Sequence record: MT611523.1
From: Escherichia phage DK-13
Direction: 5' to 3' (one strand)
DNA length: 64,000 bases
Shown here: one piece after another, positions 1-64,000 of the stretch
Numbering within the stretch: position 1 is the stretch's first letter
Layout of the letters: the number at the start of each line of letters is the position of its first letter
Translations under genes and position numbers: made by a program
The notes under the pieces: generated by a model
What the model was told of the DNA's origin: nothing
The model's database searches: none
What the model saw: the letters and a program-made list of their open reading frames with translations, nothing else

Positions 1-171
1 ATCAGTCAGAGTATTATACCCAGAAACCATAGCTGCGTTTTGAGTAATAGGTTCAATCAGTTGATAAGTTTTGTTAATTTCAATAGTCATATTTTGTTTC
101 TCAAGTTTTAATGGTTTAATTGGGCGAACATACATACTTACAACATCAAAGTCAATAAATTCTGGTTTCAT
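1..171 (-). CDS. hypothetical protein, N-terminal fragment (ORF runs off window start)
   Basis: ATG at 169-171 on minus strand, 57 sense codons to the window edge; start overlaps stop of ORF 171-428 (TAATG). Confidence 0.3.
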   Translation of the reverse strand, partial: MKPEFIDFDVVSMYVRPIKPLKLEKQNMTIEINKTYQLIEPITQNAAMVSGYNTLTD

Positions 172-428
172 TATGCAACCTTATTGAACATCGCCAGTTG
201 ATTAGGTTGTACAACCATAATTTCACGACGACCTTTTGCATTTGACACGTTCAGGTAGATGCCTTTGTTCATATCAGTTTCTTTATCATATACCGCAATT
301 TTATTGACAGTAAAGATTTTACCACGAATATTTGTAAATGCACATTCAAACGCTTTAGTCAGACCTGCTTCAGCAGCTTGAAGAGCAGACATTTCATATT
401 GTTGGCCAATTTCAAAAGAAGTAATCAT
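171..428 (-). CDS. hypothetical early protein (85 aa)
   Basis: ATG 426-428 lies 7 nt after GAGGA; ORF-track start at 476 is an in-frame read-through of the conserved leader (STTDEDNKM artefact). Confidence 0.5.
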   Translation of the reverse strand: MITSFEIGQQYEMSALQAAEAGLTKAFECAFTNIRGKIFTVNKIAVYDKETDMNKGIYLNVSNAKGRREIMVVQPNQLAMFNKVA

Positions 429-459
429 TTTGTTATCCTCATCAGTAGTTGATGAGATG

Positions 460-488
460 ATTATGTCTCTTTCCATTGGCCTTGTACA
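460..488 (-). promoter_or_regulatory. sigma70-type early promoter with class-A leader
   Basis: minus-strand -35 TGTACA (483-488), 17-nt spacer, -10 CATAAT (460-465), then conserved CATCAACTACTGATGAGGA leader carrying the SD. Confidence 0.5.
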
Positions 489-495
489 CTACTTT

Positions 496-1182
496 TTATC
501 GTTTTTTCGGTAAAGATAACGGGTCTGCATCTTCTTCGGAAGGAACTTCATCTAAACCAAGAGCATAGCGCTGGGCATACTTTAACATCAAAATATCTTT
601 CGCGCAGTCATGTACCGAATCGTGCGCCACAAATCCATCTAAAGTCCCTTTCGGTAATGGGGTTTCACACATCTTACGGACGAGTGATAGGGCTTCGATG
701 GCTGTCCTAATATCTCGCTGGTTCCAGAATACAACCGGCTCCAGGTTATAGGTATTCAATTCACGCTCAGGAATCCCCTCATTGCGCTGTAGGTCGCGGA
801 TAAGGTCAACAAACAACGGGAAGTCAAAAGACATCCCACGGCACCACATAAGGCTTTCGTATTTGTTAATTCCATTGCCATTCAGATAGTCAATCGCCTG
901 TTGGATACCGGTCAGAGTATCAACATCTTGCGCAGAAGGAGCCAGGTTAACACGGGCTTCTGCTGATTGCTTTTTCCACCAACCCATGGTTGTTGTATCA
1001 AACAGACGTTTTCCTTTTTGGTATTCGAGACTGAACTTAATACGTTTGCCGCGATTAACCAGAGTTTCGAATGATTCCACAATAGCAGGGTCAGATTCGA
1101 ACGTAATCAGGGCCAGGTCAATAACGGCTCCCTTCGAGCCGTTTCCCAGAGTTTCAAAGTCAATAATAGCATCAATCATCAC
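496..1182 (-). CDS. dexA: exonuclease A (DEDDh 3'-5' exonuclease)
   Basis: 228 aa; D-x-E motif (IDFET) near N-terminus and H-x4-D (HDSVHD) near C-terminus; T4 position next to dda; GTG start in ORF track. Confidence 0.75.
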   Translation of the reverse strand: MMIDAIIDFETLGNGSKGAVIDLALITFESDPAIVESFETLVNRGKRIKFSLEYQKGKRLFDTTTMGWWKKQSAEARVNLAPSAQDVDTLTGIQQAIDYLNGNGINKYESLMWCRGMSFDFPLFVDLIRDLQRNEGIPERELNTYNLEPVVFWNQRDIRTAIEALSLVRKMCETPLPKGTLDGFVAHDSVHDCAKDILMLKYAQRYALGLDEVPSEEDADPLSLPKKR

Positions 1183-1447
1183 ACATCTCTTTTAATTTCT
1201 GAATTTCACCAGCAACATAATCAGAGATAAAAATCCCTGGCTCTTCATTGTTAAAATATTCAATCGCGGCCATACGTTTCCGAATAAGATTCAGTTCCAG
1301 TAAAACGTAATTACCCTGCACGACGATAGTCGAATTATCTTCGAAAAATTCAACCGCGTCTTTAATACCGTAGATAAGATTATCTAAATCTTCTTTATGT
1401 ACTTTATACATAATATGCGTCGTACCTCGCTCGTGTGATTCCAACAT
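1172..1447 (-). CDS. hypothetical protein (dda.1 position)
   Basis: co-oriented ORF between dda and dexA; likely true start at internal Met (about 1411) because the 5' end overlaps dda. Confidence 0.4.
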   Translation of the reverse strand: MLESHERGTTHIMYKVHKEDLDNLIYGIKDAVEFFEDNSTIVVQGNYVLLELNLIRKRMAAIEYFNNEEPGIFISDYVAGEIQKLKEMCDD

Positions 1448-2732
1448 AAGCCAACTGGCTCGCTAATGAAGCTTCGGCCATATGGATGCATGGGGTATAG
1501 ATGAATGCTTTGTCTACTGAAACGCCCTGGGCCTTGTGGATTGTACTGACCGGAAGAGCACGAACTTTCAAGAAGGTCCGGCGAGCTTTCCAGAAGTCTT
1601 TCCACTCTGGACGTTTGCCAGCGGCTTTCATCTGTTTGTATGTGTCAGCAACTTTCGCCAGGTATGCCTGGAATTTTGGTTGCTGGTCTTCAGGTAAAAC
1701 TTTGATGCGGTCAACCTGATATTCTTCATCTTCATCAATTGACTCAACTTCCAGGTCCCAGTAATTAATCACCAACTGGTGCGATTCACCTTTACAACGG
1801 AGAATGGTGGAAGTGTATTTGCAATCCTTGATGCGAACCAACTGACCATTATTAAAAATGGTTTCGCTGAATTTCTTGCCTTCAAATTCCAGCTCTTTCA
1901 TGTGTGGCTCTTGCATAACCAGGACTTCATACGGTAAAAATGCTTTATCCGTTTCATAGAGCTTGCGACGAATAATATTGTTCAGTTTTTCAACTGATTT
2001 ATTCGTGTACGCGTACATCCTGTTTTCCATCAGCATATCAGCATCTTTTACAATACTGAAATAGTTTGCCATGAAATCCTTTAAAGCGGTTTGTGAGGTG
2101 AAACCCTGTACACCATGACCCTCATACATACAGTCACGGAACCAACCACCATTACGAATTTCTGTCGCCACTTCAATGATAGGAGCATTGCTTCGCATGA
2201 CCTCAGTCAGATGAATCTGTTTGAACTTAGGATGCGTAAAGAATGGGCTTATCTTTTGTTGTGTGCTTCCTGGGTCAACTGGCTGCAGCTGGTGCATATC
2301 ACCAATCCCAAGAATAGTACACCATTCTGGAACAGAGTTAAGAATAATCTTAAACAGAGACCCGTCATACATACTTGCTTCATCACAAACCAGAACATTA
2401 CATTTTGACATGTCAGGCATTTCGCGCTGTTCAAAAACGTTTTGGTCTTCATATGTGGTCGGGTTAATCTTCAGGATACTATGGATTGTATTCGCCGTTT
2501 GACCAGACAATTTAGATAGAACCTTTTTTGCCTGGTGAGTTGGTGCGGCAAGCACAATTCCCATAACTCCATTACGCACTAAGTGGTCAATGACAAATTT
2601 TGTCAGAGTAGTTTTACCTGTACCAGCTGGACCATTCAGAGTGATACATTCCCCTGAACGTCGTTGAATAGCTTCAGTGATATAATCAAAAGCTTCTTTT
2701 TGTCCTGTGTTCAAGTCTTCAAATTTAATCAT
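1404..2732 (-). CDS. dda: Dda DNA helicase (SF1)
   Basis: 442 aa; Walker A GPAGTGKTT; collinear similarity to T4 Dda over full length (MTFDDLTEGQK-type N-terminus, C-terminal YVGVTR motif). Confidence 0.92.
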   Translation of the reverse strand: MIKFEDLNTGQKEAFDYITEAIQRRSGECITLNGPAGTGKTTLTKFVIDHLVRNGVMGIVLAAPTHQAKKVLSKLSGQTANTIHSILKINPTTYEDQNVFEQREMPDMSKCNVLVCDEASMYDGSLFKIILNSVPEWCTILGIGDMHQLQPVDPGSTQQKISPFFTHPKFKQIHLTEVMRSNAPIIEVATEIRNGGWFRDCMYEGHGVQGFTSQTALKDFMANYFSIVKDADMLMENRMYAYTNKSVEKLNNIIRRKLYETDKAFLPYEVLVMQEPHMKELEFEGKKFSETIFNNGQLVRIKDCKYTSTILRCKGESHQLVINYWDLEVESIDEDEEYQVDRIKVLPEDQQPKFQAYLAKVADTYKQMKAAGKRPEWKDFWKARRTFLKVRALPVSTIHKAQGVSVDKAFIYTPCIHMAEASLASQLAYVGITRARYDAYYV

Positions 2733-3028
2733 GCCAATTTTACTCGCTTAACATATAAAGTATCTAAAACTAATTTCAATTCTCGTGCGTGTTCTTCAGT
2801 AGGAAAAACAGTTTTTGTTTCCCGCTTATCAAACCACCATTTTCTGGGAATATACCGTGTTTCAATACGTCCCATGCGTAAATAGCGGTTTGTAGTATAT
2901 GAATAGTTGGCAAGTTCATACTCTGCGCCCGGTTTTGTGGTGTATAAGGTAACCTTTCCATCATACTCCAATGGGCGTTCAAAACCATCTTTATCTTTGT
3001 GAACCAGCACATATGCGTAGTACATCAC
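2729..3028 (-). CDS. hypothetical protein (99 aa)
   Basis: co-oriented ORF, stop/start overlap with dda; no recognisable motif. Confidence 0.4.
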   Translation of the reverse strand: MMYYAYVLVHKDKDGFERPLEYDGKVTLYTTKPGAEYELANYSYTTNRYLRMGRIETRYIPRKWWFDKRETKTVFPTEEHARELKLVLDTLYVKRVKLA

Positions 3029-3029
3029 A

Positions 3030-3776
3030 TTAACCTCTAATCAGTTTAAAAATTGACGCGTTCAAAGGTAGACCACGTTTCAGTTTTAATTTACCAATAA
3101 AACCAATCTTCTCAAAACGCTCAAGACCTTGAATGATTTTATCATAGCAATCAAAAAGCGTTTCAGCATCAGTTAATTTCTTGGTAACTTTCCAGTCATT
3201 ACCTTTGAGCAGGACATTCAATTTAGTAAGCTCATGTCCTTCCGCAACACGGGAACCATCAATGCGAGCCTTCAGAGCAACCATTTTTAATTGGTTTTCT
3301 TTGGACTGCTCTGATTTACTCATTTGAGCATAATGCTTAACGCGATTATCACGTTTGTGCTGGATGTTCTTGATATGAGTATATGACTTTTTAATCTGTT
3401 CCCATTTCTCTGAAGTCAGATTTAACTTTTCAATCTTCTTGGCAGAGGGGCGAGCAATTTTTACAGCAACATCATCGCGACGTTGTTTAAGCTCATCCAG
3501 GGACCAATCAGAACGCATGGTATTGTATTTCTTTTTAACAGGAATAACATTACCCTTGATATAACCAATATCATTGTTAAAACGCTCTAATGATAACTTC
3601 TCACCTTCAATAGAGTTATTAAATGCTTCACCAGAATAGGCACAAACTTTTTGGTCAAGAATGTTAACCAGGTAATTGAAATCCAGGTTAAAGTCTTTAC
3701 CGCGGCGTTTAGCGGAAGCTTGAGTGTGTTCCAAACGACGTTTAACTTTCAGCGTTTTGGTTTTTGATAAAGTCAT
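3030..3776 (-). CDS. hypothetical early protein (248 aa), in the T4 srd position
   Basis: ATG 3774-3776; own class-B promoter upstream; lysine-rich; srd assignment is by position and size only. Confidence 0.5.
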   Translation of the reverse strand: MTLSKTKTLKVKRRLEHTQASAKRRGKDFNLDFNYLVNILDQKVCAYSGEAFNNSIEGEKLSLERFNNDIGYIKGNVIPVKKKYNTMRSDWSLDELKQRRDDVAVKIARPSAKKIEKLNLTSEKWEQIKKSYTHIKNIQHKRDNRVKHYAQMSKSEQSKENQLKMVALKARIDGSRVAEGHELTKLNVLLKGNDWKVTKKLTDAETLFDCYDKIIQGLERFEKIGFIGKLKLKRGLPLNASIFKLIRG

Positions 3777-3822
3777 GATATTTTTCTCATCTTACGGACG
3801 ATTGAAAACTCAGTATGGATTC

Positions 3823-3850
3823 ATTATATACTATTCATCTTTTATGTACA
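3823..3850 (-). promoter_or_regulatory. sigma70-type early promoter with class-B leader
   Basis: minus-strand -35 TGTACA (3845-3850), 16-nt spacer, -10 TATAAT (3823-3828), leader GAATCCATACTGAGTT. Confidence 0.5.
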
Positions 3851-3932
3851 CTACTTTTTCACCTTTAACGCTTTTATTTTTACTGTGTATAATGGTTCTA
3901 AGGTCTTTGGCCTTTTGTTAACCCAGAATACT

Positions 3933-4547
3933 TCAGTAAGAAAGAACGGAAAGATTCCATAATTTATAGTCTTCCCATCTATAAATGCTCTCAATAGAGT
4001 CCACGCGTAGCGTAGTTCCCGCAGGGAACATCATCTCATCTTCATCATTTACTAATTGCAAGTTTGAAGAACGAGTTATTTCAGGATATAGTCCGTTGAA
4101 CTCTTCAGGAGGTGCCGCACAAATCATTTTAAAAATCGCTTCCTGATAATCAAATGCGAATGGTGCATCATTAATACAGAAAATATTTTTGGTTCCATAG
4201 AAGCTAAAGGAAGCAAAGTTACGCGCAACACTGAAATCTTTGGAGAAACTCATTACACGGTCAAACTCAATCGTAGCACCAACACATCCTACGGTTTCAA
4301 GATATGCCAAAGTTTTCTTAGAAATCCCGCGATATAACTTACCAGGCACAGCAGAAGTCAAATTCTTACGAATAATTTTGTTCAAAGTTTCCTGGATAGT
4401 GTCTGGCTTATTTTCCATACACTGCCAGAGTGTACTCTGTTCCAACTCAGAGTAAATTTCATCAATTTCAATCTGGGTATTTTCACGAAAATATTCACAT
4501 TTAACTGCATTGATGTACTCTGCTAATTGGTGACTTGCGTACAGCAT
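3933..4547 (-). CDS. modA: ADP-ribosyltransferase, ModA-like
   Basis: about 204 aa from ATG 4545-4547; LYRG ... SFSKDFSVARNF ... E-rich motif set shared with adjacent paralogue; T4 modA/modB position; ORF-track start 4580 is a leader read-through. Confidence 0.6.
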   Translation of the reverse strand: MLYASHQLAEYINAVKCEYFRENTQIEIDEIYSELEQSTLWQCMENKPDTIQETLNKIIRKNLTSAVPGKLYRGISKKTLAYLETVGCVGATIEFDRVMSFSKDFSVARNFASFSFYGTKNIFCINDAPFAFDYQEAIFKMICAAPPEEFNGLYPEITRSSNLQLVNDEDEMMFPAGTTLRVDSIESIYRWEDYKLWNLSVLSY

Positions 4548-4578
4548 TTTATTATCCTCATCAGTAGTTGATAGGAAC

Positions 4579-4608
4579 ATCTTAACGTGTCTTATTGCTC
4601 TTGTACAC
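4579..4608 (-). promoter_or_regulatory. sigma70-type early promoter with class-A leader
   Basis: -35 TGTACA (4603-4608), -10 TAAGAT-like at 4579-4585, conserved CCTATCAACTACTGATGAGGA leader. Confidence 0.45.
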
Positions 4609-5152
4609 AGTCAAGAACATAATAATCACCAACAAATCCAGCATCAACTATCACGAATTTCTGGTCAACTGGAACAAACCATTCAAGCTCAGAATCAATC
4701 ATGTCCATGTATTCTTCACGTCTTAACGTTGCCGCCTGTTCGGAACCAGAAGCTGTATTGAAGAATTCCAGTGGAACATCAAGCGCGAGCTTACGCATTA
4801 CATCATGGTAACAAAAAGCTTTTGTCTGATTCAATCTGACGATAGTCCTTGTCACATATTCCATTGCAGCAAAATCCCTGGCAATACCATAGTCTTCTGT
4901 AAAGGAGGTTATCCTTCCAAATTCAAAAGGTTGCATTGATTCTTTTGCTTCATCTAACAAATCAATCTCTTGCTGGGTCACCCCACGATACAAGACTGTA
5001 TCAGGTATAGACAACCTTGACTTGATGATTGAGTTAACGTTTGAATGCAAGGTCTTATCAACCTTTGATGTGCGGCATTCAAATAATGAAGCTATCTCCA
5101 TTTCACTAAATTTTAACTGGTTGGGTTCGGTATCAGATTTGATGATGTTCAT
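4592..5152 (-). CDS. modB: ADP-ribosyltransferase, ModB-like
   Basis: 186 aa; paralogous to the ModA-like ORF (LYRGV ... TSFTEDYGIARDFA). Confidence 0.55.
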   Translation of the reverse strand: MNIIKSDTEPNQLKFSEMEIASLFECRTSKVDKTLHSNVNSIIKSRLSIPDTVLYRGVTQQEIDLLDEAKESMQPFEFGRITSFTEDYGIARDFAAMEYVTRTIVRLNQTKAFCYHDVMRKLALDVPLEFFNTASGSEQAATLRREEYMDMIDSELEWFVPVDQKFVIVDAGFVGDYYVLDCVQEQ

Positions 5153-5208
5153 AATGGCCTCTCTGTTGTAAGAAAGACCATTATGTCATTAGGAGGGGAG
5201 TAAGTAAA

Positions 5209-5463
5209 CTACTTAAATACTCCAAGTGGGACGCCAAAGACTGCAATGTCTACGGCCATGCCAATCGGAGATTGATATGATGAGTAAGAACTTTTCGATT
5301 CTGTCGGGCGTTTGACTTTAATTGTCTCGGATTCAGTCTTAAGCCTTTGTAAGCGATTAATTTTTTGTTGCTCAATTTCCTTATGATCGTGTTTACGGTC
5401 GATATCCAGCGTCGATGTGGGGATATTTGTTAACCAGTTCATCGTTTCACCCATGGTGCCCAT
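5209..5463 (-). CDS. hypothetical protein (84 aa)
   Basis: co-oriented ORF in early array. Confidence 0.4.
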   Translation of the reverse strand: MGTMGETMNWLTNIPTSTLDIDRKHDHKEIEQQKINRLQRLKTESETIKVKRPTESKSSYSSYQSPIGMAVDIAVFGVPLGVFK

Positions 5464-5617
5464 GGAGGTGGGTCGTCGTAATATGAGGCCAGGTCGCGTA
5501 GAACTTCCATTGGAAGACTAAAACCATGCTTCTGTATAATCGCATCAAGTTCGTCAACTAGGTCCACACGGGCTTCTGCGGGAGCTTTAGGCTCTTCAAA
5601 AAGTTCAAATAAATCCA

Positions 5618-6106
5618 TTAGTAGCCACCGATAGGACCGTAACCATACATACGAGCACGCATTTTAGTATCTTGAATAGCTTCTTCTGTTAAAGTAAAGC
5701 GCAAGCCGATATCAAAGTGCTTCCAAATCTGACGTTCGACTTCAGCAAGGTCGTCGGTAGTGGAAATCAGATATGTGCGACCTTGAAGACGTTCAGTGGC
5801 CATTTTATCTCTATCTTTATAGAAAATATCCGCAGTACCTTCTGCATATGGGTCCGGGTGACGATAGCCTTTGATGTGCAGAGCTTCAGAAACAGTAAAC
5901 GGACACCCTTCGGCAACATCAACGTTTTTTCTATGAAATACCTTCAGCATAACGTTTTCTGGCATCGTCAGGTTCATTAATTTTGTTTCCAATGCAGTGA
6001 CCGAATCCATGCCATTGTAAACCATGATAAGGCATGCGGTAGCATCGTAAGGTCGTGTTTGACCTGCCGAATCACGGACATAGAATTCTAATTCATATAC
6101 TTTCAT
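5618..6106 (-). CDS. hypothetical protein (162 aa), in the T4 mrh position
   Basis: co-oriented ORF; size and position match T4 mrh but no sequence-level confirmation. Confidence 0.45.
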
Positions 6107-6248
6107 AATGTTTTCCTCTTACCGACTAATGGACCATCAGGAACTTTATTTTCCTTGATGTACTTTTCGTTTTCTTCCATCATTTTACTGCCAATTTTCA
6201 AAAGCAAATCCAGTGCTTCTTTTGCTCGGCGTTCAGCATCTTCTTGTG

Positions 6249-6443
6249 TCATGATTTATCTCCGTAGATATCACGCATCAGTTTAAGCGCTGCTCGTTCA
6301 GTCTTCTTTTCCTGCATGGCTTTAAGCCCGTTAACGGCCCATTCTTCAGCTTCGCGCTGCATTTCTTCCTCGGCCCTGGCTACCCAGGAATCATCAATCC
6401 CTGGAGTAACCAACCAATCTTTAAGCCAACTTGTAATTCTCAT
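6249..6443 (-). CDS. hypothetical protein (64 aa)
   Basis: co-oriented ORF, acidic/helical. Confidence 0.35.
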
Positions 6444-6785
6444 TTAATCACACGAGCTGGAAGACGAATCACAGCTTCCCGAATCATAGGAGGAATAAGA
6501 CGAATCACCGGTCCACGAACTAACTGCGGCAGCGGTGACCACAATCGAAGTAGTATCGATACTGCTTTGCGCTTGGGCTCTTTGTTCTTGCAGTCGAGTT
6601 AAACGTTTTTGTAAGTCTTCTTCTGACATTGTAGAATATAGGTCTTTTGATTTCGATTTGACCACTTCTTCCATCATGCCATCACCCATGTAAACATATT
6701 CTCTTAGCTTGACATCTGGTATGCTAACAGGAACCACACCTTCACCCGGTTTGGTCTTGAATAAATTCTTGAGCCAACTAATCAT
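6444..6785 (-). CDS. hypothetical protein with Ser/Cys-rich C-terminus (113 aa)
   Basis: co-oriented ORF; C-terminal tail GDSSYSSYDSGSCDSSSSSCD. Confidence 0.4.
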   Translation of the reverse strand: MISWLKNLFKTKPGEGVVPVSIPDVKLREYVYMGDGMMEEVVKSKSKDLYSTMSEEDLQKRLTRLQEQRAQAQSSIDTTSIVVTAAAVSSWTGDSSYSSYDSGSCDSSSSSCD

Positions 6786-6979
6786 AGGAAACCACGTTTA
6801 AATTCAACTTTACCATCATCACAACGGATTTCAATATTGAATTCTAAAGAATCATCATCGTGCATCATAAACGAGTGCACGACAACCTCGTCAAACACAC
6901 CCAGACCATACTTAAAATGTACATCATGGGCAATAACTTCGTCTAAAGTTTTGTTCGGTTTAATCCAACGGTTTAACAT
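6782..6979 (-). CDS. hypothetical protein (65 aa)
   Basis: ATG 6977-6979 preceded by class-A-type leader (TATCTCAACTACAGAGGAG). Confidence 0.4.
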   Translation of the reverse strand: MLNRWIKPNKTLDEVIAHDVHFKYGLGVFDEVVVHSFMMHDDDSLEFNIEIRCDDGKVEFKRGFL

Positions 6980-7021
6980 AGTATTCTCCTCTGTAGTTGA
7001 GATAATTATACCATCTCTATT

Positions 7022-7050
7022 AAAAGCAAAAAGGGAACCCGAAGGTTCCC
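7022..7050 (-). terminator. rho-independent terminator downstream of soc
   Basis: GGGAACC-CGAA-GGTTCCC hairpin followed by T-run on the minus strand. Confidence 0.55.
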
Positions 7051-7055
7051 TATAA

Positions 7056-7289
7056 TTAAACTACTGGGGTAGGCGTAAACATCGCCGCGTTCTTAGTTCG
7101 CCAATCAGCTGCACTAGACGCTACGGTGACATAAGCGGCCTTTTCGGAAGGAAAAGTCTGATAGTGTGCATTAGCAATACGGTGCTCGTTCGAATAGATT
7201 TCAAACGGAACAGATACTTCAACACCTTTAACTTCAACACCTTCACCAGCTGGATGCGTAAAGGTTTTGATATTAACGAAACCACCCAT
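7056..7289 (-). CDS. soc: small outer capsid protein Soc
   Basis: 77 aa; GxVNIKTF ... AHYQTFPSEKAAY matches T4 Soc; canonical late promoter upstream. Confidence 0.85.
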   Translation of the reverse strand: MGGFVNIKTFTHPAGEGVEVKGVEVSVPFEIYSNEHRIANAHYQTFPSEKAAYVTVASSAADWRTKNAAMFTPTPVV

Positions 7290-7320
7290 AATTAACTCCT
7301 TTGTTGTTTAATTACAGGTG

Positions 7321-7328
7321 TATTTATA
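7321..7328 (-). promoter_or_regulatory. T4-type late promoter TATAAATA (soc)
   Basis: exact TATAAATA on minus strand about 30 nt upstream of soc ATG. Confidence 0.55.
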
Positions 7329-7332
7329 CTGC

Positions 7333-7566
7333 TTATTTTATCATAACCTTTTTAGTTAAAAGCTCGTCGGGATGCCTTCTGGCGTATGAAGGGCTTTCTT
7401 TTACTGGGGTATTTGAAATAACATCACTTAATTTATCAGCTCTAGCTTTTAATTCTACGTGTTCTTTTGAATCTTTAAAAGGATGACTAATTATTTGCAA
7501 ATTAAGACCATGTAATTCATATTTAAGCCCTTCCATAAATCTTGCTGGGCACCCGTAATTATTCAT
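7333..7566 (-). CDS. hypothetical protein (77 aa)
   Basis: co-oriented ORF between HNH gene and soc. Confidence 0.3.
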   Translation of the reverse strand: MNNYGCPARFMEGLKYELHGLNLQIISHPFKDSKEHVELKARADKLSDVISNTPVKESPSYARRHPDELLTKKVMIK

Positions 7567-8407
7567 TTTCGAACCTCTTTACCATGTTTATATAATTTTC
7601 GTCTGGATAACCTAAACTAACTGCTAACTTTCTAAAATTCACATATTTAGGTTTGTTATTACTAAGCCATAAATCTCTAAGCTCAATTTCATAATTCCAT
7701 TTAAGCTGGTTTCCTCTAGCAGTTTTGCTCAAAGTTTTTCCTTTATCTTTTAGAGCTTTTTCCGAAGACTGTTTTAATTTTTGGAGATTTAAAACTTCCT
7801 CAACAGATAAATTATTTTCTTCTGCATAGCGCGCACAAAAATCTTTTACTGTAGCTATTAGACAGTTTTTGTGGGTACCTAAAACTTCCGGATTATTTTC
7901 TTCAACCAAAACTCCCCAGTATCTTCGATAGCGAGGCATATCCCGCGAAATCCAGTCATTATACCAGAAATCAAAATTAGAATACATAAAGGATTTTCTT
8001 TTACGGAGAATGTCTTGCTCTATCCACTCCCCGCGTTTATCGGCCCATAACTTAATAGTAAGGTCTTTCTCTAAATCAGAAAGCTTCTTAAACTGGGCAC
8101 TATTTGTTAGTGTCATTCTCTGGAATGCATTAAGCAAACCCAACACCCGAGTTGAGCACAAAAGATAATGAACATATATGTGTTGGTATATAGGAAGATA
8201 CACCCTATTCCAAGGAGAGATTTTAAAATCGCTGTATTCTGGAAATGCACACTTCGGAAGTATATGATGAGCTTCCGTTTTAGATTTGGTATGGACGTTT
8301 AGTTTATACTTATCTATAATTTTTAAGTAATCATCTAAAAGTTCCCATTGCGGGAACTTTTCTTTAAGAACGGATTTGAAATTAATATCCATTGTCCTGA
8401 CGTTCAA
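7559..8407 (-). CDS. HNH homing endonuclease (Mob-like), freestanding
   Basis: TEAHHILPK HNH core motif; sits at the gene 56/soc junction where T4 carries segF; 5' end overlaps gene 56 so exact start is uncertain. Confidence 0.75.
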   Translation of the reverse strand: MNVRTMDINFKSVLKEKFPQWELLDDYLKIIDKYKLNVHTKSKTEAHHILPKCAFPEYSDFKISPWNRVYLPIYQHIYVHYLLCSTRVLGLLNAFQRMTLTNSAQFKKLSDLEKDLTIKLWADKRGEWIEQDILRKRKSFMYSNFDFWYNDWISRDMPRYRRYWGVLVEENNPEVLGTHKNCLIATVKDFCARYAEENNLSVEEVLNLQKLKQSSEKALKDKGKTLSKTARGNQLKWNYEIELRDLWLSNNKPKYVNFRKLAVSLGYPDENYINMVKRFENE

Positions 8408-8897
8408 AGTTGTGTTTATTTTTCAAATAATAAAGTTTAAACATTTCTTCGGCTGACATATTAAGACCAATAGCCATATTGAATACAAAGTGCATAATGT
8501 CAATTAATTCAAATTTAATTTCGAGTTGGTCTTCAGGAGACATTTCTGAAATAGGTTTAGCTTGTGCTTCCAGATAACGAGCTTTCCATTTTTTCCAGAC
8601 ACCTGAAGCATCTTTTTCACCTTTAGACATTTCACCGAGAGAAGTCAAAAGTTCACGGAATTCATCATCAATACAGTCTTTCTGTTCGCGCATCCAGGCA
8701 ACTACATCGCCTGCAGTGGCCAGTTTATCCGGATGGTAGCAATAATCACGGTCATTAGCCAGACGAACCTGCAATGATTTCTGCATATCAAGCATAACTT
8801 GCAGTGGGTCAGTGCCTTCAAAAATTGCATTATCATAAGCGCCTTGAGCTTTATCAACACCAGCAATCAGTTGAGAACACTCGTTAAAATGAGCCAT
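8382..8897 (-). CDS. 56: dCTP pyrophosphatase (MazG-like) gp56
   Basis: near-collinear match to T4 gp56 from MAHFNEC onward; ORF-track start 8915 extends 6 codons upstream. Confidence 0.9.
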   Translation of the reverse strand: MAHFNECSQLIAGVDKAQGAYDNAIFEGTDPLQVMLDMQKSLQVRLANDRDYCYHPDKLATAGDVVAWMREQKDCIDDEFRELLTSLGEMSKGEKDASGVWKKWKARYLEAQAKPISEMSPEDQLEIKFELIDIMHFVFNMAIGLNMSAEEMFKLYYLKNKHNFERQDNGY

Positions 8898-8957
8898 TAT
8901 ATTTTTCCTTATCAATTCATGTTGTTTGTATGTTAATTATATCGTATTGGTTTAAAG

Positions 8958-8965
8958 CATAAATA
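8958..8965 (+). promoter_or_regulatory. late-promoter-like CATAAATA
   Basis: CATAAATA 16 nt upstream of plus-strand ATG 8982; one mismatch from TATAAATA. Confidence 0.3.
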
Positions 8966-8981
8966 CACGGAAGGAGGATAT

Positions 8982-9179
8982 ATGCTCAAACTATCTAGTC
9001 TAATTCAAGCCATCAAAGGCAGTCGTAAGCGAACGATTCTGGTCCTTTCGATACTCTGTTTAGTTCTACTCTGGAACTTCGTTGTTGCCCCTATTGCATT
9101 GGCACATGGTGTTATATTGCCAGTCGTCGCGCTCGAATCAGTTGTAGATGTTTCACTGGCATTAATCGGCCTTATATAG
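8982..9179 (+). CDS. small hydrophobic protein (65 aa), plus strand
   Basis: strong SD GGAAGGAGGA 7 nt before ATG; two predicted TM segments; opposite orientation to the surrounding array. Confidence 0.5.
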   Translation: MLKLSSLIQAIKGSRKRTILVLSILCLVLLWNFVVAPIALAHGVILPVVALESVVDVSLALIGLI

Positions 9180-9221
9180 GTGGAACTATGTGAACATTAT
9201 TCTATCAGATTTGGAAATTAA

Positions 9222-9362
9222 CCAGTAAGAAAAGCCCATGATGTTTCTCTGTGGAACTTACTGGTTGTGCCTATCGCTGCAACACAAGGGGTGCACTTAC
9301 CTCAGGTCACAACGGAACATATCCATTCCATCATCGGTTACTTTACCGGAATCCCTTCCTAA
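9222..9362 (+). pseudogene. start-less, rearranged partial copy of the 8982-9179 gene
   Basis: translation ...LWNLLVVPIAATQGVHLPQV aligns with ...LWNFVVAPIALAHGVILPVV of the upstream gene; no start codon; preceded by a copy of that gene's 3' end. Confidence 0.35.
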
Positions 9363-10108
9363 ACTTTTGCGTACTTCCAAAAATGGCCGTTTGACCTATA
9401 CATTCGGCCTGTCTTTTTATTTCTTTTACAAGCTGTGTATATATTTTGAGTATTGCCCGCCAATTGTAATAATTCCTTTGCCTCAGCTCCCGAATTATAC
9501 TTTTCAAGTATATTACCAAATTCATCGCATCTACAAACCGGTGTTCCAGTTGCCTTTCGGCATGCTTCTCGGCGCAACTTTTTCGTTTCTTCGGTTTGCG
9601 GATTTTCTTTAAATCGTCTCATTTGTGCATCGCGATTCTTTTGCCGTTGTTCATCAGTAATTGGATTATTTTGATAATACAATTTTAATGAGTTGGCTAT
9701 TTTGCTTTTGGTTTTATCAGACGCAGGGTGGTCGTTATGTCGCTTGTGTAAAGCAATTAACATTTTGTCTTTAAACTCGGATTGACTCCATAAGTTTGAC
9801 ATATGTTCACTAACGGCTTTACTATGTTCTTTTCGCATCCATTCATATTTTGCGCTATCAAATTTGTCACCACACATCCGGTGTATAGCAAACATTAATT
9901 TAGAAAGTCGATAAATTTTAAAAAGTAACAAATGCGCAATAAAATGTTCTCTTGCTGATAACAATACCAAATTATCTTCGGTGTCAGGCCCACCCAAACA
10001 CCTTGGTAGTATATGATGGGACTCCGTATAAAATGGGATATTCTTTTTGTTTAGGCCCCTTGCGAGGCCTTTGTCTATTAATTTATTATATAATTTTAGA
10101 TAATTCAT
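9359..10108 (-). CDS. HNH homing endonuclease (Mob-like), freestanding
   Basis: ESHHILPRCLGG ... N ... H HNH motif; ATG overlaps gene 61 stop (ATGA). Confidence 0.8.
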   Translation of the reverse strand: MNYLKLYNKLIDKGLARGLNKKNIPFYTESHHILPRCLGGPDTEDNLVLLSAREHFIAHLLLFKIYRLSKLMFAIHRMCGDKFDSAKYEWMRKEHSKAVSEHMSNLWSQSEFKDKMLIALHKRHNDHPASDKTKSKIANSLKLYYQNNPITDEQRQKNRDAQMRRFKENPQTEETKKLRREACRKATGTPVCRCDEFGNILEKYNSGAEAKELLQLAGNTQNIYTACKRNKKTGRMYRSNGHFWKYAKV

Positions 10109-11133
10109 ATTTTTGCATATTTGGATAATCGAAGTTTTGCCATTAAACCTTGTGCAATATTATCATTCATATAGGCTTCAATTTGCTCAGGCGTTGCTCC
10201 TTCCGATTTAATCATTTCATTTATATCTTTCGTATGCCACGGTGCATTGTCCCAGAACATAACAGCTTCTCCTGCATCGACTAATTTCTTCATACGTTTA
10301 ATTGTATCAGGATGTCTTGCTTCTGAATCCATCACCCATACTCTGGTTTCTGGATAAGGAACAGCTTCCAATGACAATGTTCCACCAGTTATCGCAATGC
10401 TGTTAGGGATAAACAAACTATCAATCGGACCTTCCATTACCCATACACGTTTACGCTCATCAATCTTGTCTACGCCATAGACTTTGGAAGCTTCTGGGTG
10501 AGCTTTGATTGTGATATATTTTTGTGGTGCATCTTTGCGAAGAGCTCGTCCTTGGAAAGATTCGATTTCTTTTTTGCCGTTGAAGATAGGAATAACCAAG
10601 CGTGGTTCATTCGTTTCATTCTTATACGTCCCAGGATTAACGGAGTTAACTAATGCGGGCCATTGGTTTGTAAACCATAACCGGTTCCAAACATTGCTCG
10701 GAATACACCGACTTTTTACATACTTAACTATCGGATGCGCTTCTGGTAAAGTATCGAGTCTTTCACAAAAAGCAAGCTGCTCAATAACCGGAGTTTTTTC
10801 TGGTTCTTTCGGAGTTTCAATGACTTCATTGCGTTGTCGCCCGAAGGCGTTCTCCTTATACTTCTCAACCATATATTCCCGGTGTAAATCCGGCTCAAAC
10901 TCTTTTATGTATTTGCTTATATGCGTGGAGTAGTCACAGTTAAAACATTTCACGTAAACCGCACCATCAGCCGGATTAGTATACGCCCAGAATCGAGCCT
11001 TGTGTGAATCTTTCTGGGAGTCCCCACAAACCTTGCAACGACAGTTTGCTTTAAATGTGCTCCCGGTGACTTCTCTATAACGTGGTTGATACGATAAAGC
11101 TCTGACTGCAAATTCTTTATCAATATATGACAT
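10105..11133 (-). CDS. 61: DNA primase gp61
   Basis: 342 aa; N-terminal CxxC...CxxC zinc ribbon and TOPRIM-like core; T4 gene order 56-61-41. Confidence 0.9.
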   Translation of the reverse strand: MSYIDKEFAVRALSYQPRYREVTGSTFKANCRCKVCGDSQKDSHKARFWAYTNPADGAVYVKCFNCDYSTHISKYIKEFEPDLHREYMVEKYKENAFGRQRNEVIETPKEPEKTPVIEQLAFCERLDTLPEAHPIVKYVKSRCIPSNVWNRLWFTNQWPALVNSVNPGTYKNETNEPRLVIPIFNGKKEIESFQGRALRKDAPQKYITIKAHPEASKVYGVDKIDERKRVWVMEGPIDSLFIPNSIAITGGTLSLEAVPYPETRVWVMDSEARHPDTIKRMKKLVDAGEAVMFWDNAPWHTKDINEMIKSEGATPEQIEAYMNDNIAQGLMAKLRLSKYAKI

Positions 11134-11165
11134 AGTTTCCTCATTTCAATGGCCCCGAAGGACCA

Positions 11166-11333
11166 TTATACTGTAGGTTTATCGTCTTTGTTCTTACGCT
11201 TTTTTGATGGGATTTGTTCAGGGCCTTTATTGACAACTGCCCCGGAAGTGGTACCTGTTGCGATATTAGTTGGGTTTCCACCTGCATCACCGGCAACCAT
11301 ATTTTCGTTGATAAAATCTTTGAATGTTTTCAT
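11166..11333 (-). CDS. small protein with capsid-targeting-like N-terminus (55 aa)
   Basis: MKTFKDFINE followed by I-x-E resembles the T4 internal-protein CTS (MKTYQEFIAE); exact TATAAATA 17 nt upstream. Confidence 0.4.
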   Translation of the reverse strand: MKTFKDFINENMVAGDAGGNPTNIATGTTSGAVVNKGPEQIPSKKRKNKDDKPTV

Positions 11334-11349
11334 AACACCCCCTTTCCGC

Positions 11350-11357
11350 TATTTATA
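11350..11357 (-). promoter_or_regulatory. T4-type late promoter TATAAATA
   Basis: exact TATAAATA on minus strand upstream of ORF 11166-11333. Confidence 0.45.
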
Positions 11358-11544
11358 CAACGAAGATAGCTTTATCACCATTTGCATCAGTCACTTCATA
11401 AGTGTCTTCATGATACAATGGAATAATCCAGGTAACACCATCATCAGCGATAACATGGATTGCTTCTTGGTCTTGCGACACGATTTCATATTCTTCAAAA
11501 ATCTGGAAGACGGAAATCTTAGAGCCCGTACACATTGCACTCAT
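11353..11544 (-). CDS. hypothetical protein (63 aa)
   Basis: co-oriented acidic ORF. Confidence 0.3.
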   Translation of the reverse strand: MSAMCTGSKISVFQIFEEYEIVSQDQEAIHVIADDGVTWIIPLYHEDTYEVTDANGDKAIFVV

Positions 11545-11740
11545 ATTGTTCCCTTCTTTTAATCAGTTGGCGATGTGCCTTTTTAAGTTTACGAATCTGA
11601 CGTTTAGTCGGTCGAGCAACGTAAGCTTGAGTAGTTACTCGTCCAAAAACTCCATACTTGGGAGACGGAGTATCAATAAAGACTTCCCATTGACAAGAGT
11701 AACTATATATTGCTTTAGAGAATTGGGTCAAAACAAACAT
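11519..11740 (-). CDS. small basic protein, PTKRQIR paralogue 1 (73 aa)
   Basis: W..hI ... Y.ARPTKRQIRKLKK motif shared with ORFs 12887-13126 and 35730-35915. Confidence 0.45.
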   Translation of the reverse strand: MFVLTQFSKAIYSYSCQWEVFIDTPSPKYGVFGRVTTQAYVARPTKRQIRKLKKAHRQLIKRREQYECNVYGL

Positions 11741-11741
11741 A

Positions 11742-12095
11742 TTAACCTCGCTTCATGAAGGCATTAAAAATCTGGTCGTCAACAGACTGTTCTTGAGCTT
11801 TGACCCAAGCTCCTTCCAGAATGTCATTCGCTTCAGTAGATATCATGACCCCAATTTCAGGGTTTCCTGTTATCCATGCTGCACAATCGCGCACATTCTT
11901 TTTATCAAATGGGTAGCCGCGAGTATCTTCATAAGGTCCATTCATTACCATAAATGAGCGAGCCTTTATGATAACATCATCTTTAACGATAATATAACCA
12001 ATCGCCTGATTAAACCGAGGCTCACGGAATTCATAATGAGCATTACCGTCATTATTGCTCGCTAGTTCAAAATTCAGAAAATTATAATAACTCAT
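11742..12095 (-). CDS. hypothetical protein (117 aa)
   Basis: C-terminus VDDQIFNAFMKRG encoded by the 37-nt direct repeat shared with the next gene. Confidence 0.45.
   Translation of the reverse strand: MSYYNFLNFELASNNDGNAHYEFREPRFNQAIGYIIVKDDVIIKARSFMVMNGPYEDTRGYPFDKKNVRDCAAWITGNPEIGVMISTEANDILEGAWVKAQEQSVDDQIFNAFMKRG
11747..11783. repeat. 37-nt direct repeat, copy 1 (CTCGCTTCATGAAGGCATTAAAAATCTGGTCGTCAAC)
   Basis: identical to 12102-12138; encodes the last ~12 codons of both adjacent genes. Confidence 0.8.
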
Positions 12096-12096
12096 A

Positions 12097-12534
12097 CTAA
12101 TCTCGCTTCATGAAGGCATTAAAAATCTGGTCGTCAACTGAATATACAGGGGTTTCCAGAATTTTCAAAAGACTGTTTTTGATGTACTTACCCGGGATAC
12201 CCATATTAACAATACTGTCATTCAATTCATTGTCAGGGTTGATGTCTTTAAATTCAAACCCGTCAAACTCAACCTTGTCAGGAATACCATCAGCGAAAAA
12301 ATAAACCAATTGGTGCATTGTATTGCACGAAAATAATTTGGACTTGACCGCAATAAGTTCTTTCCAATGGTTTAATTCTTTGTTAAGAAGCTTATGAGCA
12401 AACGTAATTCTATCATCACTATCAACAAGAAAATAACCCAGGTATTGAATGTCGTCGCTCCAAAACACCCGGTATGCCTGTGCATTTGGATTTTTACAGC
12501 GAAGTTTTTTGATAACTAAATTTCTGTTAATCAT
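12097..12534 (-). CDS. hypothetical protein (about 145 aa)
   Basis: internal Met start chosen to avoid overlap with upstream ORF; C-terminus SVDDQIFNAFMKRD from repeat copy 2. Confidence 0.4.
   Translation of the reverse strand: MINRNLVIKKLRCKNPNAQAYRVFWSDDIQYLGYFLVDSDDRITFAHKLLNKELNHWKELIAVKSKLFSCNTMHQLVYFFADGIPDKVEFDGFEFKDINPDNELNDSIVNMGIPGKYIKNSLLKILETPVYSVDDQIFNAFMKRD
12102..12138. repeat. 37-nt direct repeat, copy 2
   Basis: identical to 11747-11783. Confidence 0.8.
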
Positions 12535-12535
12535 T

Positions 12536-12829
12536 TTATTCACCTGTAACCCATTGAACAATTTTGCTATTGTCAAATGAAGCATCGCAATACAGAACAT
12601 AGTTATACTGCATAACGTCACCAGAAGTCAATTTGTCAGATACTTCTTTAACCATATCAGGGCGGTCACGTTTAGTTATGTTCATAATATCAGCATAAAT
12701 CTGATGTTCAACATCAGTCTGGTCGGCAGTCATAGACCACTCACAAAGGTCTTTATCAAGTCCAGCAGTAACTGGAGCTGTACCACATGATGCTACGGTA
12801 AGAATTGCCGCGATTAATAACTTTTTCAT
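12536..12829 (-). CDS. secreted lipoprotein/periplasmic protein (97 aa), possibly Spackle-like
   Basis: signal peptide with lipobox-like VASC; T4 sp position between 61 and 41; own class-A promoter. Confidence 0.45.
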   Translation of the reverse strand: MKKLLIAAILTVASCGTAPVTAGLDKDLCEWSMTADQTDVEHQIYADIMNITKRDRPDMVKEVSDKLTSGDVMQYNYVLYCDASFDNSKIVQWVTGE

Positions 12830-12857
12830 TTCAATCTCCTCAGTAGTTGATAGGGAT

Positions 12858-12886
12858 AATATACAGCATTATCCCTTTGTTGTACA
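12858..12886 (-). promoter_or_regulatory. sigma70-type early promoter with class-A leader
   Basis: -35 TGTACA (12881-12886), 17-nt spacer, -10 TATATT; leader CCCTATCAACTACTGAGGAG. Confidence 0.5.
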
Positions 12887-13126
12887 CTATTTTAATGCAT
12901 CTTCCAGATAAATTTTGCGGAATTTGCGTTTTGTCTGACGAATCTGACGCTTGGTAGGTTTCACAGGAAATTCGAAGAACTCTACGTATTCTTGTTCATA
13001 ATCATTGTGGCCGACTGAAAGAACTAGTTCCCAGCTGCTTACGGTGCGTTGGATAAACATATTATGCTTACCAAAAGATTTATTCCAAAAAGAACTAGGG
13101 GTAGGTTTCATTAATGCGATATTCAT
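12887..13126 (-). CDS. small basic protein, PTKRQIR paralogue 2 (79 aa)
   Basis: VKPTKRQIRQTKRKFRK C-terminal motif. Confidence 0.45.
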   Translation of the reverse strand: MNIALMKPTPSSFWNKSFGKHNMFIQRTVSSWELVLSVGHNDYEQEYVEFFEFPVKPTKRQIRQTKRKFRKIYLEDALK

Positions 13127-13330
13127 TTAAATTTCCTCAATGCGGGCATCATATTCAAAAACTTTATTGTCATTAACAAAGGCTTTAACCAGCGCATTAT
13201 TCACTTCTGCATACTGCACTGTAACCCATTCAATCATATTTTTGTCACTAACATCCAGCGCGGTTTCTTTGGTAAACATATTACCGTTTTCAAACCAACC
13301 AATAAATACTACGTTCTCTAATTTATACAT
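13127..13330 (-). CDS. hypothetical protein (67 aa)
   Basis: co-oriented ORF. Confidence 0.4.
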   Translation of the reverse strand: MYKLENVVFIGWFENGNMFTKETALDVSDKNMIEWVTVQYAEVNNALVKAFVNDNKVFEYDARIEEI

Positions 13331-13648
13331 TTAGATTTCCTCGCAGAAGGCCCAGGCAGCGTGATAAACTGTTGCGCCTTTAGTATCATTTAAACAAACC
13401 ACGTCAACCGGTGCAATCACACGATAAAGACGGGGTTCTCCTCCATATGAGCGAGCTGCTCTTCCTGCATAGATACGTGCCAAACCAATATCTTCAGTAA
13501 AAAACACACGCCCTAAATTTTTCTTACGCCCAACTTCTGACAGAACACCAGTTGCATCAGGAGGGCAAAGCATATTTTGGATTCCAGCATTAGAGCTTGA
13601 CCCATGATAATAAACTTTGTATTCTGCCTTGCAATCAATGGTTTTCAT
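13331..13648 (-). CDS. small Arr-like ADP-ribosyltransferase-fold candidate (105 aa)
   Basis: YYHGSS ... FFTED ... GGEPRLYRV pattern resembles minimal Arr-type ART motifs; first gene after gene 41 where T4 has dmd. Confidence 0.3.
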   Translation of the reverse strand: MKTIDCKAEYKVYYHGSSSNAGIQNMLCPPDATGVLSEVGRKKNLGRVFFTEDIGLARIYAGRAARSYGGEPRLYRVIAPVDVVCLNDTKGATVYHAAWAFCEEI

Positions 13649-13674
13649 TTTATTCTCCAGTAGTTGATAGGGTC

Positions 13675-13703
13675 ATTATAACATAAGAAAAAGGGGCTGT
13701 AAG
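13675..13703 (-). promoter_or_regulatory. early promoter with class-A leader
   Basis: -10 TATAAT at 13675-13680; -35 lies inside the terminator hairpin; leader GACCCTATCAACTACTGGAG. Confidence 0.4.
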
Positions 13704-13708
13704 CCCCT
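13686..13708 (-). terminator. rho-independent terminator downstream of gene 41
   Basis: AGGGGCT-GTA-AGCCCCT hairpin followed by T-run on minus strand. Confidence 0.55.
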
Positions 13709-13719
13709 TTTAAAATATT

Positions 13720-15159
13720 TTAAAATTTCATTTGAGCAGCAAGGTCGTCCAGGTCGCTCCTGTTGACCCTGGTTTGTCGATTCATTTCAGCCTGGCGATT
13801 CATCTCACCGGTGGCTTCTTTAACTGTAGGGCCTTGTTTAGGAGCCGAATCATCATCAACCTCATACCAGCGCTGATTACCTTTCTTAACACCCATCTTG
13901 AATTTATTATAGTAGTTCTTATCACCATAACGAGACTTAAGCTGTTTGATTAACTGCAGCCCCATTTGAGCGAATTCTTCGGTCTCAACAACACCCAACA
14001 TAAAGTCAGCTGTATGAGCAATACCAAAGGATTCTGCGATGTCAGCCATATCAATCTCAGCTGCAACGTTCGCGCCCCTGGTTGTCTGCGCTGCAGTCCA
14101 CAGGACCACATTTTTCTCGACTGCCAGACCACGAAGTTCTTCTGCAACCATCTTAATCAGACCGTAACTATTTTCGGTAAACGTTTTCAGTCTTGAGCTT
14201 GCACAGATTGCCAGGTAGTCAACAATAATCACATCTGGTACAAACCCTTGCTTCAGCTTGTACTCGTTCAGTAATGCACGGAAGGTGTCCGCATGAGCAC
14301 CGCCAGTTGGATATTGTTTTATCTTCAGAGTCCCAAGAGTCCCGGAAGCACGCCATTTTTCCATCTTAGCTTTATATTCCGCCCATGACACATGACCTTC
14401 ATCAATATCATCCAGAGATACATCCAGCAAGTTGGCATCAATACGTTTGGCACATACTTCTTCAGCCATTTCCATGCTTATATAAAGCACATTATGACCA
14501 GTCTGAAGATAGTCAGCGGCTAACGAACAAAGTCCAAGGGATTTGCCGACGTTCGTCCCGGCCAGTAAAACGTTCTCTGTACCGTACTCAACCCCACCCT
14601 TTGTGATTTTATTCAGGATGTTAATACGGAACGGAACCTTCTTCGATTTGTTCAGATAAGTCTGGAATCGAGCTTCGTAATCGTTTAACCAGTCATGGCC
14701 CAGAGCGGAGTCAAAACAGATAGACAATGCATCGCGCATGATGTCGGGGATAGCACCAATATCCGGGATTCGTTTATCACGTTTATCTTTAGGAAGTTCG
14801 GCATTACTCTGGATTTCGATAATCCTGGATGTGGCATTGAACATCGCAGACTTCTGTACATACTTCTCGGTTTCTTTAACCAACCAGTCCTGGTCTTCTG
14901 GAGTATCGGCCAGGACTCCTAAGAGTTTCTTTGTGCCTTCATATTCGACTTCAGAAAGGTCAGAACTGTCGAGCGCGATATCAAGTGCAGTCTTAGTTGG
15001 TACCGCTTGATATTCTTTTACGTGTTCGTTAATCGTATTAAAAAGGGTCTTTGCAGGACCCTTTTCAAAATATGTGTTATTCAGATATGGCCAGACTTTA
15101 ACAAAATATTCCTTGTTAAAGAGTAGCTGGGATAAAATAGTTTCTACCACTTCCACCAC
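13720..15159 (-). CDS. 41: replicative DNA helicase gp41 (DnaB-like)
   Basis: 479 aa; Walker A GTNVGKS; T4 gene order 61-41-40-uvsX. Confidence 0.9.
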   Translation of the reverse strand: MVEVVETILSQLLFNKEYFVKVWPYLNNTYFEKGPAKTLFNTINEHVKEYQAVPTKTALDIALDSSDLSEVEYEGTKKLLGVLADTPEDQDWLVKETEKYVQKSAMFNATSRIIEIQSNAELPKDKRDKRIPDIGAIPDIMRDALSICFDSALGHDWLNDYEARFQTYLNKSKKVPFRINILNKITKGGVEYGTENVLLAGTNVGKSLGLCSLAADYLQTGHNVLYISMEMAEEVCAKRIDANLLDVSLDDIDEGHVSWAEYKAKMEKWRASGTLGTLKIKQYPTGGAHADTFRALLNEYKLKQGFVPDVIIVDYLAICASSRLKTFTENSYGLIKMVAEELRGLAVEKNVVLWTAAQTTRGANVAAEIDMADIAESFGIAHTADFMLGVVETEEFAQMGLQLIKQLKSRYGDKNYYNKFKMGVKKGNQRWYEVDDDSAPKQGPTVKEATGEMNRQAEMNRQTRVNRSDLDDLAAQMKF

Positions 15160-15488
15160 CTCTTTTTCATTTTAATCTTATCAATTTCATCTTGTATTTG
15201 CATTGTAACACACTTTTCTACATGCACAGCAAGCTCCGCTTTGCGGTCTTCGGAAGGGGTACCGAAATCAACTGAAACTTTTCCAGATGGTTCAATTTTA
15301 ATTCCGGTTACGTACACAATGTGACTGGACCCATCAGGGAGTGATAACAGAATTTCCTGTCGTACAGTTCCCATGGATTGCCGGATAATCTCCAAACTTT
15401 TTTCGTAGTAAGGTACAGAAGGAGCCTTAGCTCCCTCCGCATCTTTCTCGAAATTATCTAAATCAGATAAATCGATATCATTCATCAA
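15144..15488 (-). CDS. hypothetical protein (114 aa), in the T4 gene 40 position
   Basis: co-oriented ORF between uvsX and 41; assignment by position and size only. Confidence 0.4.
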   Translation of the reverse strand: MMNDIDLSDLDNFEKDAEGAKAPSVPYYEKSLEIIRQSMGTVRQEILLSLPDGSSHIVYVTGIKIEPSGKVSVDFGTPSEDRKAELAVHVEKCVTMQIQDEIDKIKMKKRWWKW

Positions 15489-16656
15489 GGTCTTCCATCA
15501 TATCTAAATCGTTTTCGATATCTGCAGCGGACGGTTTTGTCTTACCTTCAGGAGCAGAGTATTTTTCAACCTTGGAGGCAATAAGCGCATCAACTTCGGC
15601 ATCAACAACAGCATTGCTATCGATTGCACCCAGTTGGTAATGGCGTTTGATTGCATCACGGAAAGGTTCGTGTTTAAACAGCGGCCCCCAGAATTCGGTG
15701 CAGTTAGTATCTTTTGCGCGCCATGATTTTTCTTCGCGGACCATTTCCCCGGTCTCAACATCAAGATATTCACGGTTATACCAACCAACTTTTGGTTTAA
15801 CCACAAATCCGATTTCTATTGCCATATCAAGCAGGCCAGAATACGGGTCAATACCACCATCGAATTTTACATCAATGAAGAATTTACTTTTCTCTTTGAC
15901 CATACGAGATTTTTCGGCGTTCAGAACAAATTGGAAGCCTTCAAGTTCTTTACCAGTTTCTTTAATCTGACGTTTACCGATAATGAATACAGTGTCCGCG
16001 GAATACATAACACCTGTGCCACCGGTCATAACGGTTTTACTGTACATCTCAATCGTCTCGATTGTATGGTTAACCGCGACACAAGGAATATCCTTGATAC
16101 TAAAATAAGGGGTAACAATACGGAACAGAGATTTCAGGGATTTAGCACGAGTCATATCGCCAACGACTTTTTCGTTCATCGCATCTTCTGTTTCTTTTTT
16201 CGACGCCATGTTACCGATTGAGTCAATAAAGATAATGACTTTTTCACCACGCTCAATTGCTTCAAGCTGGTTAACCATATCAACTTTCAATTGTTCAACC
16301 GACTGGATTGGTGTATGGATAACACGCTCCGGGTCTACTTTCATTGCACGAAGATATGCTTCTGTGATACCAAATTCTGAATCATAGAACAAACAGATTG
16401 CGTCGGGGTATTTGTTCATATATGCAGAGACCATCGTTAAACCCATATTGGATTTAAAGTGTTTTGACGGACCAGCAAAAATAGTCAAACCTGACTGCAT
16501 ACCACCATCTAGTGCACCGCTGATTGCAATGTTCAGCATCGGGATTTTTGTACGAACTACATCTTTATCATTAAAGAACTTGGACTTGGTAAGAGTCGCA
16601 GTCATTTTGGATGTAGAAGCTTTAATCAAACGGGATTTCAAATCTGCAATAGACAT
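15478..16656 (-). CDS. uvsX: RecA-like recombinase UvsX
   Basis: 392 aa; Walker A GPSKHFKS; RecA-fold core. Confidence 0.9.
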   Translation of the reverse strand: MSIADLKSRLIKASTSKMTATLTKSKFFNDKDVVRTKIPMLNIAISGALDGGMQSGLTIFAGPSKHFKSNMGLTMVSAYMNKYPDAICLFYDSEFGITEAYLRAMKVDPERVIHTPIQSVEQLKVDMVNQLEAIERGEKVIIFIDSIGNMASKKETEDAMNEKVVGDMTRAKSLKSLFRIVTPYFSIKDIPCVAVNHTIETIEMYSKTVMTGGTGVMYSADTVFIIGKRQIKETGKELEGFQFVLNAEKSRMVKEKSKFFIDVKFDGGIDPYSGLLDMAIEIGFVVKPKVGWYNREYLDVETGEMVREEKSWRAKDTNCTEFWGPLFKHEPFRDAIKRHYQLGAIDSNAVVDAEVDALIASKVEKYSAPEGKTKPSAADIENDLDMMEDLDE

Positions 16657-16735
16657 TCATTTTTTCCATAGGCACCATTATATTTTTCTCACAGGTTTAA
16701 GATAGGATAATTATATCACTGTATTTTCAGAGCAA

Positions 16736-16864
16736 TTAACGATTGAATCCACGATTAATTGCACGTTCAACAATCTTCCGGGTCTGACGTTTGTCCCACC
16801 AGTACATAAAACCAATACCAAATGCAGACAACAGCCATAGGCTAATCAATAACATACCAATCAT
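16736..16864 (-). CDS. small membrane peptide (42 aa)
   Basis: hydrophobic N-terminus and basic tail; below the 60-aa track cutoff, found by hand translation. Confidence 0.3.
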   Translation of the reverse strand: MIGMLLISLWLLSAFGIGFMYWWDKRQTRKIVERAINRGFNR

Positions 16865-16885
16865 AATATTCTTCTCGCAGTTTGT

Positions 16886-17389
16886 TTAGTTAATACCTTG
16901 GCGTGCTTTCTCTTTAGCTACACATTTATTAATATAGCTCAGACGGTTTTGAGCAGAACGCTGATACATATCGCGGTACTCATTAGCTTTTGGAGAACCC
17001 GTCTCTGCTGCCTGATAAGCTTCTGCGCGCATGATGTTTATCTGCATATTGATGTATGACATGCAGACCTGTGAAATCTGGTTAACAGTATCCAGGTCAT
17101 TTTGTCGCTTGGTTTCTGCTTCCAGCTTGGCAATGATTTCGTCATGCTTCGCAGCTTGCTCGCGTTTGTACTCAATTTCTTGTTGAGCATATTTCGCGCA
17201 GTTGTTTCCACATTGATTGTTGTCGCGTTTGTAGATAAGTCCAGTACCACCTTTGAAATCAAAGGAACCATTATGCACCTGACGGTCTGCAGCAATTCGC
17301 GCTTTACCAATCTCGTTGGCATTAACAACATCACCCTGGTAAGCACAACCAGATAGCAGCATAACAGCTGCGATAGCTAACTTTTTCAT
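16886..17389 (-). CDS. lipoprotein (167 aa)
   Basis: signal peptide plus lipobox LLSGC; occupies the locus where T4 has beta-gt and gene 42. Confidence 0.6.
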   Translation of the reverse strand: MKKLAIAAVMLLSGCAYQGDVVNANEIGKARIAADRQVHNGSFDFKGGTGLIYKRDNNQCGNNCAKYAQQEIEYKREQAAKHDEIIAKLEAETKRQNDLDTVNQISQVCMSYINMQINIMRAEAYQAAETGSPKANEYRDMYQRSAQNRLSYINKCVAKEKARQGIN

Positions 17390-17397
17390 TTTGCTTC

Positions 17398-17541
17398 CTA
17401 ATTAAAACATTCATAGCGGGCTTGGAGCCCCAAAAATACCCAACCCAAAATTAAAGTTGGAATCATATGTGGAGTCATTATTGCCCAGTAGATTGACATA
17501 CTAAAAAATGCAATCAGTACAATAATTGTAATTATCTTCAT
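17398..17541 (-). CDS. small membrane peptide (47 aa)
   Basis: ATG overlaps imm stop (ATGA); hydrophobic; hand translation. Confidence 0.35.
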   Translation of the reverse strand: MKIITIIVLIAFFSMSIYWAIMTPHMIPTLILGWVFLGLQARYECFN

Positions 17542-17780
17542 TTTGATTCCTTGATGATAATTACTTGTGCGTTTGATTTACGTTCAGCAACGAGTGCCCA
17601 GATAAATGCAATAAACCATCCGACCATTGTCCAACCTAACAGAAGGTTAACAAAGAAGATTCCGCAATTACTTTTGGTACCACGCAGCAGCGCGATAATC
17701 CACGGCAGAAAATATGCCAGTGCAGCCAGGAAGAAAGAACCAGCCCCAAGAACAACAGTACCCGCAATTAATGTTTCCAT
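17538..17780 (-). CDS. imm: superinfection immunity membrane protein Imm-like
   Basis: 80 aa, two TM segments, LLGWTMVGWFIAFIWAL motif; T4 imm position adjacent to gene 43. Confidence 0.6.
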   Translation of the reverse strand: METLIAGTVVLGAGSFFLAALAYFLPWIIALLRGTKSNCGIFFVNLLLGWTMVGWFIAFIWALVAERKSNAQVIIIKESK

Positions 17781-17817
17781 TTTAATATCCTTAAGTTATT
17801 CATCAGTTGATGAGGTA

Positions 17818-17847
17818 ATCATACGGCAATCCATTGCCGTTGTAAAC
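17818..17847 (-). promoter_or_regulatory. early promoter (-35 GTTTAC / -10 TATGAT) with class-A leader
   Basis: T4-like GTTTAC -35 at 17842-17847, 18-nt spacer, TATGAT, leader TACCTCATCAACTGATGA. Confidence 0.5.
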
Positions 17848-17849
17848 AC

Positions 17850-20564
17850 TTAAAAGTCAAACATGTCAAAAAGAGTTGCTTTCTTTTCGTAATCAACCTT
17901 TGCAGCTTCAGAGAAACCTGTTAATGGCTTAACAAAAGTCTTCTGGAACAGTGTGTTGTAGTCCATCCACTGCAGAACCTGGTCACGGATTTCAATCGGG
18001 AGTTCAATCCCAGATGGCCATGCAATCACGGTTTCACCAAACGGGTTGCCGACTTTAAGAGGAAGTACATACACCTTTTCCCCTTCCATGATTTGCGGAA
18101 CAGTCTTCAGACCTTTAGTTGCACGCATATAAGCAAGCACACCTTTGATATGAGCCGGGCACTTAAATCCAGGGAAACCACCTTCATTATATTTCTGGAT
18201 GTTGTTAACCGATGATACACCTGCGATGGTCATGTAGTTAAGCTCATTAAATTCCTTATTGAATTCCTTGAAGTATGTCTGCAGAGATTCTTCACCTTCT
18301 TGCAGCATGCGGCGGATACATTCTTTCAGAGCTTTCTGACATGCCTTTGGAGTACTCGACTTTTGAGTTTCCAGACCCATAATTTTCAGTTTCGGAACAG
18401 CATAACGTGTGCCTTCCATATCGTACACGTTCAGCGCATAACGCTTCTTCGCCGTCCAGAATCCACCCACACCTTTAGAACCCAGCGGAGGACATGCAAT
18501 CGCCTCACGGTCCATAAACATAAGGTGCTGTTTGTTGTTCATGTATTCAGCCAGCTCACGGAAAGCTTTATCGATTGCCGGTTCCAGACGGTCTTTCGCA
18601 AACTTGTCCATGAAGTCAACCAGGTGGTTTGTATCACGGAATTTAGATTCGCCACCAACCTTTTTAATCAGGTTATCACACTGGATATAAATGGAGTCAG
18701 TATCGCCATAGAACACATAAGTTTCGCCGCTTGTCCCACAAACACTATCGAAGTATTCGTTAACTTTACGCTCAATCCACTGCAATGCAAGTTGTCCGAA
18801 AGATGTAATCGCGGTTGCATTTCGCAGGTCAAAGTAACGGAACCAGATATTGCCCAGAGCGCCATAACAGCTGTTGATAAGCAGCTTACGGTTAATCTGT
18901 GCGGTCATGCCTGCAACTTCTTCCATCTGCGCTTTATACAACATACCATTTAGGACTGTTTGATTCAGACCATGCAAGGTTGTTTTCATATTGTCATCAA
19001 AGTCATGACGATAATCAACTTCAGGTTCGGTTGTACCAGTTCCTGGATTGCGCAGAGCTTCCTTAATCAGTTCACCATTACGTTGAGCCGCAAGCATATA
19101 GCCTTTGTGCTCTTTACGCTGATTAAACACCTTGGTGACTTCTGTCGGAATAATACCCGCAACATCTTTAAAATACATCATACCATTTGGAGCACAACTA
19201 AATGTATCAGATGGACGGTCAGCAGTTCCGGCGATGTATTCATGCATTTGCGCAGGAGCAAATGAACCGGCAATCGTTTCTGGACTGATGTTAATCTGTC
19301 GGATAATGCTCGGATACAGAGATGTTAAGTCACAGCTCATTACATATTTGTACGCGTTCGGAATAGGTTCCTTAACAAATGCACCAGGGAACGATTGACG
19401 AACATGCGATTTGGTTTCCGGAATGACTTTGTTTTGAGTCTTCAGGCTGTTAAAGATAATCGCATCCCAAGTTTTGATTGGGCTGAATACAGACTGAATC
19501 TGCATTTTTGCGTAATAACCCATTGACTGACTCAGGTTAATAAACTGCCGCTTACGGTCAATCTGCACAACACGATAAACGTCGATGATGTTATAAGAAA
19601 TATACCGCTGGTGATTTGATTCGCGCAGTTTAGAAATCGGGCCATCATACGGGAGTTTACCAACACCCAGTTCAGATTCCGCAACATAATCCAACGAATA
19701 AGACGGTTGGTTTGTGAAGCTGAACTTTTTATACAGGTCCAGATAATCCAGAACAGAGATACCCAGAATCTGAATGATTTCTTGTTCTTCACCAAAGCCA
19801 TTGTTAATGACCTTAACTTTTGTACGACGATGTGGGCTCAGACGTTTTGCCGTAGCTTCACCAAATACATTTTTAAGGCGGTTGTAGATATATGGAATAT
19901 CAAATTTCTCGATGTTCCAACCAGTTAACATAACCGGAGTTTTCTCGTTCCAGAATACCAAATACTGCTGGAGCATTTCTTCTTCTGAATCGAAAGCCAT
20001 ATAAACAATTTTTTCCAGGATTTCTTCAGGGACTTCATCACCGCCGTCTTCCTGCAGCTTAGCAGCAATATCAATAGACCATTGCTCCACAGTGGCGTAT
20101 GGTGAGCCCAAAAGGTCAAAGACATAGAATTTATCGTCTACCGAATCATAGTGCGTCAGGGCATCAATAGGGTGACGTGCTTCAGACGGTTCAGGGAACC
20201 CATCAGGAGATGTCACCTCGATATCGAAGTTAGCAACACGGATTTTACTTGAATCATATTTGATTTCGTGTGGGTAACGGTCGGACAAGTATGCGAGTTT
20301 AAAGTCATCCATACCCATAGCTTCGAGACCCATGTCATTCATTCGCTTCATCCACTGGGATGCATCACGCATGGAATCGAATTCTTTTTTCACACAACCT
20401 TTATTATAGATGTCTGTATACTTTGCAGCCTGGCCTTCCCGGGCGTGCATAAACAAGCATGGGGCATAAGGGATTTCACGAACACGTTCATGACCATTCT
20501 TGTCAATATATCGTTCGAGTAGGTTGTCACCGATTTGTTCGATAGTTAAATAAAATTCTTGCAT
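17850..20564 (-). CDS. 43: DNA polymerase gp43 (family B)
   Basis: 904 aa; exo motif FDIEV, pol motifs DLTSLYPSI and YGDTDS; collinear with T4/RB69 gp43. Confidence 0.95.
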   Translation of the reverse strand: MQEFYLTIEQIGDNLLERYIDKNGHERVREIPYAPCLFMHAREGQAAKYTDIYNKGCVKKEFDSMRDASQWMKRMNDMGLEAMGMDDFKLAYLSDRYPHEIKYDSSKIRVANFDIEVTSPDGFPEPSEARHPIDALTHYDSVDDKFYVFDLLGSPYATVEQWSIDIAAKLQEDGGDEVPEEILEKIVYMAFDSEEEMLQQYLVFWNEKTPVMLTGWNIEKFDIPYIYNRLKNVFGEATAKRLSPHRRTKVKVINNGFGEEQEIIQILGISVLDYLDLYKKFSFTNQPSYSLDYVAESELGVGKLPYDGPISKLRESNHQRYISYNIIDVYRVVQIDRKRQFINLSQSMGYYAKMQIQSVFSPIKTWDAIIFNSLKTQNKVIPETKSHVRQSFPGAFVKEPIPNAYKYVMSCDLTSLYPSIIRQINISPETIAGSFAPAQMHEYIAGTADRPSDTFSCAPNGMMYFKDVAGIIPTEVTKVFNQRKEHKGYMLAAQRNGELIKEALRNPGTGTTEPEVDYRHDFDDNMKTTLHGLNQTVLNGMLYKAQMEEVAGMTAQINRKLLINSCYGALGNIWFRYFDLRNATAITSFGQLALQWIERKVNEYFDSVCGTSGETYVFYGDTDSIYIQCDNLIKKVGGESKFRDTNHLVDFMDKFAKDRLEPAIDKAFRELAEYMNNKQHLMFMDREAIACPPLGSKGVGGFWTAKKRYALNVYDMEGTRYAVPKLKIMGLETQKSSTPKACQKALKECIRRMLQEGEESLQTYFKEFNKEFNELNYMTIAGVSSVNNIQKYNEGGFPGFKCPAHIKGVLAYMRATKGLKTVPQIMEGEKVYVLPLKVGNPFGETVIAWPSGIELPIEIRDQVLQWMDYNTLFQKTFVKPLTGFSEAAKVDYEKKATLFDMFDF

Positions 20565-20621
20565 TTGATTTCCTTTATAGTCGAGTGATTGACTTTTGTT
20601 TTATGACTTGACGCTATTATA

Positions 20622-20646
20622 CTACAAAAGGGACCGAAGTCCCTTT
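20622..20646 (-). terminator. hairpin/terminator upstream of gene 43
   Basis: AAGGGAC-CGAA-GTCCCTT hairpin followed by TTTTG on minus strand. Confidence 0.45.
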
Positions 20647-20649
20647 GCT

Positions 20650-20877
20650 TTAAATTTCTATTATACGACGTTCGATAGTCGGATTACCATTTTCATCTTT
20701 AGTTCTAACCATAGCCTGGAAGACTCTCTGTCCAGGATGCAATAATTTATTGAGTTCCTTTTGAAATTCTATTTGAAGTTCTTCGGAAAGGTCAAAAATG
20801 GTTTGAGTTGGGGAAAGTCCATATATTTCTTTAAGGCGTTCACATGTTTCAATTTCATGCTTCATATCAATTACCAA
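20650..20877 (-). CDS. hypothetical protein (75 aa) inserted between regA and 43
   Basis: co-oriented ORF; 5' end overlaps regA 3' end by 11 nt. Confidence 0.4.
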   Translation of the reverse strand: MVIDMKHEIETCERLKEIYGLSPTQTIFDLSEELQIEFQKELNKLLHPGQRVFQAMVRTKDENGNPTIERRIIEI

Positions 20878-21235
20878 TTGTATATTTGGCTACGAGCTTC
20901 CAGTCATCTTTTTGTTTGAATGAGATAACACGGAAGTTATTTGTTACTGCGAACAATTCATTATGCTCTTCTTCTTTGATAGCGATTAAGCCCCAGTCTT
21001 CGAGCAATTGGGCGATGGAATCACGGCGCTGATAGTCTTCGCCGTCAATATCCACCTGACGACCATCCATGCGCAGCATTTCTTTGAAGTGAACAATATA
21101 ATAACGACCTTGCTTCTGGAGGATGTGGCAGCTCTGGTACAGCACACGGTCTTTATTATTTGCGATGCCCATACGGGTCAGAGTTTCTTTAACTTTCAGG
21201 AAGTCTTCAGGTTGCTTTAATGTAATTTCAATCAT
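20867..21235 (-). CDS. regA: translational repressor RegA
   Basis: 122 aa; MIEITLK...FRVISFKQK...KYTIGN closely matches T4 RegA. Confidence 0.9.
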   Translation of the reverse strand: MIEITLKQPEDFLKVKETLTRMGIANNKDRVLYQSCHILQKQGRYYIVHFKEMLRMDGRQVDIDGEDYQRRDSIAQLLEDWGLIAIKEEEHNELFAVTNNFRVISFKQKDDWKLVAKYTIGN

Positions 21236-21236
21236 T

Positions 21237-21815
21237 TTACCATTCCAATATTTGTTTTTTAATTTCTTTTTGTTCTTTCACATTACTGGTAACGGTCTTT
21301 AAGAATTCATCCGTCACCAGACCTTTTGTCTTTTTCAAAACATCTTTAAGACTACCTTTGACTTTCAATGTTTCCATATACATCAAAGCATCATCTGCAT
21401 TAATTGTATAATATTTCATTAAAAGCTTTAACACAAGCTGGACGCTGACTACATCCGGCTCAGCCTTCGCCCATTTACCATAACGCTTGCCTTGCGGAAC
21501 CGCATGCAGCAAATAATTATAATGCTGTTGGTCTGTTAACCCGGAACCAATTAAGTTCATCACGTTCACCTGCATGATGCAATCGACATGTTGGCTCAAT
21601 GCGTTTTCTAACCAGAATTTATTGTAGTTTTCCGATTGAATCAGGTTCCGTGGTTTTTTACTAACGGTTATGTCATTAAGAATCGCGAACAATTCATTTT
21701 CTGCTTTCTCTTTGTATGAATCGGACAATTCCTGAATTTTGTTAAAGTCGCGTGATTTCCACGCAACCTCATGTTCGTTTAATTGAACGTCATCATCAAA
21801 GAGACTTACAGCCAT
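21237..21815 (-). CDS. 62: clamp-loader subunit gp62
   Basis: 192 aa; directly downstream of gp44 with overlapping stop/start. Confidence 0.75.
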   Translation of the reverse strand: MAVSLFDDDVQLNEHEVAWKSRDFNKIQELSDSYKEKAENELFAILNDITVSKKPRNLIQSENYNKFWLENALSQHVDCIMQVNVMNLIGSGLTDQQHYNYLLHAVPQGKRYGKWAKAEPDVVSVQLVLKLLMKYYTINADDALMYMETLKVKGSLKDVLKKTKGLVTDEFLKTVTSNVKEQKEIKKQILEW

Positions 21816-22765
21816 TTCATTTCCCCAGCCAGTTGAGCAAACAGATAAGTCAAGTGAACTTCGGTATTGGCTGCAATGCCATGATACTGATTATTCTCAC
21901 CCACAATCTCATACATACGGATGATGCTTGCACCAGTCAGTTTGCCATACATTTCATCAGCCAGCTTTGCAATGAAGCTTGAATAATCATTTGCATGCTT
22001 AGGAGCCAGCCCACGGAGAACTTTAAAGTTACGGTCCTTAAGGGCATCAATCACATCATCAATTGGTGTGCGATTGTTTGTCACGATGCTCAGAATACCG
22101 GAATCGATAACACCTTTTGCAGAGTAACGGTCAAGCTCATTAATTGTCTTACGCAGGTCCGGGAAGTTATGCTTAACCAGAGCAGCAACAACTTTCAGGT
22201 CTTCGATTTCAACGCCTTCGTTTTTACATATCGCGACTGCACGATGAATCATCTCTTTCATCATAGTAGTCTGGTCAGCTGGAGTTGCTTCACCAAACTT
22301 AATTACGCGGCAACGAGACTGCAACGGAGTGATGATACCATCGATATTGTTCGCGGTCATAATGATTGAACAGTTGCTCGAATAAGCTTCCATAAAGCTA
22401 CGAAGGTGTCGTTGTGATTCAGCCAGACCCGCACGGTCAAACTCATCGATAACGATTACCTTACGGCGTCCTTCGATTGATTTAGATGATGCAAAGCGAG
22501 TCAATTCATTACGCACAAAGTCAATTCGACAATCGGAGCCGTTAACAAACAGCATATCAGAATTCGTATCCGCACACATAGCTTTTGCAACTGTTGTCTT
22601 ACCAGTACCAGGGGAACTACTGACCAGAATCAAGTTAGGAATCAAACCTTTTTTAACAATCGCCTCTAATGTTTCTTTATCATGAGCCGGAAGAATACAC
22701 TCTGATAATGTACCTGGACGGTATTTTTGTTCCCACATGAATTCTTTGTCATTAACCGTTAACAT
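21806..22765 (-). CDS. 44: clamp-loader ATPase gp44 (RFC-like AAA+)
   Basis: 319 aa; Walker A SPGTGKTT, Walker B VIVIDEFD, SRC motif QSRCRV. Confidence 0.92.
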   Translation of the reverse strand: MLTVNDKEFMWEQKYRPGTLSECILPAHDKETLEAIVKKGLIPNLILVSSSPGTGKTTVAKAMCADTNSDMLFVNGSDCRIDFVRNELTRFASSKSIEGRRKVIVIDEFDRAGLAESQRHLRSFMEAYSSNCSIIMTANNIDGIITPLQSRCRVIKFGEATPADQTTMMKEMIHRAVAICKNEGVEIEDLKVVAALVKHNFPDLRKTINELDRYSAKGVIDSGILSIVTNNRTPIDDVIDALKDRNFKVLRGLAPKHANDYSSFIAKLADEMYGKLTGASIIRMYEIVGENNQYHGIAANTEVHLTYLFAQLAGEMKWL

Positions 22766-22800
22766 ATATTTTCCTCATATTAGTTTCTACTTTGTACTCC

Positions 22801-22818
22801 ATGGGGCCGAAGCCCCAT
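22801..22818 (-). other. intercistronic RNA hairpin between 45 and 44
   Basis: TGGGGC-CGAA-GCCCCA perfect hairpin, no T-run on the sense strand. Confidence 0.4.
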
Positions 22819-22821
22819 TTA

Positions 22822-23517
22822 TTAATCTTGGAATTCGTGGCTAGAACCTTGTTCCATTGCAATCACATAGCTTGCTTGTGTACCTTCAAACTTCGTAGCA
22901 AATTTATCGTCTTTCGCCCAAAGCATAACACGGTAATCAGCCGGAATCATTTTCATGTTCAGTTTGTTAATGATAAATTTAAACGCTGCATCACCTTCGT
23001 AATCGCCACACACCAGGGAATACAATGGACGCGCTAACTCTTTATCTTCGAGCTGATTATAACCATGGATAACAATCTTACCGTCTTTGTTGGTGATTGC
23101 AAAAGTATCCAGTGACAAACCACCAGCCACACGCAGAAGTTGCTGCAGGTCACTACCTTTCAGGTCGAAGATAACCTTAGCTACCGGGAAAGGAATCTTC
23201 TTAGCAGGGAACACGATAGTGCTCGGGTCAGCCGCTGGCCAGTGAATCGTTGAACGTTGGTCTTTGATAATGATATTCGATGCATCTTCAGCCAGAGATA
23301 CTTCGGCTTGGTCAGTTACCAGGCCCAGGATACTTAAGAAGCCGTTCAGGTCATAAATTGCAGCTTCAAAGTCGATTGTATCATTGATTTCAGATTCACC
23401 ATATGACGCTCCAGTCACAGAACGAGTCAGGATGGTATTACCTGGCTTAAGCATAATGCCAGAGTAAATGGAAGTGAAGTTTTTCAGAACTGCGATAGTG
23501 TCTTTAGAGAATTTCAT
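22822..23517 (-). CDS. 45: sliding clamp gp45
   Basis: 231 aa; collinear with T4 gp45 (MKFSKDT...PADYRVMLWAKD). Confidence 0.9.
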   Translation of the reverse strand: MKFSKDTIAVLKNFTSIYSGIMLKPGNTILTRSVTGASYGESEINDTIDFEAAIYDLNGFLSILGLVTDQAEVSLAEDASNIIIKDQRSTIHWPAADPSTIVFPAKKIPFPVAKVIFDLKGSDLQQLLRVAGGLSLDTFAITNKDGKIVIHGYNQLEDKELARPLYSLVCGDYEGDAAFKFIINKLNMKMIPADYRVMLWAKDDKFATKFEGTQASYVIAMEQGSSHEFQD

Positions 23518-23547
23518 TTAATTACCTTTTATTCAAATCAAAATTAA

Positions 23548-23979
23548 TTAAGCAACAACTGCCATTTGTTTGCGGATAGCTTCCGGAAGAGATTCAATAT
23601 ACTCTGGAAGTTGCGCAGCAATAATAGAACCAGCTTGGACCAGGTGGTCGTCGAAGTCAACACAGTAATCATCTTCGAGACGTTCGGAACCGTCACGGTC
23701 GATAACCAGTTTAGCACCAGCAGCCAGTGAATCGTTGTAGTGATTACGCATCAGTTCAATCCACTTATCAGATACATCAGTATCAATCACACCGTACAGC
23801 ATGAATTTAATTTCTTGCGGCAGAGACTGCAGACGGGCAGCAGATGCTTCATCACATGCCAGGACCCAGGATTTGCGGATGCGGTTTTGGTTGTGTGGGT
23901 TGGCGTCGGTGCGGATGGTTTTAACTTGGATATCTTTAGCAGTTACGTTGTTCATAATATTCTCTCTATTCATTATCAA
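23548..23979 (-). CDS. hypothetical protein (143 aa), in the T4 rpbA position
   Basis: co-oriented ORF between 46 and 45; assignment by position only. Confidence 0.4.
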   Translation of the reverse strand: MIMNRENIMNNVTAKDIQVKTIRTDANPHNQNRIRKSWVLACDEASAARLQSLPQEIKFMLYGVIDTDVSDKWIELMRNHYNDSLAAGAKLVIDRDGSERLEDDYCVDFDDHLVQAGSIIAAQLPEYIESLPEAIRKQMAVVA

Positions 23980-24198
23980 TTAATCAAAGTATTCATATGC
24001 AAACCAGGCATTGTGTCTGTTCGCGATTATTTTAACATATTCTTCACCGAAAGCGTTTTGTAAGTCACGTTCAGTAACAAGGTGTTCATCTTTCGAAAAG
24101 GTATTAACTAACACATATCGTTTAATTTCAGGGACAGCCAGTAAATGCTGCCCGGTTAAAAAATTGCTCATAAATAATATTATCCGTTGCAGTATCAA
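23980..24198 (-). CDS. hypothetical protein (72 aa)
   Basis: co-oriented ORF. Confidence 0.35.
   Translation of the reverse strand: MILQRIILFMSNFLTGQHLLAVPEIKRYVLVNTFSKDEHLVTERDLQNAFGEEYVKIIANRHNAWFAYEYFD
24169..24176 (+). promoter_or_regulatory. late-promoter-like CATAAATA
   Basis: CATAAATA 35 nt upstream of plus-strand HNH ATG. Confidence 0.3.
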
Positions 24199-24211
24199 AC
24201 AAGGGTCTGAT

Positions 24212-24928
24212 ATGAATTATAACATCATTTACCAAAAGCTTATTAGCAGAGCATTGAATCGCAAATTAACCACATACTCTGAAAGTCATCACATTATACC
24301 CCGTTGCATGGGTGGGGCAGACGACGCTTCAAATCTTGTTGATTTAACTCCCGAGGAACATTTCGTTTGTCATCAACTGTTGGTCAAAATGCATCCAAAT
24401 AATGCTTCTTTGGTCTATGCCGCGCGCATGATGACAGTTTCCTCACCAAACGCCGACAGAAGCAAAAACAAATTATTTGGATGGCTTCGTCGTAAAAACT
24501 TGGAAGCTCAACAAAATAAAATTTTCTCCGATGAAACCAGAAAGAAAATGTCAGAATCCGCCAAATTAAAACCGAGAGTTGAATGTCCACACTGTGGAAA
24601 AACCGGTCTCGTTGGCAATATGAATCGTTGGCATTTTGATAACTGTTCCAAAGGTCCAAACAAGGTTGTTCATACTATTCCAGAAAAACAAAAGCAAAAA
24701 ATTTCAGTAGGATTAAAACAAGCTAAACATGAAATTTTAACTTGTGAATTTTGTGGTCTTGAAGGTAAAAAGTGTGTTATATCCACTCACCAACAATTCT
24801 GCAAATCCAATCCAAACCGGAAGAAAAAGGTGGACCCCAAAATTCAGTGTCCACATTGTAATGTAGTCGGTACGCCAGCCAATATGAAACGTTGGCATTT
24901 TGATAACTGCAAAATGAAGCCTCAATAA
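24212..24928 (+). CDS. HNH homing endonuclease with C-terminal zinc-finger repeats, plus strand
   Basis: SESHHIIPRCMGG...N...H HNH core; three CxxC-x(n)-W/HxFDNC repeats; ATG 24212 chosen (ORF track starts at 24011). Confidence 0.75.
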   Translation: MNYNIIYQKLISRALNRKLTTYSESHHIIPRCMGGADDASNLVDLTPEEHFVCHQLLVKMHPNNASLVYAARMMTVSSPNADRSKNKLFGWLRRKNLEAQQNKIFSDETRKKMSESAKLKPRVECPHCGKTGLVGNMNRWHFDNCSKGPNKVVHTIPEKQKQKISVGLKQAKHEILTCEFCGLEGKKCVISTHQQFCKSNPNRKKKVDPKIQCPHCNVVGTPANMKRWHFDNCKMKPQ

Positions 24929-24933
24929 GAGGC

Positions 24934-26616
24934 TCATTCCAGAACAGTAAATCGACCGACTTTTTTCATTTGAAGATGCTGTCCATATGCTTCTGGGTCG
25001 TGTTCACGATGGCTAATGATAAACACGTTTTGACCTTCCAATTTATTAATAATTGCCTGGATAGCTTTGATGCCTTCGGCGTCAGTGGCTGAATCCATGA
25101 CCTCATCCAGAATCAACGTACTAATTTGCACACCAGATACTTTCGCAGCAATATCACGCCATGTAAACAGCAATGCGATATCGATACGAGCTTTTTCACC
25201 CTGGCTAAATGATGCATAGCTGAAGTCTTCACGTCCACGAGATTTAATCGTTTCGTTGAACTCTTCATCTAACGTAAAACTATAATCAGCTTCCATAACT
25301 TTAAGATAAGCGTTTATCTGCTTATTAAAGATAGGAATATATTTCTTAATAATCGCGCCCTTAATACCAGAATCTTTCAACATATCCGTTAAGATACCAC
25401 GTTGATATTTTTCCATCACAAGGTCGGATTTTTGTTTGACTATTTTATCAAGCTGGTCTTGAAGCATTTTAATGTCTGCTGCATGGTCAATAAATTCCGA
25501 CTTAGCTTGCTCGATTAATGCTTTAACCTTTTTAGCTTTTTCGACAGTCTGGACTAAGGTTTGTTTCTTAGTTTGAATGTCTTGAGCTATTGTACGCTGG
25601 TTTTGTCTTGCCTTGGTATACGCATCAAATTGCTCTTGAACAGCATTCTGGCGAGCTTTATGCTTATCAGCTGATGCATTACATTCTTCAATCTTTGACT
25701 CAATCCTGGCGACAATGGGGTCTCCTGGATGCAACTGACTGGCACAAGTCTGACAACAACCACCTTTCTCGTACAGACCAACAACCTTTCGGTAATCGTC
25801 TATCTTCGACTTAATCAGGAATGATTCCTGCTTTAACTTCGTGAGTTCATGCTCAGGGTCTTCTCCCAAGATTATCTCGGTCAGTCTTGTTGTTGCTTCT
25901 TCGATAGTCGTCTTGATTCCACGTGCTTCTGTGGCAAGTTCATCATACATCGTTTGCAGCCGCAACAGATTATCACCTGATAATTTTCTTTGACGGTCTT
26001 CGTTGTCCTGATAGATTTTAATCTGTTGAACAATACCATCATGCTGCACATCCATCACCTGGATTTGACTATTGACTTCACGGATAAGAGATTTGTTCAG
26101 CTTATCCATATCGGCCAGTACAGAAACCTCTAAAAGGTCTTCGACGAGTTTTCTTCTTGCAGGAGTGGATAGGCCCATAAAAGGGGTATATCCAGCTGTG
26201 CCGAGTACGACAATCTGTTTGAAGCTTGCGTAGGACATTCCAATGAGCTGTTCAAATTCCGCTTGGAAGTCTTTACTGCTGGCAGATTCATCAAGACGTT
26301 TACCGCCACAAGAGATTTCAAAAACATTGGGTTTTTGCCCGCGTTTGATATAGTATTCTTTTCCATCATATTCCATCCACAATTCAACGAGCATATCTTT
26401 TTTGTTGCTCGAGTTAATCAACTGGCCTTTCTTTACATCACGGAAAGGCTTACCGAACATAGCAAAGGTAACCGCTTCAAGGAACGTAGATTTACCCGCA
26501 CCATTCTTGCCGGTGACCAGAGTTTTTTGGACTTTATCCAGTTCAACAGTAATCGGTTGAGCACCAACCGACATAATATTTTTATAGATAACTTTCTTAA
26601 GCTTAAAAGTCTTCAC
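24934..26616 (-). CDS. 46: recombination nuclease subunit gp46 (Rad50/SbcC-like)
   Basis: 560 aa; Walker A GKNGAGKST, zinc hook GGCCQTC, Walker B LILDEVMD. Confidence 0.92.
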   Translation of the reverse strand: MKTFKLKKVIYKNIMSVGAQPITVELDKVQKTLVTGKNGAGKSTFLEAVTFAMFGKPFRDVKKGQLINSSNKKDMLVELWMEYDGKEYYIKRGQKPNVFEISCGGKRLDESASSKDFQAEFEQLIGMSYASFKQIVVLGTAGYTPFMGLSTPARRKLVEDLLEVSVLADMDKLNKSLIREVNSQIQVMDVQHDGIVQQIKIYQDNEDRQRKLSGDNLLRLQTMYDELATEARGIKTTIEEATTRLTEIILGEDPEHELTKLKQESFLIKSKIDDYRKVVGLYEKGGCCQTCASQLHPGDPIVARIESKIEECNASADKHKARQNAVQEQFDAYTKARQNQRTIAQDIQTKKQTLVQTVEKAKKVKALIEQAKSEFIDHAADIKMLQDQLDKIVKQKSDLVMEKYQRGILTDMLKDSGIKGAIIKKYIPIFNKQINAYLKVMEADYSFTLDEEFNETIKSRGREDFSYASFSQGEKARIDIALLFTWRDIAAKVSGVQISTLILDEVMDSATDAEGIKAIQAIINKLEGQNVFIISHREHDPEAYGQHLQMKKVGRFTVLE

Positions 26617-26831
26617 AAAAGATTCCTTTTAATGTATCTTTTAGACCATTCTATCATATCATCATAATCTAAAAAGCATTCATCAAATTCAGCCATGTAA
26701 ACCACTCCCTGCGCCGTTTTTGATGTGATATAAATTATTCCGACATATCTAGAATCTTCTTCGGTATAATCAATATTTGCTACAAATTCATCATCAAGAT
26801 TAAATTCAAAAGTCTTCATCATAATAAGCAT
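26613..26831 (-). CDS. hypothetical protein (72 aa)
   Basis: co-oriented ORF between 47 and 46. Confidence 0.4.
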   Translation of the reverse strand: MLIMMKTFEFNLDDEFVANIDYTEEDSRYVGIIYITSKTAQGVVYMAEFDECFLDYDDMIEWSKRYIKRNLL

Positions 26832-27069
26832 CCTTGATGCATGATTCAGCCATATGAATTAATGTCTCTGGAGTATCATCTTCCATTACATTAAAGCTAA
26901 ATTCCACGGCCCAATCGGTGACTACATAGACTTTGATAAGTTGACCAGTTTCCCGGTCAGTGATAGCTTCAAACCAATACTTAATAGTATTCGGTTGATT
27001 ATCGTCGTCAACCACAGCACATTCGCGGATATGTTCAAGACCCGCTTCATTAAAATCATAAAGTCTCAC
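26806..27069 (-). CDS. hypothetical protein (87 aa)
   Basis: co-oriented acidic ORF. Confidence 0.4.
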   Translation of the reverse strand: MRLYDFNEAGLEHIRECAVVDDDNQPNTIKYWFEAITDRETGQLIKVYVVTDWAVEFSFNVMEDDTPETLIHMAESCIKDAYYDEDF

Positions 27070-28085
27070 GGTTGCACCTCAAGGTATAATTTGTTGGCCA
27101 ATGCTTTGAGAGCTTTTGATTCTTTCTCATTGGCGTCAGGTAATGCATCGATATATTCTGCCATCATATCTGTTAAGCGTTTTATGTCTAACTCTTCATC
27201 AGAGTCTGATGTGTCAACACTGTTATCAACCTTATTGACAACACGCAATTCATGCACACGCTTTTCTAATTCAGATTCGAACTTGGTCAGGTCTTTATCG
27301 ACTTTTTCTACAATAACACGGACTGATAAGTCTTTGAAGTCGTCGTAGTTAATAGTTTCGTTTGGATAGAAAATCTTCCGATGCCAGGTGGTTTCATTCG
27401 GAATAAATTTCATCTCTTCGGTTTCGGTATCAAATTCCCAGAACCCGCGCGGGTCGTTCTCGTCACCTGCTGTTAATGTCCATGGTGTCCCGATGTACTT
27501 AACGTTTGCAGCTTCTGAAATTGTGTGGAAGTGACCAGACCAAACTTGCTTGTACTTCTTAAGGAAATCAGGCTCAAGTCCGTGGGATTTCAATCCTTTA
27601 TAGAAATAAAACCCGGTTAATTCCCAGTGACCGATGCAATATTCAGCCCCAGAAGTTTTGATATGTTGGTGAATGTCAGTTGCGTTCTCGTCACACATCC
27701 ATGGAATCATATCAATCTGACAACCGTCAAAATCAACAGTCGTTGGCTTATCGTAGATTTTAACATGGTCATACTTATTCAGGAGTTCAGTGATAGCATT
27801 AGGATGAATCTTATTCTTCAGATTCATGTCATGGTTCCCGACTATCGTGTGCATAGTAATTCCTGCTTCACGAAGGAGTTCCATAATCTCACGGCTGAAT
27901 TCCATCGTCTTATGCGTTACGGCCTTACGGACGTCAAAAATATCACCATATTGAATCCAGACTTTAATCCCATTCGCTTTGGAATATGCAATCGCCTGTA
28001 AAATACCATCGCGTTGAATGTTTTGAGCCCATGGGTCGTCAGCTTTGACACCTAAGTGCCAATCACCTAAATTTAAAATTTTCAT
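27066..28085 (-). CDS. 47: recombination nuclease subunit gp47 (Mre11/SbcD-like)
   Basis: 339 aa from MKILNLGDWHLG; phosphoesterase motifs D-x-H, GDIFD, GNHD; ORF-track start 28112 is 9 codons upstream. Confidence 0.92.
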   Translation of the reverse strand: MKILNLGDWHLGVKADDPWAQNIQRDGILQAIAYSKANGIKVWIQYGDIFDVRKAVTHKTMEFSREIMELLREAGITMHTIVGNHDMNLKNKIHPNAITELLNKYDHVKIYDKPTTVDFDGCQIDMIPWMCDENATDIHQHIKTSGAEYCIGHWELTGFYFYKGLKSHGLEPDFLKKYKQVWSGHFHTISEAANVKYIGTPWTLTAGDENDPRGFWEFDTETEEMKFIPNETTWHRKIFYPNETINYDDFKDLSVRVIVEKVDKDLTKFESELEKRVHELRVVNKVDNSVDTSDSDEELDIKRLTDMMAEYIDALPDANEKESKALKALANKLYLEVQP

Positions 28086-28225
28086 AAGCCAAGCGCCGTT
28101 ATCGCAGTGCAAAATAAAATTATTGAAATGAACCCGTCAGGAGTGGAAAAGAATCCTATCCAACAAGCTCTTGTGAATGTGTAGAATGCCATGAATAGCA
28201 CGACATATCCTAAAAATAATTCCAT
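28082..28225 (-). CDS. small hydrophobic peptide (47 aa)
   Basis: SD GAGGAG, stop overlaps gene 47 ATG (ATGA); hand translation. Confidence 0.35.
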   Translation of the reverse strand: MELFLGYVVLFMAFYTFTRACWIGFFSTPDGFISIILFCTAITALGL

Positions 28226-28264
28226 ATACTCTCCTCAGTTGGTTCATTTTATCATCCCGAATAT

Positions 28265-28292
28265 AAAGCAAAAAAGGAAGCACTAGGCTTCC
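28265..28292 (-). terminator. rho-independent terminator
   Basis: AGGAAGC-ACTA-GGCTTCCT hairpin followed by T-run on minus strand. Confidence 0.5.
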
Positions 28293-28514
28293 TTTCCAAT
28301 TAATACACCATACAGAGGTTCATGAGAAGACCTGAACTTGATAGGCTTATAGGTAATAGTACCTTCATTTTCTGCTTTAATACGAGCAGCTTCAAATTGA
28401 AGAATCATCTCGTTTTTGTCAGATTTAATCTTATCAAAATCCGTCGAATTCGTCATTCATATGACCTCTTAAAAATCTGGATGTTCGTCGTTCATTAGCC
28501 ACCTGTCCATGTTA

Positions 28515-28715
28515 TCATCGTTGCCACCATTTCTTAAGTTGATGAGAATCGACCCAAACCTTGGCTACAGGCTCAATCTGAAAAATACCATCAGAATATT
28601 GGCCCATCATTTTGTATTCGGTTTCGGTTTGCTTGATACAGATATTACCGTATGAGCGAAGTCTGAAAGCGGCTCCAACAAGAAGCCGTTTAAAAGGTTT
28701 ATTTACTAATGCCAT
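28515..28715 (-). CDS. hypothetical protein (66 aa)
   Basis: co-oriented ORF in the locus where T4 has alpha-gt. Confidence 0.35.
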   Translation of the reverse strand: MALVNKPFKRLLVGAAFRLRSYGNICIKQTETEYKMMGQYSDGIFQIEPVAKVWVDSHQLKKWWQR

Positions 28716-29010
28716 TTACGATTTCCCAAATTTGTTTGCGAGTAGAATCCCACATCAACTTAATCAGGTCTTCCGTAACTGGTTGGCGGTAAATTCCACG
28801 CAGTTTAACAAGAGCATATTTGTATGCTTCAAAATTGTTTTCCAGCACTGCCCCTTGAGCATGCTTATTCAGTCGTGCAATTTCACGAGCATTCTTTTTC
28901 AGAATCTTCGCTGCTTGACTGGTTGCTTCGAGTGCGTTCGCTTCTTCGAGACGTTCCTGTGCTTCTTCAATCTGCTTATCGGTCAGTTGAGAAATATCTG
29001 GAGCTTGCAT
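28699..29010 (-). CDS. hypothetical protein (103 aa)
   Basis: co-oriented helical ORF. Confidence 0.4.
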   Translation of the reverse strand: MQAPDISQLTDKQIEEAQERLEEANALEATSQAAKILKKNAREIARLNKHAQGAVLENNFEAYKYALVKLRGIYRQPVTEDLIKLMWDSTRKQIWEIVNGISK

Positions 29011-29011
29011 A

Positions 29012-29281
29012 TTAATCCTTGGGAGTTAACTCAATTGTAAAATATAGATTAGCATTATCCACATGATAACGGTAATCAACGTTATTGTCCGGAGAAGTAA
29101 ATTCCAGATTCCGGACGTTTAAAGGGTCGATATCAATTGGAAGACCTTTTATGTCTCGCAGATAAAGTTTAATGAAATATGGGAGAGCCGTAAAGTCTTC
29201 CTCGATTTTATCTAAAAAATCGGTAATATCAAATTGATGTTCCATATAAAAAATCCAAATCACCCTCTTTATCTTTGGCAC
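29012..29281 (-). CDS. hypothetical protein (89 aa)
   Basis: co-oriented ORF; 5' end overlaps gene 55 so true start is probably internal. Confidence 0.35.
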
Positions 29282-29786
29282 TCTTATCAGACCCTGGCGC
29301 TTTAACTAAGGAGGATTCGTACTGTGTCATTTTGTCATAGATGTCCTGGATAAATGTTTCATCAGCCAGAGCCACCATATCGTCATCACGTGAATCATAT
29401 ACGTTATGGACGAAGTAGCTATATTTCTTTGCCATTTCTTTACGTTCTTTTTTGATACGCTGAACGAAAGCATTGAAGCAAGCCATTGTTATGTAAGCAT
29501 GTGGATTATCGTATTTTGTTTCGTCGAAGTTGTGAAGACCTTTTATTGCGGCCTCAATACCGTCAGCAATCATTTCTTGCTTCCAGGATTGGGTATATCC
29601 GGAGAAGTTGAAACGTTTGCTAAGACCTTCGGCTATAAGCATAATCGCCAGACCAATAACATCGTTCTGGCGAATAATTTTGTTCGGGTCGGTGTTCGCA
29701 TTCAGCTTCTGTTTCCACTCCGAAATAGCTTTCAAAAGCTCTTTATTATTTACATAGTTATTCTTGGTTAATTTAATTTCGTTCAT
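29229..29786 (-). CDS. 55: late sigma factor gp55
   Basis: 185 aa; NYVNNKELL...[18 protein letters not shown] collinear with T4 gp55. Confidence 0.92.
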
Positions 29787-29834
29787 ATCGCCTCACTTAG
29801 TATATGAATATTATATCATCCTTTATACAAAGCA

Positions 29835-30101
29835 TTAGCGAAGTAAACAGTAAGCCTGAAAGACCTTCTCCATAATTGCCTTAAATTCATGGATGTCAAT
29901 ATAAGGGATAACCTCGGCATCACTAATGAATTCCATCAAACGGTCATGCTCGTTGCGGTATTGTCCTTCATTCAACATGCCGATATGGGACTCCCAAGAG
30001 CCATACCCTTCTACGTGTGGGAAGAATGTTATTTTCATGAATTCATCCACCCAAAACGTTCCCAGGTCCTGGATGGATATCATTGTATGATTGATGTGCA
30101 T
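29835..30101 (-). CDS. hypothetical protein (88 aa)
   Basis: co-oriented ORF. Confidence 0.4.
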   Translation of the reverse strand: MHINHTMISIQDLGTFWVDEFMKITFFPHVEGYGSWESHIGMLNEGQYRNEHDRLMEFISDAEVIPYIDIHEFKAIMEKVFQAYCLLR

Positions 30102-30367
30102 CAGTACACCAATTGGGCAGCTTCTAAAACATCATCAAGCTTATCAAACTGGTCAATATAATCAATCCCACCAACTTCATCTTTAGCATACAACCAATAT
30201 TGGTGAAATTCATATTCAATAATAAAGTGGTCACCTTCAATCTGGAGAACGCCAGCATTATTAAATTGAACTGCATAACCCGTAAAGCGAACATCATTCA
30301 GGAGTTCTTCTTTCATAGTAATCATTTCCAAGTTTTTATCGTAATTAGAGAGTTTTATTTTAATCAT
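30101..30367 (-). CDS. hypothetical protein (88 aa)
   Basis: co-oriented ORF. Confidence 0.4.
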   Translation of the reverse strand: MIKIKLSNYDKNLEMITMKEELLNDVRFTGYAVQFNNAGVLQIEGDHFIIEYEFHQYWLYAKDEVGGIDYIDQFDKLDDVLEAAQLVY

Positions 30368-30623
30368 TTAAGTAGTCCAGGAATTCGTCTAATGTCATGC
30401 CTTCCGCCCAAGCTTCCCAAGCATCGATTTTAGTGTACTTGGTTTTAGTACACATAGGATAGATTTTGAATTCATATCCCATTGAAATGAAATAATTTAA
30501 AGTCCTTTGTAAATAGTAACCTTGACTAATTTTATGAGCTCGGCGAATTCCATTAGCATACGTATGTTTGTATGATACTATTACCGCAACACCTTCAGGT
30601 AATTCAATAGCAGGACACATCAT
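30360..30623 (-). CDS. hypothetical protein (87 aa)
   Basis: co-oriented ORF. Confidence 0.4.
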   Translation of the reverse strand: MMCPAIELPEGVAVIVSYKHTYANGIRRAHKISQGYYLQRTLNYFISMGYEFKIYPMCTKTKYTKIDAWEAWAEGMTLDEFLDYLND

Positions 30624-30946
30624 TTCGCACCCTTAACAATTTTCAGGTCAACAAAACCTTTCTTACGTTGGGAATTCATACGCTTGATGGCTTTGTCAGA
30701 AACTTCTTTGTTTTCACGTGGAAGCGGCAGACCAAACGCTACTACATCAAATTCATTCAGGATATACTGAACAAGACTTTCACGAATACGCGCTTTACCC
30801 ATTGTCTGACCTTCTGCAATAATCAACTTCTGTACATCGCCTTCCCACTGGTCCAGAATCTCAGGGGTAACGAAACCAGATTTCATCAGAGTGTTAACTT
30901 TAGCAAATGCGAAATTAGCGATGATGTTAGTGATAGATGCAGTCAT
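30620..30946 (-). CDS. hypothetical protein (108 aa)
   Basis: co-oriented ORF. Confidence 0.4.
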   Translation of the reverse strand: MTASITNIIANFAFAKVNTLMKSGFVTPEILDQWEGDVQKLIIAEGQTMGKARIRESLVQYILNEFDVVAFGLPLPRENKEVSDKAIKRMNSQRKKGFVDLKIVKGAK

Positions 30947-31018
30947 GATATATTCCTCAGTCTCATTAAATTAAAATTTTATTATCCTGGGGCCATTATA
31001 CCATGACCCCGTTGGTTT

Positions 31019-31216
31019 TTACTGCGCTTTAGCGCCTTTCCAACCTTCATACATCATCGCGGCGGAAATTAATATTGCTCCTGCACATTTTGAATAATAG
31101 AGATTCCAAAACCAGTTTAGAAAAACTTCATCATCAATACCTTGAGCTATCATATTTTCAAAGAACTGACGACGAGATTCAGCAATTCGCTGTGATAATT
31201 TAGATTGTGGATTCAT
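31019..31216 (-). CDS. hypothetical protein (about 65 aa)
   Basis: internal Met start chosen; the longer track ORF overlaps 31224-31517. Confidence 0.3.
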   Translation of the reverse strand: MNPQSKLSQRIAESRRQFFENMIAQGIDDEVFLNWFWNLYYSKCAGAILISAAMMYEGWKGAKAQ

Positions 31217-31223
31217 ATTTTCC

Positions 31224-31517
31224 TCAGCTGTAACGATAACACTCGTTTGATTTACGTTTTGCAACACGATGAGAAGTATTATAATCCAAATCATCCTCAA
31301 CGTATACATCTTTTTTCAACTGACGAACTTCTTTACGCAGTTGACGATTCATCTCATTCTTGACTTCTGAATCAACGCCACGCATACGCTTCCATTTGTC
31401 TGAACGGAAGATATTTTCTTCAACTTGTTCTTGACTTACACCATCAGGCGCCTGACGACGCCCTGAATAATAAAAATCTTTTACAGACAATTCTTTGCGA
31501 CGAATAGTTTTACCCAT
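31224..31517 (-). CDS. hypothetical basic protein (97 aa)
   Basis: co-oriented ORF, Arg/Lys-rich. Confidence 0.35.
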   Translation of the reverse strand: MGKTIRRKELSVKDFYYSGRRQAPDGVSQEQVEENIFRSDKWKRMRGVDSEVKNEMNRQLRKEVRQLKKDVYVEDDLDYNTSHRVAKRKSNECYRYS

Positions 31518-31519
31518 AG

Positions 31520-31774
31520 TTACCTCAGCAGTTTGTATCCAATAAGATTTTTAATGTACTGGATATCTTTGACATCCAAATCCAACTTAAGGTCTTTCAG
31601 ACGGTCACCCAGGGTCAAAAAGGTTACATGTTTCCAATTCTTCACTGGGCAACAATAAGTCTTAGGACCATTTGCAATTTCAATATTCTTATCAGTGACG
31701 GTGAGAAAAATCAGGCGCTCATCATCCAGATTAAGGGTAATGATATTTTTCATTGAGTGTAATTTCAGGCTCAT
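31520..31774 (-). CDS. hypothetical protein (84 aa)
   Basis: co-oriented ORF; ATG overlaps upstream stop. Confidence 0.4.
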   Translation of the reverse strand: MSLKLHSMKNIITLNLDDERLIFLTVTDKNIEIANGPKTYCCPVKNWKHVTFLTLGDRLKDLKLDLDVKDIQYIKNLIGYKLLR

Positions 31775-31947
31775 AATTTAATTTCCTTAGCTACTGAACA
31801 AAATACACCACGGTCACAAATCATTTTAATATTAAGGTCAATTATGGTATACCACACATCCAGGCTAGATATTTCAGTTACTAGAACAGCTTTGCCGTTG
31901 ATTGAATAATACTGGTTGACTTTAATTTCTTTATCTTGGATAGTCAT
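31771..31947 (-). CDS. small protein (58 aa)
   Basis: ATG 31945-31947 directly after class-A leader; stop overlaps next ATG. Confidence 0.4.
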   Translation of the reverse strand: MTIQDKEIKVNQYYSINGKAVLVTEISSLDVWYTIIDLNIKMICDRGVFCSVAKEIKL

Positions 31948-31978
31948 TATGTTTTCCTCATCAGTAGTTGATGGGATA

Positions 31979-32007
31979 ATGATACATCATTCAAAGGGGC
32001 TTGTACA
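31979..32007 (-). promoter_or_regulatory. early promoter with class-A leader; -35 sits in a hairpin loop
   Basis: -35 TGTACA (32002-32007) inside the AGGGG...CCCCT hairpin, 17-nt spacer, -10 TATCAT, leader CCCATCAACTACTGATGAGGA. Confidence 0.5.
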
Positions 32008-32015
32008 CCCCTTTT

Positions 32016-32333
32016 TTAATCTTCAATTAAGTCCTGGTCATACCCCAGGGATATCAGTTTTGTTTTAAAGGCAGGAATATTGGTCATTTTTTCATCATTG
32101 ACAAAAATCACCGGGTAACGAATGTTAAGGGTAGGATATCCAGCACGCTTAGCCAGAGACACGATTAAAGGCCTGTCATAAGCGATTTCAGAGCCTTGTT
32201 TGTTAAGGACTGAATAGAATGTATAAGGAAGGTTTAAGGAGCCCAGAAGGCTCCTGACGTGCATACAACCAGGGCATCGACCGACTTCTTCGGGGATACC
32301 ATAGATTTCAATCTTAGTCGAGTTTTGGCCCAC
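32016..32333 (-). CDS. nrdH: glutaredoxin-like NrdH
   Basis: 105 aa; CPGC redox motif near N-terminus; upstream of nrdG/nrdD. Confidence 0.65.
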   Translation of the reverse strand: MGQNSTKIEIYGIPEEVGRCPGCMHVRSLLGSLNLPYTFYSVLNKQGSEIAYDRPLIVSLAKRAGYPTLNIRYPVIFVNDEKMTNIPAFKTKLISLGYDQDLIED

Positions 32334-32613
32334 AGGAAATCACTCCTTGGTAGTTCCAGGTTTTAATAACTTCTTCATCGCTGGCAGTTGCGTACGGGAC
32401 ATAAACCTGTACAAGAAAACCCGTGTCATCGAAAGAGAAATAAACCGTCGGTTTGATTCCGTGAATCTCTGATAGAGCATAGATGTCTTTAAGGTCTTCT
32501 TCCTTATCGACAAAGAATTCCGGGTTCAGGTCGCAGTCATGGAAGTACCATTCATCGCCGAACTTGTCCCATGCGGTCCAATTAATAGTTACATATTCTT
32601 CAAAACGTTTCAT
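32314..32613 (-). CDS. hypothetical protein (99 aa)
   Basis: co-oriented ORF. Confidence 0.4.
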   Translation of the reverse strand: MKRFEEYVTINWTAWDKFGDEWYFHDCDLNPEFFVDKEEDLKDIYALSEIHGIKPTVYFSFDDTGFLVQVYVPYATASDEEVIKTWNYQGVISCGPKLD

Positions 32614-32849
32614 TCTTTCACCTTCATCATTTTAGCAATAACACTATGGACAGCCTGGATTCGTTTGTCGAACTCAGACCCTTCAAGACCCTTTTCAGTA
32701 CTCAGGGCACCAATCATCACAAACAGCAATCCAAATGGGATAACCAGGATTAAAAGGCACACAATAAACAGAACAAATGTAATATTGGCCAGAATATCTG
32801 CTGCAGCATTACGAAATTTATACATATTTACCCTTAATTGATTAACCAA
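32610..32849 (-). CDS. small membrane protein (79 aa)
   Basis: co-oriented ORF with a long hydrophobic segment. Confidence 0.4.
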   Translation of the reverse strand: MVNQLRVNMYKFRNAAADILANITFVLFIVCLLILVIPFGLLFVMIGALSTEKGLEGSEFDKRIQAVHSVIAKMMKVKE

Positions 32850-32939
32850 GCATTGATAAGCACTAAACTATACTGCGAATAAAATTCTGGACCAAAATGA
32901 AAAATCATATCATTTATAGTATCCATAATATAATTAAAT

Positions 32940-33410
32940 TTAATCATGTTTCCACACCCCATTGGTATTTGACCAAAGTCGCTGATTATCTGACCCTCGC
33001 CACAGTTTTTTGGTCGGAAGATTTTTCTCATACTTCCCATCAATAATAACATCAACATATTTAAGCATTTCTAGTTGTTTAATATCTTCAAACTTATATC
33101 CTGTCCACAGCCAAATGTTTTTATTGGGATAAAGATTTTTAATAGTTTGAACCACAGAGTGAATAACATCTCGGTTATCAGGATAGAGAGGGTCTCCTCC
33201 AGTTATAGTTAATCCTTCTATATAATCATTATTCAAACATTCAATTAATTGTTCTAGTGTTTCACCAGTGAATGGAACACCATTTCTAGCATTCCATGTT
33301 GATTTATTATAACACCCTTCGCATTTATGCAAACAACCTGTAACGAAAAGAACGACCCTACATCCAGGGCCATTCACAAAATCGCAAGGATAAAATCTAT
33401 CATAATTCAT
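32940..33410 (-). CDS. nrdG: anaerobic ribonucleotide reductase activase NrdG (radical SAM)
   Basis: 156 aa; CxxxCxxC cluster (GCLHKCEGC). Confidence 0.88.
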   Translation of the reverse strand: MNYDRFYPCDFVNGPGCRVVLFVTGCLHKCEGCYNKSTWNARNGVPFTGETLEQLIECLNNDYIEGLTITGGDPLYPDNRDVIHSVVQTIKNLYPNKNIWLWTGYKFEDIKQLEMLKYVDVIIDGKYEKNLPTKKLWRGSDNQRLWSNTNGVWKHD

Positions 33411-35224
33411 TGGTGTTTAACCCTATGCATGATTTCTTTATTTTTGCCGAGATTAAATCCGCGTTCGTTCGGATTTCCCAAATAGCCGCATGTTCTTCTT
33501 ATTGTGTTCATCTTTTTAGGGTCAGTTTCTCCACAAATAGAACAAACAAATCCGTTTTCAGTAGGAGTCATTTCATGGGTACTTCCACATGTAAAACATT
33601 TATCCACTGGCATATTAACACCAAAATAATCTAAATGCTGTGCAGCATAATCCCATACAGCCTCAAGACCTTTTAGGTTATTTTTCATATCAGGAAGTTC
33701 AACATAAGAAATGTGACCGCCTGTCGCAATGAAATGATATGGGGCTTCACGAGAAATCTTTTCAAACGGGGTAATATTTTTTTCTACTGAAACATGGAAA
33801 CTGTTAGTGTACCAGCCTTTATCGGTAACATCTTTTACACTTCCATATTTTTCGGTATCAAGTTTACAGAAGCGATAGCACAGGTTTTCAGCAGGAGTAG
33901 AATACAAACTAAAAGCAAATCCGGTTCTTTCAGTCCACTGCTTAAGACGAGCATTCATTTTAGTCAAAATTTCTTGCCCAATATCACGACCGGCAAGAAT
34001 ATTCAATTCGTGAATACCGATGTATCCTAGGGACACTGAACTTCTACCGTTTTTAAATAACTCAATTATATCATCATCAGGTTTAAGACGAACCCCGAAT
34101 GCACCTTCTTGGTAAAGAATAGGAGCAACAGTCGCTTTAACTCCTTTTAAGGAACTAATTCTACACATCAAAGCTTCAAAACATAAATCCATTCGCTCAT
34201 TGAACAATTCAGTAAATTTCTGTTCATTGAACTGTGTTCCAATATAAGAATCTAACGCAATACGAGGAAGATTCAGTGTTACAACACCAAGATTATTACG
34301 TCCATCAAGAATTTCATTACCAGTCGAATCTTTCCATACGCCCAAGAAACTACGGCAACCCATTGGAGAAACAGGAATAGATGAACCGGTGATAGCTTTA
34401 TTGTTCTTAGCCGAAATGATGTCAGGATACATTCTTTTGCTTGCACACTCTAGAGCAAGCTGCTTAATATCATAGTTCGGGTCGTCTTTATAAAGATTAA
34501 CACCTTCTTCAACAAACATAACAAGCTTAGGGAAAATAGGAGTTATCCCATCGCGACCGAGACCTTTAATACGATTTTTCAGAATTGCTTTCTGAATCAT
34601 TCGTTCGGTCCAGTCAGTTCCGGTACCAAATGTAATTGTTACAAAAGGCGTTTGTCCGTTTGAACTAAAGAGAGTATTTACTTCATATTCATAAGCTTGG
34701 AATGCATCATATACGTCTTTTTCTGTTTTAGATTGAGCATAATTCAACGCATCAGTGATTTGCCATTTTTCCGCGTCCTCAATATGTTTCGCATAGGTAC
34801 GTTTAACATAAGGAGAAAGTACTTTATCTACATTCGCAAAAGTCGTTCCGCCATATTGATGGGAAGCAACCTGCGCAGTAATTTGTGCCATAATTGCAGT
34901 AGCAACACTGATTGATTTAGGAGTTTCAATCTGTGCATTACCGAGCTTAAACCCGTTCTCAAGCATTCCTTTTAAATCTACTAAACAGCAATTAGTAAAT
35001 GGAAGAGCAGGGGAATAATCAATATCATGGAAATGAATAATTCCGCTTTCATGTGCTTTCATAATAAAAGACGCGACCATATTTTTGGCAATGTGTTTAG
35101 ATACAATACCAGCCATAAGGTCACGTTGAGTTGGAAAAACACGAGAATCTTTATTAGCATTCTCGTTTAAAAGGTCTTTATTAGTTTTATGAATCAATCC
35201 TTCAATTTCGTTTTCAATTGTCAT
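33407..35224 (-). CDS. nrdD: anaerobic ribonucleoside-triphosphate reductase NrdD
   Basis: 605 aa, same length as T4 NrdD; C-terminal glycyl-radical motif RTCGYLG and Cys cluster; uninterrupted (no intron). Confidence 0.93.
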   Translation of the reverse strand: MTIENEIEGLIHKTNKDLLNENANKDSRVFPTQRDLMAGIVSKHIAKNMVASFIMKAHESGIIHFHDIDYSPALPFTNCCLVDLKGMLENGFKLGNAQIETPKSISVATAIMAQITAQVASHQYGGTTFANVDKVLSPYVKRTYAKHIEDAEKWQITDALNYAQSKTEKDVYDAFQAYEYEVNTLFSSNGQTPFVTITFGTGTDWTERMIQKAILKNRIKGLGRDGITPIFPKLVMFVEEGVNLYKDDPNYDIKQLALECASKRMYPDIISAKNNKAITGSSIPVSPMGCRSFLGVWKDSTGNEILDGRNNLGVVTLNLPRIALDSYIGTQFNEQKFTELFNERMDLCFEALMCRISSLKGVKATVAPILYQEGAFGVRLKPDDDIIELFKNGRSSVSLGYIGIHELNILAGRDIGQEILTKMNARLKQWTERTGFAFSLYSTPAENLCYRFCKLDTEKYGSVKDVTDKGWYTNSFHVSVEKNITPFEKISREAPYHFIATGGHISYVELPDMKNNLKGLEAVWDYAAQHLDYFGVNMPVDKCFTCGSTHEMTPTENGFVCSICGETDPKKMNTIRRTCGYLGNPNERGFNLGKNKEIMHRVKHQ

Positions 35225-35694
35225 TTTAAACTCTTTCTAAGCTGCTTCTTAAATGAAGCCATTAATTGTGTTTTTGTGTCAGATTCATTATAAGTCATAC
35301 CGTTCAAAAGCATTTCCCGAATCATTTCTTCTTTCCCCAGACGACCGAACTCTTTGGCTTTGTCTGTTACAAAATTGGGGTGAATATTGTTTTCGGTATA
35401 ATCAGATTTCAGATAGACAAGCAAACTCTCCAACCATTCCAGGTAGTCAACATTGCGACCTTTCAGACCCGAACGGCTGAACTTATGCTTCATTTGCCCT
35501 TCTGTTCCATTGCACAGATTGCATAGTAACCCGCGAACCTTACCAGCTTTTGGCCCGTTCAATTCGTGGTCATGGTCAAGATGGTTGGCCTGAACATCGG
35601 AGTCCAAATCACGGTGGCAAATTGGACACTTACCAGCTTGTGCATCATAAAGTTTTTGTTTTTCTTCTTTGTATAATTTGCCAGTCAACAACAT
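35221..35694 (-). CDS. 49: endonuclease VII (Holliday junction resolvase) gp49
   Basis: 157 aa; HLDHDHELNGPKAGKVRGLLCNLCN block nearly identical to T4 gp49. Confidence 0.93.
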   Translation of the reverse strand: MLLTGKLYKEEKQKLYDAQAGKCPICHRDLDSDVQANHLDHDHELNGPKAGKVRGLLCNLCNGTEGQMKHKFSRSGLKGRNVDYLEWLESLLVYLKSDYTENNIHPNFVTDKAKEFGRLGKEEMIREMLLNGMTYNESDTKTQLMASFKKQLRKSLK

Positions 35695-35732
35695 AATAAA
35701 CCCTTACCATTATTAGATAAGGGTATTTATTA
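35695..35732 (-). promoter_or_regulatory. gene 49 leader: SD-sequestering hairpin plus late-promoter-like AATAAATA
   Basis: minus strand AATAAATA-ACCCTTATC...GGTAAGGGT-TTATT-ATG; the stem closes just before the start codon. Confidence 0.45.
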
Positions 35733-35915
35733 TTTTTCAAATGTGCTATAGAACGAACGATGCAACCGTTTAAATTGACGAATCATCTTTTTGGTAGGAC
35801 GAGTATACAATCCCACACAGGTGGCCATAAACTGGTCAGTAGGACTTCCTTTAATAAGAAGTTTCCAGACCTTGTCACCGTTTAACTTTTCGGTATAGAC
35901 TAATTTAGTTTTCAT
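35730..35915 (-). CDS. small basic protein, PTKRQIR paralogue 3 (61 aa)
   Basis: TRPTKKMIRQFKRLHR motif shared with ORFs 11519-11740 and 12887-13126. Confidence 0.45.
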   Translation of the reverse strand: MKTKLVYTEKLNGDKVWKLLIKGSPTDQFMATCVGLYTRPTKKMIRQFKRLHRSFYSTFEK

Positions 35916-36214
35916 ACAGCCTCAAATTCATTATCATCGTTAGTCCAAAAACACCAGAATGCAGATTTGGTGCCTTCATACATTTCTTTGGTGTATTCAT
36001 ATACCTTACCATTGAACTCAATAGCAGTCACACCAATGATTTCAGGATTGCCCCAGGGAGAAATCTCCACCTTCAAGATTTTAACTTTTGCACCTTCACA
36101 GAGCTTACCAGATTCAAAACCGCGATTTCCGTTTAATTCAGGCCAGTCAACATAATGGTCAACGGTTTCTTCAGTAATACGAACAGTTTTACCTTCAAAT
36201 TCAAATAAATTCAT
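35912..36214 (-). CDS. hypothetical protein (100 aa)
   Basis: co-oriented ORF. Confidence 0.4.
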   Translation of the reverse strand: MNLFEFEGKTVRITEETVDHYVDWPELNGNRGFESGKLCEGAKVKILKVEISPWGNPEIIGVTAIEFNGKVYEYTKEMYEGTKSAFWCFWTNDDNEFEAV

Positions 36215-36503
36215 CAGAATGCCTCATCAGAAAAGCGGAGTTGAGCTTCAAGCCAATGAATGTAGTCAGCTGCAGCAAAAATTAAAGCAGATTCTTCATC
36301 GGGTAACTTATGAGAATCTGACAATTCGTAAAGTGAATGCTCAATCAGACGGCCTTTGTGACGGCCAACTTCAATTTTGGTACTCATATCCAAACTCCAT
36401 ATCGATTAACTCATTGTTTGAAGGTTCATTATAATCTATTTCGGAATCGTTGTAAACAGGTTCCTCTGGCTCGACAGTTTCAAATCTACATACAAACCAA
36501 GGT

Positions 36504-37274
36504 TTATTCATTATTCTTTTTCCTAGCATCAGAAGCAGCTTTTCTTCTAGTTCTAGTCCTTTCTAAATCAGCAGCAATCAAATTAGCTATATTAGTAACC
36601 GGATTACCAAATTCATCATAAGTAATATATTTCCAAGCATATCCAAATGTATGATTTCTCTCATTAAGCAGGCACCTTTTAATAGCGCTGCCTGCTTTAT
36701 AAATTGAAAGAAATTTAGCTGCATCTGGTAAATAATCAAAAGTTTCTACCAATTCACCTGAACTTAAATCAAATGCACCAAAAAGCTCAATAGTGTATTT
36801 ACTCCTATCAAGACTGGCTTTAGCTTCATGCTTTAAGTGGTTTATTTCTTTTAGAATTTTAAGGTCTAATTGTCCTGGTATTTTATCTATCTGTACACCC
36901 ATTCTAGATAAAGCATACCCCATTTTATAGTTTCCTGATTTGGCCAACCAATAGTGAGCCATAATATGGCTTTCTATACTTAGATTTACAAGATTCCATT
37001 TAGACGTTTTAAATTCAGGAAATAAGGATTTAGGTAATATATGGTGAGACTCGGTTTTACCTTTTATTAAAGGCCCGGAAGACTCTATTAAAGAGAAATA
37101 GTTTTCAGCAAATTGCCAATAAGGCAATTTGCTTTTAAGAAGTTCTTTAATTTCGTCTAAGGTTTTAGTAGGCTTAACGGTCACTCCAATAGCTTGATAC
37201 TTCAAAATCAGGCTCGCCGTCGTCCCAGTACCAGGGACCCACCGGATGCCAATCGCCATGCTTATCTTCTTCAT
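36504..37274 (-). CDS. HNH homing endonuclease (Mob-like), freestanding
   Basis: TESHHILPK...N...H HNH core; 5' 100 nt overlap the upstream ORF, so the true start (possibly GTG near 37184) is uncertain. Confidence 0.7.
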   Translation of the reverse strand: MKKISMAIGIRWVPGTGTTASLILKYQAIGVTVKPTKTLDEIKELLKSKLPYWQFAENYFSLIESSGPLIKGKTESHHILPKSLFPEFKTSKWNLVNLSIESHIMAHYWLAKSGNYKMGYALSRMGVQIDKIPGQLDLKILKEINHLKHEAKASLDRSKYTIELFGAFDLSSGELVETFDYLPDAAKFLSIYKAGSAIKRCLLNERNHTFGYAWKYITYDEFGNPVTNIANLIAADLERTRTRRKAASDARKKNNE

Positions 37275-37482
37275 ATTCTATAGATTCAAGCCCAACGTAT
37301 TGCCATTGGACTTCATAAGCAGTGCCCCCGATTACAACAGTGTTCTCACCATACGGGTTAGCCACAGCAAAGTCAATACCTTCTTCCTTTGCCAGGGCTA
37401 CCATGTATTCATAGAGTTTATATTCCAGGTCGTCTTCGTTGCCGTCACCCAGATAAATTGTTTGTCCGTCTAATTCACTCAT
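37174..37482 (-). CDS. hypothetical acidic protein (102 aa)
   Basis: co-oriented ORF. Confidence 0.4.
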   Translation of the reverse strand: MSELDGQTIYLGDGNEDDLEYKLYEYMVALAKEEGIDFAVANPYGENTVVIGGTAYEVQWQYVGLESIEYEEDKHGDWHPVGPWYWDDGEPDFEVSSYWSDR

Positions 37483-37504
37483 AATTCCACCATAAATTCG
37501 TCAA

Positions 37505-37672
37505 TCATTTAAAGTTCCAGAATGAAGCACCGACCAGAAATAAAGGCCAACAAATCATAGACGTCAGCCACCAACAAAAATCACCTGCACCGAAATCATC
37601 TAATTTAGCTAGGGTCTTAGCATAACCAATACCGATGATAAGATACAAAATACCCAACAATAATTCAATCAT
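37505..37672 (-). CDS. small membrane peptide (about 55 aa)
   Basis: ATG overlaps nrdC stop (ATGA); hydrophobic; hand translation, ends approximate. Confidence 0.3.
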   Translation of the reverse strand: MIELLLGILYLIIGIGYAKTLAKLDDFGAGDFCWWLTSMICWPLFLVGASFWNFK

Positions 37673-37932
37673 TTAAAATATTCTCGCAGTTGGTCAAAGC
37701 CACCAATATGACTTCCATCAGGGGCAAATACTTGCGGCATGGTCAAACCAATTTGGGATTCGCGACCAAGCGCAACCAGGAGTTGAGCAATCTTCTCATC
37801 ATCAAACACACCTTTTTCCGGCATAACATTGATGAACTCGTAAGGTTGTTTTTTAACGTCAAGTAAACGTTTTGCATTGTCGCAGAAAACGCAACGATGA
37901 ATGTTTGAATCGTAACCATATACTTTAAACAT
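37669..37932 (-). CDS. nrdC: glutaredoxin/thioredoxin NrdC
   Basis: 87 aa; [22 protein letters not shown] nearly identical to T4 NrdC. Confidence 0.92.
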
Positions 37933-38170
37933 CTTGAATTCCTAATACTTGTTTGAATACTTCAGAGCGGTCGAGCTCTGTTCCGGTTTCTTTAAGATGT
38001 GCATTTCTGATATCATGCACTTCAGTAAGGATATTATTATACGAACGAGTTAAAGCAGATTTCAATACCGAATAACTATCCGGAAATTTACCATGTTCTT
38101 TATAATAGGCCAGAGTTAATTCACGGACCACCCTTTCAGCGGTCTCAACATATTCTTTACGCTTTGCCAT
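37925..38170 (-). CDS. hypothetical protein (81 aa)
   Basis: co-oriented ORF. Confidence 0.4.
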
Positions 38171-38483
38171 TATCTACAATCTCATTATAAGCGGTATGGG
38201 CTGCTATTACAATACGCTCTTCTGGCGGTAAGTTTGTATTTGGCTGGTTCAATAAAGCCGAATTGGCGCAGATTTTAAAAACAGTAATGTCATAATCAAT
38301 TGAAGCTTGAATATTACGATGGATGGAATCTATACTAACTGTTGTACCGCAATCTTCAACGTATTGGAGACATATTCGGGTCGTTAATTCCTGAAGTTCT
38401 TTAAACAAGCCTTTCATCTCATCAGTCTCAATGATATTTTGACTTTTAAATGGGTTTAAATTATTCATTTTCTTCTCGCTCAA
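38157..38483 (-). CDS. hypothetical protein (108 aa)
   Basis: co-oriented ORF. Confidence 0.4.
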
Positions 38484-38799
38484 ATCGGTGTTTACAATGT
38501 CTGCATTTATAACGAAGATTACTAGTCTGCCAATGGACTAACTGGACCTGCTCAGTTCCACATTCTGGACAGTTTGGAATACGCTTAGAAGCACGTTCAC
38601 GGCGTCGAACCATAGTCATTACCATATCCCAATCAGTAACCTGACTATAATCGTCACAGCCATGAATCTTTCCCAACTGCACAAGGTCAGCACCCTCAGC
38701 GTTTTCAATAAATTTTAAAAGACCTTTATTAACCCCCGCAGCGGGGGTCCATTCTGGAAATGCAGTTTCTGCAATATCTTCAGCTAAACGTTGTTTCAT
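38461..38799 (-). CDS. zinc-ribbon protein (112 aa)
   Basis: CPECG...CRHC four-Cys motif. Confidence 0.4.
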   Translation of the reverse strand: MKQRLAEDIAETAFPEWTPAAGVNKGLLKFIENAEGADLVQLGKIHGCDDYSQVTDWDMVMTMVRRRERASKRIPNCPECGTEQVQLVHWQTSNLRYKCRHCKHRFEREENE

Positions 38800-39785
38800 T
38801 TCAGCAGCTCCAGAGCCTGTTCCAGTTTATCCAGACGATTAGTTGATTCTTCCCAAAGTCGCTTGGCTTTGGTATAGTCTTCAGTTGCCTTTTTATTAAC
38901 AGCAAGAGCTTTATTATACGCCATTTCCAGAGCAACAATTTCAGGCGCTTTTTGTTCCACTGGCTCATTATTCAGATTATCAATCAGGTCTTCAAGGGTG
39001 GTTTCTTGTGGTGCATTCATAATTTCCTCACTTTTCTTTTTATAAATTTCTGCAACAGTTGGTTGTTTTGCACATTTAACTTCATGCAATGTCGTCACAA
39101 TTTTCCAACCTTTCCAACCATGAGTACTGGTGATAGGGTCTACTTTAATTTTTTCAACAGTACGCATATAGTTAAGGGCACACTGCAGCTGATGAGTAAG
39201 AACGCATGCAACGTCAAGATACTTTTTGACATTTTCTGGAGTAGCCACTGGTGTAAAGAACTCATACTTAACTGTAATAATTACCTGGTTTTCACCAGAC
39301 TCTTTAACATTTATCATGTGCCCAGCCAGATGGGAGATAGTGCGATAATCGCCACCCATCAATTTTGTCGCTGATTTGATGATAGACATTTTGTTATCTC
39401 TGAATTCACGAGCCCAACAATTTGCGAATTCAGAAGCAGTATAGCCTTGTTTATCAAGATAGTATTTTTCAACATCGCCAAACCAATGATATCCAATTGT
39501 ACCTTTACCACGTCTGGATTCAACACCAAACTTGTTAAGAATGTCTTTATTAACCAGGTATGCCAGGACTCGGGAACTTTTAAAAGTTTTCTTGATATCA
39601 TCGTTACCAGCACGACTCGCAATAGTTGCAATGTCTTTCTTGAAGCGGCCAGATGCAACAATCGTCGAGTCAATCTGATTTAACCAATAATTGATAATTA
39701 AAAGGATAGCCGATTCGCCTATCAATGGTTTTACTTTTGTGTCGATAGTTGCGTTAAAGGCCTGGATATATTCGTTACGTGTCAT
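38796..39785 (-). CDS. hypothetical protein with C-terminal coiled coil (329 aa)
   Basis: long co-oriented ORF; heptad-like C-terminus ...LDKLEQALELLK. Confidence 0.5.
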   Translation of the reverse strand: MTRNEYIQAFNATIDTKVKPLIGESAILLIINYWLNQIDSTIVASGRFKKDIATIASRAGNDDIKKTFKSSRVLAYLVNKDILNKFGVESRRGKGTIGYHWFGDVEKYYLDKQGYTASEFANCWAREFRDNKMSIIKSATKLMGGDYRTISHLAGHMINVKESGENQVIITVKYEFFTPVATPENVKKYLDVACVLTHQLQCALNYMRTVEKIKVDPITSTHGWKGWKIVTTLHEVKCAKQPTVAEIYKKKSEEIMNAPQETTLEDLIDNLNNEPVEQKAPEIVALEMAYNKALAVNKKATEDYTKAKRLWEESTNRLDKLEQALELLK

Positions 39786-39843
39786 AGTGTTCTCCTCATA
39801 AAGTAGGAATTCATTATACTCCCTCCATCCTTGGAAGTAAACA

Positions 39844-40743
39844 TTATTTTAATGCTTTGATTGCAGCTTGCAATTTATTGCGTTGTTTTTCCATGTTCTT
39901 GATGCGATTCAGAACATCCTGGATACCCTTTTTCTCATCTTCAATCAGACCATTTAAACGGTTGACTGATTCCTGGATAGCATCAGCATGATGTTTCTCA
40001 ATAGGCTTCATTGACGGGTTAAAGCTAGCCGATTGGTCTTTCCATTGGTACATATTTTTAACGCCCAGCGGTGAAATAGGCTGTGTTTTATATTGTCCTG
40101 CAAATGCTGGACCATATTCTGCAGTAGGGATACGTTCTGCCATTTCTGGTTCCTTTTTCTCTTGATAAGGAGCATAAGACAAAAGATATTCCTTTGTCAG
40201 TTTAATATCGATAGTTACGGTTTTAAGGAATTTTTCCGTTTGGTGGATATAATTGGTATCTTCATCAAACGTGTACGATTCAACAGCATGGCGCATATAA
40301 AGCAGCGCAATACCCATAACCTCTTTAAAGTTATGACAAAGAGCAACATCGCCCTTGGTGGTTGGTTTGAACTTAATCTGTACACCATCATTCTTGATAT
40401 TGATAATCAAGTTGTCAGAGTTAAAATTATAGTTCTTGATGTTAACCGGAGCTTTACGAATACGAAATCCGCCGGCCAGAATTTCCTTGATACTCTTACG
40501 AACCGTGGCACCAAACAAAAACGCTGGGCGGCGGCAGTAATCATTCAGAGAGTTAATTCTTACAATACGTTGACCATACCCCTGGGTAGCAGAACCTGAT
40601 TTGATTTTGCCAAAGTTAACCAAAGAATTCATTGCGATAAGACGAGTCACACGACCGTCATGTGGTTCATAACTACTAGCATATTCAGCGCGAGTTTTAA
40701 TTTTCATATCATAGTCCAAATAATTTTTCATAGAATTTAGCAA
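39844..40743 (-). CDS. hypothetical protein with C-terminal coiled coil (299 aa)
   Basis: long co-oriented ORF; C-terminus ...KLQAAIKALK. Confidence 0.5.
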   Translation of the reverse strand: MLNSMKNYLDYDMKIKTRAEYASSYEPHDGRVTRLIAMNSLVNFGKIKSGSATQGYGQRIVRINSLNDYCRRPAFLFGATVRKSIKEILAGGFRIRKAPVNIKNYNFNSDNLIINIKNDGVQIKFKPTTKGDVALCHNFKEVMGIALLYMRHAVESYTFDEDTNYIHQTEKFLKTVTIDIKLTKEYLLSYAPYQEKKEPEMAERIPTAEYGPAFAGQYKTQPISPLGVKNMYQWKDQSASFNPSMKPIEKHHADAIQESVNRLNGLIEDEKKGIQDVLNRIKNMEKQRNKLQAAIKALK

Positions 40744-40924
40744 TAGGCCAAAACACCATCATAATTGCCCAAACAAACCAAAGCAGAGGCCATACTAGTG
40801 TAATGAATACTGCGTCATAGCTTGATTCAATTTCGATTGGATTCCAATCACCCGATTTATGAATGATAATGGTCGTTATGAATCCTAGCACAAAATAAAG
40901 GAGAATAAAACCTACTATTTCCAT
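40709..40924 (-). CDS. small membrane protein (71 aa)
   Basis: co-oriented ORF with two hydrophobic segments. Confidence 0.4.
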   Translation of the reverse strand: MEIVGFILLYFVLGFITTIIIHKSGDWNPIEIESSYDAVFITLVWPLLWFVWAIMMVFWPIAKFYEKLFGL

Positions 40925-41008
40925 ATTAACCTACAATATTTGAGAATATCAGCCACAGAATACCTGTGGCAACGATTACATAACCAAGAACAGCAAGCCA
41001 TTCCATTA

Positions 41009-41854
41009 TTAATCCTTAAGCAATTCAATGACGTTCATCAGTTTCTGACGTTCAGCTTTCGCTGCACTGTTCAACCCTGACAGGCGGAAAATTTCATCAT
41101 CTTGTTGCTGGATGGTGATGTTAAGTTCTTCAATCTGTTTAGTGAAAAGCTCAATTTGCTCTGAATATTTTTCATTGCTTCGCACTGGAACAGGTTCCAT
41201 TTTAGGAGCTTGTTCTGAAGGACTGACTTCAACTTGGTCTTTAATTTGACATAATTTAATACGCTGGACGCCTCCAGTTTTAACATCATAAAAGGTAAGA
41301 ACACCATGGCATTCCAGTACAGACAACGCCAAACGAAGATGGAATTTCCAGTTTTCGTATTGACATCCACTAAAAGAAGAAATACTGTATTCACCTTCAT
41401 TTTGACCTTTAATAACATTAAATAGTTTATAATCTAAAGAATTATTGGTTTTAAAGGTCATTTGTTTATCTTGACCACTTGCAAGACGCGCGCCAAGCGC
41501 CAGTAAACGACGTTGGTTCTTCCAAAGGTCTTTGACCACTTCATCAAATGTCATGGTGCTAATCGCACGACCATAAAGGTCATAGCCTTTGTTATAATTT
41601 TTAAGTAGAATTTTAGCATTAGCACGAGACAACATACCTGAACGATGAAGAGATTTCATGACTCGGTCTTCTAATGTAAGCAATCCTGTTGTTTTATTAA
41701 AGATTTTAGTGAATTCAGCAGAATTAGTACAAACATTGAACTTATCCCACATCATATATAGAACCTTTAAAACCACATCTTTAGTACTTGGAATACTGTT
41801 AAATTTAACAACTTTTTTAACTTCAGAACGAATTTCATTAATTGCTTGCGACAT
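41009..41854 (-). CDS. hypothetical protein with C-terminal coiled coil (281 aa)
   Basis: long co-oriented ORF; C-terminus ...KLMNVIELLKD. Confidence 0.5.
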   Translation of the reverse strand: MSQAINEIRSEVKKVVKFNSIPSTKDVVLKVLYMMWDKFNVCTNSAEFTKIFNKTTGLLTLEDRVMKSLHRSGMLSRANAKILLKNYNKGYDLYGRAISTMTFDEVVKDLWKNQRRLLALGARLASGQDKQMTFKTNNSLDYKLFNVIKGQNEGEYSISSFSGCQYENWKFHLRLALSVLECHGVLTFYDVKTGGVQRIKLCQIKDQVEVSPSEQAPKMEPVPVRSNEKYSEQIELFTKQIEELNITIQQQDDEIFRLSGLNSAAKAERQKLMNVIELLKD

Positions 41855-41917
41855 AATAATTTCCTCAATAGATTAATCAAAGGTCAGAACCATTATACCA
41901 TCCTTGGTATAAAGCGT

Positions 41918-42442
41918 TTATGCGAGAACCGTCTTTAAACGCTCTTCAAACTTCTGAAGGAGTACCTGGCGCTCTGCTCTTTGTTTGGTATAGGTTTCAA
42001 TACGCTCTGAAGTGAGATTGTATTGTTCATTAACTGATTCCCGCATGAATTCAGGAATCTCTTTACATGCTTTGATTTCATTGAACTTATCAAGCACCGC
42101 TTGTTGTTCAGCAATCAGACCATCATAATATTGGATATCTGATTTGATGTTTTGTACATCAGATTCAGTAGGCATATTTTTCTTCGCTCTTGCCGCTTGA
42201 TATTCTGCATTAGTCTCTCTTGACCAGAACAAAGAGCGGTTTTTGTTGGTGTTTTTATACACATCAACAATACCAACTGAATCAACAGTCGCAATCCAGT
42301 TCCAGGCGTTTTTATAAGTCTGACCACCTGATACTGTAATCTCACCCGCACAAGCAACATCATTAAAGAACTTACTTTGTGCTTCTGATTTAAAATTACC
42401 ATTATTGTAATTAATCAGATTAAAGATTGATTTGGCTTCCAT
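41918..42442 (-). CDS. hypothetical protein (174 aa)
   Basis: ATG 42440-42442 after class-B leader. Confidence 0.45.
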   Translation of the reverse strand: MEAKSIFNLINYNNGNFKSEAQSKFFNDVACAGEITVSGGQTYKNAWNWIATVDSVGIVDVYKNTNKNRSLFWSRETNAEYQAARAKKNMPTESDVQNIKSDIQYYDGLIAEQQAVLDKFNEIKACKEIPEFMRESVNEQYNLTSERIETYTKQRAERQVLLQKFEERLKTVLA

Positions 42443-42478
42443 TTTATTCTCCAGTATTTGGTAACTCAGTATGGGAAC

Positions 42479-42508
42479 ATTATACGTCTATCCCCATACT
42501 ATGTACAC
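42479..42508 (-). promoter_or_regulatory. early promoter with class-B leader
   Basis: -35 TGTACA (42503-42508), -10 TATAAT (42479-42484), leader CCATACTGAGTTACCAAATACTGGAG. Confidence 0.5.
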
Positions 42509-42510
42509 AT

Positions 42511-42813
42511 TTAATTAAAAGTTCTTTCAGTATTTTCACCGCTGAACCAGACGCTCTTAACGGCTTGCTGGGCGCGATGGAGCTGCTCTGCCATATAAAC
42601 ACCAAGGGCCTCAGCTTTACGTGCCCTGTGAGCTTCTGCGGCGACTATTTGCAACTTATCCATCATGATAAGAGCTTTACATTTCTCCTTCAGAGCATAT
42701 CGCTTCTTCTCTTCTGGGGTTTTGACCATTCCTCTTAACTTGTGCATTTTCAACTTAAAATGGTCAGCAGATTTCAGACATGCCTCAATCATGTCAAGTT
42801 CATACTTTTTCAT
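42511..42813 (-). CDS. hypothetical protein (100 aa)
   Basis: co-oriented ORF, Lys/Ala-rich helical. Confidence 0.4.
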   Translation of the reverse strand: MKKYELDMIEACLKSADHFKLKMHKLRGMVKTPEEKKRYALKEKCKALIMMDKLQIVAAEAHRARKAEALGVYMAEQLHRAQQAVKSVWFSGENTERTFN

Positions 42814-42819
42814 AATTCC

Positions 42820-43026
42820 TCACTTGCGACGACGTTTTGGTAATGGTTTAGGGAAGAACATTGCTTTACCTGCAGGGGTCAAAGTCACACGCAAAGCATT
42901 ACCAATACCAAGGGATGCTTTAACCAGACCTTTGGCTTTTAACTCACCAAATGCTTGACGTTGTTCAGGGTCACGAGTGTTAACCATCAGACCTTTTTCA
43001 CCAGCAGCTTTGATTAATTCTAACAT
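42820..43026 (-). CDS. small basic protein (68 aa)
   Basis: ATG after class-B leader; C-terminal KPLPKRRRK tail. Confidence 0.4.
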   Translation of the reverse strand: MLELIKAAGEKGLMVNTRDPEQRQAFGELKAKGLVKASLGIGNALRVTLTPAGKAMFFPKPLPKRRRK

Positions 43027-43067
43027 TTTATTCTCCGTTTGTTTATTTGGTAACTCAGTATGGAATC

Positions 43068-43096
43068 ATTATGCCTCATGACCATCTGGTTGTACA
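43068..43096 (-). promoter_or_regulatory. early promoter with class-B leader
   Basis: -35 TGTACA (43091-43096), 17-nt spacer, -10 CATAAT (43068-43073), leader GATTCCATACTGAGTTACCAAATAAAC. Confidence 0.5.
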
Positions 43097-43143
43097 CATA
43101 TACTAAATAAAAATACTTAATAAAACCATAAAGGAGAAAGTTT

Positions 43144-43890
43144 ATGATTTTATCCGGAAGAACTGTTGATGAACTCAATGAAAAAGTCCAGGCTGCCTTG
43201 GCTGATAATTGGTATTTGTTTGGTTCTACTATGGTGTTGCCGAATACCCCTACAGATAGCAAAGAGCGTTTTTTCCAAACTATGTCCAGCTCGGAAACTC
43301 AGATACCGGGTCCGCCTGGTCCCAAAGGAGAACCGGGTGTACCCGGACCAAAAGGAGACCCAGGTGGGGATGGAAAATCTTCTTATCAGATATGGCTTGA
43401 CTTGGGAAATACAGGAACTGTTGATGATTTTTTAACTGATACAGCAGGAAAGAGGGAAAAATCCGAGGTGTTTTGGAGTGGTATAAACGTTCTATTAACT
43501 AATGGTACGACTTCAAACATAATTAGTGTTTTAAAGGGGATTCCACCGACTGCAGGGACTCTATCTCCGTTTTTTAGAACCACTGATGATAAGTTGTGGC
43601 CATATAACCAAGACAGAAGCCTAATGTTTAAACTCAACCTTATTGGTAATTTTGCAGGAGCCTCGCAAGCTCGAAGTATAACATTAAATTTCGTTGGAAC
43701 CAACGGAAACACTTATATACAGAATCGTCCGGAAAATGCTACAGATATTTTGTCTTTTACAACGTTCTTTAGCATTGATAAAGATGGGGCAATGGCAACC
43801 AATGGTACAGCTATAACTGTTATGCCAAATGGCGGCAACTTTACAATAACCTCCGCATTGTTAGTAGCCGAACAAACAGTGACTTCATAA
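43144..43890 (+). CDS. collagen-repeat protein (248 aa), plus strand
   Basis: SD AAGGAGAAAG 5 nt before ATG; seven consecutive G-X-Y triplets (GPPGPKGEPGVPGPKGDPGGDG) after a ~60-aa N-terminal domain, then a ~165-aa Gly/Thr/Asn-rich C-terminal domain. Confidence 0.6.
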   Translation: MILSGRTVDELNEKVQAALADNWYLFGSTMVLPNTPTDSKERFFQTMSSSETQIPGPPGPKGEPGVPGPKGDPGGDGKSSYQIWLDLGNTGTVDDFLTDTAGKREKSEVFWSGINVLLTNGTTSNIISVLKGIPPTAGTLSPFFRTTDDKLWPYNQDRSLMFKLNLIGNFAGASQARSITLNFVGTNGNTYIQNRPENATDILSFTTFFSIDKDGAMATNGTAITVMPNGGNFTITSALLVAEQTVTS

Positions 43891-43913
43891 ACAAAAAAGG
43901 GCCATCCGGCCCT
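43891..43913 (-). terminator. rho-independent terminator
   Basis: AGGGCC-ATCC-GGCCCT hairpin followed by T-run on minus strand. Confidence 0.5.
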
Positions 43914-44155
43914 TAGATTGCACTCCAAAAATTATGGAATCTTATAGTATTGATAGCCCAGTTAACAAACCTGCGAGTTTGTTTGGGAGTTGGTTTGCAT
44001 ATGTACTTATTGTTGATTCGTCTGCCAGTTTCCCGACAGACTGCTTCGAGATACCAGCGCCGACCTTTATTAGGTCTTCCGTATGATAAGAAGACCTTCA
44101 TTTCTTCATTAACGATAATAGGAATTGTGGTTGTCAAGGTATACCTCTTCAACAA
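43913..44155 (-). CDS. hypothetical basic protein (80 aa)
   Basis: co-oriented ORF; overlaps the 3' end of the nucleotidyltransferase-like gene in another frame. Confidence 0.3.
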   Translation of the reverse strand: MLKRYTLTTTIPIIVNEEMKVFLSYGRPNKGRRWYLEAVCRETGRRINNKYICKPTPKQTRRFVNWAINTIRFHNFWSAI

Positions 44156-45119
44156 ACTTGTCCCAGAACTTCATGTCTACCTTATCAGGCATACCATTCT
44201 TAGCAGCCTGGATGGCCAGAACTTCAACTAAATCGACAGTATCTTCAAGAAGTTCTTGAACTTCTTTAAATGGTAATTCACCAGCTTTAATCAGCTTAAT
44301 GATAGAGGCTTCACGCAATGGGAATACCAAGTCACCTGTTTGGTAGATTTCCATCAATTGATACCCTGCACGATAAGCATGGCTCAGTGCTTTCCAATCA
44401 ATACCTTCGTTAGCTTCTGCTTTACGAGCACGTTCACCATATTCGGCGTCGAGTTTATTCAGAGATTGCTTGAGCTCGATTAATGACAGAGTAGTTTGGT
44501 ATTTACGACCGAGGACAGTATAGAACGTTTGAGGACCTGTTTTCTCATGGTTATGAAATACCCATTCGCAGAACTCGTTTTCAGGGAGTCTGTGTTTGAT
44601 ATCTTCTACCTTAGTACGTCGTTGCTTAGCGGAACCATCTTCTTGATAGTCAACCCATTGTTCAGGAATCTGGTTAACAATTTCCAATACACCACGCAGT
44701 GCAGCCAATCGAGAACCTTTAACACCATATTTGGAAGCTTGCTTACGGACGTACCCCAAATAGGCTTTCATGTTAGTTGTATAGAACCGTGAACGGTTGT
44801 CCTGAATAAACTTCCATACATCTGGTAAATCGGATTTGACTACCAGGTCAGCCGGGGTGTGAATCATATCCAGAGCAACGGTTTCGCCATCGGCCGCCAG
44901 TTTAAAGAAATATTTCAGACTATAAAGTTCATGGTCAACATCATCTTTTGTATTTTTGGTGGCCGTGTTATTCGTGTTCAGGTTGGTATGGTTCATCGCC
45001 GTCCCAAGTAGAATATCACGAGGATGCGGAACAAAGATTTCTTTAAAATCGACATCAGATTCTGGGGTACTTGTTCCATAAAGGTGGCTACCGAAGTAGC
45101 CTTTCATAACTGTTCTCAT
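44109..45119 (-). CDS. Pol-beta-superfamily nucleotidyltransferase-like protein (about 336 aa)
   Basis: G-S-x9-D-x-D motif (GSHLYGTSTPESDVDF) with a third acidic residue ~60 aa later (LDMIHT); ATG 45117-45119 overlaps upstream stop (ATGA). Confidence 0.55.
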   Translation of the reverse strand: MRTVMKGYFGSHLYGTSTPESDVDFKEIFVPHPRDILLGTAMNHTNLNTNNTATKNTKDDVDHELYSLKYFFKLAADGETVALDMIHTPADLVVKSDLPDVWKFIQDNRSRFYTTNMKAYLGYVRKQASKYGVKGSRLAALRGVLEIVNQIPEQWVDYQEDGSAKQRRTKVEDIKHRLPENEFCEWVFHNHEKTGPQTFYTVLGRKYQTTLSLIELKQSLNKLDAEYGERARKAEANEGIDWKALSHAYRAGYQLMEIYQTGDLVFPLREASIIKLIKAGELPFKEVQELLEDTVDLVEVLAIQAAKNGMPDKVDMKFWDKFVEEVYLDNHNSYYR

Positions 45120-45568
45120 TTTTTGTCCTCGAAGTGGATTACAGGACACATCTTAGATTTACGAGCTTTAATGTATTGAATAACGATGTTTTCTTTAGTT
45201 TCCTTTCCTTCACGTTTGGCTAGAATACGTTGCCATTCCTTTTCTTCTTTACGTAAATCATACCATGCGTGTAAATTCATCGCACCTAATGCCAAACCAA
45301 TGGATAGTGCAATAATAAGAGCTATTGCAACCAACCCTAAAACAAACCCTAGACTCAACAGAACAGGAGTACTTAATACAAAGAAATTCTCTAATACACC
45401 AACGCCTGCAACAGTTAATCCGAAAAGCGTACCACCTGCAACAACAGCACAAGCAAAACAAGCCCAAACCATTTTCCAGAAATAAGCACATAGAGAGTGC
45501 GGTCGAGAATGACTGTCATAAAAACGGTCATGTAATTTAACGTGCCAAGAGTTTGCATTGATAATCAT
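45116..45568 (-). CDS. membrane protein (150 aa)
   Basis: co-oriented ORF with three or four hydrophobic helices. Confidence 0.45.
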   Translation of the reverse strand: MIINANSWHVKLHDRFYDSHSRPHSLCAYFWKMVWACFACAVVAGGTLFGLTVAGVGVLENFFVLSTPVLLSLGFVLGLVAIALIIALSIGLALGAMNLHAWYDLRKEEKEWQRILAKREGKETKENIVIQYIKARKSKMCPVIHFEDKK

Positions 45569-45578
45569 AATATTTTCC

Positions 45579-46139
45579 TTAAGAGTTCATAGTTGGGATA
45601 ACAGAGTTCAGATAAGAGACTAAAACTTTTAGCTCGTCCTTAGTAAATACCACTTCATTAAAACCATCGTGTACTTGGGTAATACATAGTTGGTCACGAC
45701 CGCCATGTTGAACAACAGCCAGTTCAGTATTATAATTCAATTCTTCTTCGTCGCCATCAAAGGTTTCACTGGAGCGAATCAGCGCATCTTGACCTGGTAC
45801 TTTCCATTCAACTTCTGGCTTGCATTCTTCCTGGAAGAGTTTGAAAATACAATCAAAGAATTTATCAGAATCGCTAATGCTTAAGCATTCTGTATCGGTT
45901 TCAATATTAAACCCATCTTCATTTTTATAAACTTTGACCCATAAATCATAATTGATATCAAACGATGCACTATGACGTCCACCAAGATAATCCTGTTTAT
46001 CTAAAACCTTTAAATCATAAAGCGGTTTAATATCTTGGATAGTCAGTACGATTTTATCGTCTTCTTGACAAAGTTCAATTGCATTATTAACTACTTCAGC
46101 GGTCAGTTCGCCAAACAATTCAGTTGTTTCAATAATCAT
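45579..46139 (-). CDS. hypothetical acidic protein (186 aa)
   Basis: co-oriented ORF. Confidence 0.45.
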   Translation of the reverse strand: MIIETTELFGELTAEVVNNAIELCQEDDKIVLTIQDIKPLYDLKVLDKQDYLGGRHSASFDINYDLWVKVYKNEDGFNIETDTECLSISDSDKFFDCIFKLFQEECKPEVEWKVPGQDALIRSSETFDGDEEELNYNTELAVVQHGGRDQLCITQVHDGFNEVVFTKDELKVLVSYLNSVIPTMNS

Positions 46140-46149
46140 TTTCTGTTCC

Positions 46150-46440
46150 TCAACGGTTATGTTTTAAAATACTATAAAGTGCTTCTACTTGGCTTGCATC
46201 CAGGTAAATAACATCATCATCTTGCTCAATGGAAATCCCACCGGTATTTCCTTTAACAAAATTACATTCGCATACTTCAACTGGGCGGTATACGTCACCA
46301 ACTGGATGCTCAGGCTCCAGAACAATCACACCATTTTCAGAATTACCACTTGGGTCATATAACATTACAGTTTCCTCGCTAACCATGAAAAGAATAAACC
46401 AATTAAAACAGGCCCTACAGCCATTGTTAACCAAGCCCAA
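46150..46440 (-). CDS. hypothetical protein (96 aa)
   Basis: co-oriented ORF. Confidence 0.4.
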   Translation of the reverse strand: MGLVNNGCRACFNWFILFMVSEETVMLYDPSGNSENGVIVLEPEHPVGDVYRPVEVCECNFVKGNTGGISIEQDDDVIYLDASQVEALYSILKHNR

Positions 46441-46456
46441 GGTTCAAGATAGTAAA

Positions 46457-46714
46457 TCATCTCATGCTCCTGTGCCAGCAATTTCGTGGCTCACGTTTAA
46501 AAATTTTGTCGTGCATTGATTGACAACCAACACAATATATCACACCTTTAATCGCTTGTCTCCGCGCTTCAGGAATTTTTTCGTCGCAGTCAAAACAGAA
46601 TTCAGCAGACTCCCTTTCAACTGCAACTTGTGCTCTCGCATGGGTGATAGCGGCTTGGACAACCGCTTCCATCTCTAACTGTTCAGCACCATCTTTTGCA
46701 AATCCAACAGCCAT
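46457..46714 (-). CDS. TraR/DksA-type C4 zinc-finger protein (85 aa)
   Basis: CFDC-x17-CVGC four-Cys motif near C-terminus. Confidence 0.45.
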   Translation of the reverse strand: MAVGFAKDGAEQLEMEAVVQAAITHARAQVAVERESAEFCFDCDEKIPEARRQAIKGVIYCVGCQSMHDKIFKREPRNCWHRSMR

Positions 46715-46896
46715 TATTCTTTCAACTCATTCAGATAAGCAATTAATTCTTCTTTAGAACTATTCAAATCACGCTTGCACTGCTCTATTCCAGAATATGA
46801 ATAACCTTCACAATATTCAACAGCCAGGTCATTAGCAGCATTTTCAATATGCCATGCGAGTTTAATAATTTTTTCAATTTGTTCAGTAGTTAACAT
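46714..46896 (-). CDS. hypothetical protein (60 aa)
   Basis: co-oriented ORF. Confidence 0.35.
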   Translation of the reverse strand: MLTTEQIEKIIKLAWHIENAANDLAVEYCEGYSYSGIEQCKRDLNSSKEELIAYLNELKE

Positions 46897-46900
46897 AATG

Positions 46901-47137
46901 TCACCAGTATTTGTTAATGGTAGAAATTAATTCTTGGACTTGAGTGGTCTTCAGCTTGCACCCACAACCCTTTAAGGTGTCTTTAAGGAGCCATGGTTCC
47001 TTGAGCTCATCCTTTTCCAGGCGGATTCTATATCCGCGGTAATCAGCAAATATGCTTCCGTCATCAAATATCTTAATTTCAAGAATATGATTATTGGTTT
47101 CATATTCCAATGAAACCATGGTATTTGTAAGTTTCAT
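46901..47137 (-). CDS. hypothetical protein (78 aa)
   Basis: co-oriented ORF. Confidence 0.4.
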   Translation of the reverse strand: MKLTNTMVSLEYETNNHILEIKIFDDGSIFADYRGYRIRLEKDELKEPWLLKDTLKGCGCKLKTTQVQELISTINKYW

Positions 47138-47340
47138 TATTCCACCACATATGATAATGAGAAAATTGCTGATGAAAGATGGGTAGCATCTTCTTCACAC
47201 AGTTCAAATGGAGCTTTCTGTAAGAGTTCAACCACTTCTTCATCAGTGGCACTGTCCATAAAGATTGCATAATTATTAAGATAGATAACAACCTCATCAC
47301 CAGTATTAACTGCATCAATCTTGATATTTTTAATTCTCAT
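47137..47340 (-). CDS. hypothetical acidic protein (67 aa)
   Basis: ATG directly after class-A leader (CCCATCAACTACTGAGGAG). Confidence 0.45.
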   Translation of the reverse strand: MRIKNIKIDAVNTGDEVVIYLNNYAIFMDSATDEEVVELLQKAPFELCEEDATHLSSAIFSLSYVVE

Positions 47341-47409
47341 TGTGTTCTCCTCAGTAGTTGATGGGATAATAGTACACCCTTTTTATGGTGATGTAAACCC
47401 CCTAAATGA

Positions 47410-47438
47410 AAAAAGGTCCACCCGAAGGCAGACCTTTT
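47410..47438 (-). terminator. rho-independent terminator
   Basis: GGTCTGCC-TTCG-GGTGGACC hairpin followed by TTTTT on minus strand. Confidence 0.5.
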
Positions 47439-47441
47439 GAA

Positions 47442-47825
47442 TTACTCTAGTGTTAACAGATACTTAGTCTGAAAGAAAACTCCAACGATATCGTCCAGAG
47501 TCGATTGAATAGCCTTGGGTACAACTTTATAGACTCTTTCCGAGCTTTTAATCATTTCATCTAAAAACAAAATTGTATCTTTCGGCAAGTCCGAGGCGGA
47601 CGGTAATGCAGCTTTGTATTGTTTCCCGCTGTAACCTAACCATTGCTCACTGAACTGGTCGAGTGGACCTTGGATTTCTGTGAAGTAGAAATCATAAGCT
47701 TTATGGCGGGCGTAACTTTTGGTTTCAAGATGGGCGGACTTAAAATAAGCCAAAGAGACTAACAACCACCCAATATATGAATCCACCTCAGACCCACGAC
47801 CCGTTACGAAATCATCAAATTTCAT
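47442..47825 (-). CDS. hypothetical protein (127 aa)
   Basis: co-oriented ORF. Confidence 0.4.
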   Translation of the reverse strand: MKFDDFVTGRGSEVDSYIGWLLVSLAYFKSAHLETKSYARHKAYDFYFTEIQGPLDQFSEQWLGYSGKQYKAALPSASDLPKDTILFLDEMIKSSERVYKVVPKAIQSTLDDIVGVFFQTKYLLTLE

Positions 47826-48108
47826 CTTCCAATTTTACCTTCATTAATTTAGCGTACTCTCTCGCCGCAGCTTTACCATCGCTTTTGCAGGTAATTTCAG
47901 TTTCGCATTGGCTTTTGTTGTTCCATTCAGTCTTGATAAACGCCCAGAACTGTTCGGATTGGTGCACGCTTGGTTCTTTGAATTGCGAATAAATCTTCAT
48001 CGCACTATCTGCATATTGGGTAAACTTCCCATCTGTTGCAGAGGACAGATTTGGACCTAAACAGCCCAGGATTATTAGACTTAATGAAAGTCCTCGAATA
48101 AGGTCCAT
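47815..48108 (-). CDS. rI: lysis-inhibition regulator rI-like
   Basis: 97 aa; N-terminal signal anchor; SEQFWAF and KLE motifs; adjacent to tk as in T4. Confidence 0.5.
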   Translation of the reverse strand: MDLIRGLSLSLIILGCLGPNLSSATDGKFTQYADSAMKIYSQFKEPSVHQSEQFWAFIKTEWNNKSQCETEITCKSDGKAAAREYAKLMKVKLEDEI

Positions 48109-48180
48109 AAGGACTCCTATTGTTGGTCATGATTACGCTTTGCAGCCTTAACATAGCGGAATACTAGTTAGTAACTGTAT

Positions 48181-48456
48181 TTATAATCTTTTAAAATTAA
48201 AGCAGTACTCTGAAAATAAACTTGCAAAATTACGTTCGACCCAGACCCGTTGTTTTGGGCTGGTAATCGTTGACAAATAGTACGCTTGTTGCAGGCTTAT
48301 TCCGTTTTTATTCGGGCACTCTTTGTTGAACGAGTGATAGGTACTTGCAACGATTTCGACTTCGCGCTCATACCTTTCCTGGTCCTGTTGCATAGGAACA
48401 AAAACCAAAACCAGGAATATCAAAATAGAGATATACGTCCAAACCTTGTATACCAT
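48181..48456 (-). CDS. membrane-anchored protein (91 aa)
   Basis: co-oriented ORF with N-terminal TM helix. Confidence 0.4.
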   Translation of the reverse strand: MVYKVWTYISILIFLVLVFVPMQQDQERYEREVEIVASTYHSFNKECPNKNGISLQQAYYLSTITSPKQRVWVERNFASLFSEYCFNFKRL

Positions 48457-48463
48457 GCGAACC

Positions 48464-49036
48464 TCAGCTTGTTAATTCGAGCCAATGTTTTCTGCACAAA
48501 GATACGTACGATTCATTCCCACCGACCAATACTTGCTCGCCGTCCTTTACAGCAGCACCGTCGATTACTCGAGCGGTCATGGTTGCTTTCCGGCCGCAAT
48601 GACAGACGCCCTTTAATTCAACCAGTTTATCCGAAATAGCCAGAAGTCTGGCCGAACCGGGAAATAATTGACCCCGAAAATCTGTTCTTAACCCGTAACA
48701 CATAACGGGAATATTGTAATTATCAACCACTTGAGCTAACTGGTCAATTTGCTCTGGTAACAAAAATTGAGCTTCATCGACCAGGACACAATGGATATCC
48801 TTTTGAGACTCGGCCCATTTATAGAATTCAAACAGGTTCATGTCGGCCGTTACCAGGTTTGCTTCCTGGCTAATACCGATGCGTGATTTAATTTCGCCTT
48901 CCGAGTCCCGATTATCAATAACAGGTTTTAGCAAAAGCACACTCATTCCACGCTCTTTATAGGAATAAGCTGCAGTCAGCAATGAAGCTGTTTTGCCTGC
49001 ATTCATTGCTGCGTAATGATAAATTAAACTCGCCAT
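48464..49036 (-). CDS. tk: thymidine kinase
   Basis: 190 aa; P-loop YAAMNAGKT; C-terminal CHCG...C zinc motif; collinear with T4 Tk. Confidence 0.93.
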   Translation of the reverse strand: MASLIYHYAAMNAGKTASLLTAAYSYKERGMSVLLLKPVIDNRDSEGEIKSRIGISQEANLVTADMNLFEFYKWAESQKDIHCVLVDEAQFLLPEQIDQLAQVVDNYNIPVMCYGLRTDFRGQLFPGSARLLAISDKLVELKGVCHCGRKATMTARVIDGAAVKDGEQVLVGGNESYVSLCRKHWLELTS

Positions 49037-49045
49037 ATCACCTTC

Positions 49046-49231
49046 TTAAAGCGTATTCACATAAGCTATTAATTCGTTTTCTTTCGCATCAAATCGATTG
49101 GCAAATTCTTCCTGATGTTCGGCATCTATTGGACCGTATTCATCATAAAAGGCGTTTGCTTCTGTATGCTCATCCAAAAGCTCATGGATAAGCTCAAATA
49201 ATCTACTTTTCTGACTAATGCTTAAACTCAT
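49046..49231 (-). CDS. hypothetical acidic protein (61 aa)
   Basis: co-oriented ORF. Confidence 0.35.
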   Translation of the reverse strand: MSLSISQKSRLFELIHELLDEHTEANAFYDEYGPIDAEHQEEFANRFDAKENELIAYVNTL

Positions 49232-49434
49232 TTCGGTTCCCCATATCGCACAAATTTAGGATGTTCGCAATAACCAGAATGAAAACCTTCACCCTTATGA
49301 TTAGAACATCCTTTATTAGAACAGTACCACCAGTAATCAAATTCACATTCCATTTCATCGTTGCACAAAGCTGCGATTACTGGCCATTCACATTTTTCAC
49401 ATTTGGCCGTTTTAAGAATTCGGGCTTGGCTCAT
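49228..49434 (-). CDS. Cys-rich small protein (68 aa)
   Basis: multiple CxxC pairs (CEKCEWP...CNDEMEC...CSNKGC). Confidence 0.4.
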   Translation of the reverse strand: MSQARILKTAKCEKCEWPVIAALCNDEMECEFDYWWYCSNKGCSNHKGEGFHSGYCEHPKFVRYGEPK

Positions 49435-49593
49435 AATTCAATTCCGTCCATAGCCAAAATTCTTTTTCGTTGGGCCTTGAGAGCCTCGGCAGCTTGGTCA
49501 TAATCTTCTTTACTGCCGTGGGGTTGTAAAGCTGCCACCTTTTTAGCTAAATGAATAAGCTTATCTAAGTTTTCAACAATACGTTCTTGTTCT

Positions 49594-50058
49594 TCATTCA
49601 GGCTCATAATCCACCACTATCAAATCAATGTCAGGGGTAAAAATATCAATTAACATAGAGACCTTTTCCCAATCTCCACCTGCAATACCACATCCAATCC
49701 GTGGGATATAAACCACTGGTCGGAATAGTGTTCCTTCACTCAGGACTCGATTTAATTCTACCATACAATTTACTAAAGCATGATAATCAAGATTTGGTCC
49801 TGGTTCATATTGGGTGTAAAGATTAAAGCAAGTTGACGGACCTCGGGAATATTTGAAAACAATAGACATATCGCCTAGTTTTCCTCTGTAACCATAGTCG
49901 GTTGAGGTTTTGTCTATTTCTAAAATCCTTGGATAAGCCTTCGCCAACTGACCAGCTACTCCTGAACCCATTGTATGGAAGCAATTGCAACCATGTGCAA
50001 TGTTTTTACCACTAAGAAAGAGGGCGACGATATCGCCCTTAATATACTGGGTAATCAT
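49594..50058 (-). CDS. macro-domain protein (154 aa)
   Basis: IKGDIVAL ... AHGCNCFHTMGSGVAGQL follows the macro-domain ADP-ribose-binding pattern (GDIT...NAAN...GGGVAGAI). Confidence 0.55.
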   Translation of the reverse strand: MITQYIKGDIVALFLSGKNIAHGCNCFHTMGSGVAGQLAKAYPRILEIDKTSTDYGYRGKLGDMSIVFKYSRGPSTCFNLYTQYEPGPNLDYHALVNCMVELNRVLSEGTLFRPVVYIPRIGCGIAGGDWEKVSMLIDIFTPDIDLIVVDYEPE

Positions 50059-50414
50059 TTAGAGTTCAACCCTCTATTATATGAATCCACTAACCTGTCA
50101 ACCATACTGGTGCAGGCCGCCTTATATTTTGCACTTGAAAGAATGCAATCCATTTCAAATAATTTCTTTTCATATTTGTTGGATAATACATTCTTTTTCA
50201 AAAGTGTATGTTCAACATCATTTTGGCCATCTTTATATGCCGCGGTGAGCTTGGCGCTGAACTGGATTACACAATCCACATTGCTTGGTGCGCAATAATC
50301 TTTAGCCGTCCTCGTTGCATATTCTATGATGCTGTTGTTGTCATCGCTCTGTACTGAAGCTATTCCTCCCATGCTGAATACTAACCCTATGGCTAAAGTG
50401 ATAACTCTTACCAT
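50055..50414 (-). CDS. secreted protein (119 aa)
   Basis: N-terminal signal peptide; six Cys. Confidence 0.4.
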   Translation of the reverse strand: MVRVITLAIGLVFSMGGIASVQSDDNNSIIEYATRTAKDYCAPSNVDCVIQFSAKLTAAYKDGQNDVEHTLLKKNVLSNKYEKKLFEMDCILSSAKYKAACTSMVDRLVDSYNRGLNSK

Positions 50415-50416
50415 TT

Positions 50417-50959
50417 TTAATCCACCGTTTTTAATAGGCCTCGTGATTTTAAGTAGTTAGCTTTTTCTAGGACCTGTGAAGCATACGTATTACCAGCTTT
50501 CACATTCCATCCTGCGTTATATGATGATAGTGTTTTCCTTATATCCCCCTTATGAATATTCAACCAGTATGAAAGCTCAATGTAAGCCCAGCGTGCACTG
50601 TTCTCTCTCTTGCTTATCATCTTGATTATTTCTTTATCTGTCATTGTCCACCCAACCTGTTTCACGCGTTCGCGCACGGTTGGAAGATAATTTTGGAATA
50701 TACCATATGCATGATGCTTATCTTTATTTAATCCAGTATTAATCCCAGCAGAACTCTCCTGCCAGGTTAAACCAGCCATGATATATCCCAAACCATTATG
50801 TTGGTGCGGATTTTCTTTGTACTTACCATTTTTCTGGAACTGTTCTCCAAACGCATAAGCATATTGGAGGTTTTCCATTTGTTCATTACTGAAAGTAGGC
50901 TCTACGCTATGGGCAGACATACTAACTGTCAATAGTAAGGTGGCGATTACTTTTTTCAT
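50417..50959 (-). CDS. secreted lytic-transglycosylase-like protein (180 aa)
   Basis: signal peptide; SLT-like TWQESSAG ... AYGIFQ motif. Confidence 0.45.
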   Translation of the reverse strand: MKKVIATLLLTVSMSAHSVEPTFSNEQMENLQYAYAFGEQFQKNGKYKENPHQHNGLGYIMAGLTWQESSAGINTGLNKDKHHAYGIFQNYLPTVRERVKQVGWTMTDKEIIKMISKRENSARWAYIELSYWLNIHKGDIRKTLSSYNAGWNVKAGNTYASQVLEKANYLKSRGLLKTVD

Positions 50960-50969
50960 GAATTCCCCA

Positions 50970-51428
50970 TTAGATATAAATCACTTTTGTGCTAATTTTT
51001 CCTTCCAGACGATTAGAGTTAACAAACGCCATACGACAACACATGGTCGGAGACTTCCCAGGAATAGCGGGGTTAACTGTCATTCCTAACCACAGGTTCT
51101 TGTCCGTGATTTCCAGACGAAGTGGACGGTAGTTCACATTCGGGTCAATTTGTGCTTCAACTTCCGGGAGTGGTTTCATCTCCAAGAATTCAACGATTTC
51201 TTTTACATGTGGTGTGATTTTTCCAAACAAGTCAAAAACATATTGTTCATCAATTTCACGTTGGATTGCACGGTCCAACAGGTGTGGACTGTACTTAATG
51301 AAGAATGCCTCAAGGCCTGCTTCTTTACAAGCCTTGTTGATAGCATTATTAATTTTGAGGAACTCCGTTTCAAAAATGCGACGAAGTTTATTGCGGCGAA
51401 TGTAAACACTTGAATCGATAGTAGTCAT
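50970..51428 (-). CDS. regB: endoribonuclease RegB
   Basis: 153 aa from MTTIDSS; VYIRRNKLRR...KYS.HLLDRAIQREIDE.YVF collinear with T4 RegB; ORF-track start 51485 overlaps the promoter -35. Confidence 0.9.
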   Translation of the reverse strand: MTTIDSSVYIRRNKLRRIFETEFLKINNAINKACKEAGLEAFFIKYSPHLLDRAIQREIDEQYVFDLFGKITPHVKEIVEFLEMKPLPEVEAQIDPNVNYRPLRLEITDKNLWLGMTVNPAIPGKSPTMCCRMAFVNSNRLEGKISTKVIYI

Positions 51429-51455
51429 GATTATCTCCTTTTGTTTGATGGGATA

Positions 51456-51484
51456 ATCATAACTCATTTCAATCTGCTTGTACA
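51456..51484 (-). promoter_or_regulatory. early promoter with class-A-variant leader (regB)
   Basis: -35 TGTACA (51479-51484), 17-nt spacer, -10 TATGAT (51456-51461). Confidence 0.55.
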
Positions 51485-52064
<580 letters not shown>

Positions 52065-52068
<4 letters not shown>

Positions 52069-52283
52069 TTTACTTCCTCATCAGATGCAGTATCATATTC
52101 TACCAAACGAAGGCCATCATATCCACCACGAACAGAGATATATGTGCTCGGATAAACAATTTCTTTACCGTTCCATTGGCCGCCGTCCCAACATTCCATA
52201 AAGTCTTGTTCGCCTTGTCCCTGGAACCAATCAACAAACATCTTCAGAGCTTCATCAGAGCCTTCAATTGTCAATTTAGACAT
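52065..52283 (-). CDS. hypothetical protein (72 aa)
   Basis: co-oriented ORF. Confidence 0.4.
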
Positions 52284-52572
52284 ATTTTTTCCAATCAGAA
52301 ATCATATGAATCTCTTGGTCATAAGTCAAGAGACTACGAGTAATAATACCCTTACAAGGCCCAGAAATAAATTCCAGAGTAAAGTAAGGAACCTGTTTCA
52401 TTAATCGGATGCTTGGCGCATGACATCTAAAACGAGAGCCCTTAAAGGGCCCTGTCATGAATACATATTCTAATGGATAGAAATAAGCATATTCGAAATT
52501 TGTAGTAAGGTCCTCTCTTCGGACCTTACGTGAGAAATAGCAGAACTCAAAAAGTTCTTCATCAGTCATCAT
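52276..52572 (-). CDS. hypothetical protein (98 aa)
   Basis: co-oriented ORF. Confidence 0.4.
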   Translation of the reverse strand: MMTDEELFEFCYFSRKVRREDLTTNFEYAYFYPLEYVFMTGPFKGSRFRCHAPSIRLMKQVPYFTLEFISGPCKGIITRSLLTYDQEIHMISDWKKYV

Positions 52573-53096
52573 TGCATTCCTATCACAAAGAACAGTGGCA
52601 GAGGTTTAGAACCTTGGCACATAAATTTATTCATCATTGTCTGATAAGCTTCATAGAACTTATCCATCGCTGGTAGGCGAATAGGCTCTTCAATAATAAT
52701 CAATAATCGGGTAACAGACAGTCCACGATATTTGTGAAAATGATCTTCATCTAAAAATGAACGAACAGTATCATATACAACAAAACCAGGTCGTTCAACA
52801 TTAAGATGTGGCTGTGCTTTAGAAACCCGCTTTATTATATCACAGATTTCTCGTGAGCGATGCGAAGAACTCGACATAACAATTACATCATTACCCTTAG
52901 AAACCCAATCCGCAGCAAATTGTGCAATGGCACTTGTTTTACCTGTTTGCCTTCCGCCGTCAAGTCTAAGAGTACCAAACTCTTGCATTCTTGAAGCGGG
53001 TTCATACCAGGTGTATTGGTCTGAATCTAAGCGTTCAATGGCGCGTTCAGCGAAGGCGTGCATTAAGGTTAGATAAATGGGAGTTAAAAATTTCAT
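52569..53096 (-). CDS. small P-loop NTPase (175 aa)
   Basis: Walker A GGRQTGKTS and Walker-B-like LLIIIEEP. Confidence 0.5.
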   Translation of the reverse strand: MKFLTPIYLTLMHAFAERAIERLDSDQYTWYEPASRMQEFGTLRLDGGRQTGKTSAIAQFAADWVSKGNDVIVMSSSSHRSREICDIIKRVSKAQPHLNVERPGFVVYDTVRSFLDEDHFHKYRGLSVTRLLIIIEEPIRLPAMDKFYEAYQTMMNKFMCQGSKPLPLFFVIGMQ

Positions 53097-53256
53097 AGTT
53101 GCCTCTTAGTTGTGGGGCCGTTCCTTGGCACATAATTCATCCGTGTATCCGTATGTAAACCCTTTACCGCACTTGGGCTCGACCTTATTACAGGTAGGGA
53201 AAGGTCCATCACTCAGAGGACGCAACGTTCATGAGGAGAGGGTCGGCTTGCCTTTA

Positions 53257-53565
53257 TTAGAAAGAACCAGAGCCTTTAATTGTGTTCTGGCGACCTTTAT
53301 TTTCTAATTCAGAATGGTCGATTTCGTATGCTTGTGCTACACCAAAGGCCTTTTTAACTTTAGCTAAAGAACCTTTAGATGTAACAATATTAAAAGTATT
53401 ACCTTTGGTAAAATCAACCAAATCAACCAAATCAACTTGTACACCCTGTTTACCGAGGCTTGCGACAATAGCATCAACATATTGTTGGTCTAAAGTACCT
53501 TGGACTCCAATTTGGAATGCTTTAGGGGCTTTGGCTTCTGTGATAAATTCTTGATAAGTTTTCAT
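53257..53565 (-). CDS. internal (head) protein with capsid-targeting sequence, IPIII-like
   Basis: starts MKTYQEFITE (T4 CTS MKTYQEFIAE) with I-x-E processing-type site; ORF-track start 53604 lies upstream of the promoter -10. Confidence 0.6.
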   Translation of the reverse strand: MKTYQEFITEAKAPKAFQIGVQGTLDQQYVDAIVASLGKQGVQVDLVDLVDFTKGNTFNIVTSKGSLAKVKKAFGVAQAYEIDHSELENKGRQNTIKGSGSF

Positions 53566-53595
53566 TTTATATTCCATTGTTTGGCTGATAAAATC

Positions 53596-53624
53596 ATTAT
53601 ACAACCTTTTTAGTTAAGCGTACA
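53596..53624 (-). promoter_or_regulatory. sigma70-type early promoter (internal protein gene)
   Basis: -35 TGTACG (53619-53624), 17-nt spacer, -10 TATAAT (53596-53601). Confidence 0.45.
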
Positions 53625-54030
53625 CAGCTTTCCCATAGTATTTGTACCAAGCAGGCTTTTGAGAAATTTTCTCATTCAGTCTGGCTTGACTGATTTCAAT
53701 TGACCAGATTGATGGTTGATAATCATTCTTCCATTCATCAGGAATATCAGTTAAATCTTGGGTAGAAATATCTTTTATGTTAAACCCTCGCTTTAAACAT
53801 TCCGCAATAAGTTCTTGATGCCGGTTTTTAAGGAACAAAAGCTTATCATAAAAGAAGGTGACATGACCAGTCCCTAAAAGGAAAGATGATGGGATTTTAA
53901 AGTCAGAAACCTTTTTACCATTTTGCACATGCTTACGAACAGCACCAAACACGCGAGGAAGCTCACGATATTCAGCCATAAGGTGTTGGTCAGCAAGTTC
54001 AGATACCAGGGTCAAATTAATGCGAGTCAT
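53614..54030 (-). CDS. denV: endonuclease V (pyrimidine-dimer DNA glycosylase)
   Basis: 138 aa, same length as T4 DenV; [12 protein letters not shown]...[10 protein letters not shown]-terminal catalytic region. Confidence 0.92.
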
Positions 54031-54056
54031 GTTTGTTCTCCGTAGTTGATAGGGTC

Positions 54057-54085
54057 ATTATAACCCTATCGTTTGGAGATGTACA
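54057..54085 (-). promoter_or_regulatory. early promoter with class-A leader (denV)
   Basis: -35 TGTACA (54080-54085), 17-nt spacer, -10 TATAAT (54057-54062), leader GACCCTATCAACTACGGAG. Confidence 0.55.
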
Positions 54086-54355
54086 TCATTTCTTAGAGTA
54101 TTGACCCATAAGTTTAGCGATATCACCCAATTTCTGATTAAACAAATAATCCACTTCTTTGCCAGATTTATCTACAATTTGCCACTGGCCATTTCCTTTG
54201 TTACCAAAGGTCCAATCACCAACTTTAAATGAAGTTCCATTAACTTTTTTAATAGAAGTAAACTCAAAGCCTTCTTTCTTAGCTAAAAATGCCATGCGGC
54301 TTTCATCTGATTCATTTAATACAGATTCAGCCAAAAATTCTTGATACGTTTTCAT
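54086..54355 (-). CDS. internal (head) protein with capsid-targeting sequence, IPII-like
   Basis: starts MKTYQEFLAESVLNE; 89 aa. Confidence 0.6.
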   Translation of the reverse strand: MKTYQEFLAESVLNESDESRMAFLAKKEGFEFTSIKKVNGTSFKVGDWTFGNKGNGQWQIVDKSGKEVDYLFNQKLGDIAKLMGQYSKK

Positions 54356-54363
54356 ATTTTACC

Positions 54364-54855
54364 TTATTTGTATGCGTCAAAAGTTCCGGTGCGGAAAGTT
54401 TCAATAACTCGTTTAGCCCGGTTCGGAGTCTGGACTTTATACCATCTTGAGTCTGCCAGTTCCTTGGCAGCCGCTTCCCATGATTTAGCCTTCAGCAATC
54501 GCATACCCTTAGGAAAACCAGCAACACCAGCAACACCCATCTGGAATACCATATTAATGAGTGCACAACGACGAACTTCATCAAGTACATCATAAACAGG
54601 TTTTAAGACAGGATGCCTCAAGATTCCGGCTTTAGCTTTTTCGACCGAACGGTTAAACAATGTTTCAGCTTCGTGCTGGGTTATGCGACCATTACAGACG
54701 CGACCCATGAGCTTATCGAGCTCAGCACGAGCAACATCTTTTGATGGGTTCTTAGTTATCAGTTGCCCAATACCAATGGTCCAAAAACCTTCGGTATCTT
54801 TATACAAATCTAACTTACAACCTTCATCTATGCGTAACATTTCGAATATATTCAT
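54364..54855 (-). CDS. e: lysozyme (T4 e-type endolysin)
   Basis: 163 aa; [12 protein letters not shown]...YKDTEG...TIGIG with E11/D20/T26 catalytic residues; collinear with T4 lysozyme. Confidence 0.95.
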
Positions 54856-54883
54856 AATACCCCCTTATATAGGGGTATTTATT
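54856..54883 (-). promoter_or_regulatory. gene e leader: SD-sequestering hairpin plus late-promoter-like AATAAATA
   Basis: minus strand AATAAATA-CCCCTATATAAGGGGGTATT-ATG; 8-bp inverted repeat AATACCCC/GGGGTATT flanks the SD. Confidence 0.5.
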
Positions 54884-55343
54884 ATCCGAAAATTTGAGTC
54901 ATTACCTTGTACATCGATTTGCCCATCACATACTGCCATTGACTCGGTTTAATCAGAGCAAATGCATCGAACTCTGGAACCGAACTACCATCCGGGAAGG
55001 TATGATAGGCAGAGCATTTACTATGTCTGAACTGCTCATGCTCGACCGGAACCGTGTACAGAAACAGGTGAAGATTTTTGTTATCTGAATAACGGAATTC
55101 ACCCAGGTCCTTTAAGAATGCTGGGTCATATTGGGTAAACCCGGTTTCTTCTTCGGTTTCACGGATAGCAGCTTCAATCGGGGATTCACCAGCTTCAACA
55201 TGACCCTTAGGGATGTCCCATTTGTGTGCAGGCATACCTGGTTTACGAGAACCAGTCACACGACCCATGAATAACTCTTTATCTTCAGTCATGAAAATAA
55301 TACCAGCAGATAATTCTTTCACCTTGTTTTTCTTACTCATCAT
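54882..55343 (-). CDS. nudE: Nudix hydrolase NudE
   Basis: Nudix box GHVEAGESPIEAAIRETEEETGF; internal Met chosen (ORF track begins 42 codons upstream); adjacent to e as in T4. Confidence 0.8.
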   Translation of the reverse strand: MMSKKNKVKELSAGIIFMTEDKELFMGRVTGSRKPGMPAHKWDIPKGHVEAGESPIEAAIRETEEETGFTQYDPAFLKDLGEFRYSDNKNLHLFLYTVPVEHEQFRHSKCSAYHTFPDGSSVPEFDAFALIKPSQWQYVMGKSMYKVMTQIFG

Positions 55344-55569
55344 CGCGTTCCCAAGATTTTTTAAAGATTTCAGCCATAATAATTTCGATGCGTGTTTCTG
55401 TTGAAGGCGATTCACTATCAGAAGTTTGAACTCTGTATTCAGAAATCGGGCAGAACAAGTCCAGGTCAATTTCTAAATCATCTTTGATTTCAATTTCGGG
55501 TGTACCTGTATCATAGGAATACAGATAAGAATCACATGACTCAGATTTAATATAAATTGCAATACTCAT
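55333..55569 (-). CDS. hypothetical acidic protein (78 aa)
   Basis: co-oriented ORF. Confidence 0.4.
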   Translation of the reverse strand: MSIAIYIKSESCDSYLYSYDTGTPEIEIKDDLEIDLDLFCPISEYRVQTSDSESPSTETRIEIIMAEIFKKSWERDDE

Positions 55570-56150
55570 TTACGGCATTCCTCAATAAAAGAATTTAATG
55601 TATTTTTCTTAGCGATATCGTCGTATACCTTTTTAACTTTAGAAATACGAAAAGGTACTTCAATAGCCATAGTCCATAAAAATGATGCAATAAGACCTAA
55701 GATAGCGGCAGAAATCGCTGAAGCGAATACACAAATAGGCAGGTCGTTATCTGTTGTCAGGAAAAACCCTAGGAGTGGGAAAAATAATATCCCCATCCAA
55801 ACATAGAACCTAGAACTCACTAATTTGTCATATTCATCACTCCAGGTACGAAATCCATATTTCTTACTATAAGAAATTAATGGGTCGGGTGTCTGTTCTT
55901 TGAGTGGTTCCGGTTGATACCCATTAACAATATATCCCATTTTATATTCCTTAATTAAAAGCTCTTTCACATGACGATTACATCGCGACCAATCAACGTT
56001 TTCAACCTTGATTCCTTCATCACCATCATCAAGGTCCGCCCAATATCTTTTGGTAATCATAAATTCGTCTCTTGAGACAATAATTCCGGCATTTTCTGGG
56101 CGACGGATGAAGTTTACATCAACACCCATACAACCAGGTTCATACAGCAT
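55566..56150 (-). CDS. membrane protein (194 aa)
   Basis: co-oriented ORF; two C-terminal TM helices. Confidence 0.45.
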   Translation of the reverse strand: MLYEPGCMGVDVNFIRRPENAGIIVSRDEFMITKRYWADLDDGDEGIKVENVDWSRCNRHVKELLIKEYKMGYIVNGYQPEPLKEQTPDPLISYSKKYGFRTWSDEYDKLVSSRFYVWMGILFFPLLGFFLTTDNDLPICVFASAISAAILGLIASFLWTMAIEVPFRISKVKKVYDDIAKKNTLNSFIEECRK

Positions 56151-56836
56151 TACCAGCCCTCCATAGGGAATTCCAGATAAACTTGAGCATTAACGCGGAT
56201 TTCGTTTGTAATCTTTTTAACACGGTCAGTGTTACGAGATACACGACCAAACCAACGCCAACCGTTACTTACTGCGCGAGAACCTGTATGCCATGTCTGC
56301 CAATCAAACTGGAGCAACGTGCGGTCAGGAGCATCCCACTTGGTTAATTCATTGGACTCAATTTTTTCCAGAACTTCTTTATGCCACTGGCGATAGATAA
56401 GTTCGCCTTCAGGAATCTGACTAAATTGCGCAGTTCCGGTTGCAAAATAAGTAGGACACACATCAGCGTTAACAAGACCAAGAATATGTTCAGAATGGTA
56501 ACGAGGATTATCATAATCAGGTTGCCCTGCGGTAATAAAGTGTTGACCAACCGGAATATCCGGGCGTGGTACATCATCATGGTGATAACCTGGGATAGCG
56601 GGGTACCAACCAGGCATCAGCATATGAACCCGAGAATCAAATACAACCTGGTCGGTGTTCCAATCATCCGGCAGACTCATGATAAAGCTACGAGTAATAG
56701 GGCCACCATTGTCAAAAGCGAAAGCCAATGAGCTGTTAAAGAACATAGTTTCGTTTTTGATTTTATCATTAGAAATTTTACCAGCGAAACTGCCTACTGC
56801 ATGAGCTTGAGAATTAAAAGTTTTTGGACCGTTCAT
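56150..56836 (-). CDS. hypothetical protein (228 aa)
   Basis: ATG 56834-56836 after class-A-variant leader; His/Asp-rich patch YHHDD. Confidence 0.5.
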   Translation of the reverse strand: MNGPKTFNSQAHAVGSFAGKISNDKIKNETMFFNSSLAFAFDNGGPITRSFIMSLPDDWNTDQVVFDSRVHMLMPGWYPAIPGYHHDDVPRPDIPVGQHFITAGQPDYDNPRYHSEHILGLVNADVCPTYFATGTAQFSQIPEGELIYRQWHKEVLEKIESNELTKWDAPDRTLLQFDWQTWHTGSRAVSNGWRWFGRVSRNTDRVKKITNEIRVNAQVYLEFPMEGW

Positions 56837-56863
56837 AATATTTTCCTCATTGATTGTGGGACC

Positions 56864-56892
56864 ATTGTGTCATAGCCCCACTTGGATGTACA
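56864..56892 (-). promoter_or_regulatory. early promoter with class-A-variant leader
   Basis: -35 TGTACA (56887-56892), 17-nt spacer, -10 CACAAT, leader ...CAATCAATGAGGA. Confidence 0.45.
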
Positions 56893-56895
56893 CAA

Positions 56896-57855
56896 TTATT
56901 TTTCGAAAGGGCGAATTAAATGCTGGTTAGCTTTGAAACGTTTAACATAGTCTTCGTGACCCAGGGTGTTATACATATTAACCACTTCCTGGTAATGTTC
57001 CCAGGCATACTCACGGAACCATCCAGAAGTAATGGAGGTGCAGACTTTTTCCAGCGCAATATGGAAGCTCACGGATGGAGAGATATTGAACTCATTGGGA
57101 ACCTGCGAACGCTCCAGAGCAAGTACACATGCTTCTTCATAAACCCCTGCCAGTTTAATAATCTCAGGGAGTGCTTCAAATTTTTCACGCGAGGTCATAA
57201 CTTCTGAATCATCTTTCATATAGAACTTATATGCAGGCTTATCAGCAAGCGCCACGGCCTCGTGGATGGAGTCATGGTCAAGGGTATAGATTGTATCATT
57301 AAAGAAAGTTTTCTTGCCCACGTCTAGTTTAGGGTGACTATATGACAATGTTTCTGCCTGGCGCTGCAGCATGATTTTATGCAGTTCGTCATTAAGAACA
57401 ACACCCTTATTGCGAAGGTAATTAATATGACTCATAGTCTTCAGGAAGAATGGATTGTTCTTCAGGTAACGATGAGACAATTTAATTGCCAGACAAATAT
57501 CAGGAGTCGCCCAATAGAAACCTGTAAGACGGTCTTTCTTAATATGATTTTCAGCGTATTTCAAGAGACGATAACTTGAGGTAAAATCTTCCTCTTGCAA
57601 CTCATCAGTCAGCTCACGAACGCTTGTCAGCGCGCGGACAATGTACGCTTCAAAATAGGTTTCTTTACCATTGTGCATACATTTAAAAGCTTGGACATCA
57701 GGGTTATCCACAGGAACATGAGCACCGAACATACGTGCTTTAAAGTGGTTCCAGGAGCCCTGGTCAGCGATAAAGTCCCAATCAGAGTTTTCAATTTTCT
57801 GACTTTCAATCAGACCAGAGTTATGTAATGCACGAGAACCAATAACTAACATCAT
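56896..57855 (-). CDS. hypothetical protein (319 aa)
   Basis: long co-oriented ORF with own class-A promoter. Confidence 0.5.
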   Translation of the reverse strand: MMLVIGSRALHNSGLIESQKIENSDWDFIADQGSWNHFKARMFGAHVPVDNPDVQAFKCMHNGKETYFEAYIVRALTSVRELTDELQEEDFTSSYRLLKYAENHIKKDRLTGFYWATPDICLAIKLSHRYLKNNPFFLKTMSHINYLRNKGVVLNDELHKIMLQRQAETLSYSHPKLDVGKKTFFNDTIYTLDHDSIHEAVALADKPAYKFYMKDDSEVMTSREKFEALPEIIKLAGVYEEACVLALERSQVPNEFNISPSVSFHIALEKVCTSITSGWFREYAWEHYQEVVNMYNTLGHEDYVKRFKANQHLIRPFEK

Positions 57856-57883
57856 AATATTTTCCTCATTAGTTGACGAGATA

Positions 57884-57912
57884 ATGATACTACGTTTCTT
57901 TAGACTTGTATA
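57884..57912 (-). promoter_or_regulatory. early promoter with class-A leader
   Basis: -35 TATACA (57907-57912), 17-nt spacer, -10 TATCAT, leader TCTCGTCAACTAATGAGGA. Confidence 0.45.
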
Positions 57913-57956
57913 CTAAATCTTGTACATAATTTTCTTATCACATCCTTGTGATTAAA

Positions 57957-58184
57957 TTATTTTCCTAACGAAATACGAGTAGGTTTTTTGCCAAAATATT
58001 CTTCATAAGAACCATCTAAACGACCCGCTTTAGACCGACAGTATGAATCGTACTTTTTGTAATAAGTCATCTCAGTATTATAACGCGGGTGTCTATCAGC
58101 CATAATAATACTTAATGGCCAACCTTTGGCATAATCGCGAAGACCATTTATTTTACTAATGTATCTTTTCTTTAATTTTAGCAT
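57957..58184 (-). CDS. hypothetical protein (75 aa)
   Basis: co-oriented ORF. Confidence 0.4.
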   Translation of the reverse strand: MLKLKKRYISKINGLRDYAKGWPLSIIMADRHPRYNTEMTYYKKYDSYCRSKAGRLDGSYEEYFGKKPTRISLGK

Positions 58185-58402
58185 GAGCTCGGGTACCAGA
58201 TTTTACCGTCGGCGCGGGCAACGAAGGTACGACCAGCTTCTTCGCCGTAACAAGAGCTATTCAGCCAATCTTCAAGACGAACTTCACCGTCATAATCATC
58301 TAGCTCAACACCAAAATCCTGAGCAGAAGCCATATCTTTTACTTTCTTATACAGGGCAGCCAGTTCAAGAGCAGCTTTTTCTAATTCGTTAATATCAGTC
58401 AT
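58178..58402 (-). CDS. hypothetical acidic protein (74 aa)
   Basis: co-oriented ORF. Confidence 0.4.
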   Translation of the reverse strand: MTDINELEKAALELAALYKKVKDMASAQDFGVELDDYDGEVRLEDWLNSSCYGEEAGRTFVARADGKIWYPSSC

Positions 58403-58411
58403 TTTTATTCC

Positions 58412-58624
58412 TTAGCATTCGTAAGAGGAGGACACCCAAGAGGTACCACTAATTGTAATACAACCATTATAAAGCGTAATATGTCGTTCTAGGTCACGAA
58501 CACCATCAATGTAGATATCAGCTTCTTCGCGTTCTTCTTTACAAATCTGGATAACGTTTTCAATAGCTGCCGCGGCAGTACGGATTGCACAATCTAATTC
58601 ACGAGACATATAATTCCTTAACAT
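58412..58624 (-). CDS. small protein, WVSSSxxC paralogue 1 (70 aa)
   Basis: C-terminus SWVSSSYEC shared with the two next ORFs. Confidence 0.45.
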   Translation of the reverse strand: MLRNYMSRELDCAIRTAAAAIENVIQICKEEREEADIYIDGVRDLERHITLYNGCITISGTSWVSSSYEC

Positions 58625-58899
58625 TCAGAAGAGGAGGACACCCAACCGCCATTTTCCAGGTCAGTTGTATAGTCATGAGTGTTAACAATAGCCCATTCAG
58701 GATGGCCATATTCTTCCCAATGGGCAAGGTCAGCTTTCAAGGCACCAAGAGAATAATAGTCACCGCCCATACCGCGAGCAGGGTATATATTAAAATGAGT
58801 CTCATATTTGTTTGCAATTTCCTCGGCACGCCGAATAGCTTTATGGATGTCATTTACTGCGTTAGCCAGTTCTTTATTTTTACGGTAATCATTCACCAT
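58618..58899 (-). CDS. small protein, WVSSSxxC paralogue 2 (93 aa)
   Basis: C-terminus GWVSSSSEC. Confidence 0.45.
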   Translation of the reverse strand: MVNDYRKNKELANAVNDIHKAIRRAEEIANKYETHFNIYPARGMGGDYYSLGALKADLAHWEEYGHPEWAIVNTHDYTTDLENGGWVSSSSEC

Positions 58900-58908
58900 A
58901 ACGTTTCC

Positions 58909-59199
58909 TTAGCACATTGCCGAAGAGGAGACCCAAGCACCAACTGTAACGACACCGTTTTCAACTTCACCGCCGTTGTTTTCAATTTCATCTTTAAACC
59001 ACTGGGAGCATTCATAACCGACAGGATAATATGTACGGCCTGAACCATAATCACCGGTACCGAATTGGATACCATATTCATCTGCGATTTCTTCGCAGTG
59101 TTTTTCAATTTCAGAGGTCTTATTTAGAAGAGAATAGATGGCTTTTTCTGCAGATTTCTCATCATAATACTTGGGGATAGCAATTTCAATTTTATTCAT
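58909..59199 (-). CDS. small protein, WVSSSxxC paralogue 3 (96 aa)
   Basis: C-terminus AWVSSSAMC. Confidence 0.45.
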   Translation of the reverse strand: MNKIEIAIPKYYDEKSAEKAIYSLLNKTSEIEKHCEEIADEYGIQFGTGDYGSGRTYYPVGYECSQWFKDEIENNGGEVENGVVTVGAWVSSSAMC

Positions 59200-59642
59200 G
59201 ATTTACATTCCTTAATAAAGGTTTCAAGGTCATTACGTTTTGTTTTGTCTAGGAACTTATTATACTCAGCCATTGCCGAAGCATATCTCTTACGGCTAGG
59301 AGCATTCACTGCATTTGTGTGACAGATATCATAAACAACCGGGATAAAATAAGCCACAACAGCCGGAGCAATTATCATAAAGAAGCCCATCTCAATAGGC
59401 ATGACTCCCTCGATTGCAGCCATAACCGTGGTCATTACCAGACCAACCAAACCACCGAGCATACCGGTGACAATTCCCAATAATAAATTGCCGCCAATAT
59501 CATATTCAGCCAATTGATAAACATGTGATGCAAGACTAGGCCGTTCCATTACGAACCTCCTTAATAAATTCTTCGGCACATTTAATTTTGTGCTCTTCTT
59601 GTAGGGAAACACATTTTTGTTCCCACGCTTTAACTCGCCCAC
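59196..59642 (-). CDS. membrane protein (148 aa)
   Basis: co-oriented ORF with three TM helices. Confidence 0.4.
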   Translation of the reverse strand: MGELKRGNKNVFPYKKSTKLNVPKNLLRRFVMERPSLASHVYQLAEYDIGGNLLLGIVTGMLGGLVGLVMTTVMAAIEGVMPIEMGFFMIIAPAVVAYFIPVVYDICHTNAVNAPSRKRYASAMAEYNKFLDKTKRNDLETFIKECKS

Positions 59643-59931
59643 GATAACCTTTATTCATATGATTTTGATGCCACACGTTTATCAATATCATGCTCAGGAC
59701 TGTAATAAAAGGTGCTGCAATTATTAGTGACCAGGCGACTCCAACACTGATAATATCCATATCCCCACAAACCACCATCATTATAACCCCAACAATGCAC
59801 ATGGACAAAGCTCCAAATGGAGGCATAAGGTCTTTATCAATCTTGTCTGCGTATACAAATTTTTCTGGTTTACTTGGCAGATATAACGTTCGCATTTTGA
59901 ACCCCTTTAGCATATTCACGACATTCAGCAA
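59536..59931 (-). CDS. membrane protein (131 aa)
   Basis: co-oriented ORF with TM helices; overlaps neighbours at both ends, start uncertain. Confidence 0.35.
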   Translation of the reverse strand: MLNVVNMLKGFKMRTLYLPSKPEKFVYADKIDKDLMPPFGALSMCIVGVIMMVVCGDMDIISVGVAWSLIIAAPFITVLSMILINVWHQNHMNKGYRGRVKAWEQKCVSLQEEHKIKCAEEFIKEVRNGTA

Positions 59932-60442
59932 TAAAACGATTAAGCTTACGTTTCCGTTTACGACCCTCTAATGTATACTCAGCCGCCAAATCAAGAAGCT
60001 CATCTTTATCATAATTTTTAATATCAGTATAAGTTGGGCGGCGGTCAACCATTCCAAAGTGGTCACCATTTTCCAACATCAAATAACACACCAAATGGTC
60101 ATCATCGTCCGCATTAATAAGCTGCTTATAATCACTTGGTTCATTTAACGCATACACAGAATAACTCAGCCCAGCGAATTCCACTCGTTGAATACCCAGA
60201 TTTACGTCAATAATTTCCAAGGCATCTGCAAAAGAAAGGTCTTCAGCTAAAGCAAAAATAAAAGGCAATTTGGTAGTATCGCCGCGACTTGTTGTTCTTC
60301 TTAAGAAATCATTGGAATAGCCCAAGTCGCGGCGGATTCTATAAAGAACTGTGTTAGTTTCAGTGGCAAGACCACTACCGCCAAACCATTCCACATTTGA
60401 TAAAAGATTATCATATAAAGTCATAATTTTCTCCTCTCCCAA
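59870..60442 (-). CDS. hypothetical protein (190 aa)
   Basis: co-oriented ORF. Confidence 0.45.
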   Translation of the reverse strand: MGEEKIMTLYDNLLSNVEWFGGSGLATETNTVLYRIRRDLGYSNDFLRRTTSRGDTTKLPFIFALAEDLSFADALEIIDVNLGIQRVEFAGLSYSVYALNEPSDYKQLINADDDDHLVCYLMLENGDHFGMVDRRPTYTDIKNYDKDELLDLAAEYTLEGRKRKRKLNRFIAECREYAKGVQNANVISAK

Positions 60443-60466
60443 TTAGGGGGCTTTGCCCCCTTTATC

Positions 60467-61060
60467 TTACTTAAGTGAATTAATGTATTCTTCAATGTCA
60501 GCGGACGTGGTATCCACACCAACCTGTGGGCCTTTGAAGGTTTCAACACGCATCAGAGTGTCTTCAATATCAATCTTAGTCAATGCAGCGATTTCAACAA
60601 CATCATCTGCAGTCGCAATACCCAGGGCAGATACCTTACGGGTTTCGCGGATGTATTCCAGTTTAACAGCTAGTTCCTGACGAGAATCATCCAACTCTTT
60701 AACTTTCAATTTAATTTCATTACGCATTTCAACATAATCATCTGCCTTCTTACGAAGTTGTTTAGCAGTACGACGATACAGGAGACCCAGTTTAGCATGG
60801 ACCTGGACATCCGCACCATCAGCAATCAGTTTGCGGATTTCACGCTCTTTTGAAGCGGCGAGTTGGTCTTTTTCATTCGCTAACTCACGGATGCGTTTTT
60901 CTTCATTAACCGACTTAACGTGGGCGGTCTGGAGCTCAGTAATCTTGTCAATCAGGGTAGACGCTGCTTGAGTATATTGGTCTTCAATAGACAGATTTTT
61001 TGTCATTGCAGTACCCAGTTTGGAGCGGATGAATTCAACAAGTTTCTTTAAAGTATTCAT
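60467..61060 (-). CDS. coiled-coil protein, possibly PspA/IM30-like (197 aa)
   Basis: continuous heptad-rich helical sequence of PspA-like length. Confidence 0.3.
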
Positions 61061-61126
61061 GGTATTTCCTTCAGTTGGTTAATATTTTATTATCCAATGT
61101 TTTATTGTGTAACTCAGTATGGAATC

Positions 61127-61155
61127 ATTATGCCTTAAAGCAGGGGGCTTGTATA
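61127..61155 (-). promoter_or_regulatory. early promoter with class-B leader; -35 in hairpin loop
   Basis: -35 TATACA (61150-61155) inside the GGGGG...CCCCC hairpin, 17-nt spacer, -10 CATAAT. Confidence 0.5.
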
Positions 61156-61167
61156 CCCCCTTTTGAA

Positions 61168-61611
61168 TTAAATTTCAAATTCTTTGCGGAAGTTGGAAGC
61201 ATAAGACTGAACTGATGCTTTGTTGAATCCAAACTCACGCACAATCATATCAATAACAGCTCTGCGAGCAGCACCATTAGACATATTAACAGTTTTGAAC
61301 ATATCATAGCATAAATCTTTGTTGCTCATACCGGAGCGTTTAGGTGCCTTACGTTCAGCTTTTGGTTCAGTCTTAGGAGTAGGTTTAACTTCTGGTTTAA
61401 CCTGTCCATCATTCAGACCTTTAAAAATTTTACCTGCCAGAGTTGCCAGTTTAGCAGCTTCGCCACGAGTGATACCAAATACTGCCGGGTTAAATGAAAT
61501 ACCTTCAGCTGTCAGACGTTTGAAGAACATACGTGCGGCGGATTGTGCTTCAGCTTCAGAAGAGTTGTTTAATGCCAGTTTAATGTACTTAACCAGTTTT
61601 GAAGTTTTCAT
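61168..61611 (-). CDS. hypothetical protein (147 aa), paralogous C-terminal domain
   Basis: C-terminal block NGAARRAVIDMIV...VQSYASNFRK shared with ORF 62064-62489. Confidence 0.45.
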   Translation of the reverse strand: MKTSKLVKYIKLALNNSSEAEAQSAARMFFKRLTAEGISFNPAVFGITRGEAAKLATLAGKIFKGLNDGQVKPEVKPTPKTEPKAERKAPKRSGMSNKDLCYDMFKTVNMSNGAARRAVIDMIVREFGFNKASVQSYASNFRKEFEI

Positions 61612-61653
61612 TTTATTATCCCGTTTGTTTATTTGGTAACTCAGTATGGAATC

Positions 61654-61682
61654 ATTATGTCTTAGTTAAATTCCAAAGTACA
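61654..61682 (-). promoter_or_regulatory. early promoter with class-B leader
   Basis: -35 TGTACT (61677-61682), 17-nt spacer, -10 CATAAT. Confidence 0.45.
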
Positions 61683-61684
61683 CA

Positions 61685-61981
61685 TTAATTTTCAGAAGTT
61701 GGGAAATAAACTTCAAAGTCATACATGTTTACTACCGCAGACGCGATTGCCTGGTACTGCATACCTAAGAAAGTTTTCTTATTCTTGCGCCACAAGTTAA
61801 CCATTTCTGTTTTGATGCATGCCAGGGAATAGTTGGATGCAGGATACTGTTTGATGATTGCAACAACTTCTTCAGAAGCAGTTTCACACAATTCATTCAG
61901 TTGAGCTTCAATTTTAGCAGAAATGATTGCTTTGTTTTCTTCTTGAGCTTGGGTAGCGTGCCATGCAGGTGCGTTAAACAT
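61685..61981 (-). CDS. hypothetical protein (98 aa)
   Basis: co-oriented ORF with class-B promoter. Confidence 0.45.
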   Translation of the reverse strand: MFNAPAWHATQAQEENKAIISAKIEAQLNELCETASEEVVAIIKQYPASNYSLACIKTEMVNLWRKNKKTFLGMQYQAIASAVVNMYDFEVYFPTSEN

Positions 61982-62022
61982 TTTATTCTCCAGTGTTTTA
62001 TTTGGTAACTCAGTATGGGATA

Positions 62023-62051
62023 ATTATACACTATCCCACCTGGAAGTAAAA
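62023..62051 (-). promoter_or_regulatory. early promoter with class-B leader
   Basis: -35 TTTTAC (62046-62051), 17-nt spacer, -10 TATAAT (62023-62028). Confidence 0.45.
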
Positions 62052-62063
62052 CACTTTTCTCAA

Positions 62064-62489
62064 TTATTTTTGAGCTTTGCGGAAGTTGGAAGCATAAGAC
62101 TGAACAACAGTCTTTTTGATATCATGGGTGTTAACCAGAACATCAATCAGGGCGCGGCGAGCTGCACCATCTGCCATATCAATTTCTGCAAATGCCTGGA
62201 AGCAAATGTCGCGGGCGTTACCAGATTTAGACTGGATTTTTTCTTCTTTAACTTCTTCAATTGGGAATTCAATCATTTCAGCTTGGATTAATTCAATGAT
62301 AGATTCTTTTGACTGTTTGGTGTTTACCTTCAGTTCAGAATTAAGGGACTTGGCGATGGCAACAATCTGGGTTGAAGTCAGATGAATAAGTGCATCTTCA
62401 CGAATGCAGATTTCACATACTTCGTCAGCAACCATTTTGTTGGTGATGCGGGTAACAGAGAATGCAGAGGTCAGGGTCAGAAAGTTCAT
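62064..62489 (-). CDS. hypothetical protein (about 141 aa), paralogous C-terminal domain
   Basis: start at MNFLTL (ORF-track start 62570 overlaps the promoter -35); C-terminal DGAARRALIDVLV...VQSYASNFRK. Confidence 0.45.
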   Translation of the reverse strand: MNFLTLTSAFSVTRITNKMVADEVCEICIREDALIHLTSTQIVAIAKSLNSELKVNTKQSKESIIELIQAEMIEFPIEEVKEEKIQSKSGNARDICFQAFAEIDMADGAARRALIDVLVNTHDIKKTVVQSYASNFRKAQK

Positions 62490-62540
62490 TTTATTTCTCC
62501 AAAGTTTTGTTTGATTCAGTGTGTAACTCAGTATGGAATC

Positions 62541-62569
62541 ATTATGCATCCAGTCAATTCGGATGTACA
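62541..62569 (-). promoter_or_regulatory. early promoter with class-B leader
   Basis: -35 TGTACA (62564-62569), 17-nt spacer, -10 CATAAT (62541-62546). Confidence 0.5.
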
Positions 62570-62604
62570 CTACTTTTTGAAGAAAATTTCAAATTTATTC
62601 GGGG

Positions 62605-62629
62605 TATAAAAAAGCCCGCATTGCGGGCT
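62605..62629 (-). terminator. rho-independent terminator
   Basis: GCCCGCA-TT-GCGGGC hairpin followed by TTTTTT on minus strand. Confidence 0.55.
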
Positions 62630-62630
62630 G

Positions 62631-63185
62631 TTAGTTCTTATAAAAGCGGAACGGATTTATATGAAAGGCGAGCATAGCCTTAGGGATTGGTCGGGACAGA
62701 AGACTCTTGAGCTTCCAGCCACAATAAACGCGCAGATAAAAGGTGATTCCACCGACCTTGAGATAAGGAACAGAAGCAAAAACACCCCAGGCATTATCCG
62801 TCCACATAAAGAGCCATCCGTGATGAGCTTTATCCGGGGAGCCGGATTCAACATCAGGATTACCTTTATAATGGAATTCTGAATTGCAATCACGACCGAG
62901 CTTGTGGTAAGCAAAATTGTATGCTTTGTTTCGCCAGAGCCAAGCCACTCGTTGGAAGTAAACACCTAACGGCCATTTTCGGATTTTTGACCAACGCTCG
63001 ATATGACCCCGGTCGCCATCAATCGGATTATCATAAGTCATCATCCAATCAAACCCGAACGGAAGTTTACCAGTCTTTTTATTATGGAACGGAACTACAA
63101 ATGGAGCCAGGATAACGGCCAGAATCATGGAGATAAAATCCAGTGGAACTAACAGAATCCAACTCAAATATTTTAACAGTTTCAT
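62631..63185 (-). CDS. membrane-anchored protein (about 184 aa)
   Basis: start at MKLLKYLSW with N-terminal TM helix; late-like TATAAATC about 20 nt upstream. Confidence 0.45.
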   Translation of the reverse strand: MKLLKYLSWILLVPLDFISMILAVILAPFVVPFHNKKTGKLPFGFDWMMTYDNPIDGDRGHIERWSKIRKWPLGVYFQRVAWLWRNKAYNFAYHKLGRDCNSEFHYKGNPDVESGSPDKAHHGWLFMWTDNAWGVFASVPYLKVGGITFYLRVYCGWKLKSLLSRPIPKAMLAFHINPFRFYKN

Positions 63186-63206
63186 ACGTTTCTCTTTAGT
63201 TGATTT

Positions 63207-63237
63207 ATAAAAAAGCCCCAACCTTTCGGAAGGGGCT
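63207..63237 (-). terminator. rho-independent terminator overlapping a late-like promoter
   Basis: AGCCCC...GGGGCT hairpin followed by TTTTTTATAAATC on minus strand. Confidence 0.45.
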
Positions 63238-63274
63238 ATACCTTGTCGGGGTTCCACCTGCAAGGCAAGTGTTC

Positions 63275-63658
63275 TTATCCGCGAGCGAATGCCATTGCAG
63301 CGCGTTCGTTGGCACGGTCAGTGATGTTCAAGAATTTATCACGAGCGATTTCGATTGGAGCACCAACCCAGTCAGCAGCACCATTACCTGGAGACTGTTT
63401 AGGGCGAACCATATAAGTTGAAACTTTGGAACCGGCTAGTTTGGCACCTGGTGCCGCGGCATTTTTAACGTCTTTAGCTTTGATGCCAAACCCAGTTACG
63501 ATACCCCAAGAAACACCATTAACGGGTTTCTTGAACATAACACGGTCACCAATTGAAACACCGGCTTTTTCTGGAGCCACTAAAGAAAATTTGCCAGCTT
63601 CAGTCAGTACGGATTCGGTGATGGTATTGCGATTTAAAAATTCTGCATATGTAAGCAT
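63275..63658 (-). CDS. internal-protein-like protein with CTS-like N-terminus (127 aa)
   Basis: starts MLTYAEFLNRNTITE (two I/L-x-E sites); exact TATAAATA 32 nt upstream. Confidence 0.45.
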   Translation of the reverse strand: MLTYAEFLNRNTITESVLTEAGKFSLVAPEKAGVSIGDRVMFKKPVNGVSWGIVTGFGIKAKDVKNAAAPGAKLAGSKVSTYMVRPKQSPGNGAADWVGAPIEIARDKFLNITDRANERAAMAFARG

Positions 63659-63689
63659 TTTGTTTTTCCATTATTAGGGTTGTTGTTAA

Positions 63690-63697
63690 TATTTATA
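63690..63697 (-). promoter_or_regulatory. T4-type late promoter TATAAATA
   Basis: exact TATAAATA on minus strand upstream of ORF 63275-63658. Confidence 0.5.
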
Positions 63698-63703
63698 TTC
63701 CAT

Positions 63704-63771
63704 AGTACCGGATGCACCATCCGCTCGGATTTCTCATACTACCGGGCGCACCGCCCGCTCTGGAAAAACTC
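63704..63771. repeat. tandem ~34-nt repeat, each unit carrying a 13-bp palindrome
   Basis: GGATGCACCATCC (63710-63722) and GGGCGCACCGCCC (63744-63756), each followed by GCTC(T)GGA; arms differ but stay complementary. Confidence 0.6.
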
Positions 63772-64000
63772 CGTAAAAGGGTGCGCCGTTTCTGCTGTGA
63801 TATAAGGGGACATCAACAAATCGTAAAGATTTATTAATGTCAGTCCTTAAACAGGGAACATCAGTCCGACGACTTACCGGTAGCGACCCGGTTTCTCATT
63901 CAATTGTAATAGCTAATTTGACTTTAACAACCTTATAATTGGAATCAAGGTCATTGAATTCCATAAAATTTGTTGCTAGTCTGCGAGTCGGGAAACTTAG

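Follow-up and report, generated by a model that had tools for sequence, protein, structure and literature searches.

AdfA is among the few characterised phage inhibitors of toxin-antitoxin defence and, to our knowledge, has been described as a protein without relatives. It is the gp61.2 product of phage T4 (anti-DarT factor A) and corresponds to the Pfam family PF23813 (LeRoux et al., 2022, as cited in PMC11825919 and PMC9391042). AdfA binds and neutralises DarT1 in a His164-dependent manner, and whether His or Arg occupies position 164 is decisive (PMC11825919). In T4, adfA (61.2, directed against DarT) belongs to an "anti-TA island" that also contains dmd (against RnlA) and tifA (61.4, against ToxN) (PMC9391042). 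Segmental amplification of dmd-tifA and compensating deletions occur in T4 via short direct repeats or microhomologies, and homologies as short as 6-10 bp are used for recombination in this region (PMC9391042). Work published on T4-type phages also describes the PeSLs, intergenic elements composed of a sigma-70-like promoter and a terminator hairpin, which mediate gene shuffling (PMC2839356, PMC4122927).

We analysed a stretch of 64,000 nt from Escherichia phage DK-13 (MT611523.1), hereafter called the window. It belongs to a T4-like coliphage of the genus Gaprivervirus, and the locus described here is about 97% identical to those of vB_EcoM_VR20 and RZ. On the minus strand, the gene order is 41 (helicase), a 105-aa gene, dmd, a 79-aa DUF7279 gene (gp61.4/TifA-like), sp, a 145-aa gene, a 117-aa gene, a 73-aa DUF7279 gene, a 63-aa gene, 61.1 and gene 61 (primase) (Table 1). 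The set formed by dmd, both DUF7279 genes, sp and the 145-aa and 117-aa genes is the counterpart of the T4 anti-TA island. Like AdfA in Tevenvirinae, the 145-aa and 117-aa genes are located between sp and 61.1/61.

The sequence CTCGCTTCATGAAGGCATTAAAAATCTGGTCGTCAAC was found exactly twice in the window, as two identical 37-nt copies, and no further copy with up to 3 mismatches was detected there, 0 being expected by chance (100 shuffles). When extended, the repeat reaches 49 nt, 46 of which are identical. One copy ends the 145-aa gene (translated from the ATG at 12534), whose product terminates in ...YSVDDQIFNAFMKRD, and the other ends the 117-aa gene, whose product terminates in ...QSVDDQIFNAFMKRG; the encoded peptide reads S[VI]DDQIFNAFM[KN][RK][GD]. 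The sequence-only reading of this DNA had reported a 37-nt direct repeat that gives two adjacent genes the same C-terminus, each copy preceding the start of the next gene. Both observations hold: 13 residues are shared, and a single base separates the stop codon in each copy from the next ATG, which opens the 117-aa gene after the 145-aa gene and the 73-aa gene after the 117-aa gene. An assembly artefact, which that reading had named as the finding that would undo it, is excluded as the source of the repeat, the same two-copy arrangement being present in many independent genomes. It recurs in 16 other fetched loci, drawn from phage genomes and from metagenome and IMG/VR contigs, with VR20 represented by two copies; RZ, UPEC01, SP18, VR7 and the TH series are also among them. 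The repeat is not peculiar to the genome of the window.

Table 1. Positions in the window of the tail copies, the surrounding genes and other elements of the locus.
Feature	Position	Strand	Remarks
145-aa gene (B145, phrog_8539)	12097-12534	minus	Slot just downstream of sp, the adfA position in T4
117-aa gene (C117, phrog_4122)	11742-12095	minus	Cassette, present or absent among related phages
Tail copy 1	12093-12141	minus	Last 13 codons of the 145-aa gene (SVDDQIFNAFMKRD)
Tail copy 1, exact 37-nt repeat	12102-12138
Tail copy 1, stop TAG	12097-12099	minus
Tail copy 1, 1-nt spacer	12096	minus
Tail copy 1, ATG of 117-aa gene	12093-12095	minus
Tail copy 2	11738-11786	minus	Last 13 codons of the 117-aa gene (SVDDQIFNAFMKRG)
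Tail copy 2, exact 37-nt repeat	11747-11783
Tail copy 2, GAGG	11746-11749	minus
Tail copy 2, stop TAA	11742-11744	minus
Tail copy 2, 1-nt spacer	11741	minus
Tail copy 2, ATG of 73-aa gene	11738-11740	minus
Near-invariant C-terminus of B145	12097-12195	minus	KYIKNSLLKILETPVYS plus tail
73-aa DUF7279 gene (gp61.4/TifA-like)	11519-11740	minus	Start codon and ribosome-binding site inside tail copy 2
63-aa ORF	11353-11544	minus	Shares 26 nt with the 3' end of the 73-aa gene
sp (spackle)	12536-12829	minus	Conserved left anchor of the variable locus
79-aa DUF7279 gene (gp61.4/TifA-like)	12887-13126	minus	Second DUF7279 gene; replacement hot spot
dmd	13127-13330	minus
22-nt repeat of the DUF7279 genes	11591-11612 / 12938-12959		86% identity; encodes PTKRQIR
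23-nt intergenic direct repeat	12841-12863 / 13658-13680		87% identity; upstream of sp and of the 105-aa gene
Hairpin at the 23-nt repeat	12852-12876
Promoter-like site in the 145-aa gene	12141-12168	minus	TTGAAA, 16 nt, TATATT; 10/12 matches
Stem-loop/promoter composite	13675-13711	minus	10-bp stem-loop (AAAAGGGGCTTACAGCCCCTTTT); CTTACA, 17 nt, TG-TATAAT

Several further elements of the locus were recorded. The two DUF7279 genes are paralogs and share a 22-nt repeat; the island therefore has not one but two duplicated gene pairs of anti-toxin type. The region of the 79-aa gene is 95-99.6% identical to TH40, TH22 and MN01, whereas compared to VR20, RZ, UPEC01, SP18 and others it falls to about 42% identity with indels, between flanks of more than 90%. 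MN01-type phages lack the 73-aa gene and carry the 63-aa gene directly after the tail. The 23-nt intergenic direct repeat overlaps promoter-like -10 regions. Between gene 41 and the 105-aa gene, a stem-loop overlaps a promoter-like site, a composite that would combine a terminator with an early promoter and resembles a PeSL. Directly upstream of tail copy 1, the 145-aa gene contains another promoter-like site.

The tail DNA of about 49 nt occurs at 757 places in 560 phage records, and about 200 genomes carry two copies. In T4 it is located at the 61.2/61.1 junction, with 86% identity to the 49-nt segment. The C-terminal motif S[IV]DDQIFNAFM[NK][RK][GD] is present in both window proteins and in all the AdfA sequences that we retrieved. 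According to the Pfam search, residues 102-117 of the 117-aa protein match only the last 16 positions (196-211) of the AdfA profile PF23813, with 21.4 bits for a gathering score of 27 bits and no full-length match, and the 145-aa protein gave no match to this profile at E <= 0.1. The tail is the ancient, family-wide C-terminus of T4 gp61.2/AdfA.

At the sp-61.1 locus, the tail is carried by three sequence families, namely AdfA (208-223 aa), B145 (phrog_8539) and C117 (phrog_4122), the last two including the 145-aa and 117-aa proteins of the window. Using tail-trimmed queries, the B145 body was found in 85 phage records from Dhakavirus and Gaprivervirus and the C117 body in 332, including T2 and the RB-series phages. 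An exhaustive profile search among 1.84 billion cluster representatives revealed no families beyond these three. Word-indexed protein searches with the window proteins returned close relatives only, with no cross-family matches. A degenerate tail pattern matched 16 stretches in IMG/VR and 12 in metagenome contigs, all T4-like, and gave 0 matches in bacterial and archaeal genomes. One protein 91% identical to the 117-aa protein (P0038) is assigned at NCBI to a metagenome-assembled genome of Limosilactobacillus reuteri; a mis-binned contig from a coliphage is the most likely source.

The tail-bearing genes are found in at least six arrangements after sp. AdfA is followed by 61.1 in T4, by C117 and 61.1 in wV7, and by the 63-aa gene in contigs encoding a 216-aa form of AdfA. 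C117 directly precedes 61.1 in T2-like phages. B145 is followed by the 73-aa gene in Dhakavirus and VR26, by C117 and the 73-aa gene in the window, and by C117 and the 63-aa gene in MN01. The gene after the tail can thus be one other than the 73-aa DUF7279 gene found there in the window. Across all these arrangements the junction between the tail and the next gene is constant (...AAx xGA GGT/GAT, stop, one base, ATG).

The sequence-only reading had proposed comparing copy number and flanking breakpoints in related phages. In this comparison, the tail-bearing genes of related phages number one or two and occur in various combinations, and the C117 gene is present or absent exactly between the tail copies (MX01 and VR26 compared to the window). 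In the Dhakavirus UGJNEcP3, a Gaprivervirus-type C117 cassette is joined to Dhaka-type flanks. As far as the equivalent of window position 11757, which falls within tail 2, the 61.1, 63-aa and 73-aa genes are Dhaka-type. The C117 body shares 94% identity with its counterpart in the Gaprivervirus TH40, and Dhaka-type sequence resumes at ~12169-12192, just past tail 1. The C117 tail itself is chimeric: its 5' part resembles Gaprivervirus and its 3' end Dhaka-type sequence (TTT ATG AAT CGA GGT TGA). On the tail-1 side the crossover maps to an interval of ~70-90 nt, which comprises tail 1 and the adjoining conserved upstream sequence. The C117 cassette has thus been inserted with one junction inside tail 2 and the other within this interval. 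The tails have served as crossover sites, as documented in this one chimera and as deduced elsewhere from presence and absence. A breakpoint at tail 1 of VR7 was also considered and rejected, the drop in identity from ~94% to ~78% being located ~50 nt upstream, at ~12190.

Taken as a whole, we consider it probable that the repeat is the coding DNA of a conserved AdfA-superfamily tail carried by tandem genes, and that it also offers homology for crossovers. Two tandem genes of a small gp61.2/AdfA superfamily would share this C-terminal tail within the dmd-tifA-sp-adfA island, between 41 and 61. Purifying selection holds the tail peptide invariant while the bodies diverge, and the final two codons, together with the stop, a single base and the ATG, serve as the start region for the following gene. 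As seen in UGJNEcP3 and as implied by the pattern of presence and absence, the maintained near-identity of the tail DNA across the members of the family means that two copies in a genome, or one in each of two co-infecting phages, provide 37-49 nt of homology for the insertion, deletion and exchange of cassettes. The tail is predicted to form a short amphipathic helix, capped by acidic residues (DD), hydrophobic along one face (I, F, F, M) and basic at its end (K/N, R). We infer from this prediction that it may dock to a common partner and thereby link inhibitor bodies of different specialisation to it. In the published adfA deletion of T4 (residues 65-196), exactly the tail codons remain.

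The nearest described mechanism to such an exchange is PeSL-mediated shuffling. In both cases, short conserved repeats flank accessory genes in a hyperplastic T4-like region and offer homologous crossovers for insertion, deletion or replacement; the repeat copies bound indels and replacements between related phages (the 117-aa gene in MX01 and VR26 compared to the window, and UGJNEcP3). However, PeSLs are intergenic, whereas the repeat of the window is coding and is conserved via its peptide, and both copies of the tail lack the PeSL hallmarks, namely the early sigma-70-like promoter and the stem-loop terminator. The microhomology recombination of T4 takes place in the same genome region and likewise leads to the gain or loss of anti-defence genes between short direct repeats. 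Its 6-10 bp are fortuitous, whereas the homology of the tail extends over 37-49 nt, is selected and recurs across genera.

A more far-reaching proposal, which we put forward tentatively and regard as rather unlikely, is that the tail combines two roles, as a portable docking peptide that tethers rapidly diversifying anti-toxin or anti-defence bodies (those of AdfA, B145 and C117) to one partner, and as a DNA linker which, through its enforced conservation, allows these bodies to be shuffled between T4-like phages. If this proposal is true, the common partner would be, for example, DarT-type toxins or a replisome component, and the tail would be the protein-coding counterpart of the PeSL cassettes.

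The sequence-only reading had attributed the repeat to a modular exchange or to recent gene conversion. Exchange is borne out by the UGJNEcP3 junctions and by the several gene combinations, while recent conversion is not demonstrated. Conversion or unequal exchange between the two tails would have produced the 37/37 identity and would make the repeat young at the DNA level. In its favour, the exact 37-nt repeat shows 0 differences between copies in the window, VR20, RZ and UPEC01, and the 45-nt core up to the stop codon shows 3 differences in these four compared to 4-10 in other Gaprivervirus genomes. Copy 1 of the window also contains CAG and TTC codons typical of copy 2. Moreover, the C117 tail differs from that of its neighbour in the same genus at 2.9 and 2.0 positions per 36 nt, compared to 6.3 from the orthologous C117 tail of the other genus, but codon usage, with A/T-ending codons in Tequatrovirus and G/C-ending ones in Gaprivervirus, confounds this genus pattern. 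In a permutation test run on distinct haplotype pairs, the tails within a genome were no more alike than those between genomes of the same genus (p = 0.71 for Gaprivervirus and 0.67 for Tequatrovirus), and genome-specific concerted evolution is unsupported by this test. The genomes with identical copies are not independent events because they are close relatives, only ~5-6 sites are free to vary, and the copy-1 haplotype of the window stands beside a different copy-2 haplotype in TH22 and UGJNEcP3. Although recent gene conversion in the lineage of the window is possible, we regard it as an unlikely origin of the repeat. The identity of the copies in this lineage would rather reflect the few free synonymous sites and a shared codon usage, possibly with occasional conversion.

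The earlier reading had also stated that the rest of the two proteins differ. This is correct for BLASTP, in which the alignment between the 145-aa and 117-aa proteins is limited to the 13 C-terminal residues, but for the bodies remote paralogy, with a single fold, is probable. The AlphaFold models obtained for the two proteins, of medium confidence (pLDDT 61 and 75; the tail helix is of low confidence), show the same order of elements: four strands, helix, strand, helix and tail helix. The four beta-strands are at almost the same positions in the two models, and the 145-aa model has a short extra strand. In a Foldseek search of predicted viral structures, the best match of each protein outside its own family was the other family (E = 4e-5 and 1.2e-3, with the identical tail included), followed by a 212-aa protein, presumably AdfA-like, at E = 1.5e-3. 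Using hhalign on tail-trimmed profiles from shallow alignments (Neff < 2.2), we obtained weak collinear matches (E = 0.002-0.03, probabilities 2-18%). B145 matched the C-terminal half of AdfA at E = 0.005 over 75 columns, and C117 matched the same half at E = 0.0023. All tail-trimmed matches are centred on a [YH]xF...GxxxVxDxxI motif, and once the tail is removed the three families still show the collinear motifs [YH]xF, GxxxVxDxxI and F..N. With the tail included, T4 AdfA residues 111-208 matched positions 23-118, nearly the full length, of the C117 PHROG (phrog_4122) at E = 1.8e-6. These models and profiles suggest that the bodies of AdfA, B145 and C117 are probably remote paralogs sharing one alpha/beta domain of ~100 aa. 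The N-terminal half of AdfA matched its C-terminal half at E = 0.0013, and AdfA may carry an extra N-terminal copy of the shared domain.

That the 145-aa and 117-aa genes are instead unrelated, each having gained the tail separately through the shuffling of a small C-terminal module, appears very unlikely. Such a scenario would agree with the BLASTP result, with the distribution of the three families in separate PHROGs, with the scores of the window proteins below the Pfam AdfA threshold and with the frequent mosaic breakpoints in the locus. It would also agree with P0036, a divergent relative of the 145-aa protein, in which ~31 near-identical C-terminal residues are attached to a body only 35% identical; the last ~31-33 residues of B145 are near-invariant even in this protein. 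Opposed to this are the common order of predicted secondary structure, the reciprocal structural best matches outside the own families, and the collinear motifs that persist without the tail.

The two window proteins compare with AdfA as follows. They share its slot after sp and before 61.1/61, its 13 C-terminal residues, the stop-N-ATG junction and the setting in an anti-toxin island, and they probably share the fold of its C-terminal domain. They differ from it by their size, 145 and 117 aa compared to 208-223 aa, and by the absence of the N-terminal half of AdfA. Apart from the tail, neither reaches the Pfam threshold. Neutralisation of DarT1 is a property of AdfA, and no counterpart of its residue 164 is established in the window proteins.

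We then consider whether the peptide or the DNA is under selection, the sequence-only reading having suggested selection on the DNA itself because each copy precedes a gene start. A comparison of 27 distinct tails taken from 45 loci gave 0 non-synonymous changes in the core DDQIFNAFM, while synonymous variation affects 7 of its 8 degenerate codons (GAC/GAT twice, CAA/CAG, ATT/ATA, AAT/AAC, GCT/GCC/GCA and TTT/TTC). This lack of amino-acid change combined with synonymous variation argues for selection on the peptide and not on the DNA. In the three-family alignment, 8 of the 11 invariant columns are within the tail. The tail peptide is under strong purifying selection, while the bodies have lost almost all recognisable similarity. 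At the last two positions the residues change (R/K and G/D/S), but their codons stay purine-rich (GAGG, AAGG, GAGA) at 6-7 nt before the next ATG, so the end of the tail doubles as the ribosome-binding site of the next gene. The last ~12 nt (last two codons, stop, 1 nt and ATG) are the ribosome-binding and start region of whichever gene follows, and it is for this part, with its Shine-Dalgarno GAGG, that the suggestion of selection on the DNA stands; the rest is synonymously free. RNA structure in the tail was rejected, six tail regions folding no more stably than shuffled sequences (z-scores -1.4 to +1.9), and neither copy contains a sigma-70-like promoter or a terminator.

That the 37 nt are conserved as a nucleic-acid element (for translation initiation or coupling, RNA structure, a promoter or a recombination site), the peptide being incidental, is the least probable reading and extremely unlikely: the constant purine-rich ending before the stop, one base and ATG, kept whatever gene follows and despite the changes in the last two residues, would fit it, as would the over-representation of GAGGTTAATATG-like strings in the window (4 compared to 0.33 expected), but upstream of the two final codons the third positions are free to vary whereas the amino acids stay constant, TTGAC is missing from the Tequatrovirus version, and the folding and promoter results above are against it.

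The reading that we favour, a conserved AdfA-superfamily tail on tandem genes, is broader than what the earlier reading proposed, yet it is fairly ordinary, as it describes tandem paralogs with a conserved terminal motif. Its interest is moderate and lies in tying two uncharacterised families to a known anti-defence protein, and in a coding repeat that acts as a shuffling linker. Because they share the invariant C-terminal helix of AdfA and probably its fold, B145 (85 genomes) and C117 (332 genomes) are direct candidates for new anti-defence factors, with the tail as the obvious putative element for partner binding. The locus is also a concrete natural example of a selected coding sequence that is at the same time the homology for cassette exchange in a phage counter-defence island.

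Follow-up and report, generated by a model that had tools for sequence, protein, structure and literature searches.

Between the helicase gene 41 and dmd, Escherichia phage DK-13 carries a small open reading frame (ORF) at a place where the gene order of T4 is 41, a 58-bp gap without an annotated gene, dmd and 61.4. The question that this locus raises is what the additional gene encodes and what it does for the phage. We analyzed a stretch of 64,000 nt from record MT611523.1, hereafter the window, and all positions refer to it (Table 1). Within it lies the replication-gene block uvsX-40-41-...-61 of a T4-like phage, on the minus strand throughout. Escherichia phages ECML-359 and pEC-M719-6WT.2 share 97 % identity with the window from 12800 to 15200, and Shigella phage SP18, whose record gives the genus Gaprivervirus in the Tevenvirinae, shares about 97 % over 89 % of that stretch.

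According to the original prediction, the ORF encodes a minimal Arr-type ADP-ribosyltransferase (ART), recognizable by three short motifs and sitting in the dmd position behind an early promoter of its own. The ORF and the three quoted motifs are present exactly. Translation from its ATG gives a protein of 105 amino acids (MKTIDCKAEYKVYYHGSSSNAGIQNMLCPPDATGVLSEVGRKKNLGRVFFTEDIGLARIYAGRAARSYGGEPRLYRVIAPVDVVCLNDTKGATVYHAAWAFCEEI) with YYHGSS at residues 13-18, FFTED at 49-53 and GGEPRLYRV at 69-77, and the ORF is indeed the first gene after the gp41 gene.

Table 1. Positions in the window of the ART-like ORF, its presumed control elements and the neighboring genes
Feature	Position	Strand	Remarks
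HNH-type homing endonuclease ORF	9359..10108	minus	249 aa; PHROG 655, E 6.6e-45
Gene 61 primase ORF	10105..11133	minus	
Second TifA homologue	11519..11740	minus	73 aa; 39 % identity to T4 gp61.4, E 1e-13
ORF of 117 aa	11742..12095	minus	
ORF of 174 aa	12097..12621	minus	
tifA (T4 gene 61.4) homologue	12887..13126	minus	79 aa; 45 % identity to T4 gp61.4, E 1e-16
dmd, antitoxin vs RnlA/LsoA	13127..13330	minus	67 aa; PHROG 2102, E 1.1e-33; annotated Dmd in near-identical phages
ART-fold ORF, PHROG 2110	13331..13648	minus	105 aa; predicted minimal Arr/KptA-like ADP-ribosyltransferase domain
Shine-Dalgarno GGAG	13655..13658	minus	6 nt before the ATG of the ART-like ORF; kept in SP18
Early-type promoter match	13675..13703	minus	sigma-70/T4-early type; CTTACA, 17 nt, TG-n-TATAAT; extended-minus-10 TG; 10/12 matched
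Intrinsic-terminator-like hairpin after gene 41	13689..13711	minus	AAAAGGGGC-TTACA-GCCCCTTTT
Gene 41 replicative helicase, upstream neighbor	13720..15159	minus	PHROG 19, E 2.6e-124

The ORF belongs to a large family. Its product matches PHROG 2110, a family of 'unknown function', end to end (E 1.3e-58), and a tblastn search with it found homologues in 609 phage records at identities from 100 % down to about 35 %. By host, 215 of these records are from Escherichia phages, 116 from Klebsiella, 68 from Acinetobacter, 62 from Aeromonas, 29 from Enterobacter and 14 from Vibrio phages. We found 244 relatives at E <= 0.001 when 1.84 billion representative proteins were searched with a profile of 44 aligned sequences (alignment A1). 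The PHROG match, the 609 records and the 244 relatives rule out that the motifs arose by chance. We are dealing with a divergent, phage-restricted ART family whose ART nature is already present in database annotations and probably in one comparative-genomics paper (PMC9503650): the homologues are named 'putative ADP-ribosyl transferase' in several GenBank records and 'rifampin ADP-ribosyl transferase' in one.

To delimit the family outside phages, we scanned the genomes of 185,579 bacterial and archaeal species, one per species, with a tighter alignment as query and found five loci in all, none with an informative bacterial immunity or antitoxin context. One of the five lies on a 'Flagellimonas marina' contig that is plainly T4-like phage DNA, and another, in a Kaiserbacteria MAG, is a solo ORF that neighbors a transposase-like ORF and has no evident partner. 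In essence, the family is confined to phages. The 178-kb Flagellimonas marina contig (L008, NZ_JBHSCL010000010.1, Flavobacteriia) holds an ORF at 5965..6282 that is near-identical to the Enterobacter/Klebsiella-phage form, and judged by eye the flanking ORFs resemble a T4 Rnl2-type RNA ligase and a DprA-like protein. The contig probably represents contamination of the assembly with DNA of a T4-like phage, and the relative P0039 offers a parallel on its 179-kb 'Selenomonadaceae MAG' contig.

We addressed the question of the fold with a confident AlphaFold2 model of the ORF product based on alignment A1 (mean pLDDT 88.5, pTM 0.79). The predicted topology consists of strands at residues 13-18 and 48-51, a helix at 54-68 and then four strands, so that the split beta-sheet core of ARTs (strand 1, strand 2, helix, strands 3-6), whose absence would have counted against the original prediction, is present in the predicted structure. 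The best Foldseek matches in the PDB are the Arr structures 2HW2 and 9IAF, both at a probability of 1.00. Among viral models, the best match beyond close homologues is from a phage and carries the name 'Ms Rifampin ADP-ribosyl transferase'.

At the level of sequence, the ORF product alone has no match in Pfam (even at E <= 10), NCBIfam, PADLOC or, by phmmer, the PDB, and the profile of the 44-sequence alignment has no match in the PDB either. The profile of a broader alignment of 68 sequences (A2) finds Arr and nothing else in the entire PDB, with E values of 0.0027 for Arr-ms and 0.11 for Arr-2. This alignment pairs YHG[ST] with LHGT, E38-x-G-R41 with E-A-G-R, V-F-F-T with I-Y-I-T, the helix with the Arr helix and strand 3 with FIVEP. 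Four fused relatives found with the A1 profile (E 1e-26 to 1e-30) also exceed the gathering score of the Pfam Arr-ms model (PF12120; 25 bits), namely P0164 with 35.2, P0147 with 29.4, P0132 with 27.5 and P0129 with 26.9 bits. Matches to the same model are seen for five of the 44 close homologues (best E 0.084), and hhalign of A1 against a single Arr-3 sequence gives a probability of 46 % for a weak, partly mis-registered alignment, which we set aside. Because the A2 profile finds only Arr in the PDB and because relatives pass the Pfam Arr-ms cut-off, the relation of the phage family to Arr is one of homology beyond a shared fold. Profile HMMs and structure comparison, which had been proposed as checks for the locus, support an Arr-like ART fold.

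Conservation was counted over 216 aligned relatives, with a T4-like subset of 115 and 13 relatives embedded in giant proteins. At least 213 of the 216 each keep H15, E38, R41, F49, T51 (T or S) and Y60; His is found at position 15 in 215, T or S at position 51 in all 216 and R or K at position 63 in 214. The H-G-[ST] motif of strand 1 and the aromatic-x-[ST] motif of strand 2 are both present, G16 is invariant in A1 and A2 and is followed by S or T at position 17, and the E-x-G-R-K-K-N-L loop is invariant and basic. Such a pattern indicates that the predicted NAD-pocket positions are under strong constraint in the phage family.

The third catalytic position is less clear-cut, with the residue correspondences derived from sequence alignment and secondary structure. 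The active site of Arr-ms is reportedly a triad of His19, Tyr49 and Asp84. Compared with this triad, the His is kept, the Tyr is replaced by Phe in 214 of the 216 relatives (F49; Y in the other two) and the Asp is partly conserved. D88, the first residue after strand 4 and topologically like Arr Asp84, is D or E in 95 of the 115 T4-like members and poorly conserved elsewhere. Position 93 lies just before strand 5, at the site of the catalytic Glu in H-Y-E-type ARTs; it is T or S in 113 of the 115 T4-like members and Glu in 9 of the 13 relatives embedded in giant proteins. With no conserved acid at the strand-5 site, the protein of the T4-like clade could be a binder or a hydrolase and not a transferase.

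Larger relatives place the domain in varied company. Of 267 proteins collected, 57 have a length of at least 160 aa, and one setting of the ART domain is the C-terminal part of proteins of 500-1000 aa. It is found with a lambda-type portal and a 2H/Acb1-like phosphoesterase (P0154), with ART-PolyVal (P0131), with ART-PolyVal and NUDIX (P0152), with GNAT and Toprim (P0179), beside a minor-tail/tape-measure-type domain in a protein of 3924 aa (P0139) and with a CHAP domain in one of 2892 aa (P0172). Embedding in large virion or conjugation proteins is a feature of the relatives, while the window protein is stand-alone. Polyvalent, virion-delivered effector proteins are a pattern described by Iyer et al. 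2017 (PMC5512222). The fusions suggest an effector that is delivered or made early in infection, since the relatives sit inside portal, tape-measure-like and polyvalent phage proteins. Judged by eye, several mid-size relatives share two further elements, a ParB-like 'DGHHR' region upstream and the motif 'YFQMGSSLP', for which Pfam has no model.

The position of the gene in DK-13 also bears on early expression. In T4, dmd and tifA are driven by an early promoter upstream of dmd (Srikant et al., PMC9391042), and the early-type promoter match upstream of the ART-like ORF is its counterpart. This match is interleaved with the terminator-like hairpin, with the -35 element within the hairpin loop and 3' arm, and the cassette formed by the two (13675..13711) aligns with the T4 41-dmd intergenic region. 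The SP18 homologue has an identical cassette upstream (L002 2111..2178) despite two extra genes after 41, one goF-like and one hypothetical. Judging from these alignments, the terminator/promoter cassette appears to travel with the ART-dmd-tifA unit.

The prediction that the locus harbors anti-toxin genes is borne out. The stop codon TAA of the ART-like ORF directly abuts the ATG of dmd, which is followed by the tifA homologue. T4 Dmd has about 57 % identity to Dmd of the near-identical loci L001 and L002. In T4 the same region includes gene 61.2, whose product AdfA inhibits DarT toxins (PMC9391042). What did not hold is the 'dmd position' in the sense of a replacement: Dmd is still there as the very next ORF, and we reject the ART-like ORF as a dmd substitute. 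The gene is best described as an extra first cistron of an early ART-dmd-tifA unit, a presumed operon of three genes behind one promoter match.

Other genes of the neighborhood deserve mention in their own right. Both homologues of TifA, a ToxN inhibitor, carry an RPTKRQIR basic motif and cross-match PHROGs 2375, 3272 and 12748. The adjacent ORFs of 117 and 174 aa match PHROGs 4122 and 8539 and end in a common C-terminal tail of 13-14 residues, SVDDQIFNAFMKR[GD], with which T4 gp61.2 ends too (SIDDQIFNAFMNRG). Apart from this tail, the two ORFs and gp61.2 (AdfA, anti-DarT) are mutually unrelated, and the arrangement resembles variable N-terminal modules that bear a constant C-terminal tag. The HNH ORF lies directly downstream of the gene 61 primase ORF with a 4-nt overlap and is missing there in pEC-M719-6WT.2. 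Away from DK-13, the ART homologue of Aeromonas phage AS-gz (L004, 2501..3574) is followed by one small ORF and then by a gene annotated as guanosine-3',5'-bis(diphosphate) 3'-pyrophosphohydrolase, and Acinetobacter phage Berthold has a 'putative nucleotidyltransferase' two genes upstream of its homologue. Such nucleotide-metabolism neighbors are recurrent and not conserved.

Starting from the gene, its conservation, its predicted fold, its homology to Arr, its operon layout and the fusion contexts of its relatives, all established above, we infer a catalytic activity, a role as an early effector and an acceptor. The ORF product would be a minimal NAD+-binding enzyme of the ART fold, with a core of about 95 residues and with Arr and Tpt1/KptA as its nearest characterized relatives. 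Its gene would come first in an early transcription unit that runs from the early promoter through the ART-like gene and dmd to tifA, and the protein would be made in the first minutes of infection alongside two inhibitors of host toxin-antitoxin defences. There it would use NAD+ to ADP-ribosylate a target that belongs to the host or is specific to infection, and so serve as a takeover or counter-defence effector, and the relatives inside portal, tape-measure-like and polyvalent virion proteins would represent the same domain delivered on infection by other phages. We put the probability at roughly 0.55 that the protein is an active NAD+-dependent mono-ADP-ribosyltransferase, made right after infection, that acts as a host-directed or counter-defence effector. 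Against an effector role, it can be said that the vicinity of dmd and tifA implicates the gene by association only and does not persist in Klebsiella, Acinetobacter, Aeromonas and Vibrio phages. Our literature searches found no biochemical, genetic or other experimental work on any member of the family, and the parts consulted of the HIDEN-SEQ preprint, which deals with T4, Bas37 and Bas54, do not mention the ART-like gene (bioRxiv 2025.11.20.689424).

Precedents for such an effector exist in phages. Alt, ModA and ModB of T4 are ARTs of T4-like phages that act early on host components (PMC5512222; bioRxiv 2025.11.20.689424); they are much larger and belong to another clade (R-S-E), whereas the present family is nearer to Arr/KptA. 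A further precedent is the phage protein AcrF11 (PDB 6KYF), an anti-CRISPR ADP-ribosyltransferase that acts on a CRISPR complex and has no detectable sequence similarity to the present family.

How far can the kinship with Arr be pushed? Arr is the NAD+-rifampin ADP-ribosyltransferase (PF12120; PDB 2HW2, 9IAF, 9IBA), and a genuine Arr in the phage could inactivate rifamycin and thereby shield the host RNA polymerase that the phage needs. Arr is the sole sequence-detectable relative of known structure, and one homologue carries the rifampin label in GenBank. The part of the original prediction that stands is the ART fold and the relationship to Arr; the identity with Arr proper fails on length, on score cut-offs and on the Phe in place of Tyr. 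Arr proteins have about 140-150 aa compared with 105 aa here, and the homology extends over Arr-ms residues 16-82 only, with the Pfam matches covering positions 1-67 of the 99 of the model, so that the alignment breaks off at residue 82 of 143 and leaves the C-terminal third without a counterpart. The NCBIfam Arr equivalog NF033144, which has a cut-off of 130 bits, gives the relatives 26-31 bits and the query nothing. The phage protein also has an extra K-K insertion in the basic loop, and its phage-restricted family with an early-operon gene differs from the integron or chromosomal resistance context of Arr. The NCBIfam score, the truncated alignment and the Phe at the site of the active-site Tyr lead us to reject a true Arr, and rifamycin inactivation is extremely improbable. 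Next to Arr, the ART lobe of Tpt1/KptA (PDB 9LD3, 7KW9) is structurally similar to the modeled phage protein. A KptA/Tpt1-like end chemistry would place ADP-ribose on RNA, at a terminal phosphate (2'-PO4 or 5'-PO4) or at a ribose hydroxyl, and might serve to mend, cap or shield RNAs that host RNase toxins have cleaved. The Tpt1 N-terminal RNA-binding lobe holds three of the four catalytic residues, Arg-His-Arg. The phage protein has no such lobe: it is single-domain, with no structured element before strand 1 at residue 13. The second His of the H-H-h signature is replaced by Phe at position 49, and neither the A1 nor the A2 profile matches Tpt1 in the PDB. The fusions say little here, because polyvalent proteins join functionally unrelated domains (PMC5512222). 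We regard this chemistry as unlikely. The very small size of the protein, the invariant pocket residues H15, F49, T51 and Y60 and the absence of the canonical catalytic acid in the T4-like clade would all suit a pocket used for binding only, in a protein that soaks up or hydrolyzes NAD-derived immune signals, or in a simple NADase. Yet the Glu at position 93 in giant-protein relatives points to catalysis in the family, a drain on NAD+ would harm the phage's own NAD-dependent enzymes, and no ART-fold sponge came up as a precedent in our searches, which makes a non-transferase ligand protein very unlikely.

The neighborhood itself suggests another reading, in which the ART is the toxin of a phage-borne type II toxin-antitoxin pair and the adjacent Dmd its dedicated antitoxin. 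Iyer et al. 2022 (PMC9503650) predicted a pair of a p0068-family ART toxin and a Dmd antitoxin in Escherichia, Shigella and Salmonella phages, placed p0068 in the H-Y-[EDQ] clade and speculated on RNA substrates. The ART-like ORF is probably this p0068 family, because it is the only ART-fold gene found beside dmd in the window, and it shares with p0068 the phage groups and the neighbor Dmd. In addition to the published prediction, the two ORFs abut and have one upstream promoter match in common, and several E. coli phage lineages likewise have the gene next to, or overlapping, an annotated dmd. The two accounts part over the clade, as we find the family nearest to Arr/KptA, and over the dependence on Dmd. 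The ART gene is found in many Klebsiella, Acinetobacter, Aeromonas, Enterobacter and Vibrio phages, whereas the Dmd homologues (797 records at E <= 1e-3, in a search that very divergent copies of this short, fast-evolving protein may escape) are nearly all from Escherichia, Shigella, Enterobacteria, Yersinia and Salmonella phages. Four distant phages were examined around their ART gene, and none showed a Dmd-like sequence within a distance of 2.5 kb. The reverse case also occurs: dmd is present and the ART gene absent in T4 and, by counts, in several hundred Escherichia phage records (595 with Dmd compared with 215 with ART). Dmd already has a demonstrated target in RnlA (PMC9391042), and an enzyme directed at the host calls for no antidote in a lytic phage. 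The window thus shows the adjacency and the common promoter match of a pair and not its linked phyletic distribution. As the two distributions are largely independent, ART and dmd look like co-residents of the variable 41-61 early region and not like an obligate functional couple, and we consider a dedicated toxin-antitoxin pair distinctly unlikely.

If the protein is the early ADP-ribosyltransferase effector that we favor, the weakest step in the proposal is the acceptor. We lean towards RNA or a small molecule, modified at a hydroxyl or a phosphate, over the classical Arg or Asn of a protein, because the T4-like clade lacks the strand-5 Glu, because the nearest relatives are Arr and KptA, with a hydroxyl and a phosphate as their respective acceptors, and because the E-x-G-R-K-K-N-L loop is invariant and basic. 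A protein as acceptor is entirely possible. It is conceivable, as a more speculative version that we hold only tentatively, that this minimal, Glu-less ART, expressed together with Dmd and TifA, is a novel counter-defence enzyme. Its substrate would be a host toxin or defence protein, an RNA end or a nucleotide signal, and its ADP-ribosylation would disarm a defence beyond the reach of Dmd and TifA, with the same domain at work in the polyvalent virion proteins of unrelated phages.

[quoted passage not shown] It occurs in more than 600 sequenced phages and in virion-associated giant proteins, and in DK-13 its gene heads a presumed operon in which each of the two other genes counters a host toxin-antitoxin defence. 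The acceptor, once found, could add a counter-defence mechanism or a new class of ADP-ribosylation substrate, and would decide whether Dmd also serves as antitoxin to a phage ART, as has been proposed in print.

Follow-up and report, generated by a model that had tools for sequence, protein, structure and literature searches.

The stretch of DNA analysed here (the window) comprises 64,000 nucleotides of Escherichia phage DK-13 (MT611523.1), a Gaprivervirus of the VR7/SP18/P479 type (98.5% nucleotide identity). Between the DNA polymerase gene gp43 (17850-20564) and uvsX (15478-16656), positions 16736-17780 contain four closely packed open reading frames on the minus strand. They correspond to imm (17538..17780, 80 aa), encoding an inner-membrane superinfection immunity protein orthologous to T4 Imm, an orthologue of 42.1 (17398..17541, 47 aa), a lipoprotein gene (16886..17389, 167 aa) and the gene of a 42-aa membrane microprotein (16736..16864). 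These are the four frames proposed in a previous sequence-only reading; they were found again on that strand and at those positions, and family matches together with purifying selection place them beyond chance. In nearly all comparisons with sister phages the pN/pS values of the four frames were 0-0.2, indicating that all four genes are under purifying selection. A sigma-70-like promoter candidate (TTTACA-17-TATGAT, 17818..17846, minus strand) is located between the gp43 stop codon and imm. It has 10 of 12 consensus matches, such sites being no commoner in the region than in shuffled expectation, and its spacer includes an 18-nt palindrome that forms a 7-pair stem in the RNA fold. The RNA fold of the spacer has a z-score of -2.0, intergenic hairpins are unremarkable, and an Rfam search for RNA elements at the locus gave no match; we consider the promoter candidate and its palindrome a weakly inferred feature. 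The spackle (sp) orthologue (12536..12829, minus strand; phrog_1586 at 1.2e-42) lies 4 kb from the imm cluster.

The assignment of the 80-aa product as an Imm-like protein was right. It matched PF14373 (Imm_superinfect) with an E-value of 1e-17 (64.2 bits, for a gathering cut-off of 27.9) and phrog_1039 with an E-value of 1.9e-30, and shares 52% identity with T4 Imm from end to end (83 columns, E 2e-29). Residues R33 and W50, which are required for exclusion by T4 Imm (bioRxiv 10.64898/2026.03.06.709160), are invariant in our Imm alignment (A6). In the same study, T4 Imm was found to bind the tape-measure protein of the superinfecting phage, and plasmid-borne T4 Imm excluded T4 by itself. By orthology to T4, DK-13 Imm would thus reside in the inner membrane, bind gp29 of the superinfecting phage and block the DNA channel to the cytoplasm. 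Five of the six comparisons made for imm gave a pN/pS of 0.07-0.36; the value of 0.64 against P479, the remaining one, comes from three substitutions.

The 47-aa frame matched phrog_3610 (E 7.6e-27) and the 49-aa T4 ORF 42.1 (L004 6228-6377; BLASTP E 3e-13, 57% identity over the C-terminal 30 residues). The two proteins belong to the same length class, share the C-terminal motif MIPTLI..W..LQ.(K/R)(Y/F).C(F/I)N and show no notable difference. The T4 42.1 ORF carries no annotation in NC_000866. Hydropathy revealed two hydrophobic segments in 42.1 and agreed with the label of membrane peptide given to both the 47-aa and the 42-aa products. The ATGA that was said to couple the 47-aa frame to imm is present at 17538-17541, and the same imm/42.1 overlap occurs in T4, JS98 and VR25. 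An ATGA overlap also joins 42.1 to an arabinose-5-phosphate isomerase gene in Mosig-, Winkler- and Kanagawaviruses; imm is not the only gene to which 42.1 is coupled by ATGA.

The lipoprotein gene starts 8 nt past the 42.1 stop codon. The N-terminus of its product, MKKLAIAAVMLLSGC, contains the expected lipobox (L-S-G-C, Cys15) followed by an alanine at position +2. None of the family members listed has an aspartate at +2, supporting outer-membrane sorting, and the lipoprotein is predicted to be anchored in the outer membrane; apart from the signal peptide it has no hydrophobic segment. Some relatives (P0020, P0028 and P0029) have ordinary signal peptides and would therefore be soluble periplasmic proteins. 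Deep homologue searches returned a tiny family found in phages only; at 50% identity it comes to no more than 17 representatives in a set of 1.8 billion proteins. Identity across genera ranges from 98% down to 30%, pN/pS is 0.05-0.2, and C109 and C156 are invariant. The AF2 model (pLDDT 82) shows a disordered tether, helices at 24-38 and 61-129, the latter 69 residues long, with a beta hairpin at 41-55 between them, and two return helices. Fold comparison of the lipoprotein matched nothing informative, and a PDB sequence profile search gave nothing useful (E 0.15). Pfam and NCBIfam searches with the lipoprotein and the peptides gave only matches below threshold or at the level of the signal peptide: FerB, DUF553 and, over residues 4-35, a T6SS immunity lipoprotein (E 0.0045).

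By position, the lipoprotein is the counterpart of T4 Imm.1, an early protein classified as DUF5481 in Pfam (PF17578, UniProt P18057). Both match phrog_1754 from end to end (6.6e-47 for the DK-13 protein, 6.1e-43 for Imm.1). They share a signal peptide with lipobox and Cys15, a mainly helical character, a gene adjoining imm, the mature N-terminal motif QG-VVN-x-x-[DE]-[VI]-GK, and four cysteines each, of which the two C-terminal ones are in register. They differ in length (125 aa for Imm.1 and 167 aa in DK-13), in the beta hairpin GTGLxYxR-NQCGxNC, which T4 Imm.1 lacks, and in gene place, the DK-13 gene lying downstream of imm-42.1 and T4 imm.1 upstream of imm. Whereas the DUF5481 Pfam model detected T4 Imm.1 at 5.2e-72, it did not match the DK-13 lipoprotein at E-values up to 1, nor the relatives P0008 and P0015. 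Alignment by hhalign with two DUF5481 alignments extended over only 23-31 N-terminal columns, that is the signal peptide and the next residues (E 6.7e-9 and 5.5e-7). When only the mature sequences were aligned globally, the probability was 3.6% (P 0.004), with two cysteines in register. A BFVD Foldseek search with the lipoprotein retrieved only its JS10 and CIP9 relatives, and the model of T4 Imm.1 (pLDDT 60.6) was too poor for fold comparison. The mature domain of the DK-13 lipoprotein is at most a putative homologue of DUF5481, no alignment beyond the N-terminus being convincing. T4 imm.1 is early at both the RNA and the protein level, as is sp (PMC9697503, supplement). We found no paper discussing imm.1 or DUF5481, imm.1 occurring only as a row in the supplementary tables of the T4 omics study PMC9697503; the main text of the CRISPRi-ART paper is silent on these genes.

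The cluster had been described as occupying the T4 glucosyltransferase/gene-42 locus. This holds in so far as gene 42, beta-gt and segA are absent: tblastn over the whole window gave no match to gene 42 or beta-gt, and only a marginal one to segA (E 4e-4, near 7571-7699); arabinose-5-phosphate isomerase and orf052-like genes were not found in the window either. The lipoprotein and the 47-aa peptide are residents rather than replacements, since T4 itself has imm.1 and the 49-aa ORF 42.1 flanking imm. Positions 16736-17780 are therefore neither a replacement module nor special to DK-13; they are the Gaprivervirus version of the known and conserved T-even imm.1/imm/42.1 cluster, with the lipoprotein gene on the opposite side. 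The 42-aa ORF, which had been counted as part of the module, does not belong to its core. Its product is a single-pass protein with a basic C-terminal tail, conserved at 95-100% in 16 Gaprivervirus records, with 9 synonymous and 1 non-synonymous changes against four sister phages, and it is missing from SP18 and EAWsc9 through an indel of about 143 bp. In Dhakavirus IME281 a 43-aa homologue (...RKIVDKAINRG...) is located directly upstream of uvsX, 4 kb from imm. The 42-aa ORF is a micro-gene in its own right, linked to the slot upstream of uvsX; it may lie beside the cluster because the cytosine-modification genes found between the two in other T-evens are missing from this genus.

Adjacency of an envelope-targeted lipoprotein to imm, as the sequence-only reading had it, proved to be conserved. 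A lipobox ORF was found within 1.3 kb of imm and on the same strand in 25/25 T4-like IMG/VR loci, against 1-2 of 55 non-T4-like ones; the T4-like loci share ancestry, so that this count amounts to only two or three independent rearrangements. A lipoprotein gene also stands beside an Imm homologue in the non-T4-like locus L052, and its product falls outside the lipoprotein family. Three arrangements were observed: 43-lipoprotein-imm is the order of Tequatro-, Gelderland- and Jiaodaviruses as well as of three other contigs (about 170-173 kb), and 43-imm-42.1-lipoprotein that of Dhaka- and Gapriverviruses, while in Mosigvirus the lipoprotein-imm pair is inserted between 61.4 and spackle, being directly upstream of sp in MM02. 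Between VR25 and DK-13, identity drops to 40-80% over about 17800-16700, whereas uvsX shows 93-100% and gp43 mostly 83-100%; the imm-42.1-lipoprotein block was exchanged in VR25 as one cassette. The DK-13 Imm allele differs markedly from those of its sister Gapriverviruses, with 67% identity to VR25 and 86% to VR7. Since the VR7 lipoprotein is 98% identical to that of DK-13, the two genes also recombine independently. In Winklervirus X20, of whose 172 kb we examined 137, we found no Imm, yet the lipoprotein and 42.1 are kept; among Enterobacter phage records, far fewer match Imm than match the lipoprotein. The lack of Imm in the examined part of X20, together with the sufficiency of T4 Imm alone, indicates that the accessory proteins and Imm do not depend on each other, and this evidence speaks against an obligate coupling of the lipoprotein and 42.1 to Imm.

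The explanation that we prefer, with a confidence that falls a little short of even, is an imm locus in which the lipoprotein provides an Imm-independent layer of envelope defence and 42.1 acts as a membrane modulator. The envelope-targeted genes would be set compactly for co-transcription directly downstream of the DNA polymerase gene. In the periplasm the lipoprotein would present a helical hairpin of about 10 nm, stapled by a disulfide, and serve early in infection against incoming phage, either in exclusion or in resistance to lysis from without; most likely it would do so by engaging some portion of the tail tip as it penetrates, or the zone of cell wall that the tip crosses. The 42.1 protein would be a helical hairpin embedded in the membrane and synthesised in step with the product of the upstream gene, and probably modulates an inner-membrane component. 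A role of the accessory proteins in exclusion is plausible but hypothetical. A more specific proposal, which we consider somewhat unlikely as it stands, is that T-even exclusion, or resistance to lysis from without, has another component that has gone unrecognised, namely the imm-adjacent lipoprotein family, possibly joined by 42.1. The lipoprotein would be an outer-membrane-tethered periplasmic helical rod that intercepts the tail tip or the tape-measure protein before the inner membrane is reached, in parallel with Imm in the inner membrane and Spackle in the periplasm, allelic diversity setting the specificity between related phages.

The conserved gene order might also be a matter of synteny alone, with no function in common. 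In that case the lipoprotein and 42.1 would be early envelope proteins with a role outside superinfection, such as envelope stabilisation, the timing or inhibition of lysis or host-range adaptation, and would lie near imm only through joint inheritance of the plastic stretch that follows gene 43. We take this as a real possibility, though one to be doubted rather than expected. It agrees with the retention of both genes in X20, with the coupling of 42.1 to a metabolic gene in three genera, with the sufficiency of T4 Imm and with the independent recombination seen in VR7. However, the lipoprotein and imm are still adjacent after their move beside spackle in Mosigvirus and after the change of order in Dhaka- and Gapriverviruses, and the boundaries of the exchange in VR25 match the cluster.

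An improbable alternative is receptor masking, which the sequence-only reading had also suggested, in the manner of T5 Llp or phi80 Cor; we found neither the Llp/Cor fold nor sequence similarity beyond the signal peptide. Here the lipoprotein would bind the periplasmic face of the phage's outer-membrane receptor, blocking adsorption of further phage and sparing progeny from inactivation on cell debris. Llp is reported to act by receptor masking (PMC9586334). Like Llp and the Cor proteins of phi80 and N15, which are phage-encoded outer-membrane lipoproteins made in infection, the DK-13 protein is a predicted outer-membrane lipoprotein of a lytic phage with an early T4 counterpart, and its rapid divergence between genera is expected if different receptors are tracked. 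However, it differs from them in size and fold: where Llp is small, the DK-13 protein is a long rod of helices spanning some 150 residues. Its one match to Cor (phrog_1119, E 0.022) is confined to residues 1-17, which form the signal peptide, and the relatives with ordinary signal peptides would not be tethered to the outer membrane. To our knowledge, no receptor has been linked to the family that includes the DK-13 lipoprotein and Imm.1. Far less probable still is a spanin-like pair, in which the lipoprotein and a small membrane protein would bridge the inner and outer membranes for lysis. An outer-membrane lipoprotein gene beside genes of small inner-membrane proteins, a long helix and periplasmic cysteines would suit such a pair, but VR7, SP18 and other T-evens have assigned spanins of the PseT.3/PseT.2 family (PMC6139136), the lipoprotein is far larger than known o-spanins, neither 42.1 nor the 42-aa product has a periplasmic coiled-coil domain, and T4 imm.1 is expressed early. 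The lipoprotein also lacks the C-terminal transmembrane segment of a unimolecular spanin. We rejected the spanin reading on the presence of the PseT.3/PseT.2 spanins and the lack of a periplasmic domain in the neighbouring products.

Should the lipoprotein indeed prove to be an additional exclusion factor, an outer-membrane or periplasmic layer would be added to the model of how an infected cell is sealed by T-even phages. As T-evens given together interfere with one another, the design of phage cocktails would then also have to weigh an exclusion cassette that varies between phages. The mechanism of Imm itself was proposed only in 2026. The locus is an ordinary one, whose proteins already appear as hypothetical in hundreds of GenBank records; the useful yield of the analysis is a sharper testable hypothesis and a set of annotation corrections.

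Superinfection exclusion by T4 is a textbook system credited to Imm and Spackle. DK-13 Imm resembles T4 Imm in the layout of its hydrophobic helices, in its position downstream of gene 43 and in having 42.1 next to it with an ATGA overlap, and differs in being three residues shorter at the C-terminus. T4 Spackle (gp61.3), a small soluble protein of the periplasm, inhibits the gp5 lysozyme; its structure has been solved and its target is known. The lipoprotein resembles it in neither sequence nor fold, but Spackle is a parallel to the role proposed here in being an early, exported T-even protein that acts on the incoming phage, and Mosigvirus encodes it directly after the lipoprotein-imm pair.

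The phage is a T4-like coliphage of the genus Gaprivervirus; over the 3 kb around its imm cluster it shares 98.5% identity with Escherichia phage P479 and 95-98% with VR7, VR20, VR26 and SP18. The minus-strand gene order is gp41, gp40, uvsX (15478-16656), a 42-aa ORF (16736-16864), a 167-aa ORF (16886-17389), a 47-aa ORF (17398-17541), an 80-aa ORF (17538-17780) and gp43 (17850-20564), with uvsX and gp43 flanking the cluster. The 80-aa product had been called Imm-like, and its matches to PF14373 (E 1e-17) and phrog_1039 and its 52% identity to T4 Imm agree with this; the 167-aa and 47-aa products matched phrog_1754 (E 6.6e-47) and phrog_3610 (E 7.6e-27), respectively. Other features proposed by the sequence-only reading were found in the sequence: the lipobox of the 167-aa product (MKKLAIAAVMLLSGC), the ATGA overlap between imm and the 47-aa ORF (17538-17541) and the tight spacing, with next gaps of 8 and 21 nt. 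Hydropathy bore out the two membrane peptides, with a single N-terminal segment in the 42-aa product and two segments in the 47-aa product; the lipoprotein has no membrane segment past its signal peptide. Compared with five or six sister Gapriverviruses, synonymous change greatly exceeded non-synonymous change in all four ORFs, pN/pS being 0-0.2 in nearly all comparisons; the one higher value, 0.64 for imm against P479, rests on three substitutions. The four ORFs are real genes.

The corresponding T4 region (NC_000866) runs 43, imm.1, imm, an unannotated 49-aa ORF overlapping the imm stop codon by ATGA, 42, beta-gt, segA and uvsX. T4 Imm.1 is itself a lipoprotein (MKIAILVIALGLAGC...; Pfam DUF5481), and both it and the window lipoprotein match phrog_1754 end to end. 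The window 47-aa ORF is orthologous to this T4 49-aa ORF, for which the annotators of VR7 use the name 42.1. It is close to certain that the window locus is the conserved T-even imm cluster. The imm locus and Imm are already known, and the other cluster genes appear as hypothetical proteins across hundreds of GenBank records, while a few records name Imm.1 "immunity protein" by association; literature searches on imm.1 and DUF5481 turned up no paper that treats the function of either. T4 Imm binds gp29, the tape-measure protein, and keeps the genome from being translocated, which requires R33 and W50 (bioRxiv 10.64898/2026.03.06.709160). These two residues do not vary among the window Imm and its relatives, and orthology indicates that the window protein would be an inner-membrane protein working as T4 Imm does.

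Several annotations at these loci deserve mention. The T4 RefSeq record leaves 42.1 unannotated (26227-26376; 6228-6377 of the fetched locus) and gives imm.1 (T4p046) the product name "iduronate sulfatase", which looks spurious for a 125-aa DUF5481 lipoprotein. For the JS98 homologue of 42.1, the annotated 36-aa product begins at 2383 of the fetched locus; a 45-aa frame from 2356 (2356-2493) shows the ATGA overlap with the imm stop that T4 and the window also have.

The 42-aa ORF, which no PHROG covers, occurs in 16 Gaprivervirus records at 95-100% identity and is missing in SP18 and EAWsc9, where an indel of about 143 bp has removed it. Dhakavirus IME281 (NC_055740) has an unannotated 43-aa homologue (MLGPLLLF...REVRKIVDKAINRGIK; 1186-1317 of the fetched locus) with the same C-terminal RKIV-[ED]-[RK]-AINRG. 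Since this homologue lies directly upstream of uvsX, 4 kb from the imm cluster, the 42-aa ORF belongs to a uvsX-proximal slot, and its place beside the imm cluster in the window is due solely to the absence of the intervening genes from the genus. The homologue points to a uvsX-tied, conserved and mostly unannotated membrane microprotein gene.

Other sites were noted in the window. Upstream of uvsX, at about 16700-16730 (minus strand), AATTGCTCTGAAAATACAGTGATATAAT is kept in all Gapriverviruses aligned, with one variable base (G in the window and P479, A in VR7 and EAWsc9). A MotA-box-like TGCT precedes TATAAT by about 12 nt, a layout similar to that of T4 middle promoters. Between gp43 and imm, a promoter-like site (17818-17846, minus strand) contains an 18-nt palindrome, ACGGCAATGGATTGCCGT, which fills the 17-nt spacer and extends into the -10 hexamer; its fold z-score is only -2.0. 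A gene for a 249-aa HNH-type homing endonuclease (9359-10108, minus strand; phrog_655, 6.6e-45) directly follows the primase gene (10105-11133), the two overlapping by 4 nt.

We then considered the relation of the lipoprotein to Imm.1. Both have four cysteines and, right after the lipidated Cys, the motif QG-VVN-x-x-[DE]-[VI]-GK. The Pfam DUF5481 model did not match the window lipoprotein, and profile-profile alignment with DUF5481 extended over no more than the signal peptide and the first residues that follow it (E 6.7e-9 and 5.5e-7), so that membership of this family was rejected. Global hhalign without signal peptides gave a probability of 3.6%, with two C-terminal cysteines in register. 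Homology to Imm.1 is thus less firm than the common PHROG implies; the window lipoprotein is the positional counterpart of Imm.1 and may be a remote homologue.

Its own family is small and appears phage-restricted: 1.8 billion proteins include 17 representatives of it at 50% identity. Named members belong to Dhaka-, Gapriver-, Kanagawa-, Winkler-, Gelderland- and Jiaodaviruses or to three further contigs of about 170-173 kb. Two cysteines, C109 and C156, are invariant, and most members have a GTGLxYxR-NQCGxNC hairpin. Asp at +2 is found in none of the members listed, so sorting to the outer membrane is predicted. An ordinary signal peptide without lipobox occurs in a few relatives (P0020 and the DUF5481 relatives P0028 and P0029). 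In many members the last residue is Asn, often within E/A-S-N (relatives P0009, P0011-P0014, P0016, P0019 and P0020; loci L006 and L008). An AlphaFold2 model built on a 17-sequence alignment was fairly confident (pLDDT 82). In it, Cys15 is followed by a disordered tether, a short helix and a beta hairpin; then come a helix of 69 residues, about 10 nm in length, and two helices that fold back on it. A Foldseek search of the PDB gave nothing informative (best E 1.4), and BFVD returned family members only.

To follow the association of the two genes, we scanned 80 IMG/VR loci encoding Imm relatives for lipobox ORFs. A same-strand lipoprotein ORF lay within 1.3 kb of imm in all 25 T4-like loci, which are not independent of one another, as against only 1 or 2 of 55 loci in other phages; one such lipoprotein proved not to be a family member. 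The pair was kept together in three arrangements: 43-lipoprotein-imm in Tequatro-, Gelderland- and Jiaodaviruses and three further contigs of about 170-173 kb; 43-imm-42.1-lipoprotein in Dhaka- and Gapriverviruses; and lipoprotein-imm-sp in Mosigvirus, away from gene 43. In Mosigvirus MM02, lipoprotein-imm lies between a 61.4-like gene (phrog_2375) and spackle (1976-3284 of the fetched locus); in the window, no gene separates the 61.4-like gene (12887-13126) from sp (12536-12829). Identity between VR25 and the window is 93-100% in uvsX and mostly 83-100% in gp43, but only 40-80% (nucleotides) across about 17800-16700. The borders of this drop match the cluster; the imm-42.1-lipoprotein block, lying between two replication genes, has thus been exchanged by recombination as one cassette.

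The lipoprotein scan also picked up the MM02 spackle copy (1976-2269). Spackle signal peptides, including that of the window sp, hold a lipobox-like V-A-S-C or A-V-S-C. T4 Spackle is described as soluble and periplasmic, and the lipobox pattern has therefore probably given a false positive here.

The exclusion role proposed by the sequence-only reading is a reasonable hypothesis, and this synteny backs it better than before. A time-resolved omics study of T4 places imm.1 among early RNAs and early proteins, like sp, and imm among middle RNAs and early proteins (PMC9697503 supplement). We tentatively favour, at somewhat below even chances, a T-even imm cluster combining the Imm block with an extra lipoprotein layer and a 42.1 hairpin. 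The lipoprotein would be made early and be anchored in the outer membrane, its rod-like domain lying in the periplasm, and would add an Imm-independent layer of envelope defence against incoming phage; 42.1 would be a hairpin embedded in the membrane, its conserved C-terminus (Y-x-C-F-N) probably facing the cytoplasm by the positive-inside rule. An exclusion role for the lipoprotein specifically is plausible but less likely than not.

Synteny without common function is somewhat less probable than the favoured reading. Several observations count against a tight functional unit. Plasmid-borne T4 Imm alone excludes T4 (bioRxiv 10.64898/2026.03.06.709160). Winklervirus X20 (Serratia phage, MF036692) has the order 43-lipoprotein-arabinose-5-phosphate isomerase-42.1 and carries sp, and an Imm profile found no match in 137 of its 172 kb (all but the structural block, 80-115 kb). 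Among Enterobacter phage records, 16 match the lipoprotein and fewer than 8 match Imm. The ATGA coupling of 42.1 is to whatever gene precedes, imm in T4, JS98, VR25 and the window, the isomerase gene in Mosig-, Winkler- and Kanagawaviruses. Finally, VR7 is 86% identical (amino acids) to the window in Imm and 98% in the lipoprotein, only imm being divergent, which indicates that the two genes can recombine separately as well. Receptor masking of the Llp/Cor type is improbable, as similarity to Cor is limited to the signal peptide and there was no fold match. A spanin-like lysis role is very improbable, VR7 and SP18 already having spanins of the PseT.3/PseT.2 family (PMC6139136).

Compared with T4, the window has no gene 42, beta-gt or segA between the cluster and uvsX. 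Gene 42 (gp42, dCMP hydroxymethylase) and beta-gt (beta-glucosyltransferase) gave no tblastn match across the 64-kb window (1-64000), nor did the Mosigvirus arabinose-5-phosphate isomerase and orf052-like genes; segA gave only a marginal match (E 4e-4), located elsewhere. The gene-42/glucosyltransferase locus had been described as occupied by the four ORFs. The lipoprotein and the 47-aa peptide, at least, are not replacements of gene 42 and beta-gt: T4 has imm.1, imm and 42.1 too, making these two resident members of the imm locus. The two phages differ further in gene order, the window lipoprotein gene lying downstream of imm-42.1 and T4 imm.1 upstream of imm.

Follow-up and report, generated by a model that had tools for sequence, protein, structure and literature searches.

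Absence of hydroxymethylation and glucosylation genes in Gaprivervirus phages and a putative route to 5-methylcytosine DNA through an altered thymidylate synthase

The window analysed here, a stretch of 64,000 nucleotides from Escherichia phage DK-13 (MT611523.1), has a G+C content of about 39–40%, carries nearly all of its genes on the minus strand and follows the gene order of the T4 early region. A megablast search with positions 15400–20600 returned 32 phage records covering at least 80% of the query, and the top matches listed (P479, 98.4%; CJ20, 98.1%; SP18, 97.9%; VR20, 96.7%; VR7, 94%) are Gaprivervirus-group phages (Straboviridae, Tevenvirinae). For positions 40000–64000 the best match in the phage collection reached 96%. 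The window is assigned to the genus Gaprivervirus (VR7/SP18/P479 group, 94–98% identical), and its closest relative is P479. Gene content differs within the genus, nrdD and nrdG being present in the window and in P479 and absent from VR7. About 106 kb of the phage genome lies outside the window. The td gene is about 80 kb outside it, so td could be read from relatives only.

In T4 the interval between uvsX and gene 43 holds segA, β-gt, 42, imm and imm.1. The original prediction, made from the sequence alone, was that gene 42 and β-gt are missing here and that the interval holds only a lipoprotein (16886–17389), two small membrane peptides and imm. The ORF content matches this description (Table 1), and tblastn of T4 gp42, β-gt and α-gt against the whole window gave nothing better than E 0.12. 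A better comparator than T4 for this interval is JS98/RB69, with its 5-hydroxy-dCMP synthase and arabinosylation module. RB69 gp48 is a 5-hydroxy-dCMP synthase in the arabinosylation pathway, and comparative genomics suggests that Dhakavirus has the pathway too (PMC13326640). The order in JS98 (Dhakavirus) is uvsX, a small ORF, orf38, orf39, orf40, orf41, orf42, the orf43 lipoprotein, orf44, imm and 43, where orf38 is RB69 047-like and orf39 is an RB69 048-like thymidylate synthase (TS) homologue. The orf38–orf42 module of about 4.2 kb occupies the site of the 21-nt spacer in the window, and T4 has 42, β-gt and segA at this place. Gaprivervirus is thus without a block of about 4.2 kb that is carried by its relatives, and the best explanation is that it has lost the whole uvsX–43 cytosine-modification module kept by them.

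Table 1. Positions of the features of the window that are discussed in the text
Feature	Position	Strand	Basis
Gene 56, dCTPase/dUTPase, intact	8382–8897	-	80% identical to T4 gp56 over 171/171 residues; phrog_173, E 1e-41
uvsX, interval boundary	15478–16656	-	392-aa ORF, 98.5% identical to VR7 UvsX
42-aa membrane peptide ORF, just upstream of uvsX	16736–16864	-	Conserved in VR7, P479 and JS98; annotated in P479; JS98 counterpart adjoins uvsX (alignment)
Junction, 21-nt spacer between lipoprotein stop and small ORF start	16865–16885	.	Alignment against JS98; T4 layout
Lipoprotein, 167 aa, signal peptide and lipobox LLSGC	16886–17389	-	Sequence; phrog_1754; JS98 orf43 homologue
47-aa membrane peptide (VR7 'gp42.1', JS98 orf44-like)	17398–17541	-	VR7 annotation; comparison with JS98
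imm, superinfection immunity protein	17538–17780	-	Pfam PF14373 Imm_superinfect, E 1e-17; 52% identical to T4 Imm
Gene 43, DNA polymerase, interval boundary	17850–20564	-	98.6% identical to VR7 gp43
47.1	28082–28225	-	blastp to T4 and JS98 ORFs
Gene 47, end	~28085–28112		
α-gt.2	28283–28456	-	blastp to T4 and JS98 ORFs
α-gt.3	28515–28715	-	blastp to T4 and JS98 ORFs
α-gt.4	28699–29010	-	blastp to T4 and JS98 ORFs
α-gt.5	29012–29245	-	blastp to T4 and JS98 ORFs
Gene 55	29229–29786		
tk, thymidine kinase	48464–49036	-	98.9% identical to VR7 Tk

Regarding the lipoprotein, it is 47% identical to JS98 orf43 and 24% identical to T4 Imm.1 over 100 aa (E 1e-5, blastp). Judged from this alignment it is a distant homologue of T4 Imm.1, a relationship that adds to the earlier description of the interval. 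A role in superinfection exclusion can be suggested from position only and is a guess.

The 47–55 interval of T4 consists of 47.1, α-gt, mobB and α-gt.2 to α-gt.5. Comparison by blastp with T4 and JS98 ORFs identified 47.1 and α-gt.2 to α-gt.5 in the window, and neither α-gt nor mobB is present between 28082 and 29245. The absence of α-gt had been predicted together with an interval made up of small ORFs only, and this description of the content holds. As a diagnostic sign the gap does not hold, since JS98, a phage with modified cytosine, is arranged identically in this interval.

The dCTPase gene 56 had been described as intact, and it aligns with its T4 counterpart along the full length. The exclusion of dC that an intact gp56 implies is reinforced by the genes kept in VR7, namely denA, denB, alc, ndd, cd and gene 1. 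The first four, all outside the window, are annotated in P479 as well. An orthologue of cd is present in VR7 and P479 about 12 kb from td, and it is not a linked 5mC-selective deaminase. The window also carries tk, a thymidine salvage route that becomes relevant if Td no longer makes dTMP.

The original prediction left two possibilities: the cytosine-modification genes lie elsewhere in the genome, or the phage uses a different chemistry. The search of the rest of the genome that it had proposed was run on the relatives VR7 and P479. Six-frame translations of the window, VR7 and P479 were searched by phmmer, tblastn and a TS-family HMM, the queries being T4 gp42, β-gt, α-gt and Dam, JS98 orf38–orf42 and the HMM; the positive control, uvsX, was recovered. 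No homologue of gp42, the glucosyltransferases, JS98 orf38–orf42 or Dam was found in the window, in VR7 (about 98% scanned) or in P479 (about 99%), about 2–3 kb at the start of the VR7 and P479 reference genomes being outside the scan. In the scanned parts of both relatives td is the sole TS-family match. The VR7 annotation has neither gene 42 nor a glucosyltransferase, and it lists td, frd and 56 besides the genes named above. Two genome surveys (2021, 2025) already report the absence, a published table in one of them gives hmC synthase as absent for the genus, and both propose an unknown non-canonical base. The absence of these genes from Gaprivervirus is therefore already published. With two near-complete genomes, the VR7 annotation and two surveys in agreement, a relocated gene 42 or glucosyltransferase in Gaprivervirus is ruled out. 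It is the second possibility, a different chemistry, that is favoured: td, the only member of the TS family in the genus, has an Asn177-to-Asp change, and the cytosines of VR7 are reported to be modified and unglycosylated.

Two proteins of the window were considered as modification enzymes and rejected. The homologue of VR7ORF147c (62064–62549), annotated as cytidine/deoxycytidylate-deaminase-like, was considered as a possible 5mC deaminase. The HxE/PCxxC motif is missing from it, Pfam gives no match even at E 10, and its only PHROG matches are to families of unknown function; a paralogue lies at 61168–61611. The product of 56150–56836 ('phytanoyl-CoA dioxygenase' in EAWsc9) was a candidate for a Gaprivervirus-specific enzyme. 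Many T4-like genera whose modifications differ share this protein, with conservation of at least 70%. Its AF2 model (pLDDT 82.8) is placed by Foldseek weakly among small-molecule 2OG-Fe(II) oxygenases, not among TET/JBP proteins.

The td product of VR7 has QRSVDVFLGLPFDIGSY where T4 Td and E. coli ThyA have GLPFNIASY, i.e. aspartate at the position of E. coli ThyA Asn177. An initial protein-database search gave Asp in four Gaprivervirus clusters and Asn in 115 other Tevenvirinae Td sequences, and cluster members were then added. Asp is found in 17 of 17 full-length Gaprivervirus Td (GLPFDIGSY), among them those of P479, CJ20, SP18, VR25, VR26, MN01, UPEC01 and YenM_P8, while all 116 other Tevenvirinae Td have Asn (GLPFNIASY). 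No gaps fall at this site when the sequences are aligned with that of the T4 Td crystal structure. The presence of Asp in DK-13 itself is inferred from these relatives. The catalytic residues that were checked, those conserved in Tevenvirinae Td, are all kept in Gaprivervirus (R21, E58, W80, Y94, R126/127, C146, H147, Q165, R166, S167, D169, H207 and Y209), and the C-terminal tail is conserved as well. Besides Asp, the fixed changes are A179G, A182G and residues 148/149 beside the catalytic Cys-His. The frd gene is retained and overlaps td, and the order frd–td–nrdA is conserved (VR7, P479). Gaprivervirus Td passes the NCBIfam thymidylate synthase equivalog model, which explains why surveys have counted it as ordinary Td.

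E. coli Asn177 corresponds to L. casei Asn229 and is the determinant of pyrimidine specificity; the replacement N177D/N229D turns TS into a dCMP methylase, T4 gp42 has Asp179 at the equivalent position, and Asp177 is a marker of cytosine-modified contigs in metaviromes (PMC8670742). Most of the Asp177 phage TS homologues that have been assayed produce 5mdCMP, T4 gp1 channels 5mdCMP to the dNTP pool, and XP12 and other 5mC phages get their dTTP by deamination of 5-methyl-dC nucleotides (10.1101/2024.12.05.627091). It should be stressed that Asp177 alone cannot separate a methylase from a hydroxymethylase, as it occurs in hydroxymethylases too. The C-terminal tail of TS seals the active site for hydride transfer and is missing in T4 dCMP hydroxymethylase (PMC6400193). 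On sequence grounds, the conserved TS residues, the C-terminal tail and frd in Gaprivervirus would favour methylation over hydroxymethylation.

Experimental evidence on the DNA comes from an E. coli BREX study, which states that VR7 has 'modified ... cytosines in [its] unglycosylated DNA' (PMC6326788). Its supplement classes the DNA of T4 and VR5 as glycosylated and that of T4147 as hydroxymethylated, and for VR7 it gives 'modified cytosines'; digestion was with EcoRII, SalI and Csp6I, either directly or after treatment with T4 beta-glucosyltransferase (PMC6326788). The VR7 report, judged from its wording alone, fits a small C5 modification other than hmC, and this evidence is indirect. In the literature searched we found no nucleoside analysis of any Gaprivervirus.

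We propose that a repurposed Td makes 5-methyl-dCMP and that gp56, gp1, Cd, DenA/B and Alc, which the genus has kept, impose the substitution. The activity of Td on dCMP is inferred, and we lean towards this reading without being confident of it. Gaprivervirus DNA would then probably carry 5-methylcytosine in place of cytosine, an identity of the base deduced without nucleoside data. In such a pathway gp56 would hydrolyse dCTP and dCDP to dCMP, presumably sparing 5-methyl-dCTP, and the Asp-bearing Td would convert dCMP to 5-methyl-dCMP using methylene-THF. The DHF released in this reaction could be recycled by the adjacent Frd. Phosphorylation of 5-methyl-dCMP to 5-methyl-dCTP would fall to the gp1 dNMP kinase and the host NDP kinase, and gp43 would incorporate the product into DNA. 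DenA, DenB and Alc would act selectively on dC-containing host DNA, attacking or silencing it, and it has to be presumed that DenB and Alc ignore 5mC. The source of dTMP is likewise an inference: Cd may supply it by deaminating 5-methyl-dC nucleotides, or host ThyA or tk salvage may provide it. A 5mC model needs no glycosyltransferase, which explains why both intervals are empty. New here is the explanation by an Asp-type Td and 5mC, that is XP12-like dCMP methylation arising in place; the missing genes were already known. We found no paper that links Gaprivervirus to an Asp-type Td or to 5mC, most subscription journals being outside the search.

VR7 was grown on BL21(DE3) in the BREX study (PMC6326788). 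No Arn homologue is annotated in VR7. BL21(DE3) may be McrBC+, and the escape of unglycosylated 5mC DNA from McrBC-type (type IV) restriction is left unexplained by the 5mC model.

We cannot exclude the view of the 2021 and 2025 papers that some other, unknown cytosine base is made by unrecognised enzymes among the hypothetical proteins, the Td substitution being incidental or secondary, although we consider it unlikely. In its favour, many Gaprivervirus ORFs have no assigned function and a 2OG-oxygenase-like protein is present in the window. However, Pfam, PHROG and NCBIfam searches of about 50 window and VR7 proteins revealed no methyltransferase, glycosyltransferase, TET/JBP protein or second TS, and the oxygenase-like protein is common to many genera with other modifications. 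An unknown base also leaves the invariant Asp177, which recurs in other lineages lacking gene 42, without explanation.

Bare, non-glycosylated 5-hydroxymethylcytosine, with the Asp-bearing Td acting as a dCMP hydroxymethylase, is a reading to which we give little credence. It would agree with modified and unglycosylated VR7 DNA, T4 gp42 likewise has Asp at this position, and hmC is known to be compatible with the T4 machinery (gp56, gp1, DenB, Alc). But a single N229D change in a true TS yields a methylase (PMC8670742), and Gaprivervirus Td keeps the TS tail and the hydride-transfer residues that dCMP hydroxymethylase is missing, with frd kept and overlapping td. Furthermore, the BREX study calls T4147 'hydroxymethylated' and VR7 just 'modified cytosines', with T4 beta-glucosyltransferase in the assay (PMC6326788).

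It is very unlikely that the DNA is unmodified as in RB49/RB43, with gp56 serving only as dUTPase and DenB and Alc inactive or differently controlled. RB49-type phages are also without gene 42 and have a gp56 homologue and denA. Unlike these unmodified 'pseudo-T-even' phages, Gaprivervirus has denB and alc, neither of which is present in RB49, its Td has Asp where RB49 Td has Asn, and its gp56 is close to that of T4. Moreover, the cytosines of VR7 were found by experiment to be modified (PMC6326788). Finally, that this isolate carries gene 42 and the transferases in the 106 kb beyond the window is hardly credible: the rest of its genome is unseen and gene content does vary in the genus, as nrdD and nrdG illustrate, but no such gene was found in the scanned parts of VR7 and P479, the published table lists hmC synthase as absent for the genus, and Asp is present in all 17 Td sequences.

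The proposed conversion of Td to a 5-methyl-dCMP-forming enzyme has its closest parallel in the Xanthomonas phage XP12 and the Pseudomonas phage PaMx74, in which cytosine is completely replaced by 5-methylcytosine through a TS-homologue dCMP methylase. Gaprivervirus resembles them in that its TS-family enzyme has Asp where E. coli has Asn177, in that modification is inferred to take place on the mononucleotide, and in the lack of glycosylation. Cd could act as the deaminase that makes thymidine nucleotides from 5-methyl-dC nucleotides, provided that its specificity allows it. The features of TS-type reductive chemistry expected of an XP12-type enzyme (the catalytic Cys, Glu58, Tyr94, the C-terminal tail and a DHFR partner, frd) are present in the Gaprivervirus relatives. 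Unlike in XP12 and PaMx74, the Gaprivervirus enzyme stands at the td locus of a T4-like phage, beside frd and nrdA, and is 65–69% identical to genuine T4-type Td, which suggests that the phage's own thymidylate synthase was converted in place. It is also paired with the T4 anti-dC toolkit (gp56, DenA, DenB, Alc, Ndd), its methylase activity remains inferred, and the deaminase is an ordinary Cd orthologue rather than a linked 5mC-selective one. The same single change has been made in the laboratory in E. coli ThyA N177D and L. casei TS N229D, with the TS active site otherwise intact, and there it moved the substrate from dUMP to dCMP and gave 5-methyl-dCMP as product. In contrast to these mutants, the change in Gaprivervirus is fixed naturally across the genus and is accompanied by A179G, A182G and the changes at residues 148/149.

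Compared with the hmC system of T4, Gaprivervirus keeps gp56 (80%), gene 1, cd, denA, denB, alc, ndd, frd and the overall layout, and lacks gene 42 and the glucosyltransferases, with no Dam homologue found by phmmer in the genomes scanned. The closest relatives, RB69/JS98 (Mosigvirus, Dhakavirus), have an arabinosyl-5-hydroxycytosine system. Gaprivervirus shares with JS98 the flanking uvsX, orf43 lipoprotein, orf44, imm and 43 and an identical 47–55 interval. It differs in that orf38–orf42, which comprise 5-hydroxy-dCMP synthase, kinase-like, isomerase and transferase genes, are absent, and JS98 Td has Asn.

Asp at the Asn177 position is not limited to Gaprivervirus. The Acinetobacter phages 133 and ZZ1, reported in a published survey to be without gp42 and to have denB, alc and dCTPase, both have Asp there. 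Asn is found in Acinetobacter phage Lazarus, whose group is reported to share a 5-hydroxy-dC gene cluster, and in RB49, from which gene 42, denB and alc are absent. In a distance tree the Gaprivervirus Asp clade is sister to the T4/JS98/Bp7 Asn clade and the Acinetobacter Asp forms are placed elsewhere. The tree suggests that Asp arose independently in Gaprivervirus and in the 133/ZZ1 lineage or lineages. Horizontal acquisition of an Asp-type Td was considered and rejected, since the tree and the conserved frd–td–nrdA order favour change in place. A rule for T4-like phages can be stated in which the absence of gene 42, the presence of denB and alc and an Asp177 Td go together, and it held in three lineages and two controls. 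In the widest form of our hypothesis, Gaprivervirus and, independently, phages 133/ZZ1 would be fully 5mC-substituted T4-like phages that converted their own thymidylate synthase by an Asn-to-Asp change, discarded gene 42 and obtain thymidylate through Cd deamination of 5-methyl-dC nucleotides or from the host. Such a history would repeat the N177D experiment in nature and give the T4 family a third cytosine chemistry, one that reuses the whole anti-dC host-shutoff apparatus; we regard the case for this wider claim as evenly balanced.

The surveys (2021, 2025) left the Gaprivervirus base open and hence could not advise on therapeutic use, while a single Td residue gives a specific and cheaply testable answer, 5mC. 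If this answer is true, every Gaprivervirus genome carries a wrong 'thymidylate synthase' annotation and Tevenvirinae have a third cytosine chemistry. For Gaprivervirus, susceptibility to McrBC, MspJI-type enzymes and BREX would then be expected, along with insensitivity to restriction enzymes that 5mC blocks, and an easily grown coliphage would be a natural source of fully 5mC DNA.

JS98 and T4 Td are 83% identical, whereas VR7 Td is only 68.5% identical to that of JS98 and 65% to that of T4. VR7 and JS98 are nevertheless the closest pair for seven of nine replication proteins, the exceptions being uvsX, for which they are not, and gp47, which ties. The divergence of Td between phages with such close replication proteins points to a faster change of Td on the Gaprivervirus branch, as far as can be judged from pairwise identities.

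The Alc protein, part of the T4-type machinery acting on dC-containing DNA, is strongly divergent between the Gaprivervirus VR7 and the Dhakavirus JS98. Specifically, identity is only 46.7% between alc of VR7 (L004, the VR7 sequence: 38497-39000) and alc of JS98 (L007, the JS98 sequence: 9343-9837), below the 65-90% found for most proteins compared between these two phages. Low Alc identity could mean that this blocker of transcription from dC-DNA has adapted to a different phage base. In T4, dam sits between genes 56 and 61; searches of the window, VR7 and P479 turned up no homologue of Dam. Three homing-endonuclease-like ORFs flank genes 56, 61 and 46 in the window, and the two on the (-) strand fall in stretches unaligned to P479.

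Regarding possible enzymes, the 228-aa VR7ORF134c counterpart has the invariant residue pattern HHDD...WHTG...R. All top Foldseek PDB matches of its AF2 model (pLDDT 82.8) are 2OG-Fe(II) oxygenases, namely proline hydroxylase, EctD, GriE and SptF, but their TM-scores are low, only 0.3-0.39. The protein is at least 70% conserved in T4-like phages of Escherichia, Citrobacter, Serratia, Erwinia and Aeromonas and in some Klebsiella contigs. A deaminase was also considered and rejected: the GenBank note 'similar to cytidine/deoxycytidylate deaminase' on VR7ORF147c is backed by no motif or profile. Its homologue in the window and the paralogue of that homologue have a common C-terminal domain (phrog_18416 / phrog_9997). 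VR7 has no counterpart of the DUF7338 protein.

Features of the window, with coordinates and annotation
Feature	Window coordinates	Strand	Length (aa)	Annotation
MobE-like ORF	7559-8392	(-)	277	
HNH ORF	9359-10108	(-)	249	
MobE-like ORF	24212-24928	(+)	238	
nrdG + nrdD	32940-35224	(-)	156; 605	radical-SAM activase; anaerobic ribonucleotide reductase
Knob-like ORF	43144-43890	(+)	248	PHROG 'tail needle knob', E 3e-67; early region, opposite strand
VR7ORF134c counterpart	56150-56836	(-)	228	RB69 ORF132c-like
DUF7277 + DUF7275 protein	56896-57855	(-)	319	'nucleotidyltransferase' in EAWsc9
ORF	61168-61611	(-)	147	paralogue of 62064-62549
ORF	62064-62549	(-)	161	homologue of VR7ORF147c
DUF7338 protein	62631-63185	(-)	184	

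The window and P479 both carry nrdG and nrdD, but VR7 lacks a counterpart of either gene, so the anaerobic supply of dNTPs differs within the genus. The knob-like ORF has no counterpart in VR7 or P479, window 43098-44108 being unaligned, and is carried by both RZ and EAWsc9; this gene for a tail-knob-like domain appears to be a mobile insertion.
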